Part shown: positions 1 to 64,000 of the stretch, one piece after another
Layout: every line of letters begins with the position of its first letter
Position numbering within the stretch: position 1 is the first letter of the stretch
From: Promethearchaeota archaeon
GTDB taxonomy: Archaea > Asgardarchaeota > Lokiarchaeia > Sigyniarchaeales > SOKP01
Assembly: GCA_030606485.1 (NCBI GenBank)
Contig: JAUWGH010000002.1
Location: 134,192 to 198,191 of the forward strand
Reading direction: 5' to 3'
Length of the DNA: 64,000 nt
Program-made: the position numbers and the translations under genes
The notes under the pieces: model-generated
Database searches by the model: none
Seen by the model: the letters and a program-made list of their open reading frames with translations, nothing else
Told to the model about the DNA's origin: nothing

Positions 1-1
1 G

Positions 2-262
2 AACTTTTCAATTGACAATTCTAATAATCTAATAATAATAGATGAGATAGGAAAAATGGAATTATATTCCAAAAAGTTTATCTCCTTGATTTCTGAAATA
101 TTTAAATCCAATAATTCAATATTGGCAACAATAGGTCAAAAGTTAAGGCATCCAGTTAAAGAAATGTTGCTCCAAATGAAGAATATTAAAACATATAATT
201 TAAATCGTAATAATTTTAATGATATTAAATCTGACCTTATTCAAAACCTTTTAGAGCAATAA
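2..262 (+). CDS. C-terminal part of a THEP1-type nucleoside-triphosphatase (gene begins upstream of the window)
   Basis: Frame is open from nt 2. The translation NFSIDNSNNLIIIDEIGKMELYSKKF carries the IIIDEIGKME Walker-B-like box typical of the THEP1 NTPase family. Stop at 260-262. Confidence 0.55.
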   Translation, partial: NFSIDNSNNLIIIDEIGKMELYSKKFISLISEIFKSNNSILATIGQKLRHPVKEMLLQMKNIKTYNLNRNNFNDIKSDLIQNLLEQ

Positions 263-300
263 AGAAATAGAAAAAAACAATTTTTAAAATAAAAAGAATT

Positions 301-1032
301 TTAAAGCATGGAGACAGTGTTATTAGTTTCATCGAGATTGATTATACCTTTTACAGCTAGTTGTTTAATCGTCCGAACAGCCATGATCGGAGGTACATCA
401 AGTTTTTTTTTCAAATCATCAAGCTTACAACTACCCTCTTGCATAATTGTTGCGACAATCTCTACTTCAGGGATCTCTTCGTCTGAATATTCCATTAGAA
501 ACGATACAAAGAAATTATCACTTTTAAGTTGGTTTAATTTATTATCTAGCTCTTCCAATTTTTCTTTGGAAAAAGTAGTTTTTAGTTCATTCTCCCTCTG
601 TTCATTATCAAGTTTTATTTGATCCAACTTGGTTTTTTCAGATTCTTTTGTAGTAATTTTTTCATTCAAAGAATCTATTTTTGAAACAAGATTTTCTAAT
701 TCAAACTGTGGTTGTTTCAACTCATCAGTAGCTGTTTCAAGGTCTTTATTTAATTCAGTGATTTTTGTGGTTAATTCATCTCTTTTTGCTTTTTTTTCTA
801 TGATTTTTTTATCTAATTCTTCAGATTTGATTTTTAAACCGGTTATTTCAGAATTTTGTTTGTGAATTGTGTCTTCTAATTTTTCAATTTCTTTTTGTTC
901 CGATTGCATATTTTTCCAAGTTAAACTTAAATGTTGGATAATTTCTTCATTGTTTTTCTGTAGAGATTGTTGATATGTATCAAAAGCTCCTTCAAATTGT
1001 TCAATTAATGCCAATATTTCCTTTGAGCTCAT
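301..1032 (-). CDS. Coiled-coil protein with C-terminal winged-helix-like module (function unknown)
   Basis: 243 aa. About 170 aa of heptad-like E/K/L/N-rich sequence, then a compact C-terminal unit (IVATIMQEGSCKLDDLKKKLDVPPIMAVRTIKQLAVKGIINLDETNNTVSML) resembling a wHTH. Its start overlaps the stop of the upstream paralog (TAATG). Confidence 0.6.
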   Translation of the reverse strand: MSSKEILALIEQFEGAFDTYQQSLQKNNEEIIQHLSLTWKNMQSEQKEIEKLEDTIHKQNSEITGLKIKSEELDKKIIEKKAKRDELTTKITELNKDLETATDELKQPQFELENLVSKIDSLNEKITTKESEKTKLDQIKLDNEQRENELKTTFSKEKLEELDNKLNQLKSDNFFVSFLMEYSDEEIPEVEIVATIMQEGSCKLDDLKKKLDVPPIMAVRTIKQLAVKGIINLDETNNTVSML

Positions 1033-1808
1033 TAAAAACCAACCTCCTCTTTTAAGATAACTGTTCCAGCAGTCTCATCATATTTAATTGGTCCATTTAG
1101 CTCAACCATTTTTCTTAGAATTTTTTTAATTTGTTCTTCTTTCATATCTACAGCTGCGCTTATCTTTTTTATTTCTAGAGTCGTGCCTTTTTGTAGGGTT
1201 TTAATAACTTGCATTTGTGAAGAGTGTATATAATTTTTGTTTATTAATAATTTCATGGCTTCCACTCTATTTCCAAAAGATTCAACAATTTTACTTTTTT
1301 TTTCAAAATCGTTTCCAAGTTTAAGTTGAATTTCTATTAATTTAGCTTCAAATACTTCCTTTAATTTTGTTAATTCCCGAATTTTAGTTTCCAAATCTTT
1401 TAGACGCTCACTCCGATTTTCAAATTCTTTTTTTGTTGTATTTATTTTCTCTAAAGTTTCTGTCAGTTCATTTCGTTTAGATTGAATTGTATCCAATAAT
1501 TTTTGACGTATTTTAGTTAATTCATTAATTTCCTCTTCAAAATTTGAAATATTTCGATTATTTTGAGAAATTTTGTTTTTTAATGAATTGATATTATCTG
1601 TATTGGATTCTATTGTTTTTAAATTAGAATTTTTTTCTTCTTCAAATTTTTCAATTAATTCTAAGATCCTTTTAGTGTGTTCTATTAATTTAGGCATTGA
1701 ATCTTTATTCAATCCGTTAATTCCTTCAATTATTGATGAAATTTTCTTTAAAGAAGTTTTTACTTCAGTTATATAACTCATAATATAACTCATATAATCT
1801 ACTTGCAA
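1032..1808 (-). CDS. Coiled-coil protein with C-terminal winged-helix-like module, paralog of 301..1032
   Basis: 258 aa with the same architecture. C-terminal VIKTLQKGTTLEIKKISAAVDMKEEQIKKILRKMVELNGPIKYDETAGTVILKEE. The track start is TTG; in-frame ATGs at 1793 and 1781 are alternative starts. Confidence 0.6.
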   Translation of the reverse strand: MQVDYMSYIMSYITEVKTSLKKISSIIEGINGLNKDSMPKLIEHTKRILELIEKFEEEKNSNLKTIESNTDNINSLKNKISQNNRNISNFEEEINELTKIRQKLLDTIQSKRNELTETLEKINTTKKEFENRSERLKDLETKIRELTKLKEVFEAKLIEIQLKLGNDFEKKSKIVESFGNRVEAMKLLINKNYIHSSQMQVIKTLQKGTTLEIKKISAAVDMKEEQIKKILRKMVELNGPIKYDETAGTVILKEEVGF

Positions 1809-1911
1809 TATTTAATTTTTTCTAAAAGATTTAAACTACATTAAAGCAATTTGGTAAAAATAATAAAAAAAATAGAAGGTAAAATTTTATTTATGTTTTC
1901 TTATTAAACTT

Positions 1912-4038
1912 CTAAAATAATATTAACCCTGCTCCACCATTGAACATCATGAGTAAGCCCAGAAAAATCGATGCTGTTAGAGACATTACTACTAATAAAG
2001 TATTAATCGAAGGACCCGCTGTATCTTTAAATGGATCACCAACAGTGTCTCCGGTAATTGACGCTTTATGAATGTCTGTTCCTTTACCTCCTAAATTACC
2101 ATCTTCAATCCACTTTTTTGCATTATCCCAAGCGCCACCAGCGTTTGACATCATAATTGCAAAGACGAATCCGCTTAATATTGCCCCCACTAAGAAAGCC
2201 GCAAGTGCCGCAACACCAAACAAAATTCCGACAGTTAATGGTGTTGCAATTGATATAATACTTGGCAAAAAAAGTTCTTTTATTGAACCTTTAGTTGCAA
2301 TATCAATACATTTATTGAAATCTGCGGCTTCTTCTCCTGTTAGAATTTTTGGATTAGATTCAAATTGCCTTCGAATTTCATCAACCATTTTAGCAGCATT
2401 CCTTTGAACAGCTAGAATCAATAGAGCGGAGAATAATGCTGGTATAACAACCCCAATAAAAGCACCAATTAAAACATTAATTTTAAGTAAGTCTATCACT
2501 TGAATAGTTCCAGGTTGTATATTATTAGCTTCAGAAGTAAATGAAAACATTAATGCAAACACTGTCAAATTTGCGGCTCCAATTGCAAACCCCTTTGTAA
2601 TTGCTTTAGCTGTATTTCCAGCAGAATCCAAACGATCAGCCGTCCGTATAACCTCATCTCCTAACCCTCCTTGTTCTGCTATAGCACGTGCATTATCTAC
2701 AATAGGACCATAAGCATCATTGGCTACAATTGTTCCTACGATTGCAAGCATTCCAACTGCAGCCATTGCTACTCCAAAAACTCCACCTAATAAATAAGCA
2801 ACAGCCATTGCAATAATTATTCCTAAAGCAGCAGGTACTACACTCATGAGCCCGTAGGAGAAACCACTAAGAATAACGACAGCATGACCTTCTTTAGCAG
2901 CTTCTGCTATTGATCTTGTTGGTTTTTTATCGTCTCTTGTGAAGTAATCACTCGTAAAACCAATTACTATTCCAGAAAAGAGTCCAATTATAGCTGCACC
3001 CCAATTTCTCCATAGCATTTCTGTTTCACTACTTGTTAATCCTATTGTCATAATTAAAGTAAATAATGCGGCCAATCCAGCAAAAATCAATGTTGATAAA
3101 TAGGTACCACTGTTTAAAGCTTTACCAGGTTCATCGGATCCTTTCAATTTTATTATATATATACCTATTAGCGATGCAATTAAACCTACACCACATAAGA
3201 CCACTGGAAATACAACATAGATAAATCGAGCTTCTGTTGATAAAGAAACATTAACAATCACAGCTAAAGATGCAGCTAACATCATTGCAGCAATAATTGA
3301 AGCAACATAGGAGTCAAAAAGGTCACTACCCATTCCTGCAATATCTCCAACGTTGTCTCCAACATTATCAGCGATTGTAGCTGGATTTCGGGGGTCGTCT
3401 TCTGGAAGATCATATTCAGCTTTGCCCACTAAATCAGCGCCTACATCAGCCGTTTTTGTATAGATTCCTCCTCCACATTTCATAAATAATGCAACGCTAC
3501 TTGCTCCAAAACTAAACCCTAAGACAATGTTAGGATCAGGAATAATCATAAACCAAATGGATAAACCGATTAAAGCAACACCTACTACTGCAAGTCCCAT
3601 AACTGCTCCACCAAAAAAAGCAATATTAAATCCTTCTTTAGTTCCTTTAGTACATCCTTGAGCTGCCCTAGTATTTGCTTTCACACCTACATACATTCCT
3701 AACCAGCCTGCGAACATTGAACCGACAGCCCCAGTTAAGTAAGCAATCATTTGTTCCCAATTTATTGCACCAGAAACAACTCTTGTATAGGTATCACTGG
3801 TTTCGAATGGAGACGGCAAAAATAATAAGGCAATTGCAAGACAAACTACAAAAATACCTAAAACTTTATATTGAACTTTTAGATAAGTTGTTGCTCCCTC
3901 CTCGATATATCCCGCAACTTCTATCATTTTTTCATTGCCAGGATCCTCTTTAAATACCAAATATCGAAAATAGAGTGCCATCACTATAGAAATAATCCCC
4001 GCAATTAAAGCAACAAATATAGTTATTGGTACTGCCAT
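1912..4038 (-). CDS. hppA: Membrane-bound proton/sodium-translocating pyrophosphatase
   Basis: 708 aa polytopic protein with GGGIYTKTADVGADLVGKAE and DNVGDNVGDIAGMGSDLF signatures of M-PPases. Ends with a TAG stop. Confidence 0.95.
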   Translation of the reverse strand: MAVPITIFVALIAGIISIVMALYFRYLVFKEDPGNEKMIEVAGYIEEGATTYLKVQYKVLGIFVVCLAIALLFLPSPFETSDTYTRVVSGAINWEQMIAYLTGAVGSMFAGWLGMYVGVKANTRAAQGCTKGTKEGFNIAFFGGAVMGLAVVGVALIGLSIWFMIIPDPNIVLGFSFGASSVALFMKCGGGIYTKTADVGADLVGKAEYDLPEDDPRNPATIADNVGDNVGDIAGMGSDLFDSYVASIIAAMMLAASLAVIVNVSLSTEARFIYVVFPVVLCGVGLIASLIGIYIIKLKGSDEPGKALNSGTYLSTLIFAGLAALFTLIMTIGLTSSETEMLWRNWGAAIIGLFSGIVIGFTSDYFTRDDKKPTRSIAEAAKEGHAVVILSGFSYGLMSVVPAALGIIIAMAVAYLLGGVFGVAMAAVGMLAIVGTIVANDAYGPIVDNARAIAEQGGLGDEVIRTADRLDSAGNTAKAITKGFAIGAANLTVFALMFSFTSEANNIQPGTIQVIDLLKINVLIGAFIGVVIPALFSALLILAVQRNAAKMVDEIRRQFESNPKILTGEEAADFNKCIDIATKGSIKELFLPSIISIATPLTVGILFGVAALAAFLVGAILSGFVFAIMMSNAGGAWDNAKKWIEDGNLGGKGTDIHKASITGDTVGDPFKDTAGPSINTLLVVMSLTASIFLGLLMMFNGGAGLILF

Positions 4039-4144
4039 GTTTTTTCACGTTTTGATAATTTCTTATTTTTTTAATTAAATTTTATTTAAATTAATTCAGT
4101 TTAATAACAAATTAACTTTAAATCTTATCATTTAAAACAATTTA

Positions 4145-4380
4145 ATTCGATTTCAGAGCTCATTATTCAAAATATTGTATTATCGTCAGATTATTATTTC
4201 CTATAAATCGAAATGGATATTCTACTATTCGTAAATTAGAAGAGAGTATTATGGTAATATTATGTTTTTTCTAAAATCGAAAAATGTATTATGTTATTCC
4301 AAAAATCGAAAGATCTTATAGTGGAATATCTAAATATTACCCTTTTCTATTTACCGAAAATTATATTACATCTTTCGATT
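4145..4380. promoter_or_regulatory. Array of AAATCGAAA motifs in a 520-bp non-coding spacer
   Basis: Perfect direct 9-mers at 4205-4213, 4274-4282 and 4303-4311. Variant TACCGAAAA at 4352-4360. Inverted 8/9 copies at 4146-4153 and 4373-4380. CGAAA followed by a T/A-rich stretch resembles archaeal BRE/TATA modules. Confidence 0.3.
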
Positions 4381-4558
4381 AATAGAAATAGATCATCTTA
4401 GCGTATTACATTTTGATTGAATTTTAGTGTAATATGCAGATATATATAAAAGTTCATGAAACAGTTCTTTCACGAAGAAACATATACTTCTACAGAACAT
4501 CCTGGTATTATTTGAATCAAGATCTATATTTGTTATATTGGATTCACTATTTTTCTTA

Positions 4559-5239
4559 TTAAATAATATTATAAGATGTTATCCAAAAATAGGTTAAAAA
4601 TTCTACATTAAGATTTTTTATATTATCTCCAAGAATTGGAGCAAATTCATTTTTTTTAGGGAAATTTTTTACAATTTCATATTTTCTTCCATCTTCTAAA
4701 GCCCTTATTTGATATGTATTCCCTTCATTATCTATTCTTGATATAGGAGTACTACTATCTTTGGTATATAGGTTATCAATAAATATCACTAAGGCATCTG
4801 ATTGAAGTTTCGAGTGAAAAATATTAAGAAATGTTTTTAACTTAGATTTTAAAATATGCGACCACCAGAAACCACTAAAACCAGCAGAAAATTTCCCCTT
4901 AATTTTACTTAAATAAAATGAATCATCTTGAATAAAGGAAACATTATTTGAAAAAAAAACTTTTTTTTTAGCAATTTTAAGAACTTCTTGATTAATATCA
5001 GTTGCAGTAACTAAATTTGCAATTGATGCAATAGTTTTTGTCCAATAACCGGTTCCACAGGCAATTTCAAGAACATTATGTCCTTTAAGTAATTTTTTAA
5101 GAATAGAATGAAGTAAGGCTATATCTTCCTGTCGTTCAGGTCGTTGATAAGTTTTCTCATATTCAATCGCACGATCTGCATAATATTGAATGAGTTTCTT
5201 ATCTTGATTTTTTCTCACGAATCTTACCTTAAATGACAT
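4559..5239 (-). CDS. Class I SAM-dependent methyltransferase
   Basis: 226 aa with motif I VLEIACGTGYWT. Lies 3 nt downstream of the MttB-family gene. Confidence 0.8.
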   Translation of the reverse strand: MSFKVRFVRKNQDKKLIQYYADRAIEYEKTYQRPERQEDIALLHSILKKLLKGHNVLEIACGTGYWTKTIASIANLVTATDINQEVLKIAKKKVFFSNNVSFIQDDSFYLSKIKGKFSAGFSGFWWSHILKSKLKTFLNIFHSKLQSDALVIFIDNLYTKDSSTPISRIDNEGNTYQIRALEDGRKYEIVKNFPKKNEFAPILGDNIKNLNVEFLTYFWITSYNII

Positions 5240-5242
5240 AAT

Positions 5243-6670
5243 TTATTGCAAATATTTAGTAACTATTTTATTTAATTCTTTTGCAAGAATTTCATTGATT
5301 GGCTGTATTGGGGGCATATTTAATAATCTATCTGCCTCTTCACGCGCTCTTTTTCTTGCGGATTTGGAACCCAGTTTTCTCCATGAATCGCGGGTCTTTC
5401 TATCAATAATTGAACTTGGAAAAAATAATTCTTTTCTGAAAAGTTTTAAAGTAGATGGGTGGGATAATAGTTCTTCTTGCTCTCTAAAATCTTTTAGGAT
5501 ATCTAAAGCAAAAGGAGATCCATAATCCTCAATGCCTTGAAGGAATCTTTTAACCATTCCAATAATTTCGTTATCAATTAAAAGTTTTTCAATACTTTGT
5601 GTTGATTCAAAATCAAGCATTCCGGGACCTGAAATCATATTAATTCCGGCTAACCCGGCTAGAAGTGCTCCCATTCCTGCTTCAAAACCAGCTTGAGCAT
5701 CTGGAATTTTTGCATCACTTAGACTCATATAAGCGTGTGTTGGCATTTTTAAAAATTTTCCCATTTCTATGTCACCAATGTTTATCATCATAGTCTCTAT
5801 AGCTCCCATCGGTGTTGTACCATGTTTCATATCCATTACTGCCGGTGATCCACCCCATATTAATGGTGCTCCACGTTTTGCCAATTGAGCAATTACAACC
5901 CCAACAAGGGTTTCAGCACAATGTTGAGTAATTGACCCCAACAAGGTAATTGGAGCACTTGCACCAGCCAATGGCATTGAAACAAACTCAGATGGGATCA
6001 TACTTTTAGCGGCATCAATTACTGATTGACTAGTGAGATCTGACCACTTTAAAGGTGGGCTAGGGCAAGCATCAAATATTGCTAATGGTTTTCTCGCTAA
6101 ATCATCTTCAGATAAGCGGCAAGACAAAAGAATTTCCCGCATAATTGAAAAACTATCCTTGCGAAATGTTCCCGTTACAACAGGTTTATGACAATTAGAA
6201 AGTGATATAAATAGACGATGCCAATCTTGTGCATCTTTAGGAACATCTTGATAGATTAATGCAGTGCTTTGAGCTTCAATATATTTTAATTGCTCAACGA
6301 TTTTTGAAAATTTAATGAAATCATTCGAATTAGCTTCTCTAATTTCGCCTGTATTCTCATCTAAGATGAAAATTGCAGCGGATCCAGGATCAAAATGAAC
6401 TTGATCATTTTTCAATGAAATATGTTCCTTACCCTCTCGGTCAAATAAGGTTATTTCATTTGGAACCGATTTTAAACATTTATCGACTAAGTCAGATGGG
6501 ATGTAGAAGCGTTGTTCCTTATAATTAAGACCTTGTTGCGAAAACAAATCTATAGCTTCTTGATTTTCTATAAAAACTCCTTGAGTTTCCAGAATGATCT
6601 TAGCTTCATTAAAAATTAATTTCTTGTGTTCATTATCTAATATTTGAATCTTGGGTTTAATTATTGGCAT
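5243..6670 (-). CDS. MttB-superfamily (trimethylamine methyltransferase-like) corrinoid-dependent methyltransferase, non-pyrrolysine type
   Basis: 475 aa. Paralog of 8402..9841, with shared blocks such as PDAQAGFEAG/PDAQAGLECG and a C-terminal FRxELxFP. No internal stop codon. Confidence 0.8.
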   Translation of the reverse strand: MPIIKPKIQILDNEHKKLIFNEAKIILETQGVFIENQEAIDLFSQQGLNYKEQRFYIPSDLVDKCLKSVPNEITLFDREGKEHISLKNDQVHFDPGSAAIFILDENTGEIREANSNDFIKFSKIVEQLKYIEAQSTALIYQDVPKDAQDWHRLFISLSNCHKPVVTGTFRKDSFSIMREILLSCRLSEDDLARKPLAIFDACPSPPLKWSDLTSQSVIDAAKSMIPSEFVSMPLAGASAPITLLGSITQHCAETLVGVVIAQLAKRGAPLIWGGSPAVMDMKHGTTPMGAIETMMINIGDIEMGKFLKMPTHAYMSLSDAKIPDAQAGFEAGMGALLAGLAGINMISGPGMLDFESTQSIEKLLIDNEIIGMVKRFLQGIEDYGSPFALDILKDFREQEELLSHPSTLKLFRKELFFPSSIIDRKTRDSWRKLGSKSARKRAREEADRLLNMPPIQPINEILAKELNKIVTKYLQ

Positions 6671-6699
6671 TTTGTATTTTTTTCGATTAAATCATATAT

Positions 6700-7581
6700 T
6701 TATAATGAATAAATAATTTTACGGATTTCTTTAATTGTTTGAGGCGATGTTCCACAACATCCACCAACTATTTTTACTCCTAAATTAATCATATCGTGAA
6801 TATCTCGTGCAAAATCATTTGGTGGATATTCATAAAACGGTCTATAATTTTCATCAATTTTTGGTTGTCCTGCATTTGGTTTAGCTGAAAGTGGTTTTTT
6901 AGTTAATTTAACACTCTCTTCTATTAATCCAATCATTTCATTAGAATCAATTGTACAGTTTGATCCAATCACATCTACATTTTCCTGTTCCAAGATTTGA
7001 ATACATTTTTTAAGGGAATCACCCATTATCGTAAAATATCCCCTTGGAGTCTTTTTATATGTCATTGAGGCGATTATCGGCTTTTTAGAGGCTTCTTTCA
7101 CTGCCTTAATTGCTGTTTTCATTTCTTCAATATCTGAAATTGTTTCAATATGCCAGAGATCAACTCCATTTTCTAGTATTTTTACTTGATTAGCAAAACT
7201 TGCCTGCCATTGTTCAATAGTAATATTTCCTACAGGAGGTCTGAATTCACCGCTTGGTCCTATATCTCCTACAATTAAACTGTTTGGAGGACATATTTTC
7301 TTTATATTTTCAAGTGCTTTTTGATTAATTTCCTCTATTCGATCTTCAAGTTTATATTTTTTTAAATTTAATGAAGATGACCCAAAAGTGCATGTTTGGC
7401 ACATATCTGACCCGACATCATAGTATGATTTATGTATATCAGAAATAATATCAGGTTTCTCAATATTCAATAGATCAGGAATCTTACCAGGTTCGATTCC
7501 TCGTTTAAATATTTCTGTACCCATAGCTCCATCAAATAAAATTATCTTGGAATCATCTTTTAACCAATCATGGAATAACAT
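6700..7581 (-). CDS. Zinc-dependent thiol (homocysteine-type) S-methyltransferase domain protein (MetH N-terminal/BHMT fold)
   Basis: 293 aa with N-terminal FDGAMGTE and zinc-ligand motifs GSNCT and GGCCGTSP, characteristic of the homocysteine S-methyltransferase family. Confidence 0.8.
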   Translation of the reverse strand: MLFHDWLKDDSKIILFDGAMGTEIFKRGIEPGKIPDLLNIEKPDIISDIHKSYYDVGSDMCQTCTFGSSSLNLKKYKLEDRIEEINQKALENIKKICPPNSLIVGDIGPSGEFRPPVGNITIEQWQASFANQVKILENGVDLWHIETISDIEEMKTAIKAVKEASKKPIIASMTYKKTPRGYFTIMGDSLKKCIQILEQENVDVIGSNCTIDSNEMIGLIEESVKLTKKPLSAKPNAGQPKIDENYRPFYEYPPNDFARDIHDMINLGVKIVGGCCGTSPQTIKEIRKIIYSL

Positions 7582-7611
7582 TTTTAATAAACTTCCTCCA
7601 AAGTATAAATT

Positions 7612-8259
7612 CTATATATGCAGGAGAGATTTAGCTAGTTCAACTGCTTCTACAGCATTTTCAGCATAACCATCTGCACCGCATTCTTCAACCCATTTAC
7701 TCGTAACCGGAGCACCACCAAGGATTACCTTAAATTTATTGCTAATTCCCTTTTTTTTCAAGATTTCTATAACTTTTTTCTGTCCTAACATAGTAGTTGT
7801 TAACAGGGCTGATACTCCGATAATATCAACATTTTTTTCAATTGCTTCATCAATAATCTTTTCAGCGGGAACATCGGCACCCAAATCATAAACCTCAAAA
7901 CCATACGCTCTTAACATTGTTGCAACAATTGTTTTCCCGATTGAGTGTATATCACCTTCAATAGTTGCTATTACCACTTTTCCTAATGTTTTTCGCTCTA
8001 TGCCACCCTGTAGATGAGGTATGAGAAGATCCAAGCAATCTTGCATGATTTTTGCCCCTCTCATCAACTCTGGAAGGAAAAATTCACCCGCATCCCATAA
8101 TTCTCCTACACGCCGAATTCCTGCTCCAAATCCTTCTTCAATAACATTAAGTATATTAAAATTTTCATCAATTGCTTTATTGGCTAATTCTCTGGCTTTA
8201 TCTTCATTCAAATTAACGATTGCATCAGAAATTTCACCATATAAGTTTTCTTGAGACAT
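7612..8259 (-). CDS. Corrinoid (B12-binding) methyl-carrier protein, MttC/MtgC-like
   Basis: 215 aa. DxHxxG motif (EGDIHSIGKT), SALLTTTM and GGAPV blocks of the cobalamin-binding Rossmann domain, preceded by a helical cap domain. Confidence 0.9.
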   Translation of the reverse strand: MSQENLYGEISDAIVNLNEDKARELANKAIDENFNILNVIEEGFGAGIRRVGELWDAGEFFLPELMRGAKIMQDCLDLLIPHLQGGIERKTLGKVVIATIEGDIHSIGKTIVATMLRAYGFEVYDLGADVPAEKIIDEAIEKNVDIIGVSALLTTTMLGQKKVIEILKKKGISNKFKVILGGAPVTSKWVEECGADGYAENAVEAVELAKSLLHI

Positions 8260-8401
8260 ATTATTCTCTCTCCTATTCTAAAAAATTATCCAAATATATT
8301 AAAACAAATAAACTAATTTATTATAGATTTTCTATTATTGGTTATTTAAAACTTACAAAAATAAAGATTACTTAGATAAATTGAAAAAATTTTTGATTAT
8401 T

Positions 8402-9841
8402 TCAAGCCGATGATGTAAGATTTCGTTGTGCTTTCTTAACTATCTCTTCCAATTCTTTAGTCACATCATCTGCAAGTAGCTCGGGTTTATGGGTTGCCAA
8501 GATTTCCTCTTTGCGTTTACGGCAGCGTTTTTCCATACTAGAAGCGCCTTTATTATTCCACGTATCGTAATATTCCCTGTCTAAGAGAGTCGGGAACCAT
8601 AATTCATTTCTGAAATGTTCAACTGTATGTTGTTTATCAAGAAAAGAACCTTTGGGGCCAACTTTTTCAATAATATCAATAGCAAATGCCTCTTCTTCAA
8701 ACGTTACTTCTCTATTAATACTTTCTACATATGATATGATTTCTGATTGCATAACAAGAAAATCTAAAGAACTTGCTTGATCCACACCACAGATCCCCAT
8801 ATGGCCAAAAATATCAGCTCCAGCTGCAGTTCCCAATGCCAGAGTTAAACCACACTCGAGACCAGCTTGGGCATCTGGTCGTTTAGAATCAGTTAGCCCT
8901 ACATTAATATAGACAGGCAAATTATAATACTTTCCCATCTGAGTCATTGCGACACTGAATATAGCCTGTTCAGGACCACTGAAAATTAATTGCGTGGTTT
9001 TCATATCAAAAGCATGGCATATCCCACCGTAGCATACCGGTATTCCTTCGCGTATGAGTTGAGTAATACATATTCCAGCTAAAATTTCAGCGTTTTCCTG
9101 AGCTAATGTTCCTGCAATTGTAGCAGGCGCAGATAATCCCATTTGAGCCATGGGTCCAATTGAAACCGGCATATTAAGTCGAGCAGTTTCAAATAGTAGG
9201 TCAATTCCGTTAAATGGAAAGGACAGAGGACTTACCGGTTCAAGTAAGGGATGAAACATTGGTAATTTCTGGGCTTTTTTCTCATCTCCTCTAAGGGCGA
9301 TAATAATATCTACTATAAATTTTGCTGAAGCTCTATCATGGAACCAAAATATAATCGGTTTAGTAGTATTTTTAATAGTTTCAAACGCCACTGCTACACA
9401 TCGCCATTCCACTGGAAGTTCATGTGGGTCTGCCATGGCTCCCGGTATGGTAATTTTTTCTAAAGCATCGGCAAATTTAACAGCAGTTGTGACATCATTA
9501 AGAGACGAATATCTTCGTTTATTATCAATATTATCAATCCATAGTGCTTGACCGCCTGAAGTGTTGTAATTACGTTTCCCAACACCAAATTCAGCCTTTT
9601 TCGAAAGGTTTCGTCCATAAAATGTGAAATTTTTTCCCGCTTTTGAAAGCAGCTCCATTACTAAATCATCTGAAATTCTTACTCGTTTATCTTTCATATC
9701 CACATTCGCCCCTCTCTCGGCGAAACGTGATAAAATCTCATCATGCGGGATAATTACACCAATCCTTTCAAGTATTTCAAGAGATGTTTGGTGTATTTTA
9801 TTAATCTGCTGTTCTGTAAGCACTTTTGCGATCATAAACAA
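8402..9841 (-). CDS. MttB-superfamily corrinoid-dependent methyltransferase, non-pyrrolysine type (second copy)
   Basis: 479 aa, paralog of 5243..6670, uninterrupted frame. The track start is TTG; the ATG at 9835 (MIAKV) is the likelier start. Confidence 0.8.
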   Translation of the reverse strand: MFMIAKVLTEQQINKIHQTSLEILERIGVIIPHDEILSRFAERGANVDMKDKRVRISDDLVMELLSKAGKNFTFYGRNLSKKAEFGVGKRNYNTSGGQALWIDNIDNKRRYSSLNDVTTAVKFADALEKITIPGAMADPHELPVEWRCVAVAFETIKNTTKPIIFWFHDRASAKFIVDIIIALRGDEKKAQKLPMFHPLLEPVSPLSFPFNGIDLLFETARLNMPVSIGPMAQMGLSAPATIAGTLAQENAEILAGICITQLIREGIPVCYGGICHAFDMKTTQLIFSGPEQAIFSVAMTQMGKYYNLPVYINVGLTDSKRPDAQAGLECGLTLALGTAAGADIFGHMGICGVDQASSLDFLVMQSEIISYVESINREVTFEEEAFAIDIIEKVGPKGSFLDKQHTVEHFRNELWFPTLLDREYYDTWNNKGASSMEKRCRKRKEEILATHKPELLADDVTKELEEIVKKAQRNLTSSA

Positions 9842-9984
9842 TTGAACAACTATATTTAACTTTATTTAAAACTTTTTATGGAAATTTTATTAGGTTTCCT
9901 AATTGGAATATTTTAGGATAAAAATCAAGTTTATTTGAAAACTAAAAAAAAAAAAATAATTTGAGATAAAATAAACTGTTGTAA

Positions 9985-11427
9985 TTAAAAGCCGAATTCC
10001 TTCAATTGTTTTCTAATTTCAGATGTTTTTTCAGGTGTTAGAGGGTATTTTTTCCAAAATATAATTGTACAAATCAATAAAATAATGGCTGGAATCACAC
10101 TCATATGTAGGCGAATCCCCAATTGTGCTGAAGCTGATTGAGTAGTTGCTCCTTCTACAAATCCAGTAAGTATATGAATAAATGCAAATATTGTAATTTG
10201 AGCTCCTCGAGAAAGCCGCGATAGGAAAGCTACAACACCTACAGTTGCACCCCTTACATCTGAACGAGTTAATACCACTCTTTCATCAAGCACGTCCGAA
10301 AAATAAATTGTAGTTAATACCCAAAGGTTTCCCATTGTGAAACCCAAAATAAGCATGTAAATCATCGAATCAATTACACCTATATAAAAAGTGGTCAAAA
10401 TACACCCCATAACTAGTAAAAACCCTCCAATCACTGCAGTTTGCTTATTATTTTCATTTTTTTTAGCGAACCAAGTCCAGAACGGAACCGATATCAGCGC
10501 TCCAGTAAGAAAGGTTGCGAATAGAAGGATCATATTAAGTTCTATAGGTAGATCACTCACCAAAACAAAATTCGCTGCATATGGAATAGAAGCTGTCAAA
10601 GAACCGGTAATTATCATAAATCCAAAGAATAGTATGACATAATATACAAAGCTTTTTTGTTTTAAGGTGGACTTCAATGCTTCTATGAAACTTTGACGTT
10701 TTTTCTCGCTTACATAATAGCGGTCAATGAGTTCTTTGTTCTCTTTCATTCCAAATAGACATAATATTGAAACGGGTACAATCGTACCAATAATAATCCA
10801 AACCATTGCGATATAGGCGGCTTGATTGTTTATACCTCCAAAAAGTCCAAGTAATATTGGTGGGACGATATTAGCGACCGGTAATGCCATCATAGAAAGA
10901 GGAGTTCCCCAGCCTCTGGCCTTCCTACGTGCTGGACCAGTACGAAATTTGTCAGGAAAAAGAGCATCAACATTTACAAAACAAAGTGTTGTTAAAGAAT
11001 CAAATAAGCAGGTTGTAAATATGATCCACCCAAAAAATGGCATTGGATTCGTTGCAGCATCACCAGCTGGTGGCATAAATACAAGGGCCAAGACAAAGTT
11101 GGCGGGTAAGATGCCTATAATTATCCAAATAAATCTTTTACCATACTTTCTTGTGAATCTAGTAACACGATCAGTGAGGTGTCCTATAAGTGGATCATTA
11201 ATAGCATCCCATAATGTAAAGATGAGCATCGCCAAAAAGATTAATACCGTGTCTAAACCAACCACGACTTCATAAAAGAAAAAAATGTATGCATTAAAAA
11301 CCCCATATGCTAACCCCATCCAAAAGCCAGCACTGCCATAGGAAATCGTATTGAGAGTTGATGGGATTTTATAGGCTCCTTCAGCAACAGGTTTCTCCTT
11401 TGCGTTATTTTTTTTCACTTCATTCAT
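9985..11427 (-). CDS. MFS transporter of the glycoside-pentoside-hexuronide (GPH/MFS_2) type
   Basis: 480 aa, about 12 TM segments, GPH signature DAINDPLIGHLTDR. Confidence 0.75.
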   Translation of the reverse strand: MNEVKKNNAKEKPVAEGAYKIPSTLNTISYGSAGFWMGLAYGVFNAYIFFFYEVVVGLDTVLIFLAMLIFTLWDAINDPLIGHLTDRVTRFTRKYGKRFIWIIIGILPANFVLALVFMPPAGDAATNPMPFFGWIIFTTCLFDSLTTLCFVNVDALFPDKFRTGPARRKARGWGTPLSMMALPVANIVPPILLGLFGGINNQAAYIAMVWIIIGTIVPVSILCLFGMKENKELIDRYYVSEKKRQSFIEALKSTLKQKSFVYYVILFFGFMIITGSLTASIPYAANFVLVSDLPIELNMILLFATFLTGALISVPFWTWFAKKNENNKQTAVIGGFLLVMGCILTTFYIGVIDSMIYMLILGFTMGNLWVLTTIYFSDVLDERVVLTRSDVRGATVGVVAFLSRLSRGAQITIFAFIHILTGFVEGATTQSASAQLGIRLHMSVIPAIILLICTIIFWKKYPLTPEKTSEIRKQLKEFGF

Positions 11428-11651
11428 TTATAAAAAACTCCTTTATTTTTTAAAAAATTTTAAATGGAATTCAAATATTCAAATATATTTGATTGATCTT
11501 TTATTTAAAGCTTTCTTGCTTAGAAAATTTGGAAATTATGATATTTTCCAAAAATAGTGCATTAAAAATATAGTATTATTGAATTCATAACACTAATTAG
11601 AAGTAGAATAGTTATTTTTTTTCTTTTTTTTCCGTTTTTTTAAGTAGTTCC

Positions 11652-11936
11652 TTATATATCTTGTTTTTCTAGCCTTTCTAATGTTTCCTTAATTTTTTTC
11701 AATTCAACTTTTAAATCTTCGTCTTGTTTATCTTCTCCTTTTCTCCTACTTTTTAATTCTTCTTCATCGATTTTTTTTAAAAGAATATTATTTTTCAGTT
11801 CTTCTGAAATTATTTTTTTAATTTCCTTTAAAAATTGATTACGAGGAAGCCCTTTTATTTCCATTATTCTTTCCCTTACTGCAGATCTAATAAATTCTGA
11901 TTTCGACTGATTAATTTTTTTAGCAAAAGCATCAAT
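11652..11936 (-). pseudogene. Truncated ribbon-helix-helix (CopG-like) gene remnant
   Basis: The first canonical start is at 11864. The frame stays open upstream to a TAA at 11937-11939 and encodes IDAFAKKINQSKSEFIRSAVRERI, the helix-loop-helix part of an RHH fold. There is no beta-strand and no ATG/GTG/TTG start for that part. Confidence 0.4.
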
Positions 11937-12138
11937 TTACGATATGATGGATTATATCGAGCGTGAAAAAATTCAAGCACCAGCTTTAACTGATGAAGAA
12001 ATGGAAAAGGAATTAAAAACCGCTACAAAATATTTTGAAGACATAAAGTAGTAATTTATAACTTAACAAAAAAAGTAAAATGAAGTTTTGCAGGTATCAG
12101 ATAACATCTTCATACTATTCTATTATTTATTCAAATAG

Positions 12139-13086
12139 TTGAAAATAATCTCCGTGAAAAGCTTTTCAATTTCGAATTTAATTCCTGAATTTTTAATTTC
12201 TAAAGAAGTAGAAGAAGGAAATTCTAAATCAACGGTTAAAGCGTATGAATATGATCTAAAAAAGCTTATAGAGATTATTGGAGATTCTAACATAGAACTT
12301 TTAACGACGACAAAAATTAGAATTTTTATAAAATTCTTAAAAGATAAAAATTATTCAAAAAAGGGTATTGCAAGAAAAATCGCTACGTTGCGTTCATTTT
12401 TAAAATTTTTAGTTAAAAATGAGTTTATATCAAAAAATCCGATGGATAAGATTTCGAGCCCTAAGATAAGAATGGAGGAGAGCCTTCCCAAATACTTAGA
12501 GCTTGACGAAATCGGAAAAATTCTTGAAATGATAAAAGATAAAAACATATTTAATTCAAAAAAAAGCCAAAGATTTTATCTTCTAGTAAGATTATTATAC
12601 GCGACAATGGCTCGAGTGAGTGAAATTTCAAATATTAAAATAAAAGATGTAAATTTTCAAGAAGGTTTTATTCATCTTAGGGGAAAGGGTAATAAAGAAA
12701 GAATTGTTCCCGTTGATAAGAATTCCCTAATGGTTATTAAGAATTATTTGGAAAATCGATTTTCTTATTCTGAAGAAGACTACTTACTTGTTAACACTCG
12801 AAATTTAAAACTTTCTCCTCGTGTCATTCAGGAAGATATAAAGGTTATAAAAGAAAAATGTGGCTTTTCTCAATCAAAACAAATTACTCCACATATTTTT
12901 CGCCATACTGGAGCCACCCATTTAAGAAGAGCTGGGATGGACATTAGTGAATTACAAGATATATTAGGACACTCAAGTTCAAATACAACCAGAATTTATG
13001 CAAAGAATGATATCAGAAATTTAAAAAAGTCTTACGATGGAATGCATCCTCTAAGTTTAAAAAAAGACTTAAGAATCAACAATTAA
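12139..13086 (+). CDS. Tyrosine recombinase, XerA/XerC/D-like
   Basis: 315 aa. N-terminal SAM-like core-binding domain, then catalytic residues in ARVSEIS (R), HIFRHTGATHL (HxxR) and LGHSSSNTTRIYA (H...Y). TTG start. Confidence 0.9.
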   Translation: MKIISVKSFSISNLIPEFLISKEVEEGNSKSTVKAYEYDLKKLIEIIGDSNIELLTTTKIRIFIKFLKDKNYSKKGIARKIATLRSFLKFLVKNEFISKNPMDKISSPKIRMEESLPKYLELDEIGKILEMIKDKNIFNSKKSQRFYLLVRLLYATMARVSEISNIKIKDVNFQEGFIHLRGKGNKERIVPVDKNSLMVIKNYLENRFSYSEEDYLLVNTRNLKLSPRVIQEDIKVIKEKCGFSQSKQITPHIFRHTGATHLRRAGMDISELQDILGHSSSNTTRIYAKNDIRNLKKSYDGMHPLSLKKDLRINN

Positions 13087-14286
13087 TTTTTTTTCTAAAA
13101 TTTCTACCAAATATTCTTTCAATTTTTCTGCAGGAACGTCAAGTAAAGTTATTTTCAAATGTCTACCGCGAGATTCTTCATCAATCCTTATCGAATCTGC
13201 CAGTAAAATTTTTAAAGTATTAAGTTGCCGAATATATTTTCTAAAAGACATTTTAACGTGAGGAACAATTTCATAAGTTTCACAAATGACTTTGTAATCT
13301 TCGTATGCATCATCAATTGTTGTAAATGATTTTTGATTATTCAATAAAGCTCTTACAACGGCATACAAGGATAAAAGTTCTTGATCTTTTAATCGATCAA
13401 TAATATCAGCTCTAAATTCAGGATATGCAACTTCTGCAGCAGCATTTCGAATAATTTCAGCAGAGGACTCATCTAATCCCTCTTTATCCAAGTATTGCCC
13501 ACTCAATCTTAAGATTTCAATACCATGCCTCATATTTTTTGTATCTTCAACAATTTTCGCAATTAACTCGAGATTATCTTCATTCATAACGCCGTCTTTA
13601 AAAGCCAAATCTACTCGATAATTTAAGATTTCTTTTGCATCATCGAGATTATATGGTTTTAATTTAATTTTTTTATTAATCCGGGATAATAACCTTTCTG
13701 ATTCTATTCGAATCCAATCATGTTTTCGCGAAATTAACAATAATGACATTCTTACATTATGATGCCCGAAAGTTTCGGCAGTATCTAGTAAAGCCCATAT
13801 ATCATTTTTTGGAATTAAATGAATCTCATCTAAGATTAATAGAATATATCCATTATCATTTTTTACTTTAGTAATTATTTGTTTCATTGCCTCATCATCA
13901 GAAAAACCTCTTCCTGAGCCTTGACAATACTTTCCCAATAAAGTTCGAATAATTTTACTTTTTGTTCTAAAATTAACGCAATCAAAATGCTCAATGAATA
14001 AGTTAATACCCTTTTCAATTGCTGTTTCTCGAAAATTTCTCCCAAAAAACTTTGCGGAAACGGTTTTCCCAACACCACCTTTACCAATTAATAAACAATT
14101 ACTAGAAAATCTTCCCTTTCCTTCAATTATACCCCTAAAATTGTGAATAAGCTCTTTGATTATATCATCTCGGCAGTATAATTTTTTCGGTACATAACTT
14201 AAATTAAGAGAACTAGAATTTCGAAATACAGATCTTTTACTTAATTCTTTTCGAAAATTTTCCTTATCCATATTTTTAGGGACCAA
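13069..14286 (-). CDS. cdc6: Orc1/Cdc6 AAA+ replication initiator homolog
   Basis: 405 aa. Walker A LLIGKGGVGKTVSA, Walker B ILLILDEIH, C-terminal winged helix. The ATG at 14271 (MDKENF) is the likelier start. The 3' end overlaps the recombinase 3' end by 18 nt. Confidence 0.9.
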   Translation of the reverse strand: MVPKNMDKENFRKELSKRSVFRNSSSLNLSYVPKKLYCRDDIIKELIHNFRGIIEGKGRFSSNCLLIGKGGVGKTVSAKFFGRNFRETAIEKGINLFIEHFDCVNFRTKSKIIRTLLGKYCQGSGRGFSDDEAMKQIITKVKNDNGYILLILDEIHLIPKNDIWALLDTAETFGHHNVRMSLLLISRKHDWIRIESERLLSRINKKIKLKPYNLDDAKEILNYRVDLAFKDGVMNEDNLELIAKIVEDTKNMRHGIEILRLSGQYLDKEGLDESSAEIIRNAAAEVAYPEFRADIIDRLKDQELLSLYAVVRALLNNQKSFTTIDDAYEDYKVICETYEIVPHVKMSFRKYIRQLNTLKILLADSIRIDEESRGRHLKITLLDVPAEKLKEYLVEILEKKLIVDS

Positions 14287-14518
14287 AAATGTATAGGACT
14301 ATTGCTCAGTTTATCCTTAATAAATTAAAATTTGCTATTTGATAAATAATTTATCTATTATTTAAAGTTAAAACATCTAAAAAAATAAGAAATTATATGA
14401 TCTTCGATATCTTTTTTTAAACTTTTAAATTATTTAAATACATTTAATAAAATAGAAAGTACTAGAATTTAAAAAAATAAAACAATAAAATCGATTAATT
14501 TCCATTATTTTTTAAAAA

Positions 14519-15427
14519 ATGAAAGTAAGTTTAATCGGACTTAATAACTGTGGTAAAACAAGTATCTGCTCGGTTGCATTTGGTCAAAAAAATGCTGAAG
14601 ATACTCAATCCTTAAATCCTACAATATTTTATGAGGTTAGGCATTATCCATTTTTAGGATTTCAAATTGGAATCTTCGATTTTGGTGGTCAAGAAGATCA
14701 TAGAAAGGAATATTTAGAAAAACCTGAACCCTTTGCGGGAACAGATATTCTTATTCCAGTTGTTGATTTACACGACCCTAAGAATTTTGAAAATGCCAAA
14801 AAATATTTTAAAGAAATTTTAGATATTTTTAATCAAAGTAATAAAAAACCAAAGATTTTTTTACTCCTTCACAAATGTGATACAAAAAATTATCAGAAAG
14901 AGTTAATAGACGCAAATATTAGACAAGCAAGAAATATCTTTTTAGATCTTTTCGTAGAATTTGATTTTAATTTCATATTTACAAGCATTTTTGAACAAAA
15001 TGATTTGAGAAAAATATTTCGAGACATTTTACTCTCTTCCCATGCGAATTTAAAGATAAATATCCAAAAAATGGAAAAAGATCTTCAAGAAATTAAAACA
15101 AACATAATTATTACGGATATATTAGGAAATATATTAATTCATAATGTTCAAAATGTAGGTAGTGGTTTTATTTTAAGGCAAGATTTACGAGATTTTCTAA
15201 ATTCTTGTAATAATATCCGAGAAAAAATATTTACTTCAGATTCTGCTAACTTTAAAGGTAAAAATGACGATGGAAAAGAAATTGAGATTTATATATTTAA
15301 ATACATAATTTCTGTAATCATAATGAAATCAAGAGACTTAGATGTGAATTCACATGATAAAGTTGCAATTTTATTAAATAATGTTAGATTATTAGCAGAT
15401 TTAATAGTCAGTACAAATTTTAACTAA
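14519..15427 (+). CDS. Rag/Gtr-like small GTPase with C-terminal roadblock-like domain
   Basis: 302 aa. G1 GLNNCGKTS, G3 DFGGQE, and G4 HKCD, the HKxD variant typical of RagA/Gtr1. FTSIFEQNDLRKIFRDIL parallels the RagA TSIWDETLYKAWSSIV block. About 130 aa of C-terminal alpha/beta domain follow. Confidence 0.7.
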   Translation: MKVSLIGLNNCGKTSICSVAFGQKNAEDTQSLNPTIFYEVRHYPFLGFQIGIFDFGGQEDHRKEYLEKPEPFAGTDILIPVVDLHDPKNFENAKKYFKEILDIFNQSNKKPKIFLLLHKCDTKNYQKELIDANIRQARNIFLDLFVEFDFNFIFTSIFEQNDLRKIFRDILLSSHANLKINIQKMEKDLQEIKTNIIITDILGNILIHNVQNVGSGFILRQDLRDFLNSCNNIREKIFTSDSANFKGKNDDGKEIEIYIFKYIISVIIMKSRDLDVNSHDKVAILLNNVRLLADLIVSTNFN

Positions 15428-15506
15428 AATTAGACTTTAATTATTTTAATACTTTTTCTGAAGGAGATTAAGACATAACCATAGTATATTTAATTGTGAA
15501 TATCAT

Positions 15507-15728
15507 TTACTTATTCTTGTCTGATGATGAATACCAATCAAGCCAATCCTTTTTTCGACTTTTTTTCTTTTCATAATTGTCTGATTCATCAAAATTTGTT
15601 TCTCGAATCTTTTTCCACATTCGATCTAACTCAGTTCTTGTCACAGTTAGACCACAACTTAAACATACCACCATTTTTAATTTTGAATTCCATTCCATCA
15701 TAGCCGCACATTCAGGACAACGTGCCAT
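15507..15728 (-). CDS. Small zinc-ribbon protein
   Basis: 73 aa with CPEC...CLSC four-cysteine ribbon and a basic/acidic tail. Confidence 0.5.
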   Translation of the reverse strand: MARCPECAAMMEWNSKLKMVVCLSCGLTVTRTELDRMWKKIRETNFDESDNYEKKKSRKKDWLDWYSSSDKNK

Positions 15729-16067
15729 AATTACAACGCTCTAATTTTTAAATTCTTTTTTATAAATAAAAAATACTATTCCAAAAAAATTTTGCTATTT
15801 TTATTCGGTTTAATTTCCTAATAATGGAAGAAAATTATAAAATCAATTGATTAAAATATTATTTAACTGTAAATAATAAATTTTAATTTGCTGGTTTAAG
15901 AAATATTGAAGTATATTAGATTATTAATAATTTATATGAAAAAGGAAAAGGATACTATAGAGGATAAATAAGAATTCTGCAATAAAGTAATCTCGAAATG
16001 ACAAATAAATTATAGTTCTAAGTGAAAAAAACTGTTAAATAAGGATTTAAAAGATTATATTGATTTA

Positions 16068-16853
16068 GTGAATAAAGGGTCCAGTGGATTTTTAAAGAAA
16101 AAAGTTTCATTAGTAACGGGCGGTGCTGGAGGGATAGGTATAGCAATTTGTAAAGAATTAGCTAATTTAGGGTCCATTGTTTATATTTGCGATATTAAGG
16201 AAGCAAAAAGTCTCGCAAATGAGATTAATGCTGGGTATTCTGATGTGCGAGCTATACCTATTAAAACTGATATATCTAATAAGTCTGAAGTTAAAAATAT
16301 GTTTGAACAAATATTAAATGAACATGGGGGAGTAGATATATTAATAAATAACGCCGCTACATTTGGAGAGCCTCCTCTTAATTTTTTAGAAATTTCGTAT
16401 GAGAATTTTAAAAAAATAATTAGTGTAGATTTAAGCGGAGCTATTTATTGCACTATTGCCGCGATACCGCATATGGTTAAAAAAGGTTGGGGAAAAATAA
16501 TGTTCTCTGCTGCACCATTAACTTCTTCAGGGATTCCAGCGCCCTATTTAGCAGGAAAATCCGGGTTTATTGGATTAACTAAATATCTTTCTGAAAAATT
16601 AAGGAAATATGGGATTGGAACGTTTGCGGTTGTGCTAAGGCATATTTATACGCCCATGATACAAAAAGTAATGGAAAGTAGAAATATTAATCTTAAAGAT
16701 GCAAAAAAAAACTTAGATGAGAAATCACTTACAGGCAGAATGGCTACTACAGAAGAAATCGCCAAAATGTTCGCATACTTTGCTTTGCCAATTTCAGATC
16801 ATATGAGCGGTCAAACTATTCTTGCAGATGGAGGAATCTCATATTTAAGATAA
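16068..16853 (+). CDS. Short-chain dehydrogenase/reductase (FabG-like)
   Basis: 261 aa with TGGAGGIG, NNAA and S...YxxxK (YLAGK) motifs. GTG start. Confidence 0.85.
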   Translation: MNKGSSGFLKKKVSLVTGGAGGIGIAICKELANLGSIVYICDIKEAKSLANEINAGYSDVRAIPIKTDISNKSEVKNMFEQILNEHGGVDILINNAATFGEPPLNFLEISYENFKKIISVDLSGAIYCTIAAIPHMVKKGWGKIMFSAAPLTSSGIPAPYLAGKSGFIGLTKYLSEKLRKYGIGTFAVVLRHIYTPMIQKVMESRNINLKDAKKNLDEKSLTGRMATTEEIAKMFAYFALPISDHMSGQTILADGGISYLR

Positions 16854-16866
16854 CAGGTGAAATACA

Positions 16867-17583
16867 ATGGAAAGTATTAGAGAATTAAAAGGAAAAAATT
16901 GTATATTTTTAGGCGCAAACGATTCATTTGGAAGGGAATTATGCAAAAATTTGGCTAAAGTTGGTCTTAATTTTGGTTTAATAGATTTTAACCACTTAAG
17001 TTCATTAGATTTATCGAAAAACCTTAAAAATATAGGGGTTAAATCTATAAGTGCAACAGTTATTCCAAGAAAGACTACTAGTTTTGAAAAGGCAGTTGCT
17101 AAAATAATAGAATATTTAGGAGATGTAGATTTTCTTATTTGTGCTTATTATTTTGATGAGGATATTAGCTATGAAAATGATGAATTTCATATAGATAAAT
17201 TAAGCATGGAAAAATGGGATGATAACCTCCTGAAATGGGTAGGGAGCTATTTTTTAATGATAAAATCAGTTTTACCTTACATGCTTGATAAAAAGAAAGG
17301 TAAAATTATATTTACAAATCTAACTTCAGGCTACACTGGTGAGGGAGAAGGCGAAGGGCAACTCACCAGAGCAAGTTCATTATATTTCTCTGCTTGCTCA
17401 AGTGCAATAACTGGAATGATGACATCTATAGCGAGAGAAATCATTCCTCTTGGTATAAAAGTTAATGGTGTAGCTTTCAATCCTGCACTTAAAGGGGATG
17501 ATAATAGAATACTAAATGCTTTTATATTTTTACTCTCAGATATATCCTATTATACATGTGGGCAAATAATACGGCTATATTAA
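16867..17583 (+). CDS. Divergent SDR-like protein lacking canonical cofactor and catalytic motifs
   Basis: 238 aa with Rossmann-like layout. The glycine motif is degenerate (FLGANDSFGRE), the Tyr is not followed by the catalytic Lys (YFSAC), and there is a GEGEGEG insertion. 13 nt after the SDR gene. Confidence 0.5.
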   Translation: MESIRELKGKNCIFLGANDSFGRELCKNLAKVGLNFGLIDFNHLSSLDLSKNLKNIGVKSISATVIPRKTTSFEKAVAKIIEYLGDVDFLICAYYFDEDISYENDEFHIDKLSMEKWDDNLLKWVGSYFLMIKSVLPYMLDKKKGKIIFTNLTSGYTGEGEGEGQLTRASSLYFSACSSAITGMMTSIAREIIPLGIKVNGVAFNPALKGDDNRILNAFIFLLSDISYYTCGQIIRLY

Positions 17584-17597
17584 AATAGAAAGTAGTA

Positions 17598-18239
17598 GTG
17601 AAAAAAATGGATAAGGAATTAAAATCAGAAATCGTAAAAAAATGGGTTGGAGATTTACCATTTAGGCAGAAAGTAATAAAATTGTTTGAAAAAGTAAGAG
17701 ATATACCTTTTGGGAGAGCGGGTTCAAGAGACCCTAAAGATGTTTATGAAAAAAATATAGGAACTTGTTCCGGAAAGAATTTATTATTAAGAGAATTGTA
17801 TGATGAAATTGGATTACAAACAAAAGACATGCTAACTTTACATAGATTCAACGATTTAGTTTGGTTTCCCATAGATTCTTACCCACTCGTTCAAATTCCA
17901 ATAGAAGTGAAAGAAATCCTAAATAAAGGTCCAATATACGATTTTCACAACTTTATAAAAATTCTAATTAATGGGAAATGGATCAATGTAGTAGATGCAA
18001 CCTTTGATAAGCCTTTAAAAAAATATGGATTTATTATTAATGAAAATTGGAATGGAAAAACGGACATGATTATGTGTATTGTTGGCACTACTAAAATTTG
18101 GGATTGCGGTCATCAAGGATTGGAAATGAAGTCAAAGATGACGGCACTGCTTCCAGAAAATATTCAGAGAAATAGATTATTATTTCTTAAAAAATTAACT
18201 GAATGGATAGCAGAACTTAGAAATAAAGACTTTCCTTAA
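17598..18239 (+). CDS. Transglutaminase-like cysteine peptidase fold protein
   Basis: 213 aa. Candidate Cys-His-Asp triad in GTCSGKNLLL, FHNFIKI and VVDATFD, with spacing typical of the transglutaminase core. Confidence 0.5.
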   Translation: MKKMDKELKSEIVKKWVGDLPFRQKVIKLFEKVRDIPFGRAGSRDPKDVYEKNIGTCSGKNLLLRELYDEIGLQTKDMLTLHRFNDLVWFPIDSYPLVQIPIEVKEILNKGPIYDFHNFIKILINGKWINVVDATFDKPLKKYGFIINENWNGKTDMIMCIVGTTKIWDCGHQGLEMKSKMTALLPENIQRNRLLFLKKLTEWIAELRNKDFP

Positions 18240-18254
18240 AATCAGTAATATTCA

Positions 18255-18450
18255 TGCTGTTTTTCCCGAGGACCTATACCGATTACATTCTGGGATTTGG
18301 AGTTATGGGCGAAAAATGGTGTAGTCGCTAACATTCATAATAATTTTAAAAAAAATCCACATATCGGATTTAGATATGTTTATGCTATTTTTATTAGATA
18401 ATGAAGATAAGAAAGAAAAAATCAATCAATTATTGCCCAATTTTTGAATA
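18255..18450 (+). pseudogene. Decayed fragment of a YkgJ-type CxxCxxCC protein gene (paralog of 60115..60846)
   Basis: Translation CCFSRGPIPITFWDLELWAKNGVVANI matches CCAERGPVPLTFWDLEMWARNGVLINF of the intact gene. The rest is frameshifted (LDMFML...LDNEDKKEK versus LDLILKPIPIPKDDADQK). The N-terminus is missing. Confidence 0.55.
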
Positions 18451-18812
18451 GAACCCAAGATTTATTTCTAAGATACATATCTTAACAAGATTTTATGCGT
18501 TTTGTGGAATAATATCACAAACCCTAGCGAAATGAATCCTAATATCCATAAGAGAGGGAAACTTGGGATTACTGGAGTAACAACACCCCTAGAATCAGAA
18601 TTTGTCCAAGGGTATATATCCTCTTTATCAAAAGATTTGTGTTATGTTTTGAACTAAATATATCATTTTTCATTGAAATTACCCACTTGTGGTAATAAGC
18701 TTAAATAATCTAAAATAATTGTTTTATTCATTTTTATTTACCATATTAAAGATAGATATGCAATAAATTATAAAAATCGACATAATAATGCTCCAAAATT
18801 TTTTATGTTTAT

Positions 18813-20300
18813 TTGCCTAGAAATAATTCATATACTTTTACATTTATCAAAAAAATTTTCAATTTTAGAAGTTTAAAAAAGGCATTATTGGTGATATTTA
18901 CGATAAAAAAAAATATTAAGATCTTTGCATTACTCTTGATAAGTGGAACGATTATAGCAGGATTATCTTTGAGTACATTCTTGATCTTCTACGAGGATAT
19001 TGGAGAAATTAAAGGATCATTTGAAATATTTGGAAGAGATCACGAAGTGTCGAAAATCGAATTATACAATAATGTTAAAATTGGATCTATCGATTTTAAA
19101 TTACTCCCGGAAAGTTCAACAAAAATTATAGAAGCATTTTGGGAAATTAAATATGAGACAGTTCTATTTGAATCCGGTTTAATATCATTCGATATATCGA
19201 ATAGGACTAATGGAGATATCCTAGAAATTTATTTTGAAATCGAAGGTTTAGAATATGCTATTACACGAGAATTTACTCTTTGGAATATAACTGTGGGTAT
19301 CAGCTCTAATTACGATCTTTACAACTTTACTAGCGATTCTGAAGCTGGAAGCGTAAATTTTGACGCTTATGGTATTGATTTCGGCAAATTTGAAGTTAAA
19401 ACCACAACGGGTAATGTTGATATTGACTTGAATAGAAGCATAATTTTTAACGATTTTAAGATTGACACGATGTCAGGAGAACAGTTTCTCACTTTAGATT
19501 TCATTTCAATTGATGGTGATATTGTTTGTAGTTCAACATCAGGATTTATGTTCCTTAATTTTTGGAATGTTCAGTTCTTATCAGAAGGAAACTTGAAAGT
19601 ATCTTCGACAACGGGAAAAATCAACGCAAGGTGGGCAACTCATTTCAAGAAATCGCATAAAGTAGATGTTACTTTAGAGACTAATTTTAATATTGAATTT
19701 CGTTATTGGTATCCAATAGATAATACAAGATTTGATGTTCATTTAAGCGAAACCACTGGTTCAAGCCATTTAGGTGGAACTGCGGCACTTTTTAATGAGA
19801 TTACCCCTTATCATTACCAATCAACTAATATTGGTGATTTAAGCATTGATTACCTCAGAATCAATGTAAGTACAAATGAAGGCGATATTTTTTTAAAGTT
19901 AGTGGATTGTTTTAAACCTCGTAGGTTCTGTGGCAGATACTCTAATACTCCTTACAATGTAAATGCTACAGGGTCATATGCAATACTTAAAGCAGATTAC
20001 GATGTATCTACAATCAAAATCTACAACCGAGCAGAAAATGTTGTTATTAATTTCAATTCTCTTCCAGACAATTCTGCAAATATTATTAAAGCAAATTGGC
20101 TACTTACATATTGGCACGGTGCTAATTATGGATACGGCACTATTGAAGTGAAGTTTACTACTGAGATCGAAAAAAACACTTTAATAATATATATTGATCT
20201 GGTGTATGAACTTGATAGATTAAGACCTATGTTTATTAAATGTGATTTTAATGTACAAGTTAGTCCAAATTATAACTTTATTATTATTGAAGCGAAATGA
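18813..20300 (+). CDS. N-terminally membrane-anchored beta-rich surface protein (DUF4097/putative-adhesin-like repeats)
   Basis: 495 aa. One TM (IFALLLISGTIIAGLSLSTFLIF), then repeated T(T/S)GxI/V strands (TTTGNVDIDL, SSTSGFMFLNF, SSTTGKINARW, STNEGDIFLKL). TTG start. Confidence 0.45.
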   Translation: MPRNNSYTFTFIKKIFNFRSLKKALLVIFTIKKNIKIFALLLISGTIIAGLSLSTFLIFYEDIGEIKGSFEIFGRDHEVSKIELYNNVKIGSIDFKLLPESSTKIIEAFWEIKYETVLFESGLISFDISNRTNGDILEIYFEIEGLEYAITREFTLWNITVGISSNYDLYNFTSDSEAGSVNFDAYGIDFGKFEVKTTTGNVDIDLNRSIIFNDFKIDTMSGEQFLTLDFISIDGDIVCSSTSGFMFLNFWNVQFLSEGNLKVSSTTGKINARWATHFKKSHKVDVTLETNFNIEFRYWYPIDNTRFDVHLSETTGSSHLGGTAALFNEITPYHYQSTNIGDLSIDYLRINVSTNEGDIFLKLVDCFKPRRFCGRYSNTPYNVNATGSYAILKADYDVSTIKIYNRAENVVINFNSLPDNSANIIKANWLLTYWHGANYGYGTIEVKFTTEIEKNTLIIYIDLVYELDRLRPMFIKCDFNVQVSPNYNFIIIEAK

Positions 20301-20341
20301 AAAATCTATTCGAGTTTTAAAAATAAAAACTTGAATTTAAA

Positions 20342-20505
20342 ATGGCTACAGCTGATGTTTATTTTTTTAACGCAAATGTTTTGAAATCTAAAGACCCGCT
20401 TATATTCGTTTTCTTTATGATCATGTGAAAGAGTTTGTGGATGAGGATTATCCAGTGCTGGAGGTGAATATGGTGGTAAAGCTAGCGAGGAAGAATACCT
20501 AAAAC
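20342..20505 (+). pseudogene. Decayed fragment of a COG2768/DUF362 Fe-S protein gene (paralog of 21947..23164)
   Basis: MATADVYFFNANVLKSKDP matches MVAKADVYFFSATALKSKDS. YIRFLYDHVKEFV matches YMRFLCDYVKKFG. A frameshifted AGGEYGGKASEEEYL matches SGGEYGGRASEEEYL. Large internal deletions and stops are present. Confidence 0.65.
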
Positions 20506-20541
20506 CCTTTTCCTATAACTTTTTTTACTCTTAAGATGATT

Positions 20542-21024
20542 CTATAAATCTTTATCTAGGATTAACTTAGTTTTGTTTTGTTTTGTTTTTTCAGATTTGT
20601 GAGTGTATATTGTGATAATTACATTTATTATAAACACTCCAAAAACAATGAATCCCATAATGAGATTGATTACGAAAGAAATTGCTAATAAACCCCAGAA
20701 AGCAATGTAATAAAAAAGAACGTATGGAACTACTATCTTTAGATTGGTACGGAATTCGATCTTCAATATATAATCCAACATCATTTCGATCATCAAAAAG
20801 CTAATTATTATAATGATATAGATGATAATCCATAATTCTTTTCCAGTAAAGATATAGTTAAGCATGATTATGAAAAGTGGTATGGCACATGTTATGACAA
20901 TGTAGCCAATTGCATGCTCCACTTGTTCAAATCCTTTTTTCCTTACGATGAAAATTGCGATAATAAGAATATTCAACAAGGTAGCGATAAAGAGGAATAA
21001 TCCATCAAAGAAATTCAAATTCAT
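20542..21024 (-). CDS. Small polytopic membrane protein (unknown family)
   Basis: 160 aa, 4-5 TM. Paralog of 21223..21684, sharing GKELWII, L(D)xIxKxxFRxN and VPY blocks. Confidence 0.6.
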   Translation of the reverse strand: MNLNFFDGLFLFIATLLNILIIAIFIVRKKGFEQVEHAIGYIVITCAIPLFIIMLNYIFTGKELWIIIYIIIIISFLMIEMMLDYILKIEFRTNLKIVVPYVLFYYIAFWGLLAISFVINLIMGFIVFGVFIINVIITIYTHKSEKTKQNKTKLILDKDL

Positions 21025-21222
21025 ACTTCTTAAAAAGAGTTTAATTCATTTAAATATAATTATGAAAGATAATTTTCGTTAATTTTATCGCTAATTCTGA
21101 GCTTATAGCACGGTGACTGAGATTGATTTGCTATCATATATTTTTTAATCAATGGTGTCTTTATTTTTTTCACAATATTCTTAATTGAAATAATTAAGTT
21201 ATACTTCTATGGTGAAATAATA

Positions 21223-21684
21223 ATGGCGATTAGTTTATTTGACTGGATTTATAGCATTTCAGCAATGTTATTTTTTTCCTTGATAATTTCCATCTTCATA
21301 GCAGTGAAGAAAGAAAAACCCGATTTAGTAGTTAAGAAAATAGGAATAGCTTTCCTCTCTCTTTCAATACCTATAACTTTAGTATTAATCAATTACATCC
21401 TTGTTGGAAAAGAGCTCTGGATAATAGTCCTAATAATTATAACTCTGGGTTTGTTCTTGGCACAATTATTCTTAGATTTCATATTTAAATATGATTTTCG
21501 AGAGAATTGGAAAACCCACGTTCCCTATATAATTCTCATGTATGTTGTATGTTTTGGGTTTATATTCATAACAATCGCAATTGATCCAATTCTTGGATGG
21601 ATTGTTTCATTTTTGTTCTGGGCATTTTTAGGGGCGGTAATTTATCTATACACGGAAAAAAGGAAAAAAATCAAAATTGAATAG
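21223..21684 (+). CDS. Small polytopic membrane protein, paralog of 20542..21024
   Basis: 153 aa, colinear similarity to the divergently transcribed neighbour. Confidence 0.6.
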   Translation: MAISLFDWIYSISAMLFFSLIISIFIAVKKEKPDLVVKKIGIAFLSLSIPITLVLINYILVGKELWIIVLIIITLGLFLAQLFLDFIFKYDFRENWKTHVPYIILMYVVCFGFIFITIAIDPILGWIVSFLFWAFLGAVIYLYTEKRKKIKIE

Positions 21685-21946
21685 TAATCTCATTCATCTA
21701 AAAGCCTTTTTTTTTATTTTTACTTTATTTTCTAAAACTCAGTCTTGTGAAAGAAAACAGGTTATTTACGCTTTATAATAGGTCAAAGTCCCATAAAATG
21801 TTAATGATTCCTAGAATTTCAATTAATTTTATATCTAGAAAATTTATTTTATCATACTTTTCTTCGATATCCTTTTTTTAAAAAAAGATTTTTCTTATAT
21901 TCACTAATTTAATAATTAAAATAAAATAAAATAAAAAGTTGAATTT

Positions 21947-23164
21947 ATGGTGGCTAAAGCTGACGTATATTTTTTTAGTGCAACTGCTCTAAAATCAAAA
22001 GATTCCTTATCAAAAGTTAAAGGACCTCTAAGTCTTGATTATCTTGGATTTAATAAAAAGGTAAAAAAAAATGATAACGTTTGTATTAAGACGCATTTTG
22101 GGGCATTGGAAAATACACGGTATTTAAGACCCACTTACATGCGTTTCCTTTGCGATTATGTAAAAAAGTTTGGAGCTATTCCATCAGTTGCAGAAAGCTG
22201 TGGTTGGGGATTGCCAGGCAGTGGAGGAGAATATGGAGGGAGAGCTAGTGAGGAAGAATATCTGGAGGTCGCATTAAAACATGGGTTTACAAAAGAAACT
22301 ATGGGAAGTCCCATATTAATGCTAGATGGACCAATAGGAATAGATTATGAAATCCAAAAAATTAATGGCAAATGGTTTAATGAAGTATTAGTCGTCGGAA
22401 GATTAAGAGAATTTGATTTACTTATCTCCGCTGCCCATTTTAAAGGACATCCAGGCACAGGTTTTGGCGGAGCGTTAAAAAATATAGGTATTGGGTGCGT
22501 ATCAAAAGGTGGAAAAGTACAAGCTCATACTGGTAAAAATTTAACAAGAAATTTTGAAAAATGTATTGATGAATGCACAGCTTGTATTGATATCTGTCCT
22601 ACTCATTCTTTACAAAAAGATTCAAATAATAAAATTACATACAACCAAGATACATGTAAACTTTGTTATATGTGTGTATCGGCATGTAATGAGGAAGTTT
22701 TCCAAAGAGAAAAAATAGCTCGTGAACAATTTATCGAACATATGATTGATAACGCTCTTGGTGTAGTTGAATTTTTTGGTCAGGATAAAATATTTTACAT
22801 TAATTACGCTATTGACATAACTCACCAATGCGATTGCTCGGGTGGTTCTGACGTAAACTTCGTCCAAGACGTCGGAATTCTCGCTAGTAGAGATCCGGTA
22901 GCAGTTGATATGGCATGTGTTGATCTTGTTCATAAATCACCTGCGTTACATAGTTCGTGTTTAGATGGATTATATATTCCAGAGAAAGATGGCATTCATG
23001 AATGGTTTTCTTATATTCCAAGGTTTGACTATGAAAATAATGAAACAGATTTAAACAAGGAAGGAAAATATCAAGACTTTTGGAAAATTCAATTAAATGC
23101 TGCTGAAAAATTAGGGCTTGGTACAAAAAATTATAACTTAATTGAAATAACTGAGTTAGAATAA
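21947..23164 (+). CDS. Uncharacterised Fe-S centre protein (DUF362 domain plus 2x[4Fe-4S] ferredoxin-type motifs)
   Basis: 405 aa. The N-terminal ADVYFF...VCIKTHFGALENTRYLRP pattern is typical of the COG2768/DUF362 family. Cys clusters CIDECTACIDICP and CKLCYMCVSACNEE. Confidence 0.65.
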   Translation: MVAKADVYFFSATALKSKDSLSKVKGPLSLDYLGFNKKVKKNDNVCIKTHFGALENTRYLRPTYMRFLCDYVKKFGAIPSVAESCGWGLPGSGGEYGGRASEEEYLEVALKHGFTKETMGSPILMLDGPIGIDYEIQKINGKWFNEVLVVGRLREFDLLISAAHFKGHPGTGFGGALKNIGIGCVSKGGKVQAHTGKNLTRNFEKCIDECTACIDICPTHSLQKDSNNKITYNQDTCKLCYMCVSACNEEVFQREKIAREQFIEHMIDNALGVVEFFGQDKIFYINYAIDITHQCDCSGGSDVNFVQDVGILASRDPVAVDMACVDLVHKSPALHSSCLDGLYIPEKDGIHEWFSYIPRFDYENNETDLNKEGKYQDFWKIQLNAAEKLGLGTKNYNLIEITELE

Positions 23165-23185
23165 AAAGAAAAAAAATAAGTTTAA

Positions 23186-23470
23186 TTAATCGATATCTAA
23201 ATCTCCAAAATTATAGTACTTTCTTACAGGTTTCTTGACATTCCAAATACACTTAAGGCCCTTTTTAAATTGTACCAAGTCGCCCTTCTCAAAAGATATT
23301 TTCGATCCATCTGCTCCAGTAACTTCAACCTCACCTTCTAAAATATAACACGTTTCAGTATCATCATAGAACCAATCAAATTCAGAAACTTCCTTAGACC
23401 AAGTCCCCCAAGCTTCAACATTAAGTTTTTTTAACTCATCTTCAGTTGGTTTTTTCTTTTTCATTGACAT
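23186..23470 (-). CDS. Small cupin-fold protein (cupin_3/DUF861-like)
   Basis: 94 aa. W-W...ETCYILEGEVEVT...GDLVQF...W matches the single-domain cupin pattern. Confidence 0.65.
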   Translation of the reverse strand: MSMKKKKPTEDELKKLNVEAWGTWSKEVSEFDWFYDDTETCYILEGEVEVTGADGSKISFEKGDLVQFKKGLKCIWNVKKPVRKYYNFGDLDID

Positions 23471-23569
23471 AATTTAACACCAATAACAATTTCGATATAA
23501 ATAAAATATATACTTTTAAATTTTTAAATAATCAAACTATAAATTAAAAAAAAACATTTGAGAGTAGAA

Positions 23570-25300
23570 ATGAGTGAAAAAAGTGAAAATAGTAAAGCTT
23601 CTAAAACTGGTGGAGATTTATTAATTGAATGTCTTCTTCAAGAAAATGTGAAATATTTGTTTGGAATACCCGGTGGGCAACTTTTACCTATGTATGATGC
23701 AGTTTATAGATGGGGTAAAGAGAAAGGAATTCAAACAATACTTGTAAGACATGAACAAGCTGCAGCTCATGCAGCAGATGCGTATGCACGTGTTACTGGA
23801 GAATTGGGTGCATGTTTTGGGACCGTGGGACCGGGTGTAACCGATATGGTTCCTGGCGTCGGAGCTGCTTGGTCTGATAATATACCTCTTCTAGTAATTG
23901 GTGCTCAAGTAAAACGAGAATTAGACGGTAAATCTACACTTCAGGGCGATCTTGATCAAATAACCTTAATGAAACCCATTACAAAAGCTCAATTTAGAAT
24001 TCAAAATCCTTTAGAGATTCCTAAAATTATTCCTAGAGCAATTAGAAGTGCATTTTCGGGTACTATGGGGCCTGTTTATGTGGATATTCGGGAAGAGGCT
24101 TTTTATGGGCAAGTTCCTTCAGATGCAAAATATGAGATATTATCCCCCGATAAATATCGACCTCAATTAGGCGTTGCTGGAGATTCTATTGCGATAAATG
24201 ATGCTATAAAACTTATAAAAAATGCAAAAAAGCCTTTAATAATTTGTGGAGGAGAAGTTAATAGTTATAATGCGTCAGTAGAATTAAAAAAATTATCAGA
24301 AAAGTATGCAATTCCTGCGGCTACATCTGGTACGGGTATTGGGGGAATTTCAAGTGATTCTCCAACTCATTTAGGTGCTGGTGCAATTTCTGATGCTGTT
24401 ATGAATGCTGCAAATAATGCGGATGTTGTAATTTCAGTTGGATGTAAATGGGATTATACAATGGGGTTAGGACTTCCACCATTATGGCCTAAAGATCAAA
24501 AATTAATACAGATAAATATAGACCCTTCCGAAATTGGAAAAAATAGACCCGTAGATGTTAGTATTGTGGGAAACTGTAAGAATATACTAACTCAATTACT
24601 TGAAAAATTAGAAGGAGAAATACCGGAAAATCATTTTTCGCAGTGGAATATTGAACAACAGGAACAAAAAGAAGATGCATTGAAAAGAAGATTAAAAAAA
24701 TTTAATTCAGAAAAAGTTCCAATACTTCCCGAGAGGTTTATCAAGGAAACGCTTGAATTTTTTCCATCAAATTCAATTATAATTATGGATGGTGGGAATA
24801 CTTCTTTTTATGCAGGAGAACAAATGGATTTATATAAACCACGCCCTCCAAGAAGTACGTTAGCTTCAGTTGGTATGGGACACCTTGGTGCTGGAATCGG
24901 TTTTGCGCTGGGCGCTAAATTAGCGTATCCAGATAGGCATACTGTAATCATACAAGGTGATGGAAGCTTTTTATTTAATGTTCAAGAGCTTGAAACTGCA
25001 ATACGATACAATTTGCCCTTTATTATAGTTATTGCTAATGATAGCGCTTGGGGTATGATTAAGTCTGGACAATCAATGTTTTCAGGAAAACGATATTTTA
25101 ATGTTGATATACCAGATATAGATTATGCATCAATTGCTAAAGGATTCGGTTGTTATGCTGAAACTGTCGATAAACCAGAAGAGATTAAACTTGCCTTGCA
25201 GAGGGCTGTCAATTCGGGAAAAACTGCCGTTATAAATGTAAAAATTAAATGGGACACTCCAAAAGCCACAAAAACACTATTTAACCTAGGTATAATTTAA
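23570..25300 (+). CDS. Thiamine-diphosphate-dependent enzyme of the acetolactate synthase large-subunit family
   Basis: About 576 aa from the ATG at 23570 (track start TTG at 23558). Three-domain layout with TPP motif GDGSFLFNVQELETAIRYNLP...ANDSAWG. Confidence 0.85.
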   Translation: MSEKSENSKASKTGGDLLIECLLQENVKYLFGIPGGQLLPMYDAVYRWGKEKGIQTILVRHEQAAAHAADAYARVTGELGACFGTVGPGVTDMVPGVGAAWSDNIPLLVIGAQVKRELDGKSTLQGDLDQITLMKPITKAQFRIQNPLEIPKIIPRAIRSAFSGTMGPVYVDIREEAFYGQVPSDAKYEILSPDKYRPQLGVAGDSIAINDAIKLIKNAKKPLIICGGEVNSYNASVELKKLSEKYAIPAATSGTGIGGISSDSPTHLGAGAISDAVMNAANNADVVISVGCKWDYTMGLGLPPLWPKDQKLIQINIDPSEIGKNRPVDVSIVGNCKNILTQLLEKLEGEIPENHFSQWNIEQQEQKEDALKRRLKKFNSEKVPILPERFIKETLEFFPSNSIIIMDGGNTSFYAGEQMDLYKPRPPRSTLASVGMGHLGAGIGFALGAKLAYPDRHTVIIQGDGSFLFNVQELETAIRYNLPFIIVIANDSAWGMIKSGQSMFSGKRYFNVDIPDIDYASIAKGFGCYAETVDKPEEIKLALQRAVNSGKTAVINVKIKWDTPKATKTLFNLGII

Positions 25301-25383
25301 TTCAAAGAAAAAAAAGGAGTTTAAATATCAACTTCTAGAGATTACAATAGGTTTATTTAATTAAGCCTATGGTGATTATTTAA

Positions 25384-25494
25384 ATGAATAAGAAAAGTAT
25401 TATAGCTTTAGCAATTTTATTAGCGGTTGCATATGGGATCAATATGTCCATGGCAGGAGTAGCGATTCCTGGCTGTGCTGATGGAGTTCCGTAA
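25384..25494 (+). CDS. Possible 36-aa signal-peptide-bearing small protein
   Basis: ATG at 25384 encodes MNKKSIIALAILLAVAYGINMSMAGVAIPGCADGVP, stop at 25492-25494, followed by long T-runs (25514-25537). Below the ORF-track size cutoff, with no homolog recognised. Confidence 0.25.
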   Translation: MNKKSIIALAILLAVAYGINMSMAGVAIPGCADGVP

Positions 25495-25616
25495 GTAATT
25501 CAAGCTAATAAACATTTTTTTTCTACTTTTTTTTTTGAGAACTTAAATGACTAATAATTTTTCAAAAAAACTTTTTAATCTGTAATTCACAAAGAATTTT
25601 GGACATCTTTTATTGA

Positions 25617-26939
<1,323 letters not shown>

Positions 26940-27060
26940 ATTTTATTTTGTCCAAATTTATAAAATTAACTTCTCAATAACAATATTTTATTTAAATAGA
27001 TCTTACGAATTAATATATTAAAATTAATTAAAAACAAATTCTCTCTCTTATGGAAAAATA

Positions 27061-28134
27061 ATGAGATTAGGTCAAAAAGAAAAACTGTTTTTAGATTTAA
27101 TGAGAAATTTTATCGAAGCAATAAATGGAATAGAAGCTATTTGGATGTATGATCGAGAAGGTCTTTTGATTAGCAAATATGCTCGAGCAGAATTATCTAA
27201 AGATGGATTAAATGAATATGAAAGAGAAGAAATTTATGGCGCTTTTGCTAGTATATTCGATCCTTTATTAAAAAAAATTAATTCTGAATATAAAATTGGA
27301 GAATTGGGTTCAATCACATTTGAAACTCAAGATCATCATATAATTTTTATAGAAGCAGGCCCAAAAGCTATAGTTCTCATCATAACAATGTATGATTTGG
27401 AAATAAGTTCAATCTTACCATATTGTTATTTATTTGTTGAAAAGGTTGTCCAGATAATAGAAGAGAGTTTTGATTTAAAATATAATACATTGATGATACC
27501 AAAATTAATAATTGGTAATTCCTTTGATAATACTTTAAAAAGTTCCTTTGCAAAAACGGAAAATAATGAAATATATATAGGTAGAAAAAAAGAAGTTAAC
27601 TTTTTTAAACTTATTATTATCGGGGATGCTGCAGTTGGAAAGACGAGTATGATTTCTCGTTTTGTAAAAGGGAAGTTTTCAACGGATTACAGACCCACTT
27701 TAGGGATTTCCATAACAACTATGCGATTTAGCATTCAAGGTTTTGAAGATTCTGTAGTGCGTTTTTTGATTTTTGATTTAGCTGGTCAAGAATTTTTCAA
27801 ACGTGTTAGACGTATGTATTATACAGGAGCACAAGCAGTTTTTGTAGTATATGATATAACAAGAAGAGAAACATTTGAGGGAGCAGACTTTTGGTTTGAA
27901 GATGCTAAAAAAGAATTGGGAGATATACCTTTTGTATTAATTGGAAATAAAATCGACTTAGAAAATGAAAGGCAAATATCAACCGAAGAAGGAATGGAAA
28001 AAGCGAAGAATTTTAGATGCACATTCGTTGAGACTTCTGTTAAGACTAATGTAAATGTTCAAGATACATTTAAAATTTTAGGAATTGGAATGTTTTTTAG
28101 AAAAATTGAAGATTTAGATGTTCCTAAATCTTAA
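27061..28134 (+). CDS. Roadblock/LC7 (MglB-like) domain fused to a Rab/Ras-like small GTPase
   Basis: 357 aa. The N-terminal ~135 aa have a Roadblock-like pattern (IEAIWMYDREGLLIS...HIIFIEAGPKAIVLII). The C-terminal GTPase has G1 GDAAVGKTS, G3 DLAGQE, G4 GNKIDL and G5 ETSVKT. Confidence 0.75.
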   Translation: MRLGQKEKLFLDLMRNFIEAINGIEAIWMYDREGLLISKYARAELSKDGLNEYEREEIYGAFASIFDPLLKKINSEYKIGELGSITFETQDHHIIFIEAGPKAIVLIITMYDLEISSILPYCYLFVEKVVQIIEESFDLKYNTLMIPKLIIGNSFDNTLKSSFAKTENNEIYIGRKKEVNFFKLIIIGDAAVGKTSMISRFVKGKFSTDYRPTLGISITTMRFSIQGFEDSVVRFLIFDLAGQEFFKRVRRMYYTGAQAVFVVYDITRRETFEGADFWFEDAKKELGDIPFVLIGNKIDLENERQISTEEGMEKAKNFRCTFVETSVKTNVNVQDTFKILGIGMFFRKIEDLDVPKS

Positions 28135-28306
28135 TTTTTACAATTCTTAATTAGATCTACAAGATCTATAGGTGTTAATATAATTTGCATTTAGAAGAAA
28201 TAAAAATCTATCTTGTTTTATCTCCTCATATTAATTATTATCATTCCGCATTACCTTCACAAATAATTATACCTCCGTGATTATGAAGGTTATAGAGGTG
28301 ATATGA

Positions 28307-28462
28307 ATGGTCCATCAGGTTTCGATCGTTAAAAAACTTGATCTAAAAACTCTTATTACTAAAAGAATAACGTTAGAGGAAGCTGTTGATGCATTCAAAT
28401 ATTATGATCGCGAAAAATGGATAAAAATAATTGTTGAACCGCAAAAAAAAATAACAAAATAA
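28307..28462 (+). pseudogene. Orphan C-terminal fragment of a medium-chain (zinc) alcohol dehydrogenase-family gene
   Basis: The 51-codon ORF ends ...LDLKTLITKRITLEEAVDAFKYYDREKWIKIIVEP, the typical C-terminal strand-helix-strand of MDR dehydrogenases. No catalytic or Rossmann domain lies upstream. Confidence 0.45.
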
Positions 28463-28490
28463 AAAAAAATTATTGAAATTATAATTTAAA

Positions 28491-29813
28491 TTATTCTTTA
28501 ACTAAAGTCTCTTTAACTTTAAGAAAAAGTGGAATAGAACATATAAAGAAAATTGGTGCGAAAACAAAGACGAAAGATTCTGGGACAAATCCTGTGATTA
28601 TAAAAAAAGTTGCTACTAATCCTCCAACGAAAGCCCCTATTACTTGTGATATTGTAAAAACTATATTAAATATTCCAAAGTACTTTCCTCTTTGATCTTC
28701 AGGTAATAAATCTTGAGACCATGTATCCATTGGTGTCGTAAGCCCTAAAACTCCTATTAGAATAAAAGGAAGCAAAACTACAAATAAAACAAAATTTACT
28801 TCTGTTCCAATCTTTACAAATGGTGCTAAAAAATAACCTATAATTGTAATTAAGATCGAAATCGGTATATACTTTCTACGTCCATATTTATCAGCAAGTT
28901 TACCTAAGAGCGCAGTTATGATAAACAGAATAGGAAATCCGAATGCAACTCCAATAAGTAATTCAACTGTTTGTAAGTTTAATGCAAAAATCCAAATAAA
29001 CAAAAAAGGCATTACTGTTGCAATTCCTGATCTGAAGATAGTAATGGCAAGAATTATTTTAAAAAGCTCTTTATTCGACTTAAGTTGTTTTATATTAACT
29101 ATTTCTTTAAGCTCAACAAAAAATTTCTTTTTTGGAGGCAATTCTGAAACCGGCTTTTCCTTTATAAAAAGAAATCCAATCAGACCAGCAATCATAATAC
29201 TAACTCCTCCGATTGAAAGAACAAATAAATGCCCTTCTTGTCCTATAACCGTTTCTCCAGCCACTTCTTGCCCAAATATAAGATCTGCAACTAAAAAGGC
29301 TGCAATAGCAATCAATAAACCTGAATATCCTATTATATTTATTCTCCCATTCGCTCTTCCTCTAAGTTCTAACTCTACTGTATCGGGGATTAACGATCTT
29401 TCAGATACATAATAAGCATTTGAAGTAATACCAATAATCACCACATCCAAAATAATACAAATAGTATAAGCAACCATGACATCTCCTCCTCCAAGATCTA
29501 AAGAAAAGGCAAATAAAATCATTGAAATTCCTACGATAATTCCAAATAGTAAAAATGGTCTTCGCCTACCAAATTTAGAACGTGTATTATCACTAATTAT
29601 TCCCCATATAAGGTTCATTATGAGCCCCACAACCGCCGATAAAATAACCATTACCGAGATAAAAAGTGGAGCTAGATGCAAAACTTGATCTAAATAAGTA
29701 TTTAAATAATTCTGTTCGAAGAAACCAAATATTTGATCGCCAGCGAAAAGTATTCCGATTAAAATAACTTGCCTGCGTAAAAATTTATTAAATACTTTTT
29801 CTTTTTTTTCCAT
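28491..29813 (-). CDS. MFS sugar transporter (GPH/SLC45-like)
   Basis: 440 aa, 12 TM, with GIISDNTRSKFGRRRPFLLFG loop motif. Confidence 0.75.
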   Translation of the reverse strand: MEKKEKVFNKFLRRQVILIGILFAGDQIFGFFEQNYLNTYLDQVLHLAPLFISVMVILSAVVGLIMNLIWGIISDNTRSKFGRRRPFLLFGIIVGISMILFAFSLDLGGGDVMVAYTICIILDVVIIGITSNAYYVSERSLIPDTVELELRGRANGRINIIGYSGLLIAIAAFLVADLIFGQEVAGETVIGQEGHLFVLSIGGVSIMIAGLIGFLFIKEKPVSELPPKKKFFVELKEIVNIKQLKSNKELFKIILAITIFRSGIATVMPFLFIWIFALNLQTVELLIGVAFGFPILFIITALLGKLADKYGRRKYIPISILITIIGYFLAPFVKIGTEVNFVLFVVLLPFILIGVLGLTTPMDTWSQDLLPEDQRGKYFGIFNIVFTISQVIGAFVGGLVATFFIITGFVPESFVFVFAPIFFICSIPLFLKVKETLVKE

Positions 29814-29976
29814 TTTTTAAACTCCTAGAATTAATTTTAAAAAATTCGTTTGATTATAATTTTATTTTTATTTCTTAAAAGGATATATTAATAAAGAAAA
29901 AATGAATTTTAATCTGATATAACTTAATTTGTATAATTTAGATCATTTTAAACTGATTTTTAAAGAACAAAATTCA

Positions 29977-30981
29977 CTATAACTCAAACTTATCAAATTT
30001 TACTTGTTCATATAGTTCTCTCACATCTTTTTTAGAAAATAATCCTGCACCGGACATTAAAGTATTTGCAGTCCCGCATGCCATTCCCCATCTGAAACAT
30101 TGTTCAAGATCATTTCCTAAGTAATATCCAACAATAAAACCACCTAAGAGGGAATCGCCTGAGCCAACTGTATTTATCGGATTATCCACAACAATTTTTC
30201 CGTATAAACATGTTTCTTGTAAAGCAGAAACACAAATTGAACCCCAACGATTTAAAGAAGTAATAACTATTTCTGTTTCATTAGATAATAATTCTCTTGA
30301 TTTTTTTGCAATATTTTTAATATTTTCATTCGGATTTCTTAAATACTTTTCAAATTCTGGCGAATCTGGAAAAAGGATCGCTAATTCTTCTAAATTCGGT
30401 TTTAGCAGCCAAGGTCTTGACTTGTATCCTTCAATTAATTCAAGTCCGCTAGTATCTAATGCACATCGTGCTCCTTTCTTCTTACACATTTTTATCATAT
30501 CAAAATAAATATCATTAGGGACTCCAGGAGGGATAGAACCACAAAAAGCAACAATATCATCCCGATTGACAGTATCTTTAATTAAACCCATAAAAGCATC
30601 TAATTCAGATTTATTCATAGTAAAACCTTTTTCTCTTATATGGGTAACTGAATGAGTTTTAGGGTCAATTATGGTCTTATTAGACCTTGTATAGCCATCT
30701 ATTGTATTGAATTGAAATGAAATTTGCTTCGAATCTAAAAATGAATTGTAAATTGGTATTTCTTCTTTCCCTATGCAAGCTAAAACTTTGATTTCAATAT
30801 CTTTTTCTTGTATTAGAGCCTTATTTAATGTATTAGCACTTAATGCAAAAGAGATTGCTTTTCCCAATGGGAATTTCTGACTTCTTAAAGCTTTGAATGT
30901 TCTCCCAATTTTAAAACCACTAACTTCAATTACTTCATCAATAGTAGGGTTCAATAAAACTCCAATAATTTTTTGTTCCAT
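29977..30981 (-). CDS. PfkB-family sugar(-phosphate) kinase (1-phosphofructokinase/tagatose-6-P kinase subgroup)
   Basis: 334 aa. N-terminal NPTIDE pattern and C-terminal GSGDSLLGG anion-hole motif. Confidence 0.8.
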   Translation of the reverse strand: MEQKIIGVLLNPTIDEVIEVSGFKIGRTFKALRSQKFPLGKAISFALSANTLNKALIQEKDIEIKVLACIGKEEIPIYNSFLDSKQISFQFNTIDGYTRSNKTIIDPKTHSVTHIREKGFTMNKSELDAFMGLIKDTVNRDDIVAFCGSIPPGVPNDIYFDMIKMCKKKGARCALDTSGLELIEGYKSRPWLLKPNLEELAILFPDSPEFEKYLRNPNENIKNIAKKSRELLSNETEIVITSLNRWGSICVSALQETCLYGKIVVDNPINTVGSGDSLLGGFIVGYYLGNDLEQCFRWGMACGTANTLMSGAGLFSKKDVRELYEQVKFDKFEL

Positions 30982-31183
30982 TTTTTTTAATCCTTATTCC
31001 TAATTTTTCTAATTTTATTTCGATTTCTAAGAATTTAAACGTTTTTATAACTAAACAATCATAAATTTTGAATAAGTAGAAATTATATTTTGTTTAAGTG
31101 TATGAATATTTTAAAAAGATTAAATATTTTTAATTAAAAATCATTCAATATACAATTTATTTTCAATGAACTCCACTTAACTG

Positions 31184-33961
31184 ATGAGAAGTATTGTGAA
31201 AAGTAAGAAAGAAAAAATACATTTAAAAATTAAGATTGATAGACTTTTAGATGCATTTCTTTATAGAAAAGGCTGGAGAAAATCTTGGGATCGAAGATTT
31301 CGAAATTTATATTGGTATTATCGAACGCCTTTATTATTAAAATTTTTTGAAAAAATGTTTCATTCCAATCTAAATGAATTTAATCTTTACGCATTAGGAC
31401 AATCGCATCTTGATGCATGTTGGAAATGGACTAAACTTTCCTCTATTCGGCGTGCAATTTTAACTTTTGAAAGAGCAATAAAAAATTTAAAAAAATACCC
31501 ACACTTCATTTTCAGTCAAACTTCTCCTCAGTATTATGATTGGATAAAAAAATTTAAACCTAAATTATTTGACGAATTAAAAAAGTTAGTAGAACAAGGA
31601 AAATTTGAATTAATTGGTGGAATGTGGATTGAACCAGATGCTAATTTACCTTCTGGAGAATCTTTTGTACGACAAAGATTTTATGGACAATTATTTTACA
31701 TGGAAAATTTTGGAAAATTAAGTAAAATAGCCGCATTACCTGATAGTTTTGGATTTTCTGGAAATTTACCCCAAATTTTTACTAAATCGGGAGCCGAATA
31801 TTTTTGGACTACAAAAATAACTTGGAATGATTATAATAGATTTCCTTTTGCTAACTTTTTATGGCAAGGAGTTGATGGAAGCTCTATTTTTACTCATTGT
31901 TTTGTTTATAATGTTTCAGTTTTATGGCATCTTTCAAAATATAAAGAATTAGCTAGGCAGTCAAAAAAGTCAGGTTTAGTTTTCAATTCAACTATGAATT
32001 TAGAAGAAATTAAATCTCAACTTCAAGAGAATTACGTAAAAACATGTGGGATTTTTTATGGATTTGGAGATGGAGCAATGGGTCCTTTTGAAGAGGAAAT
32101 TACATTATATTCAGAGATTGGTAGATTGGGATTATTAAAATTTACAACAATTGAAAATTTTTTTAAGATTTTGAAGAAAGAATGCAATGAATTAATCCCT
32201 ATATGGAATGATGAGTTATATCTTGAAACTCATCGGGCATGCTATACAAGTCAATCAAATATTAAAAAACTAAATCGGTCAGCAGAAATTAATTTAAGAA
32301 ATTTTGAAATATTAAATACCTTTTTTACCCTACTTTCTAAAACATATGAATATCCAAGGAGAAAAATTGAAAATATATGGAAAACGGTTCTATTCAATCA
32401 ATTTCATGATATTTTACCAGGGTCAAGTATTCAAGATGTTTATTATGAGCAAGAACCAGAATTACATAATGTTATTCATGAAACAAAACATTCCTTGCAA
32501 ATGATAATTCAAATGATCTCATTTGCACTTGTTGGTGATAAATCAAAAATAAAGGATAATAAATATCTAATCTTTAACCCTTTAAGTTGGACAAGGGACG
32601 GGACAATTAAAATTGAAAATGAAGAAAAATATATTGAACATCAGGTAAAAAGGATCCCGGCATTATCTTTTAAAATAGTAGATATATCACTCTTAAAAAA
32701 TGAAATTCAGCAAAATGATGAGAGTTTAACTGCAATAGAAACTAAAAAACAAATTATTTTGGAAAATAAGAAAATCAAACTTACTATAGACAAAAATTCA
32801 GGAAAGATTTCATCATTAATTTCAAAAATATTCAAAAAAGAGTTCATACGCTTAGGAGATGGAATTGGTTTTCATGTTTTTCGCAATAAACCTCAAAAAA
32901 AATATTGTGTTTGGAATATCGATAAGATGTATTCACGTCATCCAATAAAACTCGGTAGAGTCAAAGGTCTAAGAGTAATAAAGGAAAACAATAGTAAAAT
33001 TATGGTTAAATTTATATTTTTATTTAAAAATTCCAAAATTATTCAATATATTATTTTGCGAACAGAAGCCGATTATATTGAATTTCGAACTGAGATGGAA
33101 ATATTTGATAAAAATATGCTTTTTAAAATTAAATTTCCATTTCACTTAAACACAAATGAATTAATTTGTGAAATTCCATATGGTGCATTGAAAAGAAAAA
33201 TCGTTCCAGAAACAGAATTTGAAAAAGCTAAATGGGAATTTCCCGCACAAAAATGGGTAGCTATTTCAGATCAAAATTACGGTATCGTATTAGCAAATGA
33301 TAGTAAATATGGATTCAATTCTACGAAAAAAGGTTTATACATGACTTTGTTAAATACACCTCATTACCCAACTGATCCATTCTTTTCTTATATTAAACGA
33401 GTTCCGAGAAAAGAAAGAGAGAAATACATTGATCAAGGACATCATATTATAAGTTATGCATTGAAAATTTTCGAAGGTGATTGGGTAAAGGCAGAAGTTT
33501 GGAAATTTGGATACGAATTTAATTACCCTCTATTATTTGAGAAGATTAAAAAAGACTTTGATAATCAACGCGTTATAGAAAAATGTTTAGATACAGAAAC
33601 TAAACGAGATATAATCAAATTTATTCAAAAAGAAAATTCATTAATTGAAATAAGTGAACCTAATATAATATTAGAGGTTATAAAACCTCATGAAACAATT
33701 CCAATGGGAAAATTTGGTCAAAAGATTTTTCAAAAAGATATCAAAGAAGGATTGATTTTAAGGTTATACGAGACCACAGGTAAAACAACAAGCTGCCATA
33801 TTAAATTCAATGATTTTTTTAAATTAAAAACAGTAATTGAAACAGATTTACTTGAACTTGATAAATTTAATAAAAATATTATTAAAATTTCAGATAATCG
33901 TGAATTTAATGTTAATTTTACTCCTTTTGAGATAAAAACACTTCAAATAAAATTATATTAA
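31184..33961 (+). CDS. Glycoside hydrolase family 38 alpha-mannosidase
   Basis: 925 aa with GQSHLDACWKW, GGMWIEPD and NQFHDILPGSSI signatures. Confidence 0.85.
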   Translation: MRSIVKSKKEKIHLKIKIDRLLDAFLYRKGWRKSWDRRFRNLYWYYRTPLLLKFFEKMFHSNLNEFNLYALGQSHLDACWKWTKLSSIRRAILTFERAIKNLKKYPHFIFSQTSPQYYDWIKKFKPKLFDELKKLVEQGKFELIGGMWIEPDANLPSGESFVRQRFYGQLFYMENFGKLSKIAALPDSFGFSGNLPQIFTKSGAEYFWTTKITWNDYNRFPFANFLWQGVDGSSIFTHCFVYNVSVLWHLSKYKELARQSKKSGLVFNSTMNLEEIKSQLQENYVKTCGIFYGFGDGAMGPFEEEITLYSEIGRLGLLKFTTIENFFKILKKECNELIPIWNDELYLETHRACYTSQSNIKKLNRSAEINLRNFEILNTFFTLLSKTYEYPRRKIENIWKTVLFNQFHDILPGSSIQDVYYEQEPELHNVIHETKHSLQMIIQMISFALVGDKSKIKDNKYLIFNPLSWTRDGTIKIENEEKYIEHQVKRIPALSFKIVDISLLKNEIQQNDESLTAIETKKQIILENKKIKLTIDKNSGKISSLISKIFKKEFIRLGDGIGFHVFRNKPQKKYCVWNIDKMYSRHPIKLGRVKGLRVIKENNSKIMVKFIFLFKNSKIIQYIILRTEADYIEFRTEMEIFDKNMLFKIKFPFHLNTNELICEIPYGALKRKIVPETEFEKAKWEFPAQKWVAISDQNYGIVLANDSKYGFNSTKKGLYMTLLNTPHYPTDPFFSYIKRVPRKEREKYIDQGHHIISYALKIFEGDWVKAEVWKFGYEFNYPLLFEKIKKDFDNQRVIEKCLDTETKRDIIKFIQKENSLIEISEPNIILEVIKPHETIPMGKFGQKIFQKDIKEGLILRLYETTGKTTSCHIKFNDFFKLKTVIETDLLELDKFNKNIIKISDNREFNVNFTPFEIKTLQIKLY

Positions 33962-33988
33962 GCATTTAAATTCAAATTAATTAATCTC

Positions 33989-34045
33989 TTAAATGGTCAA
34001 AATTTTATCTTTTTCTAAAGCATTTTAAATTTTTAGACCATTTAA
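33989..34045. repeat. 10-bp perfect inverted repeat (TTAAATGGTC / GACCATTTAA) with 37-nt spacer
   Basis: Arms at 33989-33998 and 34036-34045, just downstream of the mannosidase stop. Candidate terminator hairpin or palindromic operator. Confidence 0.35.
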
Positions 34046-34230
34046 TCTAAAATTAAAGATTCGATTAAATAAAGGAAAGGAATTGCTTATAGATTTTTAT
34101 TATTTCTCTCAATTTTCTTATAAATTAATTAATTTCTGGCTATATCTATTGGTTTATATTCCTTTTTTACTTATATTATGGAATATATTTAAGAAAATAC
34201 AAATTTCTTAAAAAGAATTTAAATAATATC

Positions 34231-34602
34231 TTGTTTTTTTTAAATTTAATGGCAAAATTCCGAGTTAAAATTAAAAGACCAATTAAAGGATTTCAGTTTG
34301 TTAAAAGACACAAGTTAATATCTATTATTATTGCCTATTTCATTATTGGGATAATTTATGTTGTAATGGGATTTCTACATAATATTATTATAGGAAAACA
34401 AGTGGTATTCTCACTTTTAATAAGTATTCCTTTAGCAGCACCATTTTGGCCAATAATGATTTATGCTGACTTTAAACACATAGGCATAATGTTTCAAGAT
34501 GTTATCACATTAATCTCCGTTATTTTATTTGTAATATTTTTTTACATTATTTTCCAATGGTCAAATGAAGAAAAGAAACAATTGAATCATAATAAGAATT
34601 GA
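34231..34602 (+). CDS. Small membrane protein (unknown)
   Basis: 123 aa, three predicted TM helices, TTG start. No family recognised. Confidence 0.4.
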   Translation: MFFLNLMAKFRVKIKRPIKGFQFVKRHKLISIIIAYFIIGIIYVVMGFLHNIIIGKQVVFSLLISIPLAAPFWPIMIYADFKHIGIMFQDVITLISVILFVIFFYIIFQWSNEEKKQLNHNKN

Positions 34603-34785
34603 AAGTAAGCGAGTTAATTCTCAAAGAATTTAAAGAGTATAATTATATTCCTTTCACCATATGATAAAACATTTATACTCAATGATTAATACTTCTTTTC
34701 GATAAATTAAGGGAATTGTTTTTAAATTTTCATTATTTCTCTTTAATCATAAATTTAAATAAAAATTACTTAAGGAGATAAAAAA

Positions 34786-37290
34786 ATGAGTAAAATTAAT
34801 GAAAAATTAGAAGTTCAAAAACAAGGACCAAAGTTTCCCGTCGCGGAATCTCATGATTTATCACCAAGATCAAAATGGCTTAGGGAATATTATTTTAAAG
34901 GAGTCAAAAGAGAATGGAACAATGAATATACACCTTTTACAACCGGTACTGATTGGGATATAATTTTTTATGAAGGAGATTTCTTTATTGTCCCTGAGAT
35001 GTATCTTTTTATGGGTATCAAAGATATGGGACCATTTGCTTTTTCTTTTAGATCTAAGGCATTTCCTGTTAAATTACCTGATAATTTCTGGAAAAAATCA
35101 TTACCAGAACGTAGAGCTTTATTTTTTGAAGAAATAATGTTAAATTACATGCCTCAAGAGATTATTTCAGAAAATGATTTAATAGCAGGAGGAAGATTTA
35201 ACACTCAATTAAGTAAATGCTTCAATGAAAAAGAAGCAAAAATATTTTGGAAACAAAATTTAAAAAATAGAAACGCTGTTTTTAAATTTCATAAAAATGG
35301 CTTTGGGAATTGTGGAGCCACGGGAGGGCATATTATTGCCGATTATGAAACCGTTGTCAATAAAGGATTTAAATACATTTATGAAATTATCAAAAAAAAT
35401 TATGAAAAATTAAGTGAAAAAGAAAAAAAAGGTCCAAAGGGTAAAGAACTTAGGGCAATGATGAAATCAGCTGAAATTCCAAGAAAATTGGCTAAAAAAT
35501 ATGCTGAGGAATGTAGAAGATTAAAAAATGAGGCATCAACTCCCGAACGTACTGAAGAACTTGAACAAATGGCAAAAAACTTAGAAATAGTTCCATGGGA
35601 ACCTGCTGAAACTTTCTGGCAGGGTATTCAATCTCTATGGCTTACACATATGTTGATAATGGCTGAGGAATCTTATCCCGGACCAGGAGTTTCTTTTGGA
35701 AGAACAGACCTACACTTATGGCCTTTATATAAAAAAGATGTGATTGATGAAAAAAGCATAACAAAAGATTTCGCTAAAGAGATTTTAGGGAGTTTTTGGT
35801 TTCATTGTAACACCGTATATGACGCTCAAATAAAGGTCGGAGGGAATCAAGGAATCAATTCTGGTTTCGGGCAGTTAATAACCTTATCTGGATGTGGAGC
35901 ACATGGAGAGGATTTATCAAATGAATTGACATATACAATATTAGAAGTTATAGATGAATGGAGCCCTATTTTGGAACCCAAACCAAATATTCGATTACAT
36001 CGAAATACTCCTGATAAATTACTTGATATTATTGTTGATATGATTACAAGCGCTCAAGGAGCTCCGTTTTTATTAAATTTCGATGAACGAAGTATTGCTG
36101 GAATGATTGTGGAAGGCATTCCTAAAGAGAAAGCATGGGATTATGCTTGTGTTGGTTGTCTAGAGAATACTATGCAAGGAAATGACCGCTCAGGCACAGT
36201 TAATTGCAATCCAAATTTAGCTAAAAGCATAGAATTAACTCTATGGAACGGAAAAAATATGCCTGATAAAAATGATACATCGAAATCAAAAGAACAATTT
36301 GGTCCAAAAACTGGAGATCCAGAAATTTTTGAGACATGGGAAGATTTTTGGAACACATGGGTTGAACAGATGAAATTTCTTATAAAATATACCGTTGATG
36401 TATATAATTTAGCGGAAGAACTCCGTGGAAAATATCTCCCAACGCCATATTTATCAACTATCGTCAGAGGATGTGCAGAAAAGGGATTGGACGTTAGACA
36501 AGGCGGTCCAGAATTGAGATTTATAACAATTGAAGGTGTTGGATATGCAACTACAGTAGATTCTTTATTAGCAATAAAGAAATATGTTTATGAAGACAAA
36601 AAATATACCATTGCTCTAGTTAAAAAGGCTTTAATGGAAGATTTTCAAGGCAAAGATAATGCTATAATGCAAACTTTATTTGTGAATAAAGCACCTAAAT
36701 TTGGGGTTGATAATGATGAGTTTGATGAATTAGGTCGAATGGTAATGAAAATTTGGTCCGATGAATGCTGGAAATATGAAACTCCAACTAATTTTCAATT
36801 CCGCGGCGGAATGCTTTCATGGAATTACTGGGCTGGGACGGATGCCGCAAATACTATCGCTACTCCAAACGGTAGGAATAAAGGAAGATTCTTATCAAAT
36901 GCGATTTGTCCTACAAATGGAGCGGATATAAAAGGTCCAACGGCGGTAACTAATTCGGTAGGAAAAGTTTTAGGTGGTAAGACTGAGGATGGAGAATATA
37001 AAAATTATTTACCTAATGGAGCAAGTCATATCATATCGTTTAATCCCAGTATCTTACGAGATCCTGAACATAAAAGTAAATTTAAAGCTTATTTACGAGG
37101 ATATATTGAAAATGGTGGTACAGCTTTGCAAATAAACATGATAGATGCTGAAATGTTAAAAGATGCACAAAAACATCCTCAGAATTACAAAAATTTGCTT
37201 GTAAGAGTCACAGGTTATAACGCCTACTTTCATGCGATTGGAAGGGAACTTCAAGATGAGATAATTGCTAGGGAGTCTCATCAAATGTAA
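34786..37290 (+). CDS. Glycyl radical enzyme of the PFL2/glycerol-dehydratase-like (1,2-eliminase) group, substrate unknown
   Basis: 834 aa. C-terminal glycyl-radical motif RVTGYNAYF. Cys loop ACVGCLEN (GCxE, as in the dehydratase/lyase GREs rather than the CC pair of PflB). Strong SD (AAGGAG) 8 nt upstream of the ATG. Confidence 0.9.
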   Translation: MSKINEKLEVQKQGPKFPVAESHDLSPRSKWLREYYFKGVKREWNNEYTPFTTGTDWDIIFYEGDFFIVPEMYLFMGIKDMGPFAFSFRSKAFPVKLPDNFWKKSLPERRALFFEEIMLNYMPQEIISENDLIAGGRFNTQLSKCFNEKEAKIFWKQNLKNRNAVFKFHKNGFGNCGATGGHIIADYETVVNKGFKYIYEIIKKNYEKLSEKEKKGPKGKELRAMMKSAEIPRKLAKKYAEECRRLKNEASTPERTEELEQMAKNLEIVPWEPAETFWQGIQSLWLTHMLIMAEESYPGPGVSFGRTDLHLWPLYKKDVIDEKSITKDFAKEILGSFWFHCNTVYDAQIKVGGNQGINSGFGQLITLSGCGAHGEDLSNELTYTILEVIDEWSPILEPKPNIRLHRNTPDKLLDIIVDMITSAQGAPFLLNFDERSIAGMIVEGIPKEKAWDYACVGCLENTMQGNDRSGTVNCNPNLAKSIELTLWNGKNMPDKNDTSKSKEQFGPKTGDPEIFETWEDFWNTWVEQMKFLIKYTVDVYNLAEELRGKYLPTPYLSTIVRGCAEKGLDVRQGGPELRFITIEGVGYATTVDSLLAIKKYVYEDKKYTIALVKKALMEDFQGKDNAIMQTLFVNKAPKFGVDNDEFDELGRMVMKIWSDECWKYETPTNFQFRGGMLSWNYWAGTDAANTIATPNGRNKGRFLSNAICPTNGADIKGPTAVTNSVGKVLGGKTEDGEYKNYLPNGASHIISFNPSILRDPEHKSKFKAYLRGYIENGGTALQINMIDAEMLKDAQKHPQNYKNLLVRVTGYNAYFHAIGRELQDEIIARESHQM

Positions 37291-37339
37291 AAACATATGG
37301 ATTTCGATAAATAAAATAAAAAAAGAGTTGAAAAATAAA

Positions 37340-38224
37340 ATGATTAAAAAAAAAGGATTAACAGAATGGTATCCGGAATTTTCCGAGGAAGCAATTACTT
37401 TTACAGAGCCAGAAGTTATGGTAAAATTAGTTTCAACGATTGATCCCCGTGGTTGGCCTCATATAACTCTTATTTCTAGTAATCGAGCAAAAAATAAAAA
37501 TCAGGTGGTTTGGGGTCAATTTGCTGAAGGATTAAGCAAGAAGTATGTCGAAAATAATCCAAAACAAGGAATATTTTGGATGACGGCAGAGATGCCATTT
37601 AAAATTCTTCAAGCAAAAGTAAAGCTGAATTTTACGAAAACAGAGGGAGAAGATATCGAATATTTTAATAAATTAGATCTTATGAGATATAATGCATATC
37701 TTAGTATTTGGAAAATTTTTTATAATGATGTTATAGCAGTATCTCCAATAAGGAAATTATCTTTGGGGGGAATTGTTAAAGGAATTATATTAGATATGAT
37801 TGGAAAAGGCGCAGCAAAAACAAAACTGTCTGAAAAACGTTTAAATGTTCTTGGGTATAAATTGTTTAAAGGTCCAATAAATCCTAAATTTATTTCTTAT
37901 ATTGACCCTTCCGATGGCTATCCGATTATTATTCCGTGTATTCAATTACAAGCTGCTGATCATAATCGGTTAATCTTTCCACTTACAGTTTTAAAAGAAG
38001 ATTTAAAGAAAATTCCACATAATTCCAAAATCGCTGTTTTTGGAATGAATACAGATTTAGTTAGTCAATTAGTTAATGGAACATTTCTAGGGTTTAAAAA
38101 ATTTAGGGGAATAAAGTTTGGCGTAGTTGAAATTGAAGAGATTTATAATAGTAGTCCCCCTTTAATAGGAAAAATATATCCGGAAATAGAAACACGACCC
38201 AAAGTTACAAATTTTCAATTATAA
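37340..38224 (+). CDS. Tandem split-beta-barrel (pyridoxamine-5'-phosphate-oxidase-like) protein
   Basis: About 294 aa from the ATG at 37340 (the track start at 37265 overlaps the GRE). Two similar halves each carry a ...IDPxxGxPxI... strand pattern (VSTIDPRGWPHITLIS; ISYIDPSDGYPIIIPC), as in PNPOx-like FMN-binding barrels. Confidence 0.45.
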   Translation: MIKKKGLTEWYPEFSEEAITFTEPEVMVKLVSTIDPRGWPHITLISSNRAKNKNQVVWGQFAEGLSKKYVENNPKQGIFWMTAEMPFKILQAKVKLNFTKTEGEDIEYFNKLDLMRYNAYLSIWKIFYNDVIAVSPIRKLSLGGIVKGIILDMIGKGAAKTKLSEKRLNVLGYKLFKGPINPKFISYIDPSDGYPIIIPCIQLQAADHNRLIFPLTVLKEDLKKIPHNSKIAVFGMNTDLVSQLVNGTFLGFKKFRGIKFGVVEIEEIYNSSPPLIGKIYPEIETRPKVTNFQL

Positions 38225-38492
38225 TTATCTTTTTTTTCTTATCTTTAGTTTCAATAAAAATATTAACATTTAGAATCTAATTTTTCATTTTTTTAAATAA
38301 TTAATTGAAGGAAATTGATTTTCTAAGAGGAATTAAAAAATTCAATATTAAGAGTTTTTGATTTATTATTGGTAAAATTTACTGAATTCTTATAGAAACA
38401 ATACCTATTTAAATATTAAGCGGTTTAAATATAAACTGTTTATTTAAGAAATATTAAAAAATTATAAAAGAAAAAATGAGGTAAAATTTAAA

Positions 38493-38855
38493 ATGTCAAG
38501 CAATCAACTCGAATTTTTTGCAAAAGTGAAGAAATTAGCAGAAGAAAATGAGGAATTAAAAGAAGAATTAGAGGATCTTGATGAAATTAGAGCTCAAAAC
38601 ATAATTACCGATGCAAATTTTAAATTTTGGATCAAACTTGGAGAAGGGAAGTTTGATTATGGCGAAGGAGAGATAGAAAATCCTTCATTTACAATGTCTT
38701 GTACTGCAGCTATTATGACGGGTATAGGAACGGGAGAGGTTGACGCTACTTCAGCTTATATGGCAGGAGACTTAGTTATAGAAGGAAATCTACAAGATGC
38801 AATAGCATATGGTGAAATTACTGGAGTCGCCAGAGATATTTTGGAAGAAGAATAA
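38493..38855 (+). CDS. SCP2 (sterol-carrier-protein-2)-like small protein
   Basis: 120 aa. An acidic N-terminal helix, then FKFWIKLGEG...TSAYMAGDLVIEGNLQDAIAY, matching the SCP2 C-terminal AFMxGKLKIxGNmxxAmKL pattern. Confidence 0.55.
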   Translation: MSSNQLEFFAKVKKLAEENEELKEELEDLDEIRAQNIITDANFKFWIKLGEGKFDYGEGEIENPSFTMSCTAAIMTGIGTGEVDATSAYMAGDLVIEGNLQDAIAYGEITGVARDILEEE

Positions 38856-38980
38856 GATAATCCCAAAAAATAAATGATTTATTCTAATTTTTTTTTTTAA
38901 CTCTTTTTAGAATAATAAAACAAACTTTATTTTTATAATATTTTTCATTATTTATCCATTATAAAACAATTTCTCTTAAA

Positions 38981-39967
38981 ATGGTAAATTTGATAAATTC
39001 TAAACATGGATTAATATTTGAAATTCAGAGAATGTCGACAGAGGATGGTCCGGGAATTAGGACAACAATATTTTTTAAAGGCTGCCCCTTAAAATGTGTA
39101 TGGTGTCATAATCCTGAAAGTATTTCAATGGATCCCCAACTTCAATGGTTTAAAAATAAATGTATTGGCTGTAATACATGTATTGAAACTTGTCAGCAAC
39201 AAGCCTTATCTTTTGATAAAGATGGATTAAAAATAGATCGAGATAAATGTATCTCGTGTGGAAATTGTGCCGATGAGTGTCCAAGTACTGCATTAAATAT
39301 GATTGGTAAAAAATGGGATCTATATGACTTATTTCATGAAATAGAGAAGGATAAAGTATATTATACTACATCCAAAGGAGGTATTACAGTTTCAGGAGGC
39401 GAGCCTACATTACAATCAAAATTTATAGAAGATTTTCTAAAGAAATGTAAAGAAAATAACATTAATACTGCCTTAGATACTTGTGGATATGCATCTAAGG
39501 AAATTTACCAAAAATTATTACCGTATGTAGATTTAGTCCTTTTTGATGTCAAAGAGATTAACCCCAGAAAACATAAGGAGTATACAGGCGTTTCTAATGA
39601 TAGAATTTTAGAAAATGCAATTTGGATTTTAAATTATATAGAAAAGCATAATAAAAAAATGTGGATAAGAACGCCTTTAATTCCGAATTTTACTACTACT
39701 GATGAAAATATCAAAGGAATAGGAAATTTCATTGTAAATGATTTAGGGAATAACATTGAACGTTGGGATCTTTTAGCCTTCAATTCTCTTTGCTCGGGAA
39801 AATATTCTAGATTGGGGATATCGTGGGTATTAAAGGATGAACCTTTATTAACTGATGAAAAAATGGAATATTTCTCTAAAATTGCTAAAGAAATCGGTGT
39901 TATTAATGTTCATTGGTCTGGATTAACTAGAAAAAGCGACTCAGAAGAATTAAAACCCAAAAAATAA
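38981..39967 (+). CDS. Glycyl-radical enzyme activating enzyme (radical SAM, with two auxiliary ferredoxin-type clusters)
   Basis: 328 aa. CPLKCVWCHNPE (CxxxCxxC), then CIGCNTCIETC and CISCGNCADECP, and the GGEP SAM-binding motif. Confidence 0.9.
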   Translation: MVNLINSKHGLIFEIQRMSTEDGPGIRTTIFFKGCPLKCVWCHNPESISMDPQLQWFKNKCIGCNTCIETCQQQALSFDKDGLKIDRDKCISCGNCADECPSTALNMIGKKWDLYDLFHEIEKDKVYYTTSKGGITVSGGEPTLQSKFIEDFLKKCKENNINTALDTCGYASKEIYQKLLPYVDLVLFDVKEINPRKHKEYTGVSNDRILENAIWILNYIEKHNKKMWIRTPLIPNFTTTDENIKGIGNFIVNDLGNNIERWDLLAFNSLCSGKYSRLGISWVLKDEPLLTDEKMEYFSKIAKEIGVINVHWSGLTRKSDSEELKPKK

Positions 39968-40166
39968 AAACATTATTTTCTGCTTTAATTGGATGTAAAT
40001 AGCTTTCTAACATTCATAATTTTTAATAGGAGGATTAGATAGATTGTTATACTCTAATTGTTTTTCTTCTTCTCCAATTTTTTATTTGAATATTAATAAA
40101 GATAGTATTCTTGTGAAATTATTTAATTTTAAACTTTATATGGATAATTGAAGATTCAAGAATCAG

Positions 40167-40802
40167 TTATGAATTGATTTTCTTTTTTAACTCAAAAAGA
40201 TTTTTTATGTTTAAATCAGCTATATGATTAATTTTTCCATTAGGATTAAAATAACAAGATTTAATATTAATTCTTCTTGCCGTTTGAATATCAATATCTC
40301 TATCACCAATCGAGAGTATATTTACTCTAGGAATTTTATATTTTTCAATCAGATAAAGAAATGATGTAGGATCCGGTTTTTTGGGAAGTTTATCCTCATT
40401 TGTTATTATATCATCAAAAAGATGTCTCATTTTGTAATAATTTAAAAGTTTAAATAACCCATTTTTCCCCCGATGAGACACAATAAAATTTTTTCCTCCT
40501 TTATTTTTAATGAATTTAAGGATTTCTATCGCACCAGAAAAAGGTGGTTCTTCACTTTCTTTAGTATTTGAATATTCACGAACAAATTCTTGTTGAAGTT
40601 TTTCTCTATCAATATTTAAATCTTTTGATATTTGATCAAAACAAAAATAAAGACTTACTTGACACAAATCTTTAATTTTATTAAAAATTAAATCTTTTTT
40701 ATAGATTCTCTTTATTAGTTTTACTATTATTGAGGCAATAGAGGGATATGTATTAAATAAAGTTCCATCAAAATCCCAAATAAGATATTCTATATTTTTC
40801 AT
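40167..40802 (-). CDS. HAD-superfamily phosphatase (phosphoglycolate phosphatase-like)
   Basis: 211 aa with motif I WDFDGTLFNT and motif IV GDRDIDI. Confidence 0.8.
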   Translation of the reverse strand: MKNIEYLIWDFDGTLFNTYPSIASIIVKLIKRIYKKDLIFNKIKDLCQVSLYFCFDQISKDLNIDREKLQQEFVREYSNTKESEEPPFSGAIEILKFIKNKGGKNFIVSHRGKNGLFKLLNYYKMRHLFDDIITNEDKLPKKPDPTSFLYLIEKYKIPRVNILSIGDRDIDIQTARRINIKSCYFNPNGKINHIADLNIKNLFELKKKINS

Positions 40803-40899
40803 TTCAATAAATATTCAGTTTGAATTGAAAATAAATATTTTTAACCTAGCTCATTATTAATATTATAAGTTTAAGGTCAGAAATAAAATGTGATTTTTT

Positions 40900-42024
40900 G
40901 TGGATAAAATAATCATAATCCGATGGGATACCCAACTAGGACCTCAGCCGATAATACAATATCCACCAGCAAAGGAAATGCCCAAGAAAGATTTGTTTGT
41001 AAAAATTTGGGCAAAGTATGAATTACAAAAAGAAAAATCTATCATCATACTTACAACAGAAGATGTAGATAAAAAAGATAAAAATTATCTGACAGTTACT
41101 CAACAATATGAAGGAGAATTATATTTTTTTATTCTCGAGTTTGAGAGATTACAAAAAGACCAAAACTTTGAAGATTATTCAGAGATATTAGGGTCTATTA
41201 GCAAAAATCTTATTGAATTAATTCATTCTGATAAATTTATGAGAGCACTATCCGAAGGATATAATCAAATTAAGGATTTTGTTAAATTAGAAAAAGAACA
41301 AAACATAATTAATATATTTAAAGATAAAATAAAAACTCATATTTTAAAAGTTCTTGAAAAGGGAGTAATTTCAAAAGCTGAACTAATAAATAAATTAAAG
41401 GAAAATTATGGTTTTTCTGGAGAAAATATTGATTTATTATTATCTTCATTTTTAAAGGAAGGATTAATTCTTAAAAAAGACTTACCTGGAATTAAAGAAT
41501 GCATATTTCTGGTTAAAGACTTAATATGTATAAGAATTCCACCAAATCTTACGACTTTAAATCTAGGTCATAAGAAAATAGCCGGAAAAAAACTTAAAGC
41601 AAGTTTTAAGAGATTCTATAAAGATTATGTTAAAAAATTAGAAGTCTTTTTCACTAATTTTGATATTATAAGTGAAAATAAAGATAATACGTTATATGCA
41701 CTTTTCTTTAATGAAAACATTTATAATCTGATAAAATCACTAAGAGAAACAAATATTCCAGTTGAAAAAGCGTTAATGATTTTAGAAGATAAACAAGAAT
41801 TATTTGATGATCTTTTGGATAAAACGATTATTCTTGAAAGAAAAGGTATGATATATCTATTTTCTGATATAAGGTTTGTTAGCTTCCTTCCAATTTTTAT
41901 TCTTAAAAATCTCAAGAAGCGTTTTGATAATTTGGAAATCACATCAGGTCAATATGTTAATCATGTTGAAATTCTTCTTAACGAATTAAATAAAGAAAAA
42001 AAAGAAATTTATACTATTATATGA
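40900..42024 (+). CDS. Hypothetical protein: N-terminal alpha/beta (longin/roadblock-like?) module plus two winged-helix-like units
   Basis: 374 aa, GTG start. The N-terminal IIIRWDTQLGPQPIIQYP...ELYFFILEF looks like a small mixed alpha/beta domain. ILKVLEKGVISKAELINKL...FLKEGLILKK and a second similar unit look like wH folds. No family recognised with certainty. Confidence 0.35.
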   Translation: MDKIIIIRWDTQLGPQPIIQYPPAKEMPKKDLFVKIWAKYELQKEKSIIILTTEDVDKKDKNYLTVTQQYEGELYFFILEFERLQKDQNFEDYSEILGSISKNLIELIHSDKFMRALSEGYNQIKDFVKLEKEQNIINIFKDKIKTHILKVLEKGVISKAELINKLKENYGFSGENIDLLLSSFLKEGLILKKDLPGIKECIFLVKDLICIRIPPNLTTLNLGHKKIAGKKLKASFKRFYKDYVKKLEVFFTNFDIISENKDNTLYALFFNENIYNLIKSLRETNIPVEKALMILEDKQELFDDLLDKTIILERKGMIYLFSDIRFVSFLPIFILKNLKKRFDNLEITSGQYVNHVEILLNELNKEKKEIYTII

Positions 42025-42042
42025 CTGAAAAATTTTAGTAAA

Positions 42043-42636
42043 TTATTGTGGTTTTGCTAATATCGCTTTTACTCGTAATGTATTAAACATGCTTGTGGGA
42101 GCAGGTCTAATTAAACAAACTGTATCTGCACCACGCCCTGTTCCTCCAATACAAACAATATCCTTATCTAAGTCTCTTATTAACCCAGCATCTACCGCCA
42201 TTGAGGCAATCTCCATGCAAACTTTTACACCTTGACTAAAGTTTTCACGTAGAAAATATGCCATCATTTCGACAAAACACCATTGATTCATTTTCATCCT
42301 TATATTTCGCTCTATTCCAGCCATAGCATGAGTTCCTGAAAAAATCTTTAAACCCTTTTTTCTTAATTCTTCCATTTTTAATTCATCAAATTCTTGAGGA
42401 ACTGATTTTCCACCTCTAACTACAAAATGATAAGTATGGGTTATTAAAACTAAATTATATTGAGTTGGATTAAAAATATCAAGAATTTTTTCCGCAGTTG
42501 TTCCGGTAGTACTTGCAAAAACTATATCCTTGATATTTAATAAATCAGCATTTTTTTTCGCAATTTCAAGAGCTTTCTCAGTGTTAGCTGGTCCAGGTTT
42601 TTCAAAAATTATTATTTCTATATTTAGATCCGGCAT
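42043..42636 (-). CDS. Stand-alone pyruvate-kinase C-terminal (alpha/beta) domain-like protein
   Basis: 197 aa. IVFASTTGTTAEK and CIGGTGRGADT patterns recall archaeal proteins annotated as pyruvate kinase alpha/beta domain proteins. Confidence 0.4.
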   Translation of the reverse strand: MPDLNIEIIIFEKPGPANTEKALEIAKKNADLLNIKDIVFASTTGTTAEKILDIFNPTQYNLVLITHTYHFVVRGGKSVPQEFDELKMEELRKKGLKIFSGTHAMAGIERNIRMKMNQWCFVEMMAYFLRENFSQGVKVCMEIASMAVDAGLIRDLDKDIVCIGGTGRGADTVCLIRPAPTSMFNTLRVKAILAKPQ

Positions 42637-42727
42637 TTTATAAAACCTTCTATGTTTAAATATGTTTTAAATTATGATATTTAATTATAAGAATAATGTT
42701 TATTAATTAAAATTATGTAAAATAGAT

Positions 42728-42934
42728 TTATTGATGTCGATTGTATAACTTTACACCAATAATGCCCATTATAATTAAGAGGGAATAAAGAAACAAGGGA
42801 AATACGTAAAATTCTTGAAGATAAAAATAAAAATAAGCAAGAATTGCTAAACTAAAGAATATAACAAATAAACATATTGCATAGAATATACGGTCTAAAA
42901 TTATTTCTTTTCTCGGTCCTTTTCTCAAATTCAA
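42728..42934 (-). CDS. Small two-TM membrane protein
   Basis: 68 aa, co-directional with the giant protease gene and 45 nt downstream of it. Confidence 0.35.
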   Translation of the reverse strand: MNLRKGPRKEIILDRIFYAICLFVIFFSLAILAYFYFYLQEFYVFPLFLYSLLIIMGIIGVKLYNRHQ

Positions 42935-42979
42935 TACTCCTTAAATTTTATTCTATTTCTCTGTATTTTGATGATATTT

Positions 42980-45900
42980 TTAATAATGTTCGCCAATATC
43001 TTCTCCAAATTTTTTTAAATCAGAAAGTAATAGTTCTATTCGCTTCCTATTACTTAGCAGCAGCCTTATTTTATCGATTTCCTTTATATCCGGCATCCCA
43101 AGACCTAATCTCATCTGTTTAAATAACGTATTTGCCTGATTTATATAGGTTCTTGCTTGATTTAATAGTTTACCTTCTAAAGGTGTTATTGAAAGGCGTC
43201 TCTTTAATTTTGTAAAATTGTAAAACCATAAAATTCCACCCATTAAAATAATCATACAGATGGCAATTACATCAAAAATATGAGGATATCTAGGATTGGG
43301 ATATTCATATTCTTCATATGGTGGCTTGGGATCTTGAGATATAACATTAAATTTGAATGTTAATGTTTCCGCAGCTAATTCTGGATGATCTAAAATTAAA
43401 ACAAAATAATAATCACCTGTTTTGTCATACCAACTAGTATCAAAATAGACCATGAAGTTTCCTGGCTGTGTTTCAAACATCGGAAGTATCGGTATTTCGA
43501 ATCCCATTAATGAAACATTGATCATCGTCCCGTCTTTATATACAAACCCTGAAATGAAGAATAAATCGTCATCTAAATACTCTTTTGTCTCATTATAATT
43601 CAGTAAACTTGCGGTTAAATATAATTTATCCCCAGTTTTAACTGTATTATTTACAACGGATAGATTAAAGTTATAATATTTATTAAATGCCCATTTGCCA
43701 ATATTCAATGCGAATTTACTGTTATCATAGCTCTCAAGCCCAGAAATTCCAAACATATCTTTATCTCCTATAGCTATAACCCTCCCTTTACCATATGTTG
43801 CTAATGCAATATAATCACATAATACATTGACATTCTCGGAATTTGTATTTAATTTTTCAATATTAACCGGATCTTGTAATTTAATAGTCCCTACATTATC
43901 AAAAATGCCATATAAATTGGTACGATCATTAGCAGTGATATATTTATTTCCTATACTATATCCTGAAGTAGTAAGATTAAAATTTGATAAGATCTCATTA
44001 ATTGCAGTAATATTATTTTCTGTATTGTTTTCAATAAAGAAAACTAATGTGCCACCGCTTTGAACCCATTCTATAATATCTTCAGTTTCATTTGATGTAT
44101 AATATGTCTCTGGATCATTTAATATAAGTACATCGAAGAGTTGTATTATATCATGATTAATATTGTTTGTAGTTATGACCTCATTTTCCAGGTAATATGC
44201 ACCCAAAACGCTGCCCAATAAATTTTCCGTACCAGAAATATCTGTGGACATTGATGAAAGATCTAAAGTTGTTAAATTATATTCAATACCTGGCAATAGC
44301 GTCATAATTGTTGCTCCTTTAGGTTCCAAATTACTCCATAACTCACGCAATCCATAAAAATTTCCATAGGGGTGATCATATCTCTCATCCCATTCAAAAT
44401 TTATATCAGTTCCGCTCATATACAATGTTATATCATTATGAACTACATCAAAAAGCGCTCTTCCGCGGTAGTCTGATATTGTAAAGCTCACATTTAAATC
44501 ATAAAATTTTATATCCTTAGAGAAGAAAGAAATATTAAATGATATAGTTCCTGGTCTCGTAATTGGAGGTGCCATAACAAATAATGGAATGGAAAAATAT
44601 GGATCAACAAGACTATAATTTAAAGTTGTGTTAAATGTCATATCAACTGTAAATGCTGGGTCTGTTTGATCATCATCTTTGCCTACGAACCCTGTTAAAA
44701 GATCTGACAATCCTTCGCTAAAATTTAGGAGGATAAAATTACAAAATTGTTTCCCAAAATCGTCTATAGTAACACATAAATCCGGAATCTCAGTTAACGA
44801 GTAAATCGTAATATTATAAATGCCAAGATCTCCGGGAAACCATATTTTGAAGGGGATTTGATCAATTTTTTCAGGTGATATGAATAATGAATTCAAATTC
44901 CAATTTTGATATTGAATATAATCAATAATGTATATGTTTCGAACTAAATAATTGTTAAAAAGATTTTCATCAGTATTAGATGCGAAAAGTCCCATAGCTG
45001 GTTCAATTAAACTAATAATTAGTTCCAAACCTAATATCCAGCCACAAGTATAGACCCCTACGCTTGTTGGCGTCCAATTAGCGTTAAATTCTAAAATATC
45101 AAATGGTTTAAGGTTTTCTATGAGAAAAATAACAGAAAACACTTCTAAAACATCTTCTTCAGTCGTTTTATTAATAGCAAAGATGACTTCAGTAGAATTA
45201 ACTAAAGTAGTTCCAATATTCATTATTTTTACAGAGGATTCATATCTTTCATTAAGTTTCCCAATTCTAGAAAAATCAACTTCAAGTACAATTAAGTCAG
45301 TTACATTATTATAAATTGTAATATTTGAATTTATTCTTCTCATTTGATCAATCATTGCATCATAAGCAGAATTATTATCTGTACCAATGCCTGTTCCGAG
45401 TATTGATGTAAAATTTACTTGTTCATTTGGTTGAAAACTTTCCGCTAAATTCCAAATCATTGCAAATCCAGGATCTTCTAAACCTTGCTGATATGTAGAA
45501 ACATTCGCTAAATTATATGAACCATCTTCTAAAGTTAAATCTAATAATAAATTAGTGCTATCTCTAATTTCCCAAGAACTCAAATTATGTGAGGTTGAAT
45601 TAAATCCGATGGCTGTGAAATTAGAAGTATAATTATAAAATGTATTATTATTTTCATCATAAATATAAATCAATTCATCATTTTCATCATATTCACAAAT
45701 ATCATCAAGAGATGCGGTATTAGACTCCATATAATTTGTCATGTTTCCAGCAGTTTCATTTAAAAATAAATCAACTTTAAAAAATGAGACCAGTTGTAAG
45801 TTATTAATTTGGGAAAAACCTAAATTGAAAAAGTGCAAGGTAAATTGAAATGCGTTTATTCGATTGGTATAATTTTTAAAAACATAAGTATCCTCTTCAT

Positions 45901-47842
45901 ATTCTGCTGAATAATCCCAAGATTCAACGATAGCTACTATATAGAGTTCAATATCTTCAACTTTTAAAATGCTTAAATATCTTTTATATTTTTCATAACC
46001 GACAGGTTCTAGCGTTATTTGATGCATTTCTCGGATAACATTAAATTCCGAGAACCAATTGGTTCTAGAGTTATCATATCTTAATCCAAATTGATTTAAG
46101 AGTAGATGTATTGTAGTAAAATTAAAATCAGAACCATTATTTATCATCAATATTGGAAGCATTATTTGGGAACTTAAAAGAGCTGAAATATCATACACAT
46201 GCAAATCTGAAGGCCGATTAGGTGAGTTTGTTAAACTCATTGAATCTTGAGAATATATAACTCCAGGATAAATTAATGGAGCAGGTAAATTCAAGACATT
46301 ATATTGTTTTGCTGTAAAATAATCAAGTAAAAAGTTATAAGCTGCATATATATTGATTAATCCGGCACCTACAGTATTCTTATCATTAGAAACTTGAATA
46401 GTTGTACTTACCAAAGCATATCTTAATAATTCAGGTGTTGCTAGTGGAAATACTTCTAATAATAAGGCTATAGCACCACTTACTACAGCTGCTGCCGCAC
46501 CTGTACTACTAGCCATTGTATAATTTTCATTAATTGTAGTTCCATATTCTGGTTCTGGAAATGTCCCTTCAGGGATATAAAAATTTTCATACCCAAAATC
46601 ATCAAGTGTATAACCTAGGATTGAAAAGTTTTCTAAAGAGCCAGAAAATATTTTTGCTCTTGGACCAATTAGGTTTACACCAGGTGCGAGAATATCAGGA
46701 CACATTCTAAAGTCTAAGGAGGGACCTCTACTACTAAAGTCTGCAGCGTTTTGGTTAGAGTGATTGTATGCACCAACTGTGATTGATTTTAATGCCATTC
46801 CAGGAGTATCTAAACTCATATAACTACTCCCCTCATCTCCAGCAGGCGTAACTACAATAATACCTTTATCTACAATATTATTAATGGCTATTGATACAGG
46901 ATCATCATAAAAACCAGGAATACTAGCACAAAACAATAAAATATCTGCCCCATGTGCTAAAGACCACTCTATTCCTGAAATAATAAAAGACCAATAAGTA
47001 ATACCAATCGAATCATAAATTTTTACATTTAAATATGATGCGCCTGGAGCAACTCCCTTATATGAAGAGTTATATTTTCCTATTCCACAGGCGATTCCTG
47101 CATGAAAAGTACCTCGCCCATTAAAATCAGAGTAATATAATGGTTCTTCTGGGACTAGGGAAACAGAACCGACCACCTTGGTCTTTAGAGTGGTATTATC
47201 TTCAGATGGGAAACCTAAGTCGCCATCATATTGACCAGTAATATCAACTCCGGTATCCAATACAGAAATTATAATATTGGATCCATTATAACCTAAATCC
47301 CATAAATCCGTAGCGCCAATGATCTCTGTAAAATTGCAAAATGAGTCAGAACTCCCACTATTTGCTTGTTTTATATAATTTTCAATATCTTGAGTTAATT
47401 CAATTTTCCCGTTTTCCCAAATTGAAATTACATTTGGATAATCTGCAATTTTTTTAAAATCAGATATAAAACATTCCAATAATATACCATCAATTATTGT
47501 ATATTTCTTTTTAATTCCATATTGGATTTGATTTCCTTTTAAATATATTTCAAAATCAGTTAAAACCGAATTTTTGCCACTTGAATAATCAAATAGAATT
47601 ATTACTTCAATTTTTTTATCATCTTCCAAGTTATTTTCAATTACATGAAAATATAATTCTTTCAATTTATCACTCAATTTTTCTATTGGATTTTTGAGAA
47701 GAATTGAGTTGTCTTCCTCTGCAAAAGCACTCAAATTTGCTGATTTTGAAAGCATTAGATTTGAAAGTAAAAATATCCAAAAAATAAATAACGTAAATAG
47801 ATTTATTTTATATTTTTTTTTAATTGACTTCCATCTCCCCAT
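42980..47842 (-). CDS. 1620-aa type-I membrane protein: signal/TM, I9-like propeptide, S8 subtilase domain, long beta-rich N-glycosylation-sequon-rich region, GldG/IFT52 (GIFT)-like module, TM, 77-aa cytoplasmic tail
   Basis: S8 triad context SVLDTGVD (D196), GTFHAG (H247), MASSTGAAAAVVSG (S446). GIFT/ThuA-like pattern DVLILNDPETYYTSNETEDIIEWVQSGGTLVFF...GKGRVIAIGDKDMF. TM at aa 1521-1543 (nt 43214-43282). Start overlaps the upstream ABC ATPase gene by 23 nt. Confidence 0.8.
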   Translation of the reverse strand: MGRWKSIKKKYKINLFTLFIFWIFLLSNLMLSKSANLSAFAEEDNSILLKNPIEKLSDKLKELYFHVIENNLEDDKKIEVIILFDYSSGKNSVLTDFEIYLKGNQIQYGIKKKYTIIDGILLECFISDFKKIADYPNVISIWENGKIELTQDIENYIKQANSGSSDSFCNFTEIIGATDLWDLGYNGSNIIISVLDTGVDITGQYDGDLGFPSEDNTTLKTKVVGSVSLVPEEPLYYSDFNGRGTFHAGIACGIGKYNSSYKGVAPGASYLNVKIYDSIGITYWSFIISGIEWSLAHGADILLFCASIPGFYDDPVSIAINNIVDKGIIVVTPAGDEGSSYMSLDTPGMALKSITVGAYNHSNQNAADFSSRGPSLDFRMCPDILAPGVNLIGPRAKIFSGSLENFSILGYTLDDFGYENFYIPEGTFPEPEYGTTINENYTMASSTGAAAAVVSGAIALLLEVFPLATPELLRYALVSTTIQVSNDKNTVGAGLINIYAAYNFLLDYFTAKQYNVLNLPAPLIYPGVIYSQDSMSLTNSPNRPSDLHVYDISALLSSQIMLPILMINNGSDFNFTTIHLLLNQFGLRYDNSRTNWFSEFNVIREMHQITLEPVGYEKYKRYLSILKVEDIELYIVAIVESWDYSAEYEEDTYVFKNYTNRINAFQFTLHFFNLGFSQINNLQLVSFFKVDLFLNETAGNMTNYMESNTASLDDICEYDENDELIYIYDENNNTFYNYTSNFTAIGFNSTSHNLSSWEIRDSTNLLLDLTLEDGSYNLANVSTYQQGLEDPGFAMIWNLAESFQPNEQVNFTSILGTGIGTDNNSAYDAMIDQMRRINSNITIYNNVTDLIVLEVDFSRIGKLNERYESSVKIMNIGTTLVNSTEVIFAINKTTEEDVLEVFSVIFLIENLKPFDILEFNANWTPTSVGVYTCGWILGLELIISLIEPAMGLFASNTDENLFNNYLVRNIYIIDYIQYQNWNLNSLFISPEKIDQIPFKIWFPGDLGIYNITIYSLTEIPDLCVTIDDFGKQFCNFILLNFSEGLSDLLTGFVGKDDDQTDPAFTVDMTFNTTLNYSLVDPYFSIPLFVMAPPITRPGTISFNISFFSKDIKFYDLNVSFTISDYRGRALFDVVHNDITLYMSGTDINFEWDERYDHPYGNFYGLRELWSNLEPKGATIMTLLPGIEYNLTTLDLSSMSTDISGTENLLGSVLGAYYLENEVITTNNINHDIIQLFDVLILNDPETYYTSNETEDIIEWVQSGGTLVFFIENNTENNITAINEILSNFNLTTSGYSIGNKYITANDRTNLYGIFDNVGTIKLQDPVNIEKLNTNSENVNVLCDYIALATYGKGRVIAIGDKDMFGISGLESYDNSKFALNIGKWAFNKYYNFNLSVVNNTVKTGDKLYLTASLLNYNETKEYLDDDLFFISGFVYKDGTMINVSLMGFEIPILPMFETQPGNFMVYFDTSWYDKTGDYYFVLILDHPELAAETLTFKFNVISQDPKPPYEEYEYPNPRYPHIFDVIAICMIILMGGILWFYNFTKLKRRLSITPLEGKLLNQARTYINQANTLFKQMRLGLGMPDIKEIDKIRLLLSNRKRIELLLSDLKKFGEDIGEHY

Positions 47843-49514
47843 TTTTATTTTTTTTTGTTTTTGCTTTATCTATTTCTGGCTTAACACTGCTCACGTATGT
47901 AAAATAATCGATCATATCAATCGATACCTTAATATCTGCAGAGTCGATTGGGATGTGGTTCTCTTCAAGTGTTTCTAAGATAACATCCATTAATTTCTCT
48001 CGTTTCATATTTGAAAGCAATCTTATTCTTTCACCACGTTGTATAACAAAATCAATCTCTTTGATATCTTTTAAGATATCGAGTATTTCAAGTTGTATGG
48101 TCTTGAATTCAATTTCAACTGCATAACCCTTTCCCGGTAATTTTTTTTTTAATTCTTCAGGAGTTCCAAAATCATAAAAACCGATATCCTTCAAAAAAAT
48201 AGCTGCTTTATCACAATATTCAATTTCATCCAAATAATGAGAGATAACCACTAATGTAATATCATATTCTTTATTAATAAAATCCAAGTATTGCCAAAGT
48301 TCATATCGAGCTTGAGGATCAAGGCCAGAAGTTGGCTCATCCAAAAAAATAACATGAGGATTATGAACCATAGAAATCGCTATACTAACTCTTCTTTTTT
48401 GACCACCAGAAAGTGAATCGACCGGTTGATTTGCAACATTAGCAATTCCCAGATCTTCTAAAATCTTTTTTCCGCGTTGAATTATTATGTCTTCGGGAAT
48501 TCCGTATTGCCTACCGAAACTAACAATATTCTCTAATGCGTTAAAGTTTCCATACATTCTACTTAAATCTTGAGGAATGTATCCTATAAACGGAGAAACT
48601 GTCTTTGTATCTCTTGCATTATATCCAAATAGATAAATTTTACCCTTATAATCATATTCTCCCAGAATTGCTTTTAATGTGGTAGATTTACCGGCTCCCG
48701 ACTCTCCTATAATTCCTAAAATTTCTCCCCGATTCAATTCAAAATTTACATCATGAATTATAGTTTTACCTCCTAACTTGACGGATAAATCCTCTACTTC
48801 TAATACTTTTTTACCGAGTGCAAGTTCTTCCCCAATTTGAAATGCTATATTTTGTGGTTGAACTTTTCCAATGTCAGATTTATTAGACACTTGAACAACC
48901 CACTCTAAGCTAACAAATTCTTTAAACTCTTCATTTAATGGATTTTCTCGGTTAAATGCATCAAGCACTTCGATGATAAATTCTCTATTATCCACCTTTT
49001 TAATGGTTCCATAAACAACAACTTTTTCAGCTTTTTTTTCTGATAATAGAATTCCATCAATTAAACATGTAATTCGATATTTTGGTAGGAAGCTTTCTAA
49101 CCACTCTATTGCGTTATGATATTCTTTACCTCTAAAGAAAATTAATTCTTGACGATCAACTTTAAAACTATTCCTTAAAACAAAAATACTTGGATATAGC
49201 AATAAACTTTCTTTAGTTTTTCTAAAGTTACTTGGAATTTTTACTATATGTCTTCCAATGAGAATATTTTCAGAACCTAATTCACCTTCTTCTAACAATA
49301 GATACAATTCATCAGTAAAAATTTGGGATGTAAATTTTCTCAATAATGTACCTTTTGCTTTTATAAATTCTGAGTTAAACCAAGTCCCTGTAACCTCAAT
49401 GTCAATTATATAATTTTGCCGATCTTTTAACCAAAGAAAAATCTCATTAAATTGGTTAGCTGAGAAGATTGCCTCCTCTATTAATTCCTCCACACCAACT
49501 TTTCTTATTGTCAT
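47820..49514 (-). CDS. ABC transporter ATPase with ~235-aa uncharacterised N-terminal extension
   Basis: 564 aa. Walker A GESGAGKST, signature LSGGQKRRVSIA, Walker B IFLDEPTSGLD, and a C-terminal ~90-aa accessory domain. The N-terminal 235 aa have no recognised family. Confidence 0.85.
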   Translation of the reverse strand: MTIRKVGVEELIEEAIFSANQFNEIFLWLKDRQNYIIDIEVTGTWFNSEFIKAKGTLLRKFTSQIFTDELYLLLEEGELGSENILIGRHIVKIPSNFRKTKESLLLYPSIFVLRNSFKVDRQELIFFRGKEYHNAIEWLESFLPKYRITCLIDGILLSEKKAEKVVVYGTIKKVDNREFIIEVLDAFNRENPLNEEFKEFVSLEWVVQVSNKSDIGKVQPQNIAFQIGEELALGKKVLEVEDLSVKLGGKTIIHDVNFELNRGEILGIIGESGAGKSTTLKAILGEYDYKGKIYLFGYNARDTKTVSPFIGYIPQDLSRMYGNFNALENIVSFGRQYGIPEDIIIQRGKKILEDLGIANVANQPVDSLSGGQKRRVSIAISMVHNPHVIFLDEPTSGLDPQARYELWQYLDFINKEYDITLVVISHYLDEIEYCDKAAIFLKDIGFYDFGTPEELKKKLPGKGYAVEIEFKTIQLEILDILKDIKEIDFVIQRGERIRLLSNMKREKLMDVILETLEENHIPIDSADIKVSIDMIDYFTYVSSVKPEIDKAKTKKNKNGEMEVN

Positions 49515-49556
49515 TTTTTATTCTTTTTATAATTTTTTTTCCAATAAAATTTAAAT

Positions 49557-50738
49557 CTATAATAATACTTTTCTACGTCTGTAAAATAAATATGCTGCAA
49601 AAAATAAAATGATGCATTCACTATATTGAATTAAATAATAAATTGGTTCAGATAAAGGTGATTGTCCTCTTAGTGAAATGGATACAATTAAATAATTGGC
49701 ATTAGATAAGGGTAATAAACTTAAAATTAACTCATTTTGAACAAATAAAACACTAATTATTTGAAAAATAAAAACAAAAATAAAAAGCTGCAATGCTTCT
49801 AAGGGTTCTCTGGCTACAGAAGACATAAATAAACCGTATATAACTCCTAATAAAGCGCATAAGAATAAAATCCAGAAAAAATCAAAAACCGAGCCTCTTA
49901 TTTGTAATCCAAGAAAATAAGAAAATATAAAAAGAATTATAATTAAGAGTGTCATTGCAGTTTGCAATGAAATTAATTTTGAAAAGATTATTTCAAATTT
50001 ATTGGCGGGTGTTAATGCCATTCTATCTTTAGGAATATCAGAAACAATTAATTGAGCACCCGTTAAAGATGCAATTGCAAATATAACCATTGGAAAGAAT
50101 AATGGTGCTCCAGAAAAAAGTTGTCTACCTGTTTCAGGGATATTTGCTTGAGTAATTTCATAGTTAAAGACCCCGGTAAAGTTATTTTCTTCTCTAAAAT
50201 CTTCAATTATTATATCAATTATACCTTGAGATGCTTGAAGCTTTGAGAGTTCTAAAATATCGATTACGACAAATAATATTGCTGGAAAATGAATTGATAA
50301 ATTATATTCAAACATCTCAGGAATGATTATATAAACACTTATCACGCCTTTCCCTAACAAAATTTCTAATTCGGTTTGATTATTAGACTCGATAATCTCC
50401 ACCTCTCCTGTTTCCTCATATTGTCTACATTTATTTACAAACACTTTTGATAAATCAACATTTGGAAATCCTTCAGAATTGTCATCATCAATTAATCCAA
50501 TGATTGGAATCTCAAGTCCTCCACCCAGCATTGAAGCTAAGCCTCCCCCTGCATCATCATCTCCCAGTCCAACACCTCCGAATACACCACCAAGAAAAAG
50601 AACTAAAAAAATTGGTAAAGCAAAAATTATTAGCATTGCAAAAATATCCTTCATCAGTACTCTCAATTCTTTCAAATAAAGTCCTTGGATTCTATAAATG
50701 CTTTTTGTTAATTTCTCTAGTTTTCCCATTGAGCTCAC
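49557..50738 (-). CDS. ABC-2 type permease (N-terminal TM, large external loop, five C-terminal TMs)
   Basis: 393 aa. Topology and composition typical of the ABC2_membrane_3 family. The loop contains a Gly/Asp-rich stretch (GGVGLGDDDAGGGLASMLGGG). Confidence 0.7.
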   Translation of the reverse strand: MSSMGKLEKLTKSIYRIQGLYLKELRVLMKDIFAMLIIFALPIFLVLFLGGVFGGVGLGDDDAGGGLASMLGGGLEIPIIGLIDDDNSEGFPNVDLSKVFVNKCRQYEETGEVEIIESNNQTELEILLGKGVISVYIIIPEMFEYNLSIHFPAILFVVIDILELSKLQASQGIIDIIIEDFREENNFTGVFNYEITQANIPETGRQLFSGAPLFFPMVIFAIASLTGAQLIVSDIPKDRMALTPANKFEIIFSKLISLQTAMTLLIIILFIFSYFLGLQIRGSVFDFFWILFLCALLGVIYGLFMSSVAREPLEALQLFIFVFIFQIISVLFVQNELILSLLPLSNANYLIVSISLRGQSPLSEPIYYLIQYSECIILFFAAYLFYRRRKVLL

Positions 50739-50757
50739 TTATATAAATGATTTTTTT

Positions 50758-51891
50758 TTAAACAAACTCCTTTTTAATATATTGAAAATATAAAATATTA
50801 ATAACAAAAAAGAACAGGGTTACAATCGATAAATTTAATATATTTGGCCAAACTTCAAATAAAGATTTACCTCGATATGCTAAATCGATAAATGCGGCAG
50901 TTGCTTGTTCCAGTGGTAAAAAATTAACAATTGCTGGAATCCTTACAATTTGAGTTATTAATAACATCATTATAAAAAAGAATAGAAATAACTGTGAGGA
51001 TTGCAATCGGGTAGAGCTGATAGAAGAAAAGAATACTCCAATGACTATGCTATTTAATGCAAAAATTAATAATATTAAAAATAATTCAATGAAGAGACAT
51101 CTATATTGGATTCCAAATCCAAATTCCAAAAATAATAAAATTAATACAATTTGAAATAAGGCTAAAATTAAATAAGCACTGATTTTTGCAATAATCACTT
51201 CAAATCTGAATGTTGGTGTTGTTAAAAGTCTTTTTAATGGTTTATCTCCTACAATACATTGTGTTGTGATCAAATTCAAGCATGCAAAAATCATTATAGT
51301 AGTGAGAAATGGAGCAGCCATTTGTAAGATATTTATTGTTTCTTGTGGTTTCATTATGGGAAAATAGAAAACATCACTTTCAAATTGTTGATTTATCATT
51401 TGGTAATGGACAGTTGCATCCAAAATTGAAGCTTGAGCGGTAAATGCAGCAAAAAAATCAATGTAATCAATATAAATTGGTAATTCAGTTGATTTGTTGT
51501 TTTTTAGATTTTCAGAAAAATTTTCAATTAAAATTATGTATGCTACAATTTCTACTGTTGGTAATTTTTCCTTAGCATATTCCTCGAATTCAGTTGCGTT
51601 CATATTGAAATCTTCTTTAACTTTCACAAAAACATCCATTGTTGTGTTAAACTTAAACATATCAATGAATTCTTGAGATTTTTCAGAATCATCATAATCG
51701 ATAATATAAAGGTCTACCGAGCCTCCCATTAAAGAAAATTCACCTAACCCAATTAAAGTTATGATACAAATAGGAATTATAAATAAAATAAACATTGAAA
51801 TTTTATCTTTAAGTAATGTATCCAATTCCTTTCTAATTAATGAAAATATTCGTTTTCTTCGCTCTTTTAAAGATCTAATATCGATACTCAT
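50758..51891 (-). CDS. ABC-2 type permease, paralog of 49557..50738
   Basis: 377 aa with the same topology, 19 nt upstream of its paralog. Confidence 0.7.
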   Translation of the reverse strand: MSIDIRSLKERRKRIFSLIRKELDTLLKDKISMFILFIIPICIITLIGLGEFSLMGGSVDLYIIDYDDSEKSQEFIDMFKFNTTMDVFVKVKEDFNMNATEFEEYAKEKLPTVEIVAYIILIENFSENLKNNKSTELPIYIDYIDFFAAFTAQASILDATVHYQMINQQFESDVFYFPIMKPQETINILQMAAPFLTTIMIFACLNLITTQCIVGDKPLKRLLTTPTFRFEVIIAKISAYLILALFQIVLILLFLEFGFGIQYRCLFIELFLILLIFALNSIVIGVFFSSISSTRLQSSQLFLFFFIMMLLITQIVRIPAIVNFLPLEQATAAFIDLAYRGKSLFEVWPNILNLSIVTLFFFVINILYFQYIKKEFV

Positions 51892-52013
51892 AATCTATTT
51901 CTATTATTCTCCTATAAAATAAAATAAAATAAAACAATAAGAATATAAATAAATATTCTAAAAATTTTAAATATAATAAGTGTTCAGTATTTCTTAAAAT
52001 ATTTCAAGTAAAT

Positions 52014-53021
52014 ATGTCCAAGATTAAAGCTTCTGGCAAAATTGATAATTTAAAAGATGAATATTCAGATTTTAGCCTAATTTTAGATAAAATATATGCA
52101 AGTTATGAGAGTGGAAAAAATGTTCTTGAAGATATATCATTTAGGGCTAAAAAAGGAGATATTCTTGGAATTATCGGAGGCAGTGGTGCTGGTAAATCCA
52201 CTATTTTAAGAGCAATGACAGGTCAATTAGATAGAAAAATCCTACATAAAGGAAATGTGATAACTGCTGGCATAGATGTTCTAAAAAGTAACAAAGAATT
52301 AATAAATAAGATTGGATACGTTCCCCAACTAGAATATCTTTCATTATATTTTGAATTTAATGCCATAGATAATTGCATCTTTTTTGGAAAGAATTATCAA
52401 TTAGATAAAAATACAATTAGAGAGAATGCAAAAGAAATTTTAGAAGTTTTGGGGTTTGATGATGAATTAATGCATAAACCAGTAAAAAAGTTATCTGGTG
52501 GAGAGAAAAAAAGAGTTAGTATCGCTGTAGGATTAATTAATACCCCAGAGATCTTATTTTTGGACGAACCAACAACGGGTTTAGATCCTCATCTTCGACT
52601 TGCAGTTCTAAATGTCTTATTAAAAATAAATAGAAAATATAACACAACTATTGTAATTGTCAGTCATAATCTTGAAATCTCTGATTACTGTGACTTAATT
52701 GTGGTTTTAATCAAAGGAAAATTAAGAAGTTTTGGTAGTGCTGATGATATGATTCAATCACTTCCATCAGGCGGTAGGGTGGTTTTATGTAAATTCAAAT
52801 ATCTTGATTTGAATCAAATTAAAGCAATTAAGAGGTTACAGAACGTGGAATTTGTATTACATTCTGGAAGAAATCAAATTAAATTATTTTTAAAAGATTT
52901 TTCACAATTCAGGAAGACATATAACCAATTAATTGAATTAAATCTTCCTCTGTCATCCTTTTCCATAAAGCCAGCTAGCTTTATTGATTATTTTCGCATA
53001 ATTGGGGAGAAAGCAATATAG
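52014..53021 (+). CDS. ABC transporter ATPase (second, divergently transcribed)
   Basis: 335 aa. GGSGAGKST, LSGGEKKRVSIA, LFLDEPTTGLD. The C-terminal accessory domain is similar to that of the 564-aa ATPase. Confidence 0.85.
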   Translation: MSKIKASGKIDNLKDEYSDFSLILDKIYASYESGKNVLEDISFRAKKGDILGIIGGSGAGKSTILRAMTGQLDRKILHKGNVITAGIDVLKSNKELINKIGYVPQLEYLSLYFEFNAIDNCIFFGKNYQLDKNTIRENAKEILEVLGFDDELMHKPVKKLSGGEKKRVSIAVGLINTPEILFLDEPTTGLDPHLRLAVLNVLLKINRKYNTTIVIVSHNLEISDYCDLIVVLIKGKLRSFGSADDMIQSLPSGGRVVLCKFKYLDLNQIKAIKRLQNVEFVLHSGRNQIKLFLKDFSQFRKTYNQLIELNLPLSSFSIKPASFIDYFRIIGEKAI

Positions 53022-53025
53022 TAAT

Positions 53026-53130
53026 GGGAAGGTAGTCTAGCTTGGTATGATTCTATTAAGCTCTCAACTTCATAGCGTTCAATCTTGGTTCGGAACCAAG
53101 GGATCGTGAGTTCAAATCTCACCCTTCCCA
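53026..53130 (+). tRNA. tRNA-Pro (anticodon CGG) carrying a 31-nt intron between D-arm and anticodon stem
   Basis: Acceptor GGGAAGG/CCTTCCC with discriminator A. D-arm GTCT-AGCTTGGTA-TGAT. Anticodon arm CTTGG-TTCGGAA-CCAAG (53084-53100). Variable GGATC. T-arm GTGAG-TTCAAAT-CTCAC. No encoded CCA, and a T-run follows. Caveat: position 37 is A, not the G usual for tRNA-Pro. Confidence 0.75.
53053..53083 (+). other. Putative tRNA intron (non-canonical position ~26/27)
   Basis: 31 extra nt between the D-arm and anticodon stem. Both junctions lie in a repeated TCT (53052-53054 and 53083-53085), so the exact cut is ambiguous by up to 2-3 nt. An internal 4-bp helix CTAT/ATAG (53053-56 / 53072-75) and pairing of 53048-50 with 53079-81 suggest a relaxed bulge-helix-bulge. 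Confidence 0.55.
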
Positions 53131-53195
53131 TTTATTTTGATCGTAATAAAAAAAATTGAAGTTACTTCCAATAATTCTTGAAAATAATGGAGTAA

Positions 53196-53525
53196 TCAAT
53201 CTTTGATTGTTTCTAGAAGGCTTATTAGGCGATAAATCATTGTGCGAGCGTGGAATGGGCAATTTGGGTCAGTGCTTAAATCACCGATTAGTGATAGCGC
53301 ATTACTAGCTAATACAGCAGGGGAATCATCGCCAACTTTTAAATTATCGAGAGCTTTTTGAGCTTTTCTCTTTATATTACGTGGGACTGTACGATCTTGA
53401 AGAAGCATTTCGATTAATGTTGCAACATCTGCAAAAGCTTCTCTTATCTCTTTTTTAAATTTACTCCATACATCGCTCATATATAATTCACCTATGTTGA
53501 TATCAAAAAGAGTATCCATCGACAA
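53196..53525 (-). CDS. UPF0147-family small archaeal protein
   Basis: VPRNIKRKA and DPNCPFHARTMIY blocks typical of UPF0147. The likely start is the ATG at 53480 (94 aa). Confidence 0.7.
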   Translation of the reverse strand: MSMDTLFDINIGELYMSDVWSKFKKEIREAFADVATLIEMLLQDRTVPRNIKRKAQKALDNLKVGDDSPAVLASNALSLIGDLSTDPNCPFHARTMIYRLISLLETIKD

Positions 53526-53617
53526 TATATAAAATAAATTTTAAAATATAACTTTTTTGATTTATTTATCTATTTACTACAATTTAAAGAATATAAACTA
53601 TTAAAAAAATTGATAAT

Positions 53618-56527
53618 TTATATAATTTGATTTATTTTTTTCAATATTTTGGGGATTTCTTTAGAATAATCAACTATTTTTTCTTTATAGGTATCTCTAA
53701 GTTCAGTAAAATCATCATATTTTTTATTTTTAATTTTATTCACGAAATTAACACCTAATTCAGATAATTCCCCAAATAATTGATTTATCTGTCTATCCTT
53801 CTCAATTATGGTTGAATCAATCTTCTTCCTTTTCTTTCGTATATAATTTCTTAACTTACCTCGAGGAATCCGCAAATCTTCAATCATTTTATCACAATGG
53901 ATAAGTAAATTATACGCAAGAACTTTTTCTCCCTCCTTTAACGAGTCTTCGATTACTTCAGTTCTCCAAGTTAAAATTCTACCTCTAGCGTAAGTATCAG
54001 GGTTCAAAGATATACTATCTATTTTTTGTTTAATTAAAAATTTTAAAAACTCTGGATAATCACTAGGAGCCTGGCCGCAAATCCCCACGTATTTTCTGCG
54101 TTCGTGAGCAACTTTTATTAAATGTTCAATAGCTCGCTTAATTGCTTCACTATTGGCGATATAATTATATTTTTCCGCAAGAGGGAATAATTTTTGATTA
54201 TCTCTACCACAACCAAAGACTAACTGTGTTAAATCATTTGAACCAATTGAAAATCCATCAAAATAATTACAAAAAATGTCAGCTAGAAATATGTTTGATG
54301 GAATTTCTGCCATCACATAAACTTTTAATCCATCTTGACCTCTTACAAGTCCTTCCACTTGCATTAATTTAATAATTGCTTCTGCTTCATCTGGGGTTCT
54401 ACAAAATGGAACCATAGGAGTAATATTTGTCAAACCCCATGATCGAGCTCTTTTCATAGCACGTAATTCCAAACGAAATGCTTCCTCGAAATCTTCAGAA
54501 ACATATCTTGAACCACCTCTAAATCCTAGCATTGGATTATTTTCATCATGTTCGTATAACCAGCCGCCAATAAGATTTTTATATTCATTTGTTTTAAAAT
54601 CGGAAAGCCTTACCACAGCTTCAGCAATAGAACCATCGTGTAAAGTTTTCCAAACTCCAGCAGCTATTGTTGCAATACCCTCAGCTAACTTTTGAACATA
54701 GTATTCCTCTTTATTATCATATCCAGCTGTAAGTTCTGCAATTTTTTCTAAAGTATTTTTTAAATTCTCGATTTTTTGTACGAATGGATCTTTTTTTGTT
54801 AAATCACTCTTTTTTAATGATTCAATTTGTTCTTTTTTTTCTAATAATTCATGCATATAAATAATTAAATCATCAAAATGTAATAATGCATTAGGATGAA
54901 TTTGGATCAAATCATTGATAATAAATTCTAATCTTGCAAGACCTGTTCCATCGGGATATTTTCCGGATGATAAGGCTCCTTTTGGAATCCCAAGATTTAC
55001 TAAAATTTTGGTTTTAGTTCTTGGTAAGTTATTAAACTCTATTGTATCATAATCAAACTCAACTTCTCCGCCCCAGATTCTTGCTTCTCCTTCAGAACAA
55101 TCAATAGTAATCGAAAGATTCCCTTTTCTTGCATATTCCTTAAGAATTTGGACAATATTATCAGCACCTACAATTGAAGCTAGTTCTAATTCACGTGAAA
55201 CAATGGCAGCATGACACGTTGGTCCACCTCTTTCAGTTATTACTCCATTTAGATTTTGCATATAAGAAGTCCAATCAGGATTAGTTTCTAAAGTAACTAA
55301 TATATCTCCCTCCTCCAGAAGATGAGCATAATTAATATCTTCAATTACTTTTAATCTACCAATTGCGATTTTACGACCAATAGCAGTACCATTTGAACTT
55401 ATCAATTTGTTATTTTTTTTTAAATCTTGAGTATTTTCAATCAAATAATAGATTTCTTCTTTATCCCCCTTTATCGAATGAACTGTTTCTGGACGCGCTT
55501 GGACAATATAAATCTTATCATTATTTCCTATAGCCCATTCTATATCCATACGCTTTCCATAATGTTCTCGAATTTTCATACCATATTTGGCAAGTTCAAT
55601 TGCTTGTTCTCCAGTCAAGCAGAAATGATTTTGCAATTCAACAGGAACGGGAATTGTTTTTGTTCCGCCGATTTCTGTATCGAATACTAATTGATTCTTT
55701 TTAGTAACAAGATCACTGGCAATTATTGTAAGACCTTTTGGATTATGTTTGAAAATAATATTTTCATCTCCTTCTTCTGCTCCCTGGACAATTAATTCTC
55801 CTAAACCCCATACGCCTCTTATAACAATAACATTTTCGTTTCCTGAATCTGGATCTTCTGTAAACATTACTCCTGATGACTTTACTCCACCTAAGCCACC
55901 TGCCATTTCTTGAACTCCAACAGCTAATTTAACATCAAAATGATCATAACCCGATCTCTCTCTATAAGCTGTAGCACGCGTAGTGAAGATTGAGGCCATA
56001 TCTTTTAAAATATATTTTAAAATATTTTCTTCGCCACTAATATTTAAGTGAGTATCTTGTTGCCCTGCAAAACTTGATTCTGGTAAATCTTCTGCAGTTG
56101 CACTGGAACGGATTGCAAATGATGTATCTTCTCCAATTTTTTCTAGTAATTTATGATAAGCATCTAAAATTTCATCTTGCATACTATCAGGTATTTGGGA
56201 TTGTTCAATTGCAGTTCTAATGCTTGCACAAATCTGATCTACTCTCTGTATTGCCGAAATATCCTCACTTTGTAGTTCTTTTTTTATTGAACCAATTTGT
56301 CTTCGAATATATTCTTTTAGTGTAATTTCTTCATTTTTTATTGTATAATAATTATTTTCCAAAATGTAGTCAAATGCACTAGCACTTACTGCAAATCCTA
56401 ATGGAACAGGTATACCAAAACTTAATAATTCACCTAAACTTGCGTTCTTACCTCCTACGAGGTCAATATCAGAGGTCCTTACATCCTCAAAAAACTTAAT
56501 AAATCGATAATTGCTTAAAGACGACAT
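53618..56527 (-). CDS. ppsA: Phosphoenolpyruvate synthase / pyruvate,water dikinase-like enzyme with C-terminal extension
   Basis: 969 aa. ATP-grasp N-terminus GGKNASLGEL, phosphohistidine swivel GGPTCHAAIVSREL, PEP-utilising TIM barrel with GSNDLTQL. An extra ~111 aa Lys-rich helical tail follows. Confidence 0.85.
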   Translation of the reverse strand: MSSLSNYRFIKFFEDVRTSDIDLVGGKNASLGELLSFGIPVPLGFAVSASAFDYILENNYYTIKNEEITLKEYIRRQIGSIKKELQSEDISAIQRVDQICASIRTAIEQSQIPDSMQDEILDAYHKLLEKIGEDTSFAIRSSATAEDLPESSFAGQQDTHLNISGEENILKYILKDMASIFTTRATAYRERSGYDHFDVKLAVGVQEMAGGLGGVKSSGVMFTEDPDSGNENVIVIRGVWGLGELIVQGAEEGDENIIFKHNPKGLTIIASDLVTKKNQLVFDTEIGGTKTIPVPVELQNHFCLTGEQAIELAKYGMKIREHYGKRMDIEWAIGNNDKIYIVQARPETVHSIKGDKEEIYYLIENTQDLKKNNKLISSNGTAIGRKIAIGRLKVIEDINYAHLLEEGDILVTLETNPDWTSYMQNLNGVITERGGPTCHAAIVSRELELASIVGADNIVQILKEYARKGNLSITIDCSEGEARIWGGEVEFDYDTIEFNNLPRTKTKILVNLGIPKGALSSGKYPDGTGLARLEFIINDLIQIHPNALLHFDDLIIYMHELLEKKEQIESLKKSDLTKKDPFVQKIENLKNTLEKIAELTAGYDNKEEYYVQKLAEGIATIAAGVWKTLHDGSIAEAVVRLSDFKTNEYKNLIGGWLYEHDENNPMLGFRGGSRYVSEDFEEAFRLELRAMKRARSWGLTNITPMVPFCRTPDEAEAIIKLMQVEGLVRGQDGLKVYVMAEIPSNIFLADIFCNYFDGFSIGSNDLTQLVFGCGRDNQKLFPLAEKYNYIANSEAIKRAIEHLIKVAHERRKYVGICGQAPSDYPEFLKFLIKQKIDSISLNPDTYARGRILTWRTEVIEDSLKEGEKVLAYNLLIHCDKMIEDLRIPRGKLRNYIRKKRKKIDSTIIEKDRQINQLFGELSELGVNFVNKIKNKKYDDFTELRDTYKEKIVDYSKEIPKILKKINQII

Positions 56528-56873
56528 AAGTATATCAAAATTTAATTATTGATTTGATAAAATTAATTTATTAGTATTTTAATAAACAATTTGATTATAA
56601 GATTGTTTTGATTTTTATATTTAATTAGTATAGTTAAAATTTAATCATTTAGTTTAAAATTTTTAATATAGATAAAAAATAAAAATTACTCATAAATAAG
56701 AGATGGTATAGTTAACAGAAAATTCTAAAAAAGAAATAAAATATAATCATTTAACTCTTTATATTATTATTGTACTATGTATTTCCTTTAGTGTATTTGG
56801 AGTATTTTATGTTTTAGGACTTATTTTCCAATTTTTATCCAGTGAAATAATTAACATTTTCGTTTTAGCATAT

Positions 56874-57641
56874 ATGTTTCTGCCAACTTTAACAGCAATT
56901 TTTATCCAAAAATTTATCCGAAAGGAAAAGATTTTAAATATTAAGGGGTTAAAATTTGGAAGATTCACTTATTATTTAATTGCAATTGTTTTAAGCTTTA
57001 TAATTGTATTTTTAGCATTATTTATTGCTCTCTCCTTTCCTGGAGTAGAGTATGATAAAAACTTAGAGATCTTGCAACAATATGCAGATTTACCAGCATA
57101 TTTATTATCGCTGCCAGACCCCGCCAAGATTTATATTTTAATAAATATTCCCAATGCAATTATTATTGGTGCTACATATAATGCATTTTTTGCATTTGGT
57201 GAAGAGCTAGGTTGGAGAGGATTTATGTTAGATTCATTGTATAAAAAAAAAATTGGATTTTGGAAGGCATCAATTTTAATTGGAATTGTGTGGGGTTTTT
57301 GGCACGCACCTTTAATTTTATTTTTTGGACTTAATTATCCCGAACACCGAATTGAAGGGGTTTTTATGATGGTTGGTTTTACAGTATTACTATCACCAAT
57401 TCTAACGTATTTAACACTAAAGGGTGAATCAGTTTTCATTGCCTCAGTTTTCCACGGAACACTTAATGCAATTGCCGGAATTTCTATAGTCCTAAAAGGT
57501 GGAAATGATTTAGTAAATTCTGTGGCTGGATTATCTGGATTCATTGCTTTAATCATTCTTAACATAATAATGGTAACTATTGATAGGTTTCTCATAAAGA
57601 ATCCAATAATAAAACAAAAAGAGAAGTCTAGTGTAAATTAA
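56874..57641 (+). CDS. CPBP-family intramembrane glutamic protease (CAAX protease/Abi-like)
   Basis: EELGWRGF, FWHAP and HGTLN motifs. The reading frame is open upstream to 56712 and encodes another TM helix (see findings). Confidence 0.8.
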   Translation: MFLPTLTAIFIQKFIRKEKILNIKGLKFGRFTYYLIAIVLSFIIVFLALFIALSFPGVEYDKNLEILQQYADLPAYLLSLPDPAKIYILINIPNAIIIGATYNAFFAFGEELGWRGFMLDSLYKKKIGFWKASILIGIVWGFWHAPLILFFGLNYPEHRIEGVFMMVGFTVLLSPILTYLTLKGESVFIASVFHGTLNAIAGISIVLKGGNDLVNSVAGLSGFIALIILNIIMVTIDRFLIKNPIIKQKEKSSVN

Positions 57642-57706
57642 TTATTCTTTTCAGAAATAATATTGCAAAAAAATTGGAAATAAAATAAGAAAATTAAATT
57701 AGACTC

Positions 57707-59341
57707 TTATTTTTGCTTTTCTATATCTCTTAATTCTCGATGAAGGACTTTTCCGACTATTGTTTTTGGTAATTCTTCAATGAATTCCACGTATCGCGGA
57801 TATTTATCAAAACCCATATTTTCTTTAGCCCAATCAATTATATCTTGCTCAGAAATTTTACCTTTAAATTCTTCCTTTAAAACAACATAAGCTTTTATGT
57901 TTTCATTACCATCATCATCGATAATCCCAATTACACCACATTCTTCAATTACTTCGTTATGATACAATAGATCTTCGACTTCTGCGGGATAAACGGAATG
58001 CCCTTTATATTTTATCAAATTTTTAAGTCTATCTTTTATTACAAAATATCCATCTTCATCCATTAAGGCTAAATCACCTGTCCATAACCACCCATCTTTT
58101 ATCGTATCATTTGTTTCTTTTTCTCTCTTATAGTAACCTTTCATCATTTGTGGACCTCTTACAACCAATTCTCCTACTTCATTAATTCCAAGAGTATTTC
58201 CTTCAGGATCACAAATCTTTATATCAGTGTTAGGTACTGGCATTCCTATTGTATCATTTTTAAATATTCCTTCAAATGGGTTTGCTGTAACAAGAGGAGA
58301 CATTTCTGTTAGCCCATATGCATTACGGAGCTTAGCACCTGTTAATTCTTCGAATCTTTTTCCTATCTCATCTGGAAGTGGACCTGCAGAACTAACACAA
58401 TATTTTATGTAAGATAAATCATGTTTTTCTATTCCTTCATAATTATTTAAATTATTATATAACGCAGCAACACCAGGAAAGAACGTTACTCTCGCACCCT
58501 CAATAACCTCCAATACTTCATGAGATTCCCGAGGATTAAATACACAAGCAAGTTTCCATCCACAATGAATGGCAATATTCATCATAAATCCCATATAAAT
58601 ATGATAAAAAGGCAAAGCGGCAAGTAGAACTTCTTTTCCAAGTTCCTTCTCAGGAAACCATGCTTCTCCTTGAAAGACATTTGCTACTATGCTTCCATGA
58701 GTTAGGATTGCACCTTTTGGATAACCCGTAGTTCCTCCTGTATATTGTAACATGGCAATATCATCTTGAGTTAGTTTAACATCCGGAGGATTTGGCTTAG
58801 TCTCACGAAGTATGTCTTCAAATGTAGGTTCACCACTAGTCGGATATTCAGGCTTTGCCATTGGGTCTGGTGATAAATAAGGACCAAGATTACTAAAAAA
58901 TTTATGTTTGACCCCTGTTTGATCAATAATTGGATTAACTATCGAGTTAAAACCCTCCCAACCAATATAGACTTTAGCTTCACTATCATTTAATTGCCTT
59001 TTAATTTCCAAACTTTTAAATAATGGAGAGATAGTAGTAACAATGGCTCCGATTTTTAAGATACCATAATAATACGCAACAAATGCCGGATTATTAGTAA
59101 AATGTATTGCTACACAATCACCTTTTTTAATACCAAGCTCAGTTAATTTTGTGGCTACGCGAGATACAATATCCCGTAATTGAGTATATGTAAGCTCAAA
59201 ACCCATAAAGTAAGTTACAAAATTATTAGGATAAGTTTTAACTGAATCTTCAAAAAAGTCTACAAGTGTTTTATTTGGAATATTGACTTCTTTAGGAACA
59301 CTTTTAGGCCAATGTTTGTAATATATTTTTTGATCTGACAT
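57707..59341 (-). CDS. AMP-forming acyl-CoA synthetase (long/medium-chain fatty-acid-CoA ligase-like)
   Basis: 544 aa with AMP-binding motif YTGGTTGYPKGA, YGLTE, and C-terminal GWLWTGD...KxxGxxV blocks. Confidence 0.85.
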   Translation of the reverse strand: MSDQKIYYKHWPKSVPKEVNIPNKTLVDFFEDSVKTYPNNFVTYFMGFELTYTQLRDIVSRVATKLTELGIKKGDCVAIHFTNNPAFVAYYYGILKIGAIVTTISPLFKSLEIKRQLNDSEAKVYIGWEGFNSIVNPIIDQTGVKHKFFSNLGPYLSPDPMAKPEYPTSGEPTFEDILRETKPNPPDVKLTQDDIAMLQYTGGTTGYPKGAILTHGSIVANVFQGEAWFPEKELGKEVLLAALPFYHIYMGFMMNIAIHCGWKLACVFNPRESHEVLEVIEGARVTFFPGVAALYNNLNNYEGIEKHDLSYIKYCVSSAGPLPDEIGKRFEELTGAKLRNAYGLTEMSPLVTANPFEGIFKNDTIGMPVPNTDIKICDPEGNTLGINEVGELVVRGPQMMKGYYKREKETNDTIKDGWLWTGDLALMDEDGYFVIKDRLKNLIKYKGHSVYPAEVEDLLYHNEVIEECGVIGIIDDDGNENIKAYVVLKEEFKGKISEQDIIDWAKENMGFDKYPRYVEFIEELPKTIVGKVLHRELRDIEKQK

Positions 59342-59500
59342 AAATTTAGTTTAAATATTATTATATTTAACTTTAATTTTTCCCATAAAAGTAAAACATT
59401 AAGGGGGACTACTTTTATTTATAAAATTCTCAAAGAGCTTAATTCTTAGTATTATTTACAAAAAAATTTGTAAATATATATTTATTTTTAGATGACAATT

Positions 59501-60028
59501 TTATCCAAAATTGTCTAATACTCGCTTGAAAATATCATAAGCGTCTTTAGTGTATAAGCAAAATATTACTTTAAGATTTTGAGTTTCTGATTTAAGATAT
59601 TGGTTAGTGGAAGAAATCATTATTTTTGCGCATTTATCAATTGGATAACCGAAAATTCCTGTAGAGATCGCTGGAAATGCAATTGATTTCAACTTATGCT
59701 TATCCATTAGTTTAAGACTATTTAAAGTGGCATTTTTCAGCTTCTCATCTTCATTTCCTTCTCCCATTCGAGGACCTACAGCATGAATAACAAATCGTGA
59801 TTTCAAGTTTCCACCAGTAGTAATGACTGCAGTGCCAACTCGAGTCCCACCGATTTTATTACATTCTTCTTGAATTGTAGGACCTCCTTTGCGACGTATA
59901 GCTCCAGCAACACCACCACCTAGTATTAATTGAGAATTAGCTGCATTTACTATTGCATCAGTATTACATTCTGTAATATCGCCTTGTTTTAATTCAATAA
60001 CCGAATTTTTTATCTTTAAACTGTCCAT
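59501..60028 (-). CDS. Macro-domain protein (ADP-ribose binding/O-acetyl-ADP-ribose deacetylase-like)
   Basis: 175 aa with GDITECNTDAIVNAAN...GGGVAGAI...FPAISTGIFGYP. Confidence 0.85.
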   Translation of the reverse strand: MDSLKIKNSVIELKQGDITECNTDAIVNAANSQLILGGGVAGAIRRKGGPTIQEECNKIGGTRVGTAVITTGGNLKSRFVIHAVGPRMGEGNEDEKLKNATLNSLKLMDKHKLKSIAFPAISTGIFGYPIDKCAKIMISSTNQYLKSETQNLKVIFCLYTKDAYDIFKRVLDNFG

Positions 60029-60114
60029 ATTTTTATTTATTTTAAATAATATTGATTTTATACTGATTATTAGTTAATCTTCAATTTGGTTTTGAACATA
60101 TCTTGCGAAAATGG

Positions 60115-60846
60115 TTATTTTTCAGAAACGTCGCGAGATTTGCCAAAAACTTCATTAATTTTCTTTTTATCTTCTTCGCTCATACTTTCCATTGCTTCTT
60201 TATTTTGTTTGATTAATTCCATCATTACATCTTTTTGAATAATTTGATGCAATACGGGAATATTAATCCTTATCCTTGTAAGTTCAGTAAACATCAGTTT
60301 GGCAGTTTCTCTCATTTTTTCTAATTCTTCTTTCGTCATACCCTCTTGACCTACTCCGGGGCAATCCACATCAACAATAGAATAATTTTTTCCGTCAAAT
60401 TCCAATGGATAAGTCCTGCAACTGAGCGGTCTATTCTCATAAATTAAACATTCCTTTTTCTCTAGATTATATAAAGGGCATTTTTCATCCAACAATTCTT
60501 CAATTGGAGTAGATGCAAACGGATCTAATGAAGTTGCTTTTTGATCTGCATCATCTTTTGGGATTGGGATTGGTTTAAGTATAAGATCCAAATTTCCAGC
60601 GGGATTCTTATACAGTTCTAAATATGGCATAAAGTTGATCAAAACTCCGTTTCGAGCCCACATTTCTAAATCCCAAAATGTCAGAGGAACAGGACCTCTT
60701 TCAGCGCAACATTTATTACATCTTGTGCAATTAAAAGTAAATTTCGCTTTCTTCTTTTCTTCCTGTTTCACTTCAGTTTCTTTACTTTCATTAGTATTTA
60801 TTTCTTCATTTTCTTCTTTTTTTTCATTATTTAAATCTTCAGACAT
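60115..60846 (-). CDS. YkgJ-type CxxCxxCC zinc/iron-chelating domain protein with acidic/lysine-rich N-terminus
   Basis: 243 aa. CTRCNKCC motif and downstream CPLY...C...C cysteines. Confidence 0.65.
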   Translation of the reverse strand: MSEDLNNEKKEENEEINTNESKETEVKQEEKKKAKFTFNCTRCNKCCAERGPVPLTFWDLEMWARNGVLINFMPYLELYKNPAGNLDLILKPIPIPKDDADQKATSLDPFASTPIEELLDEKCPLYNLEKKECLIYENRPLSCRTYPLEFDGKNYSIVDVDCPGVGQEGMTKEELEKMRETAKLMFTELTRIRINIPVLHQIIQKDVMMELIKQNKEAMESMSEEDKKKINEVFGKSRDVSEK

Positions 60847-60975
60847 TTAGAATAACTCCTCAATTATTATAAATAAGAAAAAATAACATCAAAAAAAAAT
60901 TTTGCCTTTAGATTTATTTTTAAAAATAAATACTATGTTAATTTCAATAAATTAATACTATTTGAGGTTTGTAAA

Positions 60976-62064
60976 ATGAATTTTGAAGAAGATTTTAAAA
61001 TTATAAAAAATCTTACTGAAATCCAAGGATGCTCAGGAAATGAAGGTAAAATAAGAGAATATATTAAAAAAATAATTACACCGTATTGTTCGAAAGTAGA
61101 GATTGATTCTATTGGTAATTTATTTGGTTTCATTAATGGAGAAAAAATAGGAGACACTAAGACAAAATTAAATATCTTATTAGATGCACACGCGGATGAG
61201 ATTGGGTTTATGGTAAGGTTTATTGACAAAAAAGGTTTTATCAGATTTTCCCAAGTAGGTGGCCAAAATCCACGAATTCTTCCTGGGCAAATAGTTACTG
61301 TTCATTCGAGTTCGGGACAAGATATTATTGGAATTATTGGAGAAAAACCGTTACATCTTCTTAAACAAGAAGAAAAAAAAAAAATAAGTAAGATAGAAGA
61401 TCTATTTATAGATATCGGCACTAAAGATGAACAGGAATGTAAAGAATTGGTTTCTGTAGGGGATTACATTACATTCAAGCAAGAGTGTTCAAGATTGATA
61501 AAAAATCAGAGAATCTTTGCAAAATCATTCGACGACCGAGCAGGCTGCTTTGTCCTTATGAAATTAATTATGGAAATTTCTCAGATTTCCGATAAATTAC
61601 CTCATAATTTAATATTTTTATTTTCCAGCCAGGAAGAAATTGGAACAAGAGGGGCAACTGTTGGATCATATAAGATTTCTCCTGATATTGGATTAGCGGT
61701 TGAGGTAAATCACGCAATTGATTTTCCCGGAATTGATAAGGAAAAATATTTTGAATGTTCATTGGGATCCGGAGTAGCAATAAGAGTAGGCCCAAATATG
61801 CATTCAAAATTAAGTAAAACGTTAATTGATCTAGCTAAAAAAGAGAATATTCCTTTTACTTTAAGAGCAGAGCCAAATATAACCCCTACAAATGCACGAG
61901 TAATTCAAATGACTAAATCTGGTGTTCCATGTGCGCTAGTTGGAGTCCCACTAAGATATATGCATACAAATGTAGAAACAATTCAATATTCAGATATAAT
62001 TCATACAGTGAATTTATTGAAATCTTTTCTATTAAATGATCTAACGGGAGTATTAATCTTGTAA
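60976..62064 (+). CDS. M42-family metallo-aminopeptidase (TET/FrvX-like)
   Basis: 362 aa with LLDAHADEIGFMV, FDDRAGC and SSQEEIG motifs. Confidence 0.85.
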   Translation: MNFEEDFKIIKNLTEIQGCSGNEGKIREYIKKIITPYCSKVEIDSIGNLFGFINGEKIGDTKTKLNILLDAHADEIGFMVRFIDKKGFIRFSQVGGQNPRILPGQIVTVHSSSGQDIIGIIGEKPLHLLKQEEKKKISKIEDLFIDIGTKDEQECKELVSVGDYITFKQECSRLIKNQRIFAKSFDDRAGCFVLMKLIMEISQISDKLPHNLIFLFSSQEEIGTRGATVGSYKISPDIGLAVEVNHAIDFPGIDKEKYFECSLGSGVAIRVGPNMHSKLSKTLIDLAKKENIPFTLRAEPNITPTNARVIQMTKSGVPCALVGVPLRYMHTNVETIQYSDIIHTVNLLKSFLLNDLTGVLIL

Positions 62065-63564
62065 AATTCTTGAGATTTCTTGATTAGCTCTTTCATAGGT
62101 TTCTTTTGATATAATTTGGTGCTCATATAAAGTATTAAATAACTCCTTATCAATAACCTCTTTTCTACCATCATTGAACTCAACAACATCGACTTCTAAG
62201 TCTAAATAATGAATTTCCGTAGGCCGAATTTCAATAGGTGTATTAATATTATAATATGCACCCTTAAAGGAATCATTACGATCAAAATATTCGTTCTTAT
62301 AACTCCATTCTCCTTCGATGAAATGAACTAAAGCATAATCTCCTTTTTCAATTGGAATATTTAAACCATCATAATGTCCTCCCGATTTAAATCCCCTTTT
62401 TACCTTGAGTTCGAATGGAGTTTTCTCACTTTTTTCAATTATTTTCCCTGGCGATAAAGATTCAACCTTAAATAAAATTTTTTGATGATTTATTGGAATA
62501 TATATGTCTTTTTGAAAATATTTCTCATGAATAAATTCAATAAATGAAGAATTAATTCTTTGTTCTTCTTCAGGAAATTTTTCCAATAAATATTCATTGA
62601 AATCAATAATCATTTCAAATTTTTGAGATTGAAGGTTAAAGCTTGATTTAAATGAATGATGGTATTGAATAGTTTTACATATTTTACGCCTAAATTCATC
62701 CATTTTTAGTTTTAAATTTCCAGAAAATAAGTAATGAAATGAAATTGTATCTCGATATACAAGTCCAATATCTTGCTTTTGCTTCATTTTTAATTCTATT
62801 GATTTCTTTAATTCTAATATCTCATCAAATTCATCTCGAAGATCTTCCTCATTAGCATGCATAGCAGCAGTCCGAAAAATGATATCAATTCCTGTTAGTT
62901 CAAATGATTTTCCTAAATTAAACAATTTTGATTTAAGATTTGATGATTGAATCTTTTTGCTAAATAAGATTCTTGAATTACCTTTTAATAATAATACAAG
63001 ATAATTTCCACTTAAAGAGTTAAATGGCATTAAAATAGGAGGATTTCTTCCAGAATCTTCCTGAATTACTTGAAAAAAACCTTCGAAATTTTTATCGTAA
63101 TAGGAATAAATAATTCCATAATCTGGTTTATAATCATTTGTTGAGAGAAGTTGATTATCTTTACCGTAATCATTTTCCGTCTTTAAATCTACAATTGAAT
63201 AACCCCGATTTTTATATGTTCTTATAACCTTTCCTTTATATATTGAATTACGTGAATATTTTGAAATGAGAGTAACCAAATCTGGAAAAATTTTTTGATT
63301 TAAAGGCAATTGTGAGATCAATTCTATAGGATATTCAATGTGTTTTTTAAATAAAAAAATATAAACAATTATCCCCTGATTATCATCGCGATCTTGAATA
63401 GTTACTTCCTTTATTTTATTTTCCTTGTCCGGTGTTAAATTAAATCTTCTCTGAATTAGTGGAGATGGATAGATTATATTATATCCCGCGTTTAGAAAAA
63501 GGTCGGTTAAGGCGGTTGAATATATACCACGAAGAAAAACATTTTTCATTTTAATATATCTCAA
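62053..63564 (-). CDS. FAU-1-like RNA-binding protein/probable ribonuclease (RNase E/G-like N-terminus plus DUF402-like C-terminus)
   Basis: The N-terminal VFLRGIYSTALTDLFLNAGYNIIYPS matches the archaeal FAU-1 signature. The likely start is the ATG at 63549. The 3' end overlaps the M42 gene by 12 nt. Confidence 0.65.
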   Translation of the reverse strand: MRYIKMKNVFLRGIYSTALTDLFLNAGYNIIYPSPLIQRRFNLTPDKENKIKEVTIQDRDDNQGIIVYIFLFKKHIEYPIELISQLPLNQKIFPDLVTLISKYSRNSIYKGKVIRTYKNRGYSIVDLKTENDYGKDNQLLSTNDYKPDYGIIYSYYDKNFEGFFQVIQEDSGRNPPILMPFNSLSGNYLVLLLKGNSRILFSKKIQSSNLKSKLFNLGKSFELTGIDIIFRTAAMHANEEDLRDEFDEILELKKSIELKMKQKQDIGLVYRDTISFHYLFSGNLKLKMDEFRRKICKTIQYHHSFKSSFNLQSQKFEMIIDFNEYLLEKFPEEEQRINSSFIEFIHEKYFQKDIYIPINHQKILFKVESLSPGKIIEKSEKTPFELKVKRGFKSGGHYDGLNIPIEKGDYALVHFIEGEWSYKNEYFDRNDSFKGAYYNINTPIEIRPTEIHYLDLEVDVVEFNDGRKEVIDKELFNTLYEHQIISKETYERANQEISRILQD

Positions 63565-63696
63565 AAAGGAAAAATACTTTATTTTATTTACTACATTGAT
63601 TTAAAAAAATTTTTCATTAATAATAAATAAGTTCAAAAACTTTTAATTAGAAAAATAAATCTTAAATAAATTAAATAAAAACAGAATTATTCATTC

Positions 63697-64000
63697 ATGA
63701 AGCCACCAGAAATTGAATTTGAAGGAAAAAAATATATTTTTTCAATAAAATCATTGATTATTTTTGCAATAGGAACTCCATTAATTTCAATTTTAATTTA
63801 TTTTAGTCATGATTGGGTTTGGCTTCATGAAATTGTTATAAAACAAACCGTTTTTTTTATGAACCTTCTGACAGAGATGGGAGCTGAAGCCGTTTATAAC
63901 CCCTATGGGCCTTATTATTGGTATTTTGTGATCCCTGGAAAGCCGAATATTGGCTTCGAGACATTCTGCACAGGGATTCAAGCAATCGCTATATTTGCAG
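63697..64000 (+). CDS. Archaeosortase/exosortase-family membrane protein, N-terminal part (runs off the window)
   Basis: From the ATG at 63697: MKPPEIEFEGKKY..., TM helices, then ...PNIGFETFCTGIQAIAIFA, resembling the conserved V-x-x-x-C-S/T-G-I block of exosortase/archaeosortase proteins. Not in the ORF track because no stop is reached. Confidence 0.5.
   Translation, partial: MKPPEIEFEGKKYIFSIKSLIIFAIGTPLISILIYFSHDWVWLHEIVIKQTVFFMNLLTEMGAEAVYNPYGPYYWYFVIPGKPNIGFETFCTGIQAIAIFA

Follow-up and report, generated by a model that had tools for sequence, protein, structure and literature searches.

A conserved corrinoid protein, homocysteine methyltransferase and MttB-family gene triad of Asgard archaea, a candidate split methionine synthase

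Corrinoid-dependent synthesis of methionine from an unidentified donor was proposed, as a hypothesis, by Williams et al. (2022; PMC9324843) for Electryoneota and diverse bacteria, in gene clusters that include an activation protein. The locus described here, on a 64-kb stretch of DNA from a Loki-type Asgard archaeon (the window), has the same three core families adjacent to each other: a non-pyrrolysine (non-Pyl) MttB homolog (MttB1), a homocysteine S-methyltransferase (HcyMT) and a corrinoid protein. The MttB partners in the bacterial clusters are 40-48% identical to MttB1 and carry an S/H(Q)/L/E signature, and their HcyMTs are sister to the Asgard clade. A MetH-type activation protein (PF02965) is part of the bacterial clusters but of no Asgard triad; their gene order also differs, whereas the triad is archaeal and fixed in order, and the present lineage adds a second MttB homolog (MttB2), an MFS transporter and a SAM methyltransferase (SAM-MT).

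A related system has been studied experimentally. In Ruegeria, genetic work (Mausz et al. 2025; PMC12478193) showed that demethylation through MtgB and a homocysteine subunit that is a separate protein draw on a single corrinoid protein; Phaeobacter inhibens, with its split MetH (PMC12478193; Price et al. 2018 and 2021), offers a closely related case. With this and the bacterial hypothesis at hand, the scheme discussed below is not unprecedented, and we found no report in the literature of an Asgard version of the MttB/HcyMT/corrinoid module. Like MtgB-MtgC-MtgD-MtgE of Ruegeria pomeroyi, the Asgard locus encodes a separate corrinoid protein and a separate PF02574 homocysteine subunit, with MttB-family enzymes as putative donors to the same carrier and a presumptive link between demethylation and methionine synthesis. 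In Ruegeria, however, the genes are dispersed; the system requires a pterin-binding protein, MtgD, and reactivation appears to involve RamA and DUF1638 proteins. The substrate of MtgB is glycine betaine, and such systems belong to aerobic Proteobacteria. The three Asgard genes, by contrast, are contiguous, with no linked pterin or RamA component.

The homocysteine module of MetH (T. maritima, PDB 1q7m/3bof) is 35-36% identical to HcyMT and has the same Zn(Cys)3 site, and its cobalamin domain is related to the corrinoid protein, but MetH is one polypeptide with a methyl-THF module and usually an activation module, both absent here, where a separate MttB-family protein is found instead. An MttB-superfamily enzyme with its cognate corrinoid protein also occurs in MttB-MttC-MtbA (Methanosarcina), MtgB-MtgC-MtgA (Desulfitobacterium hafniense) and MthB-MthC-MthA (Eubacterium limosum); in these the methyl group is handed on by an enzyme of the UroD fold (to CoM) or of a pterin-binding fold (to THF), not by a homocysteine module. 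Methanosarcina MttB uses pyrrolysine. R312, retained by MtgB and every other characterised quaternary-amine enzyme, is His in MttB1 and Tyr in MttB2. BHMT and MmuM/HMT share the PF02574 TIM-barrel fold and zinc site of HcyMT, but need no corrinoid, the methyl group passing straight from donor to homocysteine, and match HcyMT far less well than MetH does. Clusters of MttB-like, MtbC-like and MtrH genes in Atabeyarchaeia and Freyarchaeia (PMC11291895) likewise combine Asgard non-Pyl MttB homologs with corrinoid proteins; these lie beside mtrH and were read as feeding H4MPT or THF, and a homocysteine methyltransferase partner is not mentioned there.

Six co-directional ORFs make up the locus (Table 1), with intergenic spacers, from MFS_2 to SAM-MT, of 143, 142, 30, 29 and 3 nt. 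An earlier reading of the DNA by eye (the sequence-only reading) had listed the same six co-directional genes; all six ORFs are present where it placed them, on the minus strand, and its spacing of 30, 29 and 3 nt for the last four genes is right. Its family assignments hold in profile searches (MFS_2, MTTB twice, B12-binding with B12-binding_2, S-methyl_trans, Methyltransf_25), except that the "GPH-type" label of the transporter stands only at the level of MFS_2 (E 1e-44, 153 bits); against TIGR00792 (gph) the score is 107 bits, the cut-off being 231.

Table 1. Genes and candidate promoter elements of the locus (positions in the window).
Feature	Position	Strand	Family or remark	Proposed status
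MFS_2 transporter, 480 aa	9985..11427	-	PF13347	accessory
MttB-like 2 (MttB2), 477-479 aa	8402..9841	-	PF06253	accessory
Corrinoid (cobalamin-binding) protein, 215 aa	7612..8259	-	PF02607 + PF02310	core
HcyMT, predicted MetH-type homocysteine-binding zinc methyltransferase, 293 aa	6700..7581	-	PF02574	core
MttB-like 1 (MttB1), non-pyrrolysine MttB superfamily, 475 aa	5243..6670	-	PF06253	core
Class I SAM-dependent methyltransferase (SAM-MT), 226 aa	4559..5239	-	Methyltransf_25	lineage-specific passenger or accessory
TATA-box-like 12-mer AGTTTTAAATAA, upstream of corrinoid gene	8342..8353	-	candidate promoter, by eye	
Same TATA-box-like 12-mer AGTTTTAAATAA, 27 nt upstream of likely MttB2 start 9835	9862..9873	-		

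HcyMT (PF02574, E 9e-63, 213 bits) has as its best solved relative the homocysteine module of T. maritima MetH (186 bits, E 7e-54), compared to 54 bits for BHMT and 50 for MmuM. The predicted structure ranks the three as the sequence does, the AF2 model (pTM 0.75) having 3bof, MetH with homocysteine, as its top Foldseek match (TMq 0.72). The GSNC and GGCCGT zinc ligands that had been claimed are present, and their cysteines (C209, C275 and C276) are invariant among 12 Asgard homologs, as is E146-T-I-S-D150, an E-T-x-S-D motif common to the MetH homocysteine module. The claim of a MetH N-terminal fold is likewise upheld, and the protein does not group with stand-alone S-methylmethionine or betaine:homocysteine enzymes, its match to the MetH module being far stronger. 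The top NCBIfam match is to the N-terminal half of the bifunctional YitJ-type PRK08645 (237 bits, below the cut-off of 453). Judged by sequence and predicted fold, HcyMT is a MetH-type homocysteine-binding module, and we propose that it functions as a methyl-corrinoid:homocysteine methyltransferase.

The corrinoid protein contains both B12-binding_2 and B12-binding domains in profile searches and passes TIGR02370, "methyltransferase cognate corrinoid protein" (224 bits; cut-off 215.3). Its DxHxxG motif, first picked out by eye, is D103-I-H105-S-I-G108. The closest PDB match is MttC (7xcn_M, 166 bits) as against 103 bits for the MetH cobalamin domain; the protein appears MttC-like, and its proposed role is that of methyl carrier within the core triad.

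Both MttB paralogs match the MTTB profile (cut-off 25 bits) over about 470 of its 500 positions, MttB2 with 305 bits (E 7e-91) and MttB1 with 258 bits (E 2e-76). Their PDB matches are MttB and MtgB at 176-243 bits, the best for MttB2 being MtgB 9yce (243 bits, 32% identity). Pyrrolysine-dependent MttB was rejected for both: the ORFs are uninterrupted, with no in-frame UAG, Leu occupies the Pyl position (codon TTA in MttB1), and the scores of 383 and 372 bits lie below the TIGR02369 (Pyl MttB) cut-off of 525. An Rfam PYLIS_3 match represents coding homology only.

At the MtgB ligand positions Y97, R312, H348 and F356 (PMC13080624), MttB1 has S, H, S/G and E, while MttB2 has G, Y, H and D and so retains only H348 of the four glycine-betaine ligands. 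The R312 column lies in a gap-free alignment, five residues before the Pyl-equivalent Leu. This Arg is kept in all characterised acidic quaternary-amine MttB members and binds the acidic group of every characterised quaternary-amine substrate (PMC13080624). Because it is missing from both paralogs, a quaternary-amine donor seems doubtful for either; identification as MtgB or another acidic quaternary-amine enzyme was rejected, and the donor of MttB1 is probably not an acidic quaternary amine. MttB1 is 68-93% identical among Asgard triads and about 70-80% across Asgard classes. Below the 40-48% identity with bacterial HcyMT-linked homologs come Pyl-MttB (30%), MtgB (26%) and MttB2 (25%). The MttB1 clade has the signature S/H/L/E at MtgB Y97, R312, the Pyl site and F356, and the bacterial MttB partners of HcyMT relatives have in common with it S-[H/Q]-[L/I/V/M]-E. 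Every characterised MttB-family enzyme is a donor-side methyltransferase; the function we propose for MttB1 is donor:corrinoid methyltransferase, and for MttB2 that of an accessory, second donor-specific methyltransferase on the same corrinoid protein.

MttB2 adjoins the triad in loci L001, L002, L006 and L086, and in L087 and L088 lies away from it beside an ortholog of the MFS transporter (67-70% identity). Solved structures match the transporter only weakly, the nearest being the lysophosphatidylcholine symporter MFSD2A (55 bits) and MelB (44 bits). The transporter is a probable importer of the MttB2 substrate, and the pair look like a dockable second donor module. SAM-MT (E 7.5e-11 for Methyltransf_25; best PDB match 3ou2, 62 bits) begins 3 nt past MttB1. 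Of the related loci, only L006 and contigs of the same organism have it; the close relative L001 has PIN/MazE genes where SAM-MT sits here, and we regard it as an apparent lineage-specific passenger or accessory. CpaM (NF043040) was rejected as its identity, the match (42 bits; cut-off 180) covering the generic SAM-binding region only.

With Asgard loci drawn from one genome per species, the order corrinoid-HcyMT-MttB1 recurs in about 40 other genomes. Order and strand are identical in 38 complete Asgard loci, with three more cut by contig ends and no counter-examples; the corrinoid gene is directly upstream of HcyMT in 41 of the 42 clustered Asgard loci, and in about 40 species from several Asgard classes HcyMT is flanked by the corrinoid and MttB1 genes at distances of roughly 20-60 nt. 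The arrangement is far beyond chance. The three triad families are the only ones common to both Asgard subclades, and the conserved unit is the middle three of the six genes: asked whether the cluster is conserved elsewhere, one finds the triad syntenic wherever the contig allows, but not the other three genes. Locus L086 has the same partners in another gene order, with MttB2 again present. Bacterial relatives of HcyMT and of MttB1 also adjoin each other, and in an NJ tree without bootstrap support the bacterial HcyMTs encoded beside MttB1-like genes come out as sister to the Asgard HcyMTs and separate from fused MetH.

A search for pterin-binding homologs found none in the window, nor in the 8-10 kb flanking each of about 45 Asgard loci. 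Phmmer with a 1188-aa bacterial MetH matched only homocysteine and cobalamin regions, whether in the window or at any Asgard locus, and full-length MetH was rejected, the pterin (methyl-THF) and SAM-binding activation modules being absent from both. Activation-protein queries found no MetH-type activation protein in the window or in any Asgard triad locus; one of 220-236 aa is encoded in bacterial clusters L049, L050 and L052. There is no RamA homolog near any Asgard triad. That the window has no RamA-type activase, as the sequence-only reading put it, was borne out: no ORF matches RamA/RACo (TIGR04270), the lone match (28 bits; cut-off 500) being the ferredoxin part of a DUF362 protein. As encoded the module is incomplete, because no reductive or SAM-dependent reactivation component is linked to it, unlike in the bacterial clusters.

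We consider it reasonably probable (about 0.6) that the triad is a split cobalamin-dependent methionine synthase, in which an MttB-superfamily enzyme takes the place of the folate-binding module of MetH. MttB1 would take a small methyl donor and pass its methyl group to the Co(I) corrinoid of the MttC-like carrier; HcyMT would hold homocysteine as a zinc thiolate and take the methyl group from CH3-Co(III), yielding methionine and Co(I). In this lineage MttB2 and the MFS_2 importer may charge the same corrinoid protein from a second donor, and occasional Co(II) would be re-reduced by a factor encoded elsewhere. We infer these chemical steps, the direction of transfer and the use of one carrier by MttB2 from comparison, as support for the whole scheme is comparative. 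The split, methyl-THF-independent route that had been suggested earlier is supported by the MetH-like HcyMT, the conserved synteny and the absence of a pterin enzyme within 8-10 kb. A bolder version, which we hold only tentatively and think unlikely, gives the triad the main, and perhaps the ancestral, part in methionine synthesis across many Asgard archaea, working without a MetH-type activation domain or linked RamA; the MttB1 clade would activate a non-acidic donor without pyrrolysine, via a conserved His/Glu pocket, candidate donors being simple methylamines, choline-type compounds and other methyl compounds abundant in sediment.

The corrinoid protein might instead serve mainly catabolic methylotrophy, with MttB1 and MttB2 loading it, an unlinked MtrH- or MtgA-like enzyme passing methyl groups to H4MPT or THF and the Wood-Ljungdahl pathway, and HcyMT as a biosynthetic side branch, as in Ruegeria MtgBCDE. 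There, MtgC is common to MtgB, MtgD and MtgE from separate loci and methyl groups go mainly through the pterin module (PMC12478193); Asgard genomes might encode such a module elsewhere, and the Asgard MttB-like and MtbC-like genes beside mtrH in Atabeyarchaeia and Freyarchaeia were read as non-methanogenic methylotrophy (PMC11291895). Against this stand the lack of pterin-binding homologs in the window and near the approximately 45 Asgard loci, and HcyMT as the invariant partner of the corrinoid protein, with 30-nt spacers. Methyl flux into homocysteine alone could not sustain catabolism, which fits an anabolic module. We judge this account unlikely, though it overlaps with the split methionine synthase and does not exclude it.

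Distinctly less probable is that HcyMT has a thiol acceptor other than homocysteine, or that it runs in reverse, moving the methyl group of a methylthio compound (methionine, S-methylmethionine or similar) to the corrinoid, in which case the MttB proteins would act downstream. The PF02574 fold does serve a range of methyl donors (BHMT, MmuM), methyl transfer to and from corrinoids can in principle run either way and a bidirectional MtgD has been proposed (PMC12478193), but the three zinc cysteines and the E-T-x-S-D motif of the MetH homocysteine module are invariant, the score of 186 bits at 35-36% identity is to a module crystallised with homocysteine, and donor-side transfer is the rule for characterised MttB enzymes. 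We find it most improbable of all that HcyMT is a corrinoid-independent S-methylmethionine or SAM:homocysteine methyltransferase (YitJ-/MmuM-like) amid ordinary MttB/corrinoid genes. The sub-threshold PRK08645 match would agree with that, yet HcyMT is much nearer MetH than MmuM, sits between the corrinoid and MttB1 genes in about 40 species, and is re-associated with the same partners in different order in L086; in bacteria its relatives are accompanied by both a corrinoid protein and an activation protein of MetH type, a combination that is sensible only for a cobalamin enzyme.

Should the split methionine synthase be real, many Asgard archaea would make or regenerate methionine, and hence SAM too, with a methyl group taken straight from a compound of the environment or of metabolism, so that methyl-THF and methyl-H4MPT are bypassed. 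The abundant non-pyrrolysine MttB homologs of marine sediments, usually annotated "trimethylamine methyltransferase" and taken as markers of methylotrophy, would gain a biosynthetic role, and caution would be needed in scoring each mttB homolog of an Asgard metagenome as catabolic methylamine use. A compact, highly conserved system of three proteins would also suit heterologous reconstitution, which could reveal the first substrate of the MttB1 clade.

The 12-mer AGTTTTAAATAA occurs at two sites only in the window, before the corrinoid gene and before MttB2, the chance expectation being 0.19; the former copy is a possible promoter of a corrinoid-HcyMT-MttB1-SAM-MT unit. MttB2 probably starts with ATG at 9835 (477 aa, matching calls in other assemblies) rather than TTG at 9841. 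The 12-mer upstream of it, together with an oligo-T run after the MFS stop codon, suggests that MttB2 is transcribed from a promoter of its own, promoter function being read by eye; a further oligo-T run follows the MttB2 stop codon.

Six ORFs, all on the minus strand, make up the locus described in the sequence-only reading, and its motifs and spacings are confirmed; Pfam and NCBIfam searches bear out each of its family assignments (table below). The corrinoid protein carries D103-x-H105-x-x-G108, while the homocysteine methyltransferase homolog (HcyMT) possesses C209 (in GSNC) and C275/C276 (in GGCCGT). In the case of MttB2 the ATG is the more likely start, matching the calls in other assemblies. 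The spacers measure, in transcription order from the MFS to the SAM methyltransferase gene, 143, 142, 30, 29 and 3 nt. The window contains just two copies of a TATA-like 12-mer, AGTTTTAAATAA, one ahead of MttB2 and one ahead of the corrinoid gene, and oligo-T runs follow the stop codons of MFS and MttB2; judged by eye, these signals suggest three transcription units.

Genes of the corrinoid methyl-transfer locus
Feature	Coordinates	Strand	Length
MFS transporter	11427..9985	-	480 aa
MttB-like 2 (MttB2)	9841..8402	-	479 aa from TTG; 477 aa from ATG at 9835
Corrinoid protein	8259..7612	-	215 aa
PF02574 protein (HcyMT)	7581..6700	-	293 aa
MttB-like 1 (MttB1)	6670..5243	-	475 aa
Class I SAM methyltransferase	5239..4559	-	226 aa

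The best 120 matches in a protein search with HcyMT are all stand-alone proteins of approximately 293 aa (65-96% identity), and come only from Loki-, Thor-, Hermod-, Hod- and Odinarchaeota. For a synteny scan, one genome per species was taken and all six window proteins were mapped onto the loci by tblastn. The genes for the corrinoid protein, HcyMT and MttB1 lie in the same order on one strand in 38 of the 41 Asgard-type loci; the three remaining loci run into a contig end, and none contradicts the arrangement. Identity to HcyMT drops from at least 61% to 45% (a Heimdall locus) and then to 40% or less (bacteria). Clustering of all neighbouring ORFs reveals no family besides these three that is common to more than half of the loci. 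Among same-order loci, MFS and MttB2 adjoin them only in the closest relatives of the window (L001, L002 and L006), and the SAM methyltransferase gene is found there only in L006 and contigs of the same organism, its place in L001 being taken by a PIN/MazE pair. The conserved unit is thus the triad of corrinoid protein, HcyMT and MttB1, and not a six-gene operon.

The SAM methyltransferase, which is not conserved with the triad across loci, was also considered as CpaM, but scores far under the CpaM cut-off; a role in SAM-dependent reactivation would be pure speculation. An EamA transporter, a divergent 162-aa gene and a BcrAD_BadFG-type ATPase were rejected as conserved partners, being confined to one Asgard subclade. 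In 11 loci of one subclade (L004 and L007 included) the last of these (341 aa) is encoded co-directionally, 4-8 kb upstream of HcyMT, in some loci together with a DUF2229 protein. ATPases of this family power ATP-dependent low-potential electron transfer. It is conceivable that this one acts in corrinoid reactivation; its linkage to the triad may simply be lineage synteny. A typical Asgard triad also occurs in L023 (DATKTW010000084.1; corrinoid protein 66%, HcyMT 67% and MttB1 74% identity to the window), labelled "Candidatus Nanopelagicaceae bacterium", which is probably a mis-binned Asgard contig.

By sequence and model comparison HcyMT is assigned to the MetH-type homocysteine modules. Its closest solved structure is T. 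maritima MetH(1-566) (186 bits, E 7e-54), with 81-120 bits against other MetH proteins, 52-54 against BHMT and 50 against MmuM. An AlphaFold model of moderate quality (pLDDT 69, pTM 0.75) gives the same order, BHMT and MmuM coming after MetH with bound homocysteine (TMq 0.72, 35-36% identity). Across the 12 Asgard homologs aligned, all three zinc cysteines and a MetH-like E146-T-I-S-D150 motif are invariant. The corrinoid protein exceeds the curated cut-off for "methyltransferase cognate corrinoid protein" and is nearest MttC (166 bits, versus 103 bits for the MetH cobalamin domain).

With a full bacterial MetH as phmmer query, the HcyMT and corrinoid ORFs are the only matches, both in the window and in each of the Asgard loci; within 8-10 kb of any triad there is neither a pterin-binding nor an activation module, and a MetH-type activation protein is absent from every Asgard triad examined. 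As the sequence-only reading had noted of RamA, neither it nor RACo is encoded in the window, according to Pfam and NCBIfam scans that covered essentially every ORF of at least 100 aa. A Heimdallarchaeota contig of 5.8 kb (L044, JAUWJS010000136.1) encodes at 2332-4518 a corrinoid protein, an HcyMT (45% identity) and a MetH-type activation-domain protein; it has no MttB gene, and an APH/choline-kinase-like gene lies upstream.

MttB1 and MttB2 are both MTTB proteins of full length with no break in the reading frame. Each has Leu in the place of pyrrolysine, and the two are only 25% identical. The Rfam model PYLIS_3 matches within MttB1 (5623-5721, minus strand; 48 bits, gathering score 38) and weakly within MttB2 (8790-8896, minus strand; 24.5 bits). 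Pyrrolysine can be dismissed: neither gene contains UAG, and the UAG of the model aligns to a Leu codon. We regard the match as a false positive arising from coding-sequence homology.

Picking et al. (2026, PMC13080624) identify Y97 and F356 as the cation-pi ligands of MtgB, and R312 and H348 as its carboxylate ligands. They note that every member characterised so far keeps R312 and that each of these enzymes has an acidic quaternary amine as its substrate. The phosphocholine enzyme MthB conforms to this pattern. An alignment places S, H, S/G and E of MttB1, and G, Y, H and D of MttB2, at positions Y97, R312, H348 and F356. MttB1 is roughly equidistant from pyrrolysine-type MttB (187 bits) and MtgB (176 bits). 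The pattern S-[H/Q]-[L/I/V/M]-E is found in all Asgard MttB1 orthologs, in MttBs of KSB1, Glassbacteria, Myxococcales and Chlorobiaceae encoded beside HcyMT relatives (40-48% identity to MttB1), and in most 50%-cluster representatives at least 38% identical to MttB1; this distribution assigns MttB1 to a distinct, uncharacterised clade. MttB2 is by score nearest glycine-betaine MtgB (243 bits, 32% identity), yet lacks three of the four ligand residues and was rejected as a glycine betaine enzyme. Neither paralog therefore looks like a betaine-type enzyme, and the proposal of quaternary-amine donors needs that caveat.

Orthologs of MttB2 (65-78% identity) occur widely among Asgard metagenomes. 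In two loci, L087 and L088, they adjoin MFS orthologs (67-70% identity) away from any corrinoid gene; L087 and a triad locus (L020) belong to the same MAG but lie on different contigs. A further locus, L086, has the triad reordered as MttB1-corrinoid-HcyMT; a third MttB paralog comes next, and then an ortholog of MttB2. Its genes at 948-8428 (Logan SRR14802574) are MFS, MttB1 (69%), corrinoid (79%), HcyMT (65%), a 488-aa MTTB on the opposite strand, and MttB2 (73%). MttB2 thus stands next to the triad in two independent arrangements, which is support, though not proof, for the view that it uses the corrinoid protein of the triad, much as several MttB homologs of E. limosum share one carrier. 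Among solved structures the transporter is nearest to the MFSD2A lysophosphatidylcholine symporters (55 bits) and to MelB (44 bits), and a glycerophosphodiesterase gene lies near the MttB2-MFS pair in L088. The MFSD2A likeness, this gene and the missing Arg of MttB2 together give a faint hint of a choline-type substrate.

Williams et al. (2022, PMC9324843) described clusters from Electryoneota and diverse bacteria and hypothesised a novel corrinoid-dependent methionine synthesis with an unknown donor. In a neighbour-joining tree (no bootstraps) the bacterial MttB-linked HcyMTs are sister to the Asgard clade, apart from fused MetH. This grouping and the signature common to the MttB partners indicate that the Asgard triad is the same kind of system. 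Unlike the Asgard triads, bacterial MttB-linked clusters have an activation protein, a small PF02965 protein in L049, L050 and L052. The triad concept is already published, and its archaeal, Asgard-wide occurrence is what is new: an archaeal member of a kind so far predicted from sequence. In the literature searched, we found no report of an Asgard MttB-homocysteine methyltransferase partnership, and Asgard MttB-like and MtbC-like genes are mentioned only beside mtrH (PMC11291895). Notable features are the fixed three-gene architecture, the unusually high conservation, the lack of a linked activation component, and the optional module of MttB2 and transporter.

The genes present, their motifs and synteny, and the lack of folate and activation modules are best accounted for, with a probability of about 0.6, by a scheme whose chemistry is drawn from homology. 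MttB1 would move a methyl group from its donor to Co(I) on the corrinoid protein, and HcyMT would hand it to zinc-bound homocysteine to form methionine; MttB2 and the MFS transporter would bring in a second donor, and reactivation would be supplied from elsewhere in the genome. The methyl-to-homocysteine interpretation is supported as far as comparative genomics goes by the MetH-like HcyMT and the conserved triad. Its main rival is modelled on Ruegeria, where Mausz et al. (2025, PMC12478193) showed by genetics that a single corrinoid protein takes part in the demethylation of glycine betaine by way of MtgB and also serves a split MetH whose homocysteine subunit is separate. A comparable Asgard hub, with most of the methyl flux going to an unlinked pterin methyltransferase, would fit the same set of parts. 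HcyMT might instead act on a different thiol, work independently of corrinoid, or take part in methyl transfer in the reverse direction; its MetH-like features and the invariant synteny make all three unlikely. With its conservation from one Asgard class to another and its clean design of three proteins, the triad is an attractive target for finding the first substrate of the MttB1 clade.

The host belongs to the Asgard archaea. A deposited protein with 100% identity to MttB1 bears the name "Candidatus Lokiarchaeota archaeon", the G+C content of the window is approximately 30%, and neighbouring genes encode Orc1/Cdc6, a XerA-type recombinase, and Asgard-typical eukaryote-like small GTPases, Gtr1/RagA-like (14519-15427, plus strand) and a Roadblock/LC7-Ras/Roc fusion (27061-28134, plus strand). 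The Orc1/Cdc6 gene (13069-14286, minus strand) adjoins that of the recombinase (12139-13086, plus strand); the lowest point of the window's cumulative GC skew falls at about 14-16 kb, which is also where the genes change orientation. The region 12139-16000 could be a replication origin; a search for origin-recognition-box repeats in the AT-rich spacers near Orc1/Cdc6 gave nothing convincing.

The segment 34786-39967 (plus strand) encodes a glycyl radical enzyme of 834 aa and its radical-SAM activase of 328 aa, separated by an unassigned 319-aa ORF and an SCP2-domain ORF. None of the NCBIfam equivalog cut-offs is approached by the enzyme (HypD-like, 368 of 1100; sulfopropanediol dehydratase, 365 of 1000). 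As a choline TMA-lyase supplying the MttBs it was rejected, since 310 bits against a cut-off of 1050 indicates that it is not CutC. A 1620-aa ORF (42980-47842, minus strand) combines an N-terminal subtilase (S8) domain with a DUF4350 region; ABC-2 type transporter genes come after it. Rfam calls a 105-nt tRNA at 53026-53130 (plus strand; 42 bits), missed by ARAGORN, which is probably an intron-containing archaeal tRNA.

Follow-up and report, generated by a model that had tools for sequence, protein, structure and literature searches.

A gene for a glycyl-radical enzyme (GRE) in a lokiarchaeial Promethearchaeota archaeon is separated from its activase gene by two genes of other kinds. This raises the question of which of these genes belong together, which reaction the enzyme catalyses and what a partner protein could contribute to it. 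The locus is part of a stretch of 64,000 nucleotides of contig JAUWGH010000002.1, here called the window. The four genes and their motifs were found where the initial annotation had placed them, as was the AAGGAG site upstream of the GRE gene (Table 1). The ATG of ORF2 is located exactly 49 nt past the GRE stop codon, in agreement with that annotation. The TTG at 37265, given as the ORF2 start by the ORF lister, is an artefact; from the ATG the protein has the length of nearly all homologues among the matches listed.

Table 1 Features of the GRE locus in the window
Feature	Position	Strand	Description
AAGGAG Shine-Dalgarno-like site	34772..34777	+	8 nt 5' of the GRE ATG; read from the sequence
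GRE gene	34786..37290	+	834 aa; Pfam PFL-like and Gly_radical
ORF2	37340..38224	+	294 aa; tandem split barrel (PNPOx/FMN-binding-like); AlphaFold2 and Foldseek
T8 run	38230..38237	+	6 nt past the ORF2 stop
SCP2-fold gene	38493..38855	+	120 aa; Pfam SCP2
T11 run	38888..38898	+	3' of the SCP2 stop
Activase gene (GRE-activating radical-SAM enzyme)	38981..39967	+	328 aa; TIGR02494, Pfam Radical_SAM, Fer4 and Fer4_12

A conserved trio of GRE, activase and ORF2

The genome loci found with an ORF2 profile were Asgard in 80 of 80 cases, and the trio of GRE, activase and ORF2 was present in 80 Asgard species genomes with GRE identities of 69-90%. The gene directly upstream of ORF2 was that of the activase in 60 of 77 loci, where the gap had a median of about 45 nt. 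A contiguous GRE-activase-ORF2 order was observed in 35 of these 60 pairs; in the other 25, ORF2 stayed next to the activase while the GRE gene was located elsewhere. Conversely, ORF2 stayed next to the GRE and the activase was absent from the locus in L075, L083, L085, L110, L111 and L128, with the window counted among these as well. The placement of accessory genes between enzyme and activase, which had been taken as a feature of the system, is a local rearrangement, since the usual order is GRE-activase-ORF2.

The trio was also found in Desulfobacterota, in Firmicute-like and in high-GC bacteria, where an overlap of 1-11 nt between the activase gene and ORF2 is frequent. With the window GRE the bacterial GREs share 52-57% identity and the active-site motifs. 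When metagenomic loci were scanned from the GRE side, 51 of the 56 informative ones, i.e. those with at least 2.3 kb downstream of the GRE, contained a gene of the ORF2 family. Distant ORF2 relatives, down to 23% identity, adjoined a GRE and/or an activase in 7 of 7 cases. ORF2 is thus co-conserved with GRE and activase in both the ORF2-centred and the GRE-centred search, and withstands the refutation proposed with the initial annotation; the arrangement is not a matter of chance because it recurs in other genomes. These results show that the trio is a conserved, transferable cassette in Asgard archaea and several bacterial phyla. Horizontal acquisition had initially been raised as a possibility; a recent one is not indicated, given the presence of the trio in 80 Asgard genomes and its GC content of 0.31-0.35, which matches that of the window (0.30). 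An older transfer between the domains is evident, since bacteria carry the same GRE family at about 55% identity.

The conservation did not extend to the SCP2 gene. Its fold was confirmed by Pfam SCP2 (E=4.7e-11, 43.4 bits, cut-off 21.3); the nearest solved structure is AF_1534 (3cnu), and 3bn8 was also matched. The gene was located next to the module in only 4 of 171 loci (L001-L003 and L092), all with a GRE identity of at least 89%. It is flanked by oligo-T runs and preceded by an AT-rich region, and it is apparently served by a promoter and a terminator of its own. Oligo-T transcription termination is established in archaea. The T8 run is probably such a terminator closing a GRE-ORF2 transcript, and the T11 run probably terminates between the SCP2 and activase genes. 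The SCP2 gene is a local, lineage-specific insertion outside the conserved module, and of the two accessory genes initially proposed only ORF2 remains.

Assignment of the GRE to the Cys-x-Glu class

The GRE of the window scored above the cut-offs of Pfam PFL-like (PF02901, 395 bits) and Gly_radical (PF01228, 80 bits). The superfamily fingerprint RVxG[FWY]x6-8[FL]x4Qx2[IV]x2R (PMC13450708) is present as R807-V-T-G810-Y811...I818...Q823...I826...R829, where the Ile at [FL] is the sole deviation. The alignment assigns the catalytic residues to His182, Cys458, Glu460 and Gly810. Gly810 lies in RVTGYNAYF (807-815), and Cys458 and Glu460 lie in GCLE (457-460). Both motifs were invariant in 120 homologues, as were GH[IL]I, SYPG[PA]GxSFGR (296-306), GFGQL (360-364), VGCLENTM (456-463), GTVN (470-473) and GMLSWNYW (675-682), and the family motifs are common to the bacterial members too. 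The assignment to the Cys-x-Glu class holds, since C458-L-E460 showed no variation in 120 Asgard members or in 8 others that are divergent or bacterial. A Cys loop carrying Cys-x-Glu (CXE) is the mark of GRE eliminases and isomerases (PMC13450708).

The best sequence match was B12-independent glycerol dehydratase (1r8w, 301 bits), and the best structural matches, with TM values of about 0.7, were the same enzyme and 1,2-propanediol dehydratase (5i2a, 9rco-9rcr). Like these C-O eliminases, the window GRE has the Gly loop, the Cys-x-Glu motif and a general-acid histidine, the invariant His182, which aligns with His164 of glycerol dehydratase. In the latter enzyme, Glu435 deprotonates the C1 hydroxyl and His164 protonates the C2 hydroxyl (PMC13450708). 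The activase of the window is also of the kind found with these dehydratases, with two auxiliary clusters. It scored 336 bits against TIGR02494 (cut-off 174) and fits the PflC/YbiY type, with a radical-SAM motif CxxxCxxC (C35, C39, C42) and a ferredoxin-like insert that carries two CxxCxxCxxxC motifs (C61/C64/C67/C71 and C90/C93/C96/C100). All these cysteines were kept without exception when 15 sequences of activase-ORF2 fusion constructs were aligned, and the motifs agree with the two extra ferredoxin-like clusters of the initial annotation.

There are also differences from the dehydratases. The identity in the structural alignment is only 22-24%, the N-terminal approximately 180 residues cannot be aligned, and the dehydratases have no split-barrel partner. 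Against NCBIfam PFL2-3 (TIGR01774) the window GRE reached 399 bits with a cut-off of 678, and it was far below the cut-off of every NCBIfam equivalog. No solved GRE was more than 26% identical to it (Foldseek range 19-26%). Since the structural model of the GRE has its poor regions at just the loops of the active site, the pocket is described here from pairwise sequence alignment. The GRE was aligned to 1r8w, 6vxc, 9rco, 5ymr and 7kq3. The residues His281, Ser282, Tyr339, Asp447 and Tyr640 of glycerol dehydratase, which we take to be the pocket positions for polyol binding, are all replaced in the window family, by Pro/Ala300, Gly301, Gly362, Val472 and Leu677, respectively. The family further differs by a deletion of 2 residues and by its invariant SWNYW loop. 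By score and pocket positions, the enzyme does not belong to the glycerol/propanediol dehydratases. We infer a pocket with smaller and more hydrophobic side chains than in glycerol dehydratase, so that the probable substrate is a diol or a molecule of the glycerol type with a bulkier or apolar substituent.

The CXE motif is also common to YbiW and PflD, the 1,5-anhydroglucitol/-mannitol 6-phosphate isomerases, and to HplG, for which a split-barrel partner is not described. The bond that these enzymes break, C-O (ether) or C-N, adjoins a carbon with a hydroxyl group (PMC13450708). With 199-248 bits, the similarity of the window GRE to the GRE isomerases is comparable, but no closer than that to the eliminases.

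ORF2 and its possible role at activation

The AlphaFold2 model of ORF2 (pLDDT 84, pTM 0.83) consists of two split barrels in succession. In Foldseek searches of the PDB each barrel matched FMN-binding/PNPOx-like proteins and superposed on Swol_0183 (3in6), the D. vulgaris FMN-binding protein, HupZ and mycobacterial F420 reductases. For the single-domain matches the target-normalised TM was 0.53-0.75 at 11-18% identity, and the probability was 1.0 to many members with either barrel. The tandem split barrel of the initial annotation is thereby upheld. Single-domain members are homodimers of one barrel, whereas in ORF2 two diverged barrels are fused to a pseudo-dimer. By sequence, the ORF2 of the window had no match in Pfam, NCBIfam or the PDB, including PF01243, and some homologues gave only precomputed or 'faint' PF01243 matches. 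A PDB profile search reached HupZ with E=0.0016; this nearest sequence relative in the PDB binds heme and is not a flavoprotein.

The residues conserved across the ORF2 family are few and mostly located in barrel 1. The motifs of this barrel are GxSKK...NP (64-74) and RYNxY (116-120), of which S66-K67 and R116/N118/Y120 are kept in the family-wide alignment. GxSKK...NP is a hint, at the level of a motif, of FMN, FAD, F420 or heme binding. The C-terminal tail (273-294) is conserved yet modelled with low confidence, which suggests that it may be a docking peptide. ORF2 has evolved much faster: its identity falls to 23% over the same span in which that of the GRE is about 55%.

A partner of this kind had been thought to be new among characterised GRE systems, and this is borne out by a 2026 review in which the only accessory subunits are HiPIP-like Fe-S and rubredoxin-like proteins (PMC13450708). 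Roles in activation, radical control and electron transfer are proposed there for HPAD gamma, BSS beta/gamma and MASS beta/gamma/delta. Like these, ORF2 is an extra, family-specific polypeptide encoded with the GRE. The known subunits are small and HiPIP-like [4Fe-4S] or rubredoxin-like, whereas ORF2 has 294 residues, a split-barrel fold and no conserved cysteine in the homologue alignment, and does not belong to either type. Its gene usually follows the activase and not the GRE, in contrast to those of the HPAD, BSS and MASS subunits.

We propose tentatively, as a model that is plausible rather than probable, a three-component GRE system in which a C-O-cleaving eliminase or isomerase is combined with a flavin-type ORF2 protein acting at the activation step. 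From family knowledge, the activase would cleave S-adenosylmethionine to generate a radical on Gly810, which would be passed to Cys458, and Cys458 would then abstract a hydrogen from the hydroxyl-bearing carbon of the substrate. Glu460 may deprotonate the hydroxyl group and His182 may protonate the neighbouring oxygen leaving group, and the GRE would function either as a C-O-cleaving 1,2-eliminase or as a ring- or ether-opening isomerase. ORF2 would bind a flavin-type cofactor in its first barrel, dock to the activase and the GRE, and supply or relay the electron for the activase clusters. In favour of a flavin-type protein are the match of its fold to FMN-binding split barrels and the family-wide conservation of S66-K67 and R116/N118/Y120. 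The working analogy for this hypothetical donor is flavodoxin, the reductant of the E. coli PFL-activating enzyme, which provides the electron for the reductive cleavage of SAM (PMC13450708). Flavodoxin has another fold, serves the cell as a general carrier, and its gene does not accompany that of the GRE. We place ORF2 at the activation because it is kept with the activase or with the GRE alone, and activation is the step at which all three meet. A cassette carrying its own reductant could also work after a transfer between the domains.

The fast divergence of ORF2, the heme binding of HupZ and the missing Pfam PNPOx match weigh against a flavin donor. Other GRE families work in bacteria without a dedicated donor, and the bacterial hosts presumably have flavodoxin or ferredoxin. 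A role specific to the chemistry would account at least equally well for the strict specificity of ORF2 for one GRE family, seen in both directions. ORF2 could be a second catalytic enzyme of the pathway that uses a flavin or deazaflavin to convert the GRE product or to prepare the substrate, a reading that we find somewhat unlikely. The product would be of the aldehyde, ketone or enol type, and the co-inheritance would be explained by its toxicity or instability. The split-barrel superfamily is rich in FMN- and F420-dependent reductases, several loci have GRE and ORF2 but no activase, and the conserved R116, N118 and Y120 could make an active site. However, the commonest place of ORF2 is after the activase, often with translational coupling, and it remains with the activase even where more than 10 kb separate it from the GRE. 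The family-wide conserved residues are very few for one fixed small-molecule substrate, and we identified no feature in ORF2 for the binding of NAD(P)H or F420.

The few invariant residues, the fast evolution and the conserved, disordered tail would also fit a non-redox structural or regulatory subunit in which the split barrel is a mere scaffold, the more so as HupZ-like split barrels need not bind flavin. Such a subunit would act as a gate on the glycyl-radical domain or on the formation of the thiyl radical, as beta does in benzylsuccinate synthase, or shield the radical from oxygen. Known small GRE subunits modulate activation and thiyl-radical formation (PMC13450708 and the title of PMC12590467). 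We regard this as distinctly unlikely, as barrel 1 still has the S-K motif of the phosphate-binding type and the activase gene usually intervenes between GRE and ORF2. The gene of a stoichiometric GRE subunit normally comes directly behind that of the large subunit.

Published labels and possible substrates

GREs of Hermod-, Loki-, Heimdall- and Thorarchaeota have been called alkyl-/benzylsuccinate synthases (Zhang et al. 2021; PMC8163825), which would make the locus one of hydrocarbon activation. That label was given because the sequences have one cysteine and are 29-33% identical to AssA/BssA (PMC8163825), and they may belong to another family. Hermodarchaeota members of the present family are 73% identical to the window GRE, and relatives occur in Smithella and Desulfobacterales. 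For the window GRE an X-succinate synthase (Ass/Bss/Mas) is disfavoured and highly improbable. Cys-x-Glu, the eliminase/isomerase hallmark, and His182 are invariant, and BSS (149 bits) and MASS (196 bits) matched less well than the dehydratases (301 bits). The BssD equivalog reached 201 bits with a cut-off of 496, and no ORFs for small Cys-rich beta/gamma subunits were found between 33900 and 40400.

A pyruvate or 2-oxoacid formate-lyase, suggested by the database names 'pyruvate formate lyase family protein' or 'formate C-acetyltransferase' for Asgard homologues and by the 2-oxoacid-formate lyases invoked for the cultured Asgard strain MK-D1 (Imachi et al. 2020; PMC7015854), has next to no chance of being correct, since the Cys-Cys pair confined to PFL and TdcE (PMC13450708) is replaced by Gly457-Cys458 and the scores were low (TIGR01255 87 bits, cut-off 994; PDB PFL 52 bits). 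Both published labels fail here by their own defining motifs.

The SCP2 gene gives no basis for the hydrophobic substrate that it had been thought to hint at. The active-site substitutions and the lipid-related neighbours of the bacterial genes point weakly, but independently, in this direction. Recurrent neighbours of the cassettes in bacteria are glycerol kinase, lysophospholipase-like hydrolases, long-chain acyl-CoA ligases and FadR-like regulators. Together with the eliminase/isomerase-type triad and the apolar or small replacements, these neighbours lead us to consider, although we think it unlikely, that an obligate flavin-binding tandem split-barrel protein, as an electron donor/mediator when the radical is installed or as a co-catalyst, works with a GRE that anaerobically cleaves a C-O bond of glycerol-derived lipids, e.g. 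alkylglyceryl ethers. If true, this would be a new three-component class of GRE system and an ether-lipid degradation or remodelling route for Asgard archaea, sulfate reducers and syntrophs, with a chemistry new to the GRE superfamily. In conclusion, the motifs of the GRE contradict earlier proposals on the function of the enzyme, and a trio that extends from Asgard archaea to bacteria that reduce sulfate suggests a GRE accessory component of a new kind.

The locus and its surroundings

The initial annotation had described, from the sequence alone, a glycyl radical enzyme (GRE), a tandem split-barrel protein (ORF2), an SCP2-fold protein and the radical-SAM activating enzyme of the GRE (activase), and the open reading frames of the window matched this description. 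A longer, TTG-initiated form of ORF2 was rejected as an artefact because nearly all homologues are listed with about 294 residues. The window has a GC content of about 30%, and its closest relatives are Asgard MAGs labelled Promethearchaeia or Promethearchaeota. Three related loci (L001-L003) showed protein identities of 87-97% to the window and an identical gene order. The approximately 1-kb insertion in L001 shows that the intergenic spot between ORF2 and the SCP2 gene is variable.

Features of the window and of comparison loci (L-numbers; positions without L-number are those of the window)
Feature	Position	Strand	Length	Remarks
GRE	34786-37290		834 aa	preceded by AAGGAG
ORF2	ATG start 37340		294 aa	49 nt past the GRE stop
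SCP2-fold protein	38493-38855
GRE activase	38981-39967			CxxxCxxC and two ferredoxin-like Cys motifs
TPP enzyme	23558-25300	+		about 10 kb upstream of the module
Small-GTPase protein	27061-28134	+	357 aa	Ras/Roc/Arf-family domain at residues 183-339; N-terminal ~180 aa without assigned domain
GH38 alpha-mannosidase	31184-33961	+		adjoins the module in the window lineage
374-aa protein	40900-42024	+	374 aa	no family match
197-aa protein	42043-42636	-	197 aa	weak pyruvate-kinase C-terminal domain match, just below gathering score
S8 subtilase protein	42980-47842	-	1620 aa	S8 domain near N-terminus, long unassigned regions; weak DUF4350 match below gathering score
GH38 alpha-mannosidase	L081:9106-12270	-		independently beside the module
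Sulfatase with or without NMO/FabK-like gene (examples)	L028:5832-7364; L055:9396-10286	+	sulfatase: 510 aa	sulfatase cytoplasmic, Cys-type, CMPNR motif
Insertion in closest relative	L001:10873-11892		~1 kb	two extra small ORFs between ORF2 and SCP2
Glycyl-radical-domain ORF with activase and ORF2-like gene	L086:4167-6382		ORF: 86 aa	contig of GCA_000315315.2; this domain only; directly before activase and ORF2-like gene
Distant ORF2 locus	L081			65%-GC Asgard contig
Distant ORF2 locus	L083			Helarchaeota contig; GRE 4 nt upstream
Distant ORF2 loci	L084, L085, L090, L091			contigs with bacterial-type neighbours
Distant ORF2 locus	L086			adjoins GRE and/or activase

A run of eight T residues was found 3' of ORF2 and one of eleven 3' of the SCP2 gene, and the genes that follow, for SCP2 and the activase, have AT-rich upstream regions. 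Given that oligo-T termination is established in archaea, we infer from these runs three putative transcription units: GRE-ORF2, SCP2 and activase. A promoter and terminator scan gave counts equal to those of shuffled sequence; its model is that of the bacterial sigma-70, which is not applicable to archaea.

Genes for a PfkB kinase, an MFS sugar-type transporter and a HAD hydrolase also lie near the module in the window. The genes of the 374-aa and the 197-aa protein are kept together beside it in L001-L003 and L015, and partly in the metagenome locus L092. At two loci, one archaeal (L081) and one bacterial (L088), genes for a TPP-dependent, acetolactate-synthase-like enzyme and an SDR/epimerase lie close to the module.

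A three-gene cassette of GRE, activase and ORF2

Each GTDB species was represented by one genome when the distribution of ORF2 was analysed with its profile; 80 loci were obtained, which the record titles all place in Asgard archaea (Promethearchaeota/-ia, Hod-, Hermod-, Thor- and Odinarchaeota). The gene order was read by tblastn and ORF clustering. In 60 of 77 loci ORF2 directly followed the activase gene, most gaps being 40-55 nt. Among these 60, GRE, activase and ORF2 were contiguous in 35, the GRE was elsewhere in the locus in 13 and absent from it in 12, eight of them with 6 kb or more of sequence upstream. The GRE directly preceded ORF2 in a further arrangement, seen in 7 loci. The GRE family of the window appears to be the common Asgard GRE.

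To look beyond Asgard genomes, 1.84 billion cluster representatives were searched, and 302 ORF2-family clusters were obtained, mostly of 270-300 aa; none of these was a fusion to the GRE or the activase. All seven distant members that were looked up adjoin a GRE and/or an activase. The 86-aa ORF at one of these loci represents either a fragment of a GRE or a spare, GrcA-like radical domain. The GREs at the distant loci are 52-57% identical to the window GRE and share with it the motifs GH[IL]IP, SYPG[PA]GxSFGR, GFGQL, VGCLENT[ML], GTV[DN], FRxG[MY]LSWNYW and RVTGYNAYF. Relatives of the GRE of L084, a locus with bacterial-type neighbours, carry the source names Desulfobacteraceae/-ales, Thermodesulfobacteriota, Smithella/Syntrophaceae, Myxococcales and Poribacteria. 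Some of their contigs are multi-megabase, and on three of them the order is GntR(FCD)-GRE-activase-ORF2.

The association was also approached from the side of the GRE. The peptides [VI]TGYNAYF and VGCLENT[ML], which are specific to the family, served to scan metagenomes; 80 loci were collected, and the ORF2-family HMM detected an ORF2 gene in 51 of the 56 with at least 2.3 kb of downstream sequence. The five without it are low-GC, Asgard-like loci, a type in which the pair of activase and ORF2 is known to occur apart from the GRE. Together with the ORF2-centred scan, this shows that the GRE-ORF2 association holds in both directions, and that GRE, activase and ORF2 form a conserved cassette of three genes that crosses the domain border.

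The two genes between GRE and activase in the window, which the initial annotation had regarded as partners of the GRE, fared differently in the co-conservation test that it had set. ORF2 is co-conserved with the GRE; the SCP2 gene stands beside the module in only 4 of the 171 loci gathered, namely L001-L003 and L092, which are also the only ones with the order GRE-ORF2-SCP2-activase. The real unit is GRE, activase and tandem split-barrel protein; the SCP2 gene, like the local gene order, is peculiar to the window lineage. Horizontal acquisition, which the initial annotation had raised as a possibility, was not indicated as a recent event, because the GC content of the locus (0.31-0.35) is close to that of the window (0.30); an ancient exchange of the GRE family between bacteria and archaea is indicated.

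Class, active site and possible substrate of the GRE

The GRE is genuine, since it has the Pfam domains, Cys458 and the fingerprint around Gly810. Its Cys loop reads Cys458-Leu-Glu460, and this Cys-x-Glu arrangement is a hallmark shared by the 1,2-eliminases and the isomerases, a newly defined group (PMC13450708). In pairwise alignments His182 falls on His164 of glycerol dehydratase. In that enzyme, Glu435 deprotonates the C1 hydroxyl and His164 protonates the leaving hydroxyl (PMC13450708). The window GRE accordingly carries the residues of the eliminase/isomerase catalytic set, as judged from the alignments.

Apart from this set, the enzyme is remote from everything characterised. The best PDB match was glycerol dehydratase with 301 bits, NCBIfam PFL2-3 reached 399 bits (cut-off 678), and all NCBIfam equivalogs fell hundreds of bits short. 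In a Foldseek search with the AlphaFold model, the identities to the solved GREs were all within 19-26%, and the C-O eliminases ranked first. The residues of glycerol dehydratase which we take to contact glycerol (His281, Ser282, Tyr339, Asp447 and Tyr640) align with Pro/Ala300, Gly301, Gly362, Val472 and Leu677, the last followed by the invariant SWNYW loop. In the AlphaFold2 model the pLDDT was below 50 in just these loops, at residues 297-301, 347-363, 456-472, 680-685 and 801-834, which are active-site, Cys-loop and Gly-loop segments, and the remainder was confident. The low values are probably due to the shallow alignment of 16 sequences.

The neighbouring genes were inspected for hints to the substrate. 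The Asgard flanks are of two main types, neither of which was found in the window or in the bacterial loci. In about 30 Asgard loci (e.g. L023, L038, L049, L050 and L059) the trio lies inside a tetrahydromethanopterin-biosynthesis cluster. There, a DHPS-like/PterinBD gene and DUF1464 are upstream on the opposite strand, and in 28 loci ORF2 is followed by DUF447 in the same orientation, with MptD-type DHNA, beta-RFA-P synthase, AIRS-like and LarE-like genes after it. A link to this pathway was rejected, as its genes are absent from the other Asgard contexts and from all bacterial members. The second type is a run of sulfatase, NMO-like and H+-pyrophosphatase genes. The sulfatase gene, alone or with one for an NMO/FabK-like FMN protein, flanks the trio on either side in about 30 Asgard loci, directly after ORF2 in 21 and directly before the GRE in 9. 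The pair is suggestive and was not used as a substrate clue, being absent from the window and the bacterial loci. The remaining genes that recur beside the Asgard trio (thioredoxin-reductase-like, XerC/D-like integrase, molybdopterin oxidoreductase, amidohydrolase, FeoB and thiolase) were uninformative.

For the bacterial-type neighbourhoods, 63 loci were counted. The only frequent neighbour was an FCD-type GntR regulator (21 loci), whose typing was not diagnostic because FadR, NanR, PdhR, LldR and GlcC score alike, all below the cut-off. Glycerol kinase was present in 6 of the 63 (786 bits against an NCBIfam cut-off of 498), lysophospholipase/phospholipase-like alpha/beta hydrolases in 5 and 4, and long-chain acyl-CoA-ligase-like genes in 7. 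In L126, L129, L121, L124, L090 and L089 the cassette lies beside glycerol kinase, lysophospholipase-like hydrolase, ABC ATPase and long-chain acyl-CoA-ligase-like genes, and in the Firmicute-like L090 a PocR-type regulator is next to GlpK. These lipid and glycerol contexts represent perhaps six independent ones. With the apolar substitutions in the pocket, they weakly suggest that the substrate may be derived from glycerol or a lipid.

A possible role of ORF2 at the activation step

ORF2 had no match in the Pfam, NCBIfam and PDB sequence searches. Its AlphaFold2 model, built from 28 homologues (pLDDT 84, pTM 0.83), consists of two consecutive split barrels. With Foldseek each barrel matched FMN-binding/PNPOx-like proteins, HupZ and F420 reductases at a probability of 1.0, and a profile search reached HupZ with E=0.0016. 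Conservation was evaluated over 78 family members with identities down to 23%. Barrel 1 has the conserved positions P40-H41, G64-x-S66-K67 and R116/N118/Y120, and barrel 2 mainly Gly and Pro. The C-terminal segment YNxxPPxxGxIYP is conserved, yet disordered in the model. No conserved cysteine was found in the alignment, and the cassette combines an activase with auxiliary clusters and a split-barrel protein that has no Fe-S ligands.

If the GRE works like glycerol dehydratase and YbiW, it would run radical-relay chemistry and C-O cleavage. ORF2 keeps to the activase when the GRE is elsewhere and to the GRE at loci lacking the activase, and translational coupling of its gene to that of the activase is frequent. 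This favours a role in activation, the step at which the three proteins would all meet, over the main rival, an enzyme of the pathway that acts on the GRE product or substrate, which we consider less likely. Still less probable is a non-redox subunit that gates or protects the GRE. Our tentative preference is that ORF2 may serve as a flavin-type electron donor or mediator for activation. Flavodoxin is the electron donor of the PFL activase (PMC13450708), and the likeness to ORF2 would be one of function, not of fold.

The accessory GRE subunits in the 2026 review are only HiPIP-like (Fe-S) or rubredoxin-like (PMC13450708), whereas ORF2 is neither. A full-text literature search retrieved nothing relevant on a GRE whose partner is a split-barrel, PNPOx-like or flavin-reductase protein, and ORF2 would be the first accessory component outside these two kinds. 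Should activation have its physiological reductant or mediator in ORF2, this would address the reconstitution of active GREs, which is a practical bottleneck (PMC13450708). Since the cassette is compact, cross-domain and present on multi-megabase bacterial assemblies, it can be tested directly by heterologous expression.

All characterised PFL-like GREs are bacterial, and the archaeal GREs are without assigned function (PMC13450708). Asgard GREs have been used to argue for amino-acid fermentation via 2-oxoacid formate-lyases (Imachi et al. 2020; PMC7015854) and for hydrocarbon degradation, the latter after the GREs of Hermod-, Loki-, Heimdall- and Thorarchaeota were called alkyl/benzylsuccinate synthases (Ass/Bss) on the basis of 29-33% identity and a single Cys (Zhang et al. 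2021; PMC8163825). For the window GRE family, to which our motif verdict applies rather than to the papers' own sequences, PFL or a 2-oxoacid formate-lyase is disfavoured because the Cys-Cys test fails. An alkyl/benzylsuccinate synthase is disfavoured on the Cys-x-Glu loop, His182 and a position nearer to the dehydratases than to the X-succinate synthases; genes for small Fe-S subunits are not present at the window locus. As both published readings fail the motif tests in this family, the metabolic reconstructions of Asgard archaea need to be revisited.

Follow-up and report, generated by a model that had tools for sequence, protein, structure and literature searches.

A giant membrane-anchored protein with a subtilase-fold (S8) domain and a GIFT module is encoded together with ABC-2 transporter genes in an Asgard archaeon, as a sequence-only reading of the window (the whole analysed stretch of 64,000 nucleotides) had proposed. 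We lean towards the interpretation that this glycoprotein serves an ABCA-like ABC-2 transporter as an accessory subunit resembling GldG and OST48 and carries a non-catalytic binding head, and that the two would form a conserved envelope complex of Asgard archaea. Close homologues are named Promethearchaeota or Lokiarchaeia.

Six ORFs were re-located, five on the minus strand and one on the plus strand (Table 1). Their positions and spacings are those given previously: 19 nt between the permease genes, 42 nt between permease 2 and the long ATPase, an overlap of 23 nt between the long ATPase and giant genes, 45 nt from the latter to the 68-aa gene, and a divergent spacer of 122 bp. This spacer presumably contains promoters for both directions. 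The divergence of the short ATPase gene is retained in a relative with 65% identity (L088), and only TATA-like AT-rich stretches were seen when the two spacers were aligned.

Table 1. Features of the ABC-2/giant protein locus (window positions; residue numbers refer to the respective protein).
Feature	Position	Strand	Basis or remark
Two-TM hairpin membrane protein, 68 aa, TTG start	42728..42934	-	two hydrophobic segments
Giant protein gene, 1620 aa	42980..47842	-	ORF
Signal peptide / N-terminal hydrophobic segment, aa 1 to ~40	47723..47842	-	hydrophobic aa 12-33, then ...SKSANLSAFA
I9-like propeptide region, ~aa 45-165	47348..47710	-	family profile alignment
Subtilase-fold domain, aa 187-494, degenerate active site	46361..47284	-	Peptidase_S8 5.4e-36 (Pfam)
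Beta-sandwich stalk (Ig/CARDB/macroglobulin-like), aa 495-1124	44471..46360	-	AF2 model mdc838b617f4e, pLDDT 84
GIFT / DUF4350-type alpha/beta domain, ~aa 1125-1390	43673..44470	-	profile and AF2/Foldseek
Membrane-proximal beta-sandwich, ~aa 1391-1505	43328..43672	-	strands at model residues 293-402
C-terminal TM helix, ~aa 1519-1544	43211..43288	-	hydrophobic segment; long helix, model residues 422-451
Basic cytoplasmic tail, ~76 aa	42983..43210	-	conserved; predicted helical hairpin
Long ATPase, 564 aa	47820..49514	-	ABC_tran and drrA matches
Long ATPase, N-terminal extension, ~235 aa	48810..49514	-	conserved cytoplasmic domain
Long ATPase, NBD and C-terminal regulatory-type domain, aa 236-564	47820..48809	-	ABC_tran 9e-30; drrA 2.5e-52
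ABC-2 permease 2, 393 aa, GTG start	49557..50738	-	ABC2_membrane_3 2.4e-15
ABC-2 permease 1, 377 aa	50758..51891	-	ABC2_membrane_3 2.2e-22
Divergent intergenic spacer, 122 bp	51892..52013	.	ORF coordinates; AT-rich
Short ABC ATPase, 335 aa	52014..53021	+	NBD and DrrA/ABCA-type C-terminal domain

ABC-2 genes adjoin the giant gene in 13 of the 15 distinct loci, in four gene arrangements and down to 25-29% identity; a lack of such linkage in relatives had been named beforehand as refuting. The named loci belong to Lokiarchaeia/Promethearchaeota and Thorarchaeota. Loki-type loci (L001, L003, L004, L007, L091, L092) have the order short ATPase, permease, permease, long ATPase, giant protein, small two-TM protein; L092 is the cultured Ca. 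Lokiarchaeum ossiferum. The same gene set with a divergent short ATPase is found in the window and in L088. Thor-type loci (L008, L009, L010, L090) have the order permease, long ATPase, giant protein, short ATPase, and in L089 the ABC genes are divergent from the giant gene. In the window, L003, L008, L009 and L092 the long ATPase and giant genes share between a few and 23 nt, and these overlaps suggest co-translation. One possibility is that the gene of a surface glycoprotein lies next to an ABC operon with which it has nothing to do. Indeed, two relatives, P0038 (L005) and P0042 (L006), have no adjacent ABC genes, and the position of the short ATPase varies: divergent in the window, it is in most relatives the first operon gene or lies directly downstream of the giant gene. 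However, the adjacency persists in both Lokiarchaeia and Thorarchaeota through four gene orders, while the flanking genes of the ABC-linked loci differ completely, and a neighbourhood devoid of functional meaning is thus most improbable. The linkage is real and old; having outlasted four rearrangements, it speaks for a functional connection.

Pfam scans identified ABC2_membrane_3 in both permeases, ABC_tran in both ATPases and Peptidase_S8 in the giant protein. The short ATPase matches ABC_tran (1.6e-26) and the drrA subfamily (3.9e-46), and it has an intact Walker A, Q-loop, signature, Walker B and H-loop. Its orthologues adjoin the giant gene in L001, L003, L004 and L007 (47-53% identity) and follow it in L008-L010 (42-45% identity). 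The two ATPases share 37% identity, with motifs intact in both. The closest solved relatives of the long ATPase NBD are those of ABCA3, ABCA7, ABCA4 and ABCA1 NBD2 (1e-54 to 7e-45); the ATPase domains are closest to ABCA-type exporters. The permeases are paralogues (29% identity, E 5e-24). Permease 1, which also matches ABC2_membrane_2 (27.3 bits against a cut-off of 27.2), has hydrophobic segments consistent with TM1 and, after an extracytoplasmic loop of some 130 aa, five further TMs. Permease 2 is 393 aa long as an ORF and 390 aa by a gene caller. Thus the transporter is heteromeric, as had been supposed. The proposed heterodimer of two permeases holds for the Loki-type loci, all of which contain permease 1 orthologues, but not for the Thor-type loci, where the permease gene is single.

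The N-terminal extension of the long ATPase is retained in all eight aligned orthologues, with E13, F17, W28, R32, G43, G55, N115, G154 and G169 invariant; eight of these nine residues do not vary among 16 aligned sequences. The extension is widespread in Asgard archaea, where coverage of the long ATPase query, extension included, is at least 94% in more than 100 protein clusters. In the window protein the extension has no Pfam match, and no PDB match was found for it. Short matches to Regulator_TrmB (about 25 bits) occur in three orthologues. We regard the extension as a conserved domain that cannot be placed in a family with confidence.

Proteins that share the layout of the small two-TM protein, 63-81 aa long, are encoded 3' of the giant gene in L001, L003, L004, L007, L088, L091 and L092. 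Gene callers missed the gene in L087 and L088. Thor-type loci lack it, and the protein has no Pfam match.

In the giant protein, the places given earlier are confirmed for the S8 domain, for the middle part with its beta structure and dense sequons, and for the GIFT module, TM and tail of 76-77 aa. Its N-terminal hydrophobic segment is a candidate signal peptide, which would be cleaved. The propeptide had been assigned to I9. No Pfam match to Inhibitor_I9 was found in the giant protein, but position 42 of the family profile aligns with residue 12 onward of pro-Tk-SP (3afg), and position 68 with residue 9 onward of pro-subtilisin E (3whi). As the profile runs through both propeptides, the head probably keeps an I9-like propeptide.

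Alignment to subtilisin BPN' and Tk-SP maps Asp32 to D196, whereas His64 is replaced by R243, Asn155 by D336 and Ser221 by G448. Judging from this loss of the catalytic His, the Ser nucleophile and the oxyanion Asn, the head is a pseudoprotease, and probably a module for binding or recognition. The family as a whole shows a similar pattern. The loss of His and Ser is not mentioned in the sequence-only reading, which had suggested that the ABC system powers display, activation or movement of an active subtilisin-type surface protease. The strong Peptidase_S8 match, the propeptide region and the retained Asp32 are compatible with that suggestion. Moreover, His64 is retained in Thor-type members, and D, H and S in the distant relative P0039, so the loss of catalysis is not uniform across the wider family. 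On the other hand, the serine is missing in all 12 ABC-linked proteins examined, being replaced by G, K, T or A, and the full D-H-N-S set occurs in a single relative, P0042, whose surroundings lack ABC genes. An active protease is therefore very improbable. Residual or unconventional activity is conceivable in the Loki-type head, where a conserved H247 lies four residues past the lost catalytic His.

The stalk contains 24 N-x-S/T sequons, and Foldseek matches of its model include integrin alpha legs, alpha-2-macroglobulin, transglutaminase barrels and a CARDB domain of PF1109 (TMt 0.70). The ectodomain has 41 sequons against 19.1 +/- 3.9 in shuffles. This twofold enrichment is confined to the outside, with one sequon only in the tail region, and together with the signal peptide it points to an extracellular location. 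Having its own signal sequence and C-terminal TM anchor, the giant protein fits Sec-dependent export. This speaks against it being the cargo of an ABC system dedicated to its secretion, membrane insertion or extraction. Such a role is very improbable also because ABC-2/ABCA-type permeases are not known to translocate folded proteins of 180 kDa. It would agree with the conserved adjacency and with the discussion of gliding-type GldA/F/G systems in relation to secretion (PMC5898192).

The GIFT fold, whose absence had been named beforehand as refuting, is present in the C-terminal module. The family profile matches the GIFT domains of IFT52 (1.3e-12) and S1P (1.1e-5), and Wbp1 (0.007). In Pfam, DUF4350 matches aa 1239-1380 with 28.4 bits, just below the cut-off of 30.4, and ABC_transp_aux and IFT52_GIFT match weakly; a precomputed DUF4350 annotation exists for most homologues. 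The AF2 model of the module (pLDDT 85) has OST48/Wbp1 as top Foldseek matches (7e-13 to 1.4e-10, about 435-503 aligned columns), followed by the IFT52 GIFT domain (TMt 0.64-0.68) and S1P. Thus the GIFT domain was predicted correctly, but at about aa 1125-1390 it is larger than proposed. The membrane-proximal beta-sandwich falls within the alignments of about 490 columns to OST48/Wbp1. In the GIFT region G1127, R1128, F1131, D1132 and H1135 are nearly invariant and E1252, G1264 and G1359 invariant. The tail, modelled as two helices (model residues 459-483 and 489-517), has nearly invariant K1545, R1549, R1593, L1596 and G1617. All ABC-linked loci and P0038 retain it, and P0042 lacks it.

These features bear on another explanation, that the transporter is an ordinary ABCA/DrrAB-type exporter of a lipid, glycolipid, polymer or drug. 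The giant protein would then be only an extracellular acceptor, a scaffold or a co-regulated neighbour, which might need the exported molecule, for instance to become lipidated or glycosylated itself, with neither mechanical coupling nor a stable complex. The affinity of the NBDs to ABCA lipid exporters and the drrA subfamily, the intact ATPase motifs and the 41 sequons are all consistent with this. However, it leaves unexplained the cytoplasmic hairpin, conserved only in ABC-linked members and P0038, the dedicated N-terminal domain of the long ATPase, and the tight overlap of the ATPase and giant genes; nor is such a system known to serve N-glycan flipping in archaea. We consider an ordinary exporter rather unlikely.

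In the favoured complex, two different ATPases would drive a type V (ABC-2) transporter of the ABCA/DrrA kind, its Lokiarchaeial version having two paralogous permeases with extracytoplasmic loops. The 1620-aa protein would be its accessory subunit, anchored C-terminally at the surface and heavily N-glycosylated. Its membrane-proximal part (GIFT, beta-sandwich, TM and cytoplasmic hairpin), which shares its layout with OST48/Wbp1 and the archaeal DUF4350/arCOG01314 anchors, may dock onto the transporter in a GldG-like role, and the hairpin probably touches the NBDs or the N-terminal domain found only in the long ATPase. The small two-TM protein may belong to the Loki-type complex. Distally, an Ig-like stalk would bear the subtilase-fold head for binding or recognition. 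ATP hydrolysis could drive export of a lipid or glycolipid-type substrate beside this scaffold. Alternatively, it could be transmitted mechanically to the scaffold, as FtsEX acts on the dead peptidase EnvC.

Precedents exist. In GldA/GldF/GldG an ABC-2 transporter is paired with a GIFT protein, and in FtsEX-EnvC an ABC ATPase is coupled to a catalytically dead peptidase fold. The likeness to GldG, claimed previously, stands as an analogy only: the GldG-specific model TIGR03521 is not reached by the giant protein and ABC_transp_aux stays below threshold, whereas the best matches are DUF4350/arCOG01314 in Pfam and OST48/Wbp1 in structure. This analogy explains little. Asgard archaea, including a cultured species, combine a pseudoprotease head, a GIFT anchor and an ABC transporter, and the function of this combination is apparently undescribed. 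Proteins of arCOG01314 have been described as archaeal GldG-like anchors (PMC5898192). The fusion of S8 and GIFT domains is not new, contrary to the earlier suggestion, since the eukaryotic site-1 protease consists of a prodomain, S8, a P-like domain, GIFT and a TM (PMC11231238). P0042, the Asgard relative that has a complete triad and no ABC genes beside it, shows the same layout.

The arrangement that the sequence-only reading gave for the locus agreed to the base in ORF coordinates, lengths and spacings. Along the minus strand, the first two gaps measure 19 and 42 nt, the next pair of genes overlaps by 23 nt and the last gap is 45 nt; a 122-bp spacer separates these genes from the short ATPase gene. 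Alignment of this divergent spacer with that of L088, the locus of a relative with 65% identity, revealed nothing beyond AT-rich stretches of TATA-like character; a clear operator did not emerge. The locus is flanked by a UPF0147 gene and by a gene encoding a PEP synthase/PPDK-family protein with a long Lys-rich C-terminal extension; both neighbours are retained in L088.

Features of the transporter locus and its flanking genes in the window
Feature	Position	Strand	Length	Assignment
Small membrane protein	42728-42934	-	68 aa	
Giant protein	42980-47842	-	1620 aa	Peptidase_S8 at aa 187-494
Long ATPase	47820-49514	-	564 aa	ABC_tran, best subfamily drrA
Long ATPase, N-terminal extension	48810-49514	-	~235 extra residues	
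Permease 2	49557-50738	-	393 aa	ABC2_membrane_3
Permease 1	50758-51891	-	377 aa	ABC2_membrane_3
Short ATPase	52014-53021	opposite to the minus-strand genes	335 aa	ABC_tran, best subfamily drrA
UPF0147 protein	53196-53525	-		
PEP synthase/PPDK-family protein	53618-56527	-	969 aa	

A protein search for homologues returned one 100% identical protein and about 40 full-length ones, from genomes named Promethearchaeota, Lokiarchaeia, Hodarchaeales, Harpocratesius and others. The giant gene lies beside ABC genes in 13 of the 15 distinct loci. The Loki-type order is short ATPase, two permeases, long ATPase, giant protein and a small two-TM protein (L001, L003, L004, L007, L091, L092). It occurs in Harpocratesius (L004, 29% identity) and in the cultured Ca. 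Lokiarchaeum ossiferum (L092, CP104013.1, positions 468831-488645); the window and L088 hold the same set with the short ATPase gene divergent. Thor-type loci have one permease, the long ATPase, the giant protein and then the short ATPase (L008 from Thorarchaeota, L009, L010, L090). In L089 the ABC genes are divergent from the giant gene, and in L005 and L006, which encode the homologues P0038 and P0042, they are not nearby. The six-gene or four-gene set is thus conserved across Lokiarchaeia/Promethearchaeota and Thorarchaeota. The small two-TM hairpin protein is conserved in the Loki type only. A contig scan for relatives was flooded by generic S8 proteases, and the true relatives among its matches were L007-L010 only.

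The long ATPase and giant genes frequently overlap, and the flanking genes are otherwise unrelated between loci. A neighbourhood arisen by chance would agree with the two loci that have no ABC genes nearby, and would have to account for the other thirteen; we find it hardly credible. The sequence-only reading had named a lack of conserved linkage in relatives as an objection to the system, and this objection falls with the 13 linked loci.

Several other genes were observed in these regions. Thor-type loci contain a divergent upstream gene for a protein of 770-785 aa without a Pfam match (L008:2917-5268, L009:4428-6785 and L090:546-2858, all on the minus strand); L008 and L009 share 47% identity in this protein. 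The ABC-less relatives have upstream genes of their own, of 777 and 676 aa, and these were compared with the Thor-type genes (783 and 785 aa) as a possible common partner; no homology was found across the groups. Directly after the Thor-type short ATPase there is a gene for a protein of 2265-2276 aa (L009:15251-22081, L090:11296-18093, L008:13658 to the contig end) with dozens of acidic 'DxDxD...L.D' calcium-binding-type repeats, similar to thrombospondin type 3, and a C-terminal TM; this second giant surface protein may be part of the same cluster. In L001 (GCA_021498095.1, a Lokiarchaeial contig of 4.36 Mb), an ESCRT cluster with EAP30/Vps22-like, ESCRT-II/Vps25-like and MIT-domain Vps4 genes lies 3 kb downstream of the operon (18016-20955). 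Since it was not seen in the other loci, its proximity is probably coincidental. NCBI lists P0038 under a bacterial name, 'Candidatus Deferrimicrobium sp.', but its contig (k141_2040223) carries archaeal genes for proteasome alpha, an exosome Csl4-like protein, subunit L of RNA polymerase and a zinc ribbon of the TFIIS type, and was probably binned into the wrong genome.

The transporter proved to be composed as proposed, of two paralogous permeases (29% identity) and two ATPases with every NBD motif intact (37% identity across the NBD and the C-terminal domain). Both permeases match PF12698 (Pfam), and their hydrophobic segments are laid out as TM1, an outer loop of about 130 aa and five further TMs; a sequence search found no solved relative. 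The best solved relatives of the long ATPase NBD are the second NBDs of ABCA3, ABCA7, ABCA4 and ABCA1 (1e-54 to 7e-45). The permease family match and the intact NBD motifs place the transporter in the ABC-2, type V (ABCA-DrrAB-like) class. With the GldA model TIGR03522 (NCBIfam, cut-off 402.6 bits) the ATPases reach only 115-145 bits, too low for GldA equivalogs. Two NBDs with C-terminal domains and two TMDs with outer domains form the pseudo-heterodimeric layout of ABCA in four polypeptides.

Every orthologue aligned conserves the long ATPase's N-terminal extension, which is present in more than 100 Asgard clusters, and this characteristic ATPase also occurs under the names Helarchaeota, Hodarchaeales, Jordarchaeales, Freyrarchaeum and Sigynarchaeota. 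A query with the extension alone returned zero homologues, a null that does not equal absence, as the full-length query returned more than 100 orthologues. No Pfam match was found in the extension of the window protein, and no PDB sequence match with two profiles. Three orthologues (P0318, P0320, P0378) have short Regulator_TrmB matches there (about 25 bits, cut-off 22.2, about 50 residues). Regulator_TrmB is the effector-binding domain of archaeal sugar-sensing regulators. These matches, unconfirmed by the PDB profile searches, hint at a cytoplasmic ligand-binding role of the extension and are a lead only.

The head of the giant protein matches PF00082 over the entire length of the model (5.4e-36, Pfam), and the family profile aligns with Tk-SP (1e-65) and subtilisin BPN' (1e-42). 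In the alignment of the S8 domain with both, Asp32 (BPN' numbering) is retained as D196. The position of His64 is occupied by R243 (DFNG-R-GT versus DNNS-H-GT), that of Ser221 by G448 (SST-G-AAA versus NGT-S-MAS), and that of the oxyanion Asn155 by D336. Among 34 homologues, R predominates in the His column, where V, I, K, S and T occur as well, G predominates in the Ser column, and the Asn column is D in nearly every case. In the 13 loci read directly, serine is absent from every ABC-linked protein, with G, K, T or A in its place, and the catalytic His is absent from the Loki-type proteins and retained in the Thor-type ones. Conservation of the fold is otherwise strong, and dozens of Gly, Pro and Asp residues are invariant, so the domain is selected, but not for catalysis. 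Judged by these residues, the head is a member of the S8 fold and a predicted pseudoenzyme, and the surface protease of the sequence-only reading is not borne out. That the giant protein is an active protease, as the full-length domain match and the Thor-type histidine might suggest, is very unlikely with the serine replaced throughout the ABC-linked set.

Among the families named earlier for profile scans, Peptidase_S8 and ABC2_membrane_3 were recovered, whereas ABC_transp_aux scored below its cut-off and Inhibitor_I9 (PF05922) had no match at E<0.1 in the window giant protein (Pfam). The family profile, however, aligns across the propeptides of pro-Tk-SP (3afg, from residue 12 on) and pro-subtilisin E (3whi, from residue 9 on), which supports a candidate I9-like propeptide although Pfam makes no call. 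With the nucleophile lost, autoprocessing could not remove the propeptide, which may remain bound like the PCSK9 prodomain.

A complete D-H-N-S set with the canonical GTSAATP motif is found in P0042 of Ca. Asgardarchaeum (GCA_040225955.1; L006:2632-5430), a protein of 932 aa. It also carries a GIFT domain and, at the C-terminus, a TM with a short Pro-rich tail; ABC genes are not nearby. Its S8 domain is nearest to Tk-SP, and the MBTPS1 model PF23090 gives only 18 bits. By its residues and domain order, P0042 looks like an archaeal active protease with the layout of site-1 protease.

The region following the head (aa 495-1125) was modelled as a string of beta-sandwich domains (AF2, alignment of 44 sequences, pLDDT 84). 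Its Foldseek matches are integrin alpha legs, MG domains of alpha-2-macroglobulin, transglutaminase barrels and the CARDB domain of Pyrococcus PF1109; on this model it is a stalk, no enzyme. The ectodomain contains 41 N-x-S/T sequons, compared with 19.1 +/- 3.9 in composition-preserving shuffles. Of these, 24 fall in the stalk, and the TM-plus-tail region has only one. The ectoprotein is probably heavily glycosylated.

Near aa 1225-1380 the giant protein has sub-threshold Pfam matches to DUF4350, ABC_transp_aux and IFT52_GIFT, and many homologues have precomputed matches to PF23355, PF14258 and PF09822. The best is DUF4350 (aa 1239-1380, 28.4 bits, cut-off 30.4), which is recorded in most homologues. 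The models specific to GldG do not recognise the window protein, with 18 bits for PF09822 against a cut-off of 34.7 and no match at E<0.1 for TIGR03521. The sequence profile of the anchor module matches IFT52 (1.3e-12), the GIFT region of S1P (residues 696-860; 1.1e-5) and Wbp1 (0.007). The AF2 model of aa 1100-1620 (pLDDT 85) consists of an alpha/beta domain (~1125-1390), a beta-sandwich (~1391-1505), a long TM helix and a two-helix cytoplasmic hairpin. Its top matches in a Foldseek search of the PDB are OST48/Wbp1 (human 6s7t_G, 7e-13; yeast 6c26_B and 6ezn_G), in alignments of about 490 columns, so that the GIFT domain, beta-sandwich and TM helix are all covered. IFT52 GIFT domains (TMt 0.64-0.68), site-1 protease (8uw8_A, 5.8e-7) and GH42 trimerisation domains follow. 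The GIFT fold is thus recognised by both sequence profile and structure, as had been proposed, in a domain larger than first delimited.

In an exhaustive search with the anchor-module profile, 72 cluster representatives were found at E<1e-30, the best of which hold the whole module. Thousands of proteins in the same search had only the GIFT core, and among these are many surface giants with multiple GIFT domains together with PKD, CARDB, dockerin or Por_Secre_tail domains. In smaller relatives, DUF4350/GIFT is joined to the same four kinds of domain. Seven proteins of 1,900-4,000 aa (P0140, P0141, P0148, P0150-P0152, P0169) each contain 6-10 separate GIFT-core matches. GIFT is therefore a module in common use among the surface giants of prokaryotes.

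The conserved cytoplasmic hairpin occurs with the ABC-linked forms of the giant protein. This and the linkage of the genes bear on its role, which we consider somewhat more probably than otherwise to be that of a non-proteolytic accessory subunit of the transporter. A plain exporter with the giant protein as a co-regulated neighbour would fit the ABCA-like NBDs, the intact ATPase motifs and the 41 sequons, and would leave the hairpin of the ABC-linked forms to be explained; we hold it to be rather unlikely. The giant protein might instead be the cargo, in line with the conserved adjacency of the genes, but with its own signal peptide and C-terminal TM this is highly improbable. As an accessory subunit, its anchor would dock on the transporter after the presumed pattern of GldG with GldF and GldA, and the hairpin and the ATPase N-terminal domain would provide a cytoplasmic link. 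ATP hydrolysis could then either drive export of a lipid-type substrate beside the scaffold or pass force mechanically to it, as in the FtsEX-EnvC model.

A broader proposal is an Asgard-specific, ATP-driven surface machine, in which an ABCA-like transporter moves a glycoprotein stalk of about 1,600 aa with a dead-subtilase receptor tip, via the GIFT/OST48-like anchor and the hairpin, and in which the anchor and P0042-like S8-GIFT-TM proteins represent the prokaryotic stock of OST48/Wbp1 and site-1 protease. Taken jointly, these claims are improbable; if true, the machine could be used for contact with syntrophic partners or particles.

To our knowledge, cultured Asgard strains have a cell surface without an S-layer, and the molecular make-up of the Asgard surface is poorly known. 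The giant protein is probably one of its large glycoproteins, and the occurrence of the Loki-type set in Ca. L. ossiferum opens it to experimental test. The annotation "S8 family serine peptidase" misleads for the ABC-linked clade, which would bring a pseudo-subtilase into the small group of pseudoenzymes apparently coupled to an ABC ATPase. The parts are of known kinds: a GIFT accessory accompanies an ABC-2 transporter, the head is a pseudo-subtilase, and the layout is S8-GIFT-TM. A literature search covering GldG, GIFT/IFT52, S1P and L. ossiferum contexts did not find this system described, which is not proof of absence; nor did the literature found describe the combination, its restriction to Asgard archaea, the extension of the ATPase or the conserved hairpin in the cytoplasm.

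Like the window system, the gliding-associated GldA/GldF/GldG of Bacteroidota and the widespread 'ABC-type uncharacterized transport system' (ABC_transp_aux, PF09822) have an ABC-2 transporter encoded with a membrane-anchored extracytoplasmic GIFT protein. However, GldG has TM anchors at both ends and is not known to carry an S8 head, Ig stalk or cytoplasmic hairpin, and the window system differs further in its ABC2_membrane_3 permeases with a large outer loop and in its two ATPases, one with an extra N-terminal domain. ABCA/DrrAB-type exporters share the nearest NBDs, the permease layout of TM1, large outer domain and five TMs, and the C-terminal domain after the NBD. Unlike ABCA, the window system is split in four polypeptides, has an extra N-terminal domain on one ATPase, and includes a giant accessory protein.

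FtsEX-EnvC, like FtsEX-PcsB/RipC, is a case of ABC-type mechanotransmission to extracytoplasmic (pseudo)hydrolases, and EnvC is catalytically dead and acts by binding. The likeness lies in the coupling of an ABC ATPase and its permease to a partner outside the cytoplasm that has a peptidase fold and, in EnvC, is dead like the head. However, FtsX is a type VII (MacB-like) and not an ABC-2 permease, and EnvC is a soluble LytM fold and not a TM-anchored subtilase. No homology is implied, and the analogy serves only as a model of how the system might work. In CspA and CspC of Clostridioides difficile the catalytic residues of the S8 domain are likewise substituted, and these proteins serve as receptors or regulators instead of enzymes. 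The giant protein has a weak match to CspBA (NCBIfam); unlike it, CspA and CspC are cytoplasmic or spore-associated bacterial proteins with no GIFT, TM or ABC partner. Assignment to anti-phage defence was rejected, as PADLOC gives generic ABC ATPase and subtilase domain matches and no specific system model.

In proteins of arCOG01314/DUF4350, a signal peptide is combined with an extracellular GldG-like domain of flavodoxin fold and with one TM at the C-terminus; their genes form operons with those of vWA proteins and MoxR-type AAA+ ATPases, and the complex was predicted to act in secretion or membrane remodelling (Makarova, Galperin and Koonin 2015, PMC5898192). The giant protein shares this layout, with a signal peptide plus one C-terminal TM beside DUF4350/GIFT. 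However, arCOG01314 operons have no ABC-2 transporter and their proteins no subtilase head; no vWA or MoxR-type AAA+ genes were found in any locus read, where ABC-2 genes take their place.

Site-1 protease (S1P, MBTPS1/SKI-1) consists of a prodomain, S8, and P-like plus GIFT (residues 617-998), followed by a TM, and its GIFT subdomain is unique among proprotein convertases (S1P-SPRING structure, PMC11231238). Thus a fusion of S8, GIFT and TM is already known, in eukaryotes, and the protease-GIFT fusion is not as new as had been thought. The giant protein, with its candidate I9-like propeptide, matches the S1P order of signal peptide, I9-type prodomain, S8, beta domain(s), GIFT, TM and basic cytosolic tail. 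However, S1P is an active protease without an ABC partner, whereas the giant protein lacks the His, Ser and oxyanion Asn. A specific affinity of the window family to S1P was rejected, with S8 scores of 225 bits for Tk-SP, 149 for subtilisin and only 130 for S1P, and it also fails for the intact-triad P0042. PF23090 has no match in the window giant protein, and the P-like domain is not among the top 50 Foldseek matches of the stalk. Independent fusion is more likely than orthology.

OST48/Wbp1, the best structural match to the C-terminal 520 aa of the giant protein, has an N-terminal GIFT-type domain, a beta-sandwich and a single TM helix. The global TM-scores are low (0.3-0.4), the sequence similarity is marginal and OST48_N (PF03345) has no match in the window giant protein; the likeness, as modelled, is structural. 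OST48 has no S8 head or stalk, and its partner is STT3 and not an ABC transporter; the loci read showed no gene for AglB/STT3. Asgard homologues of WBP1/OST48 were reported from Heimdallarchaeia only (Eme et al., PMC10307638), whereas the giant-protein family occurs in Loki- and Thor-type genomes. Asgard archaea thus hold two architectures otherwise eukaryotic, S8-GIFT-TM as in site-1 protease and GIFT with beta-sandwich and TM as in OST48. Both bear on the origin of eukaryotic GIFT membrane proteins, and for both we favour independent assembly rather than direct descent.
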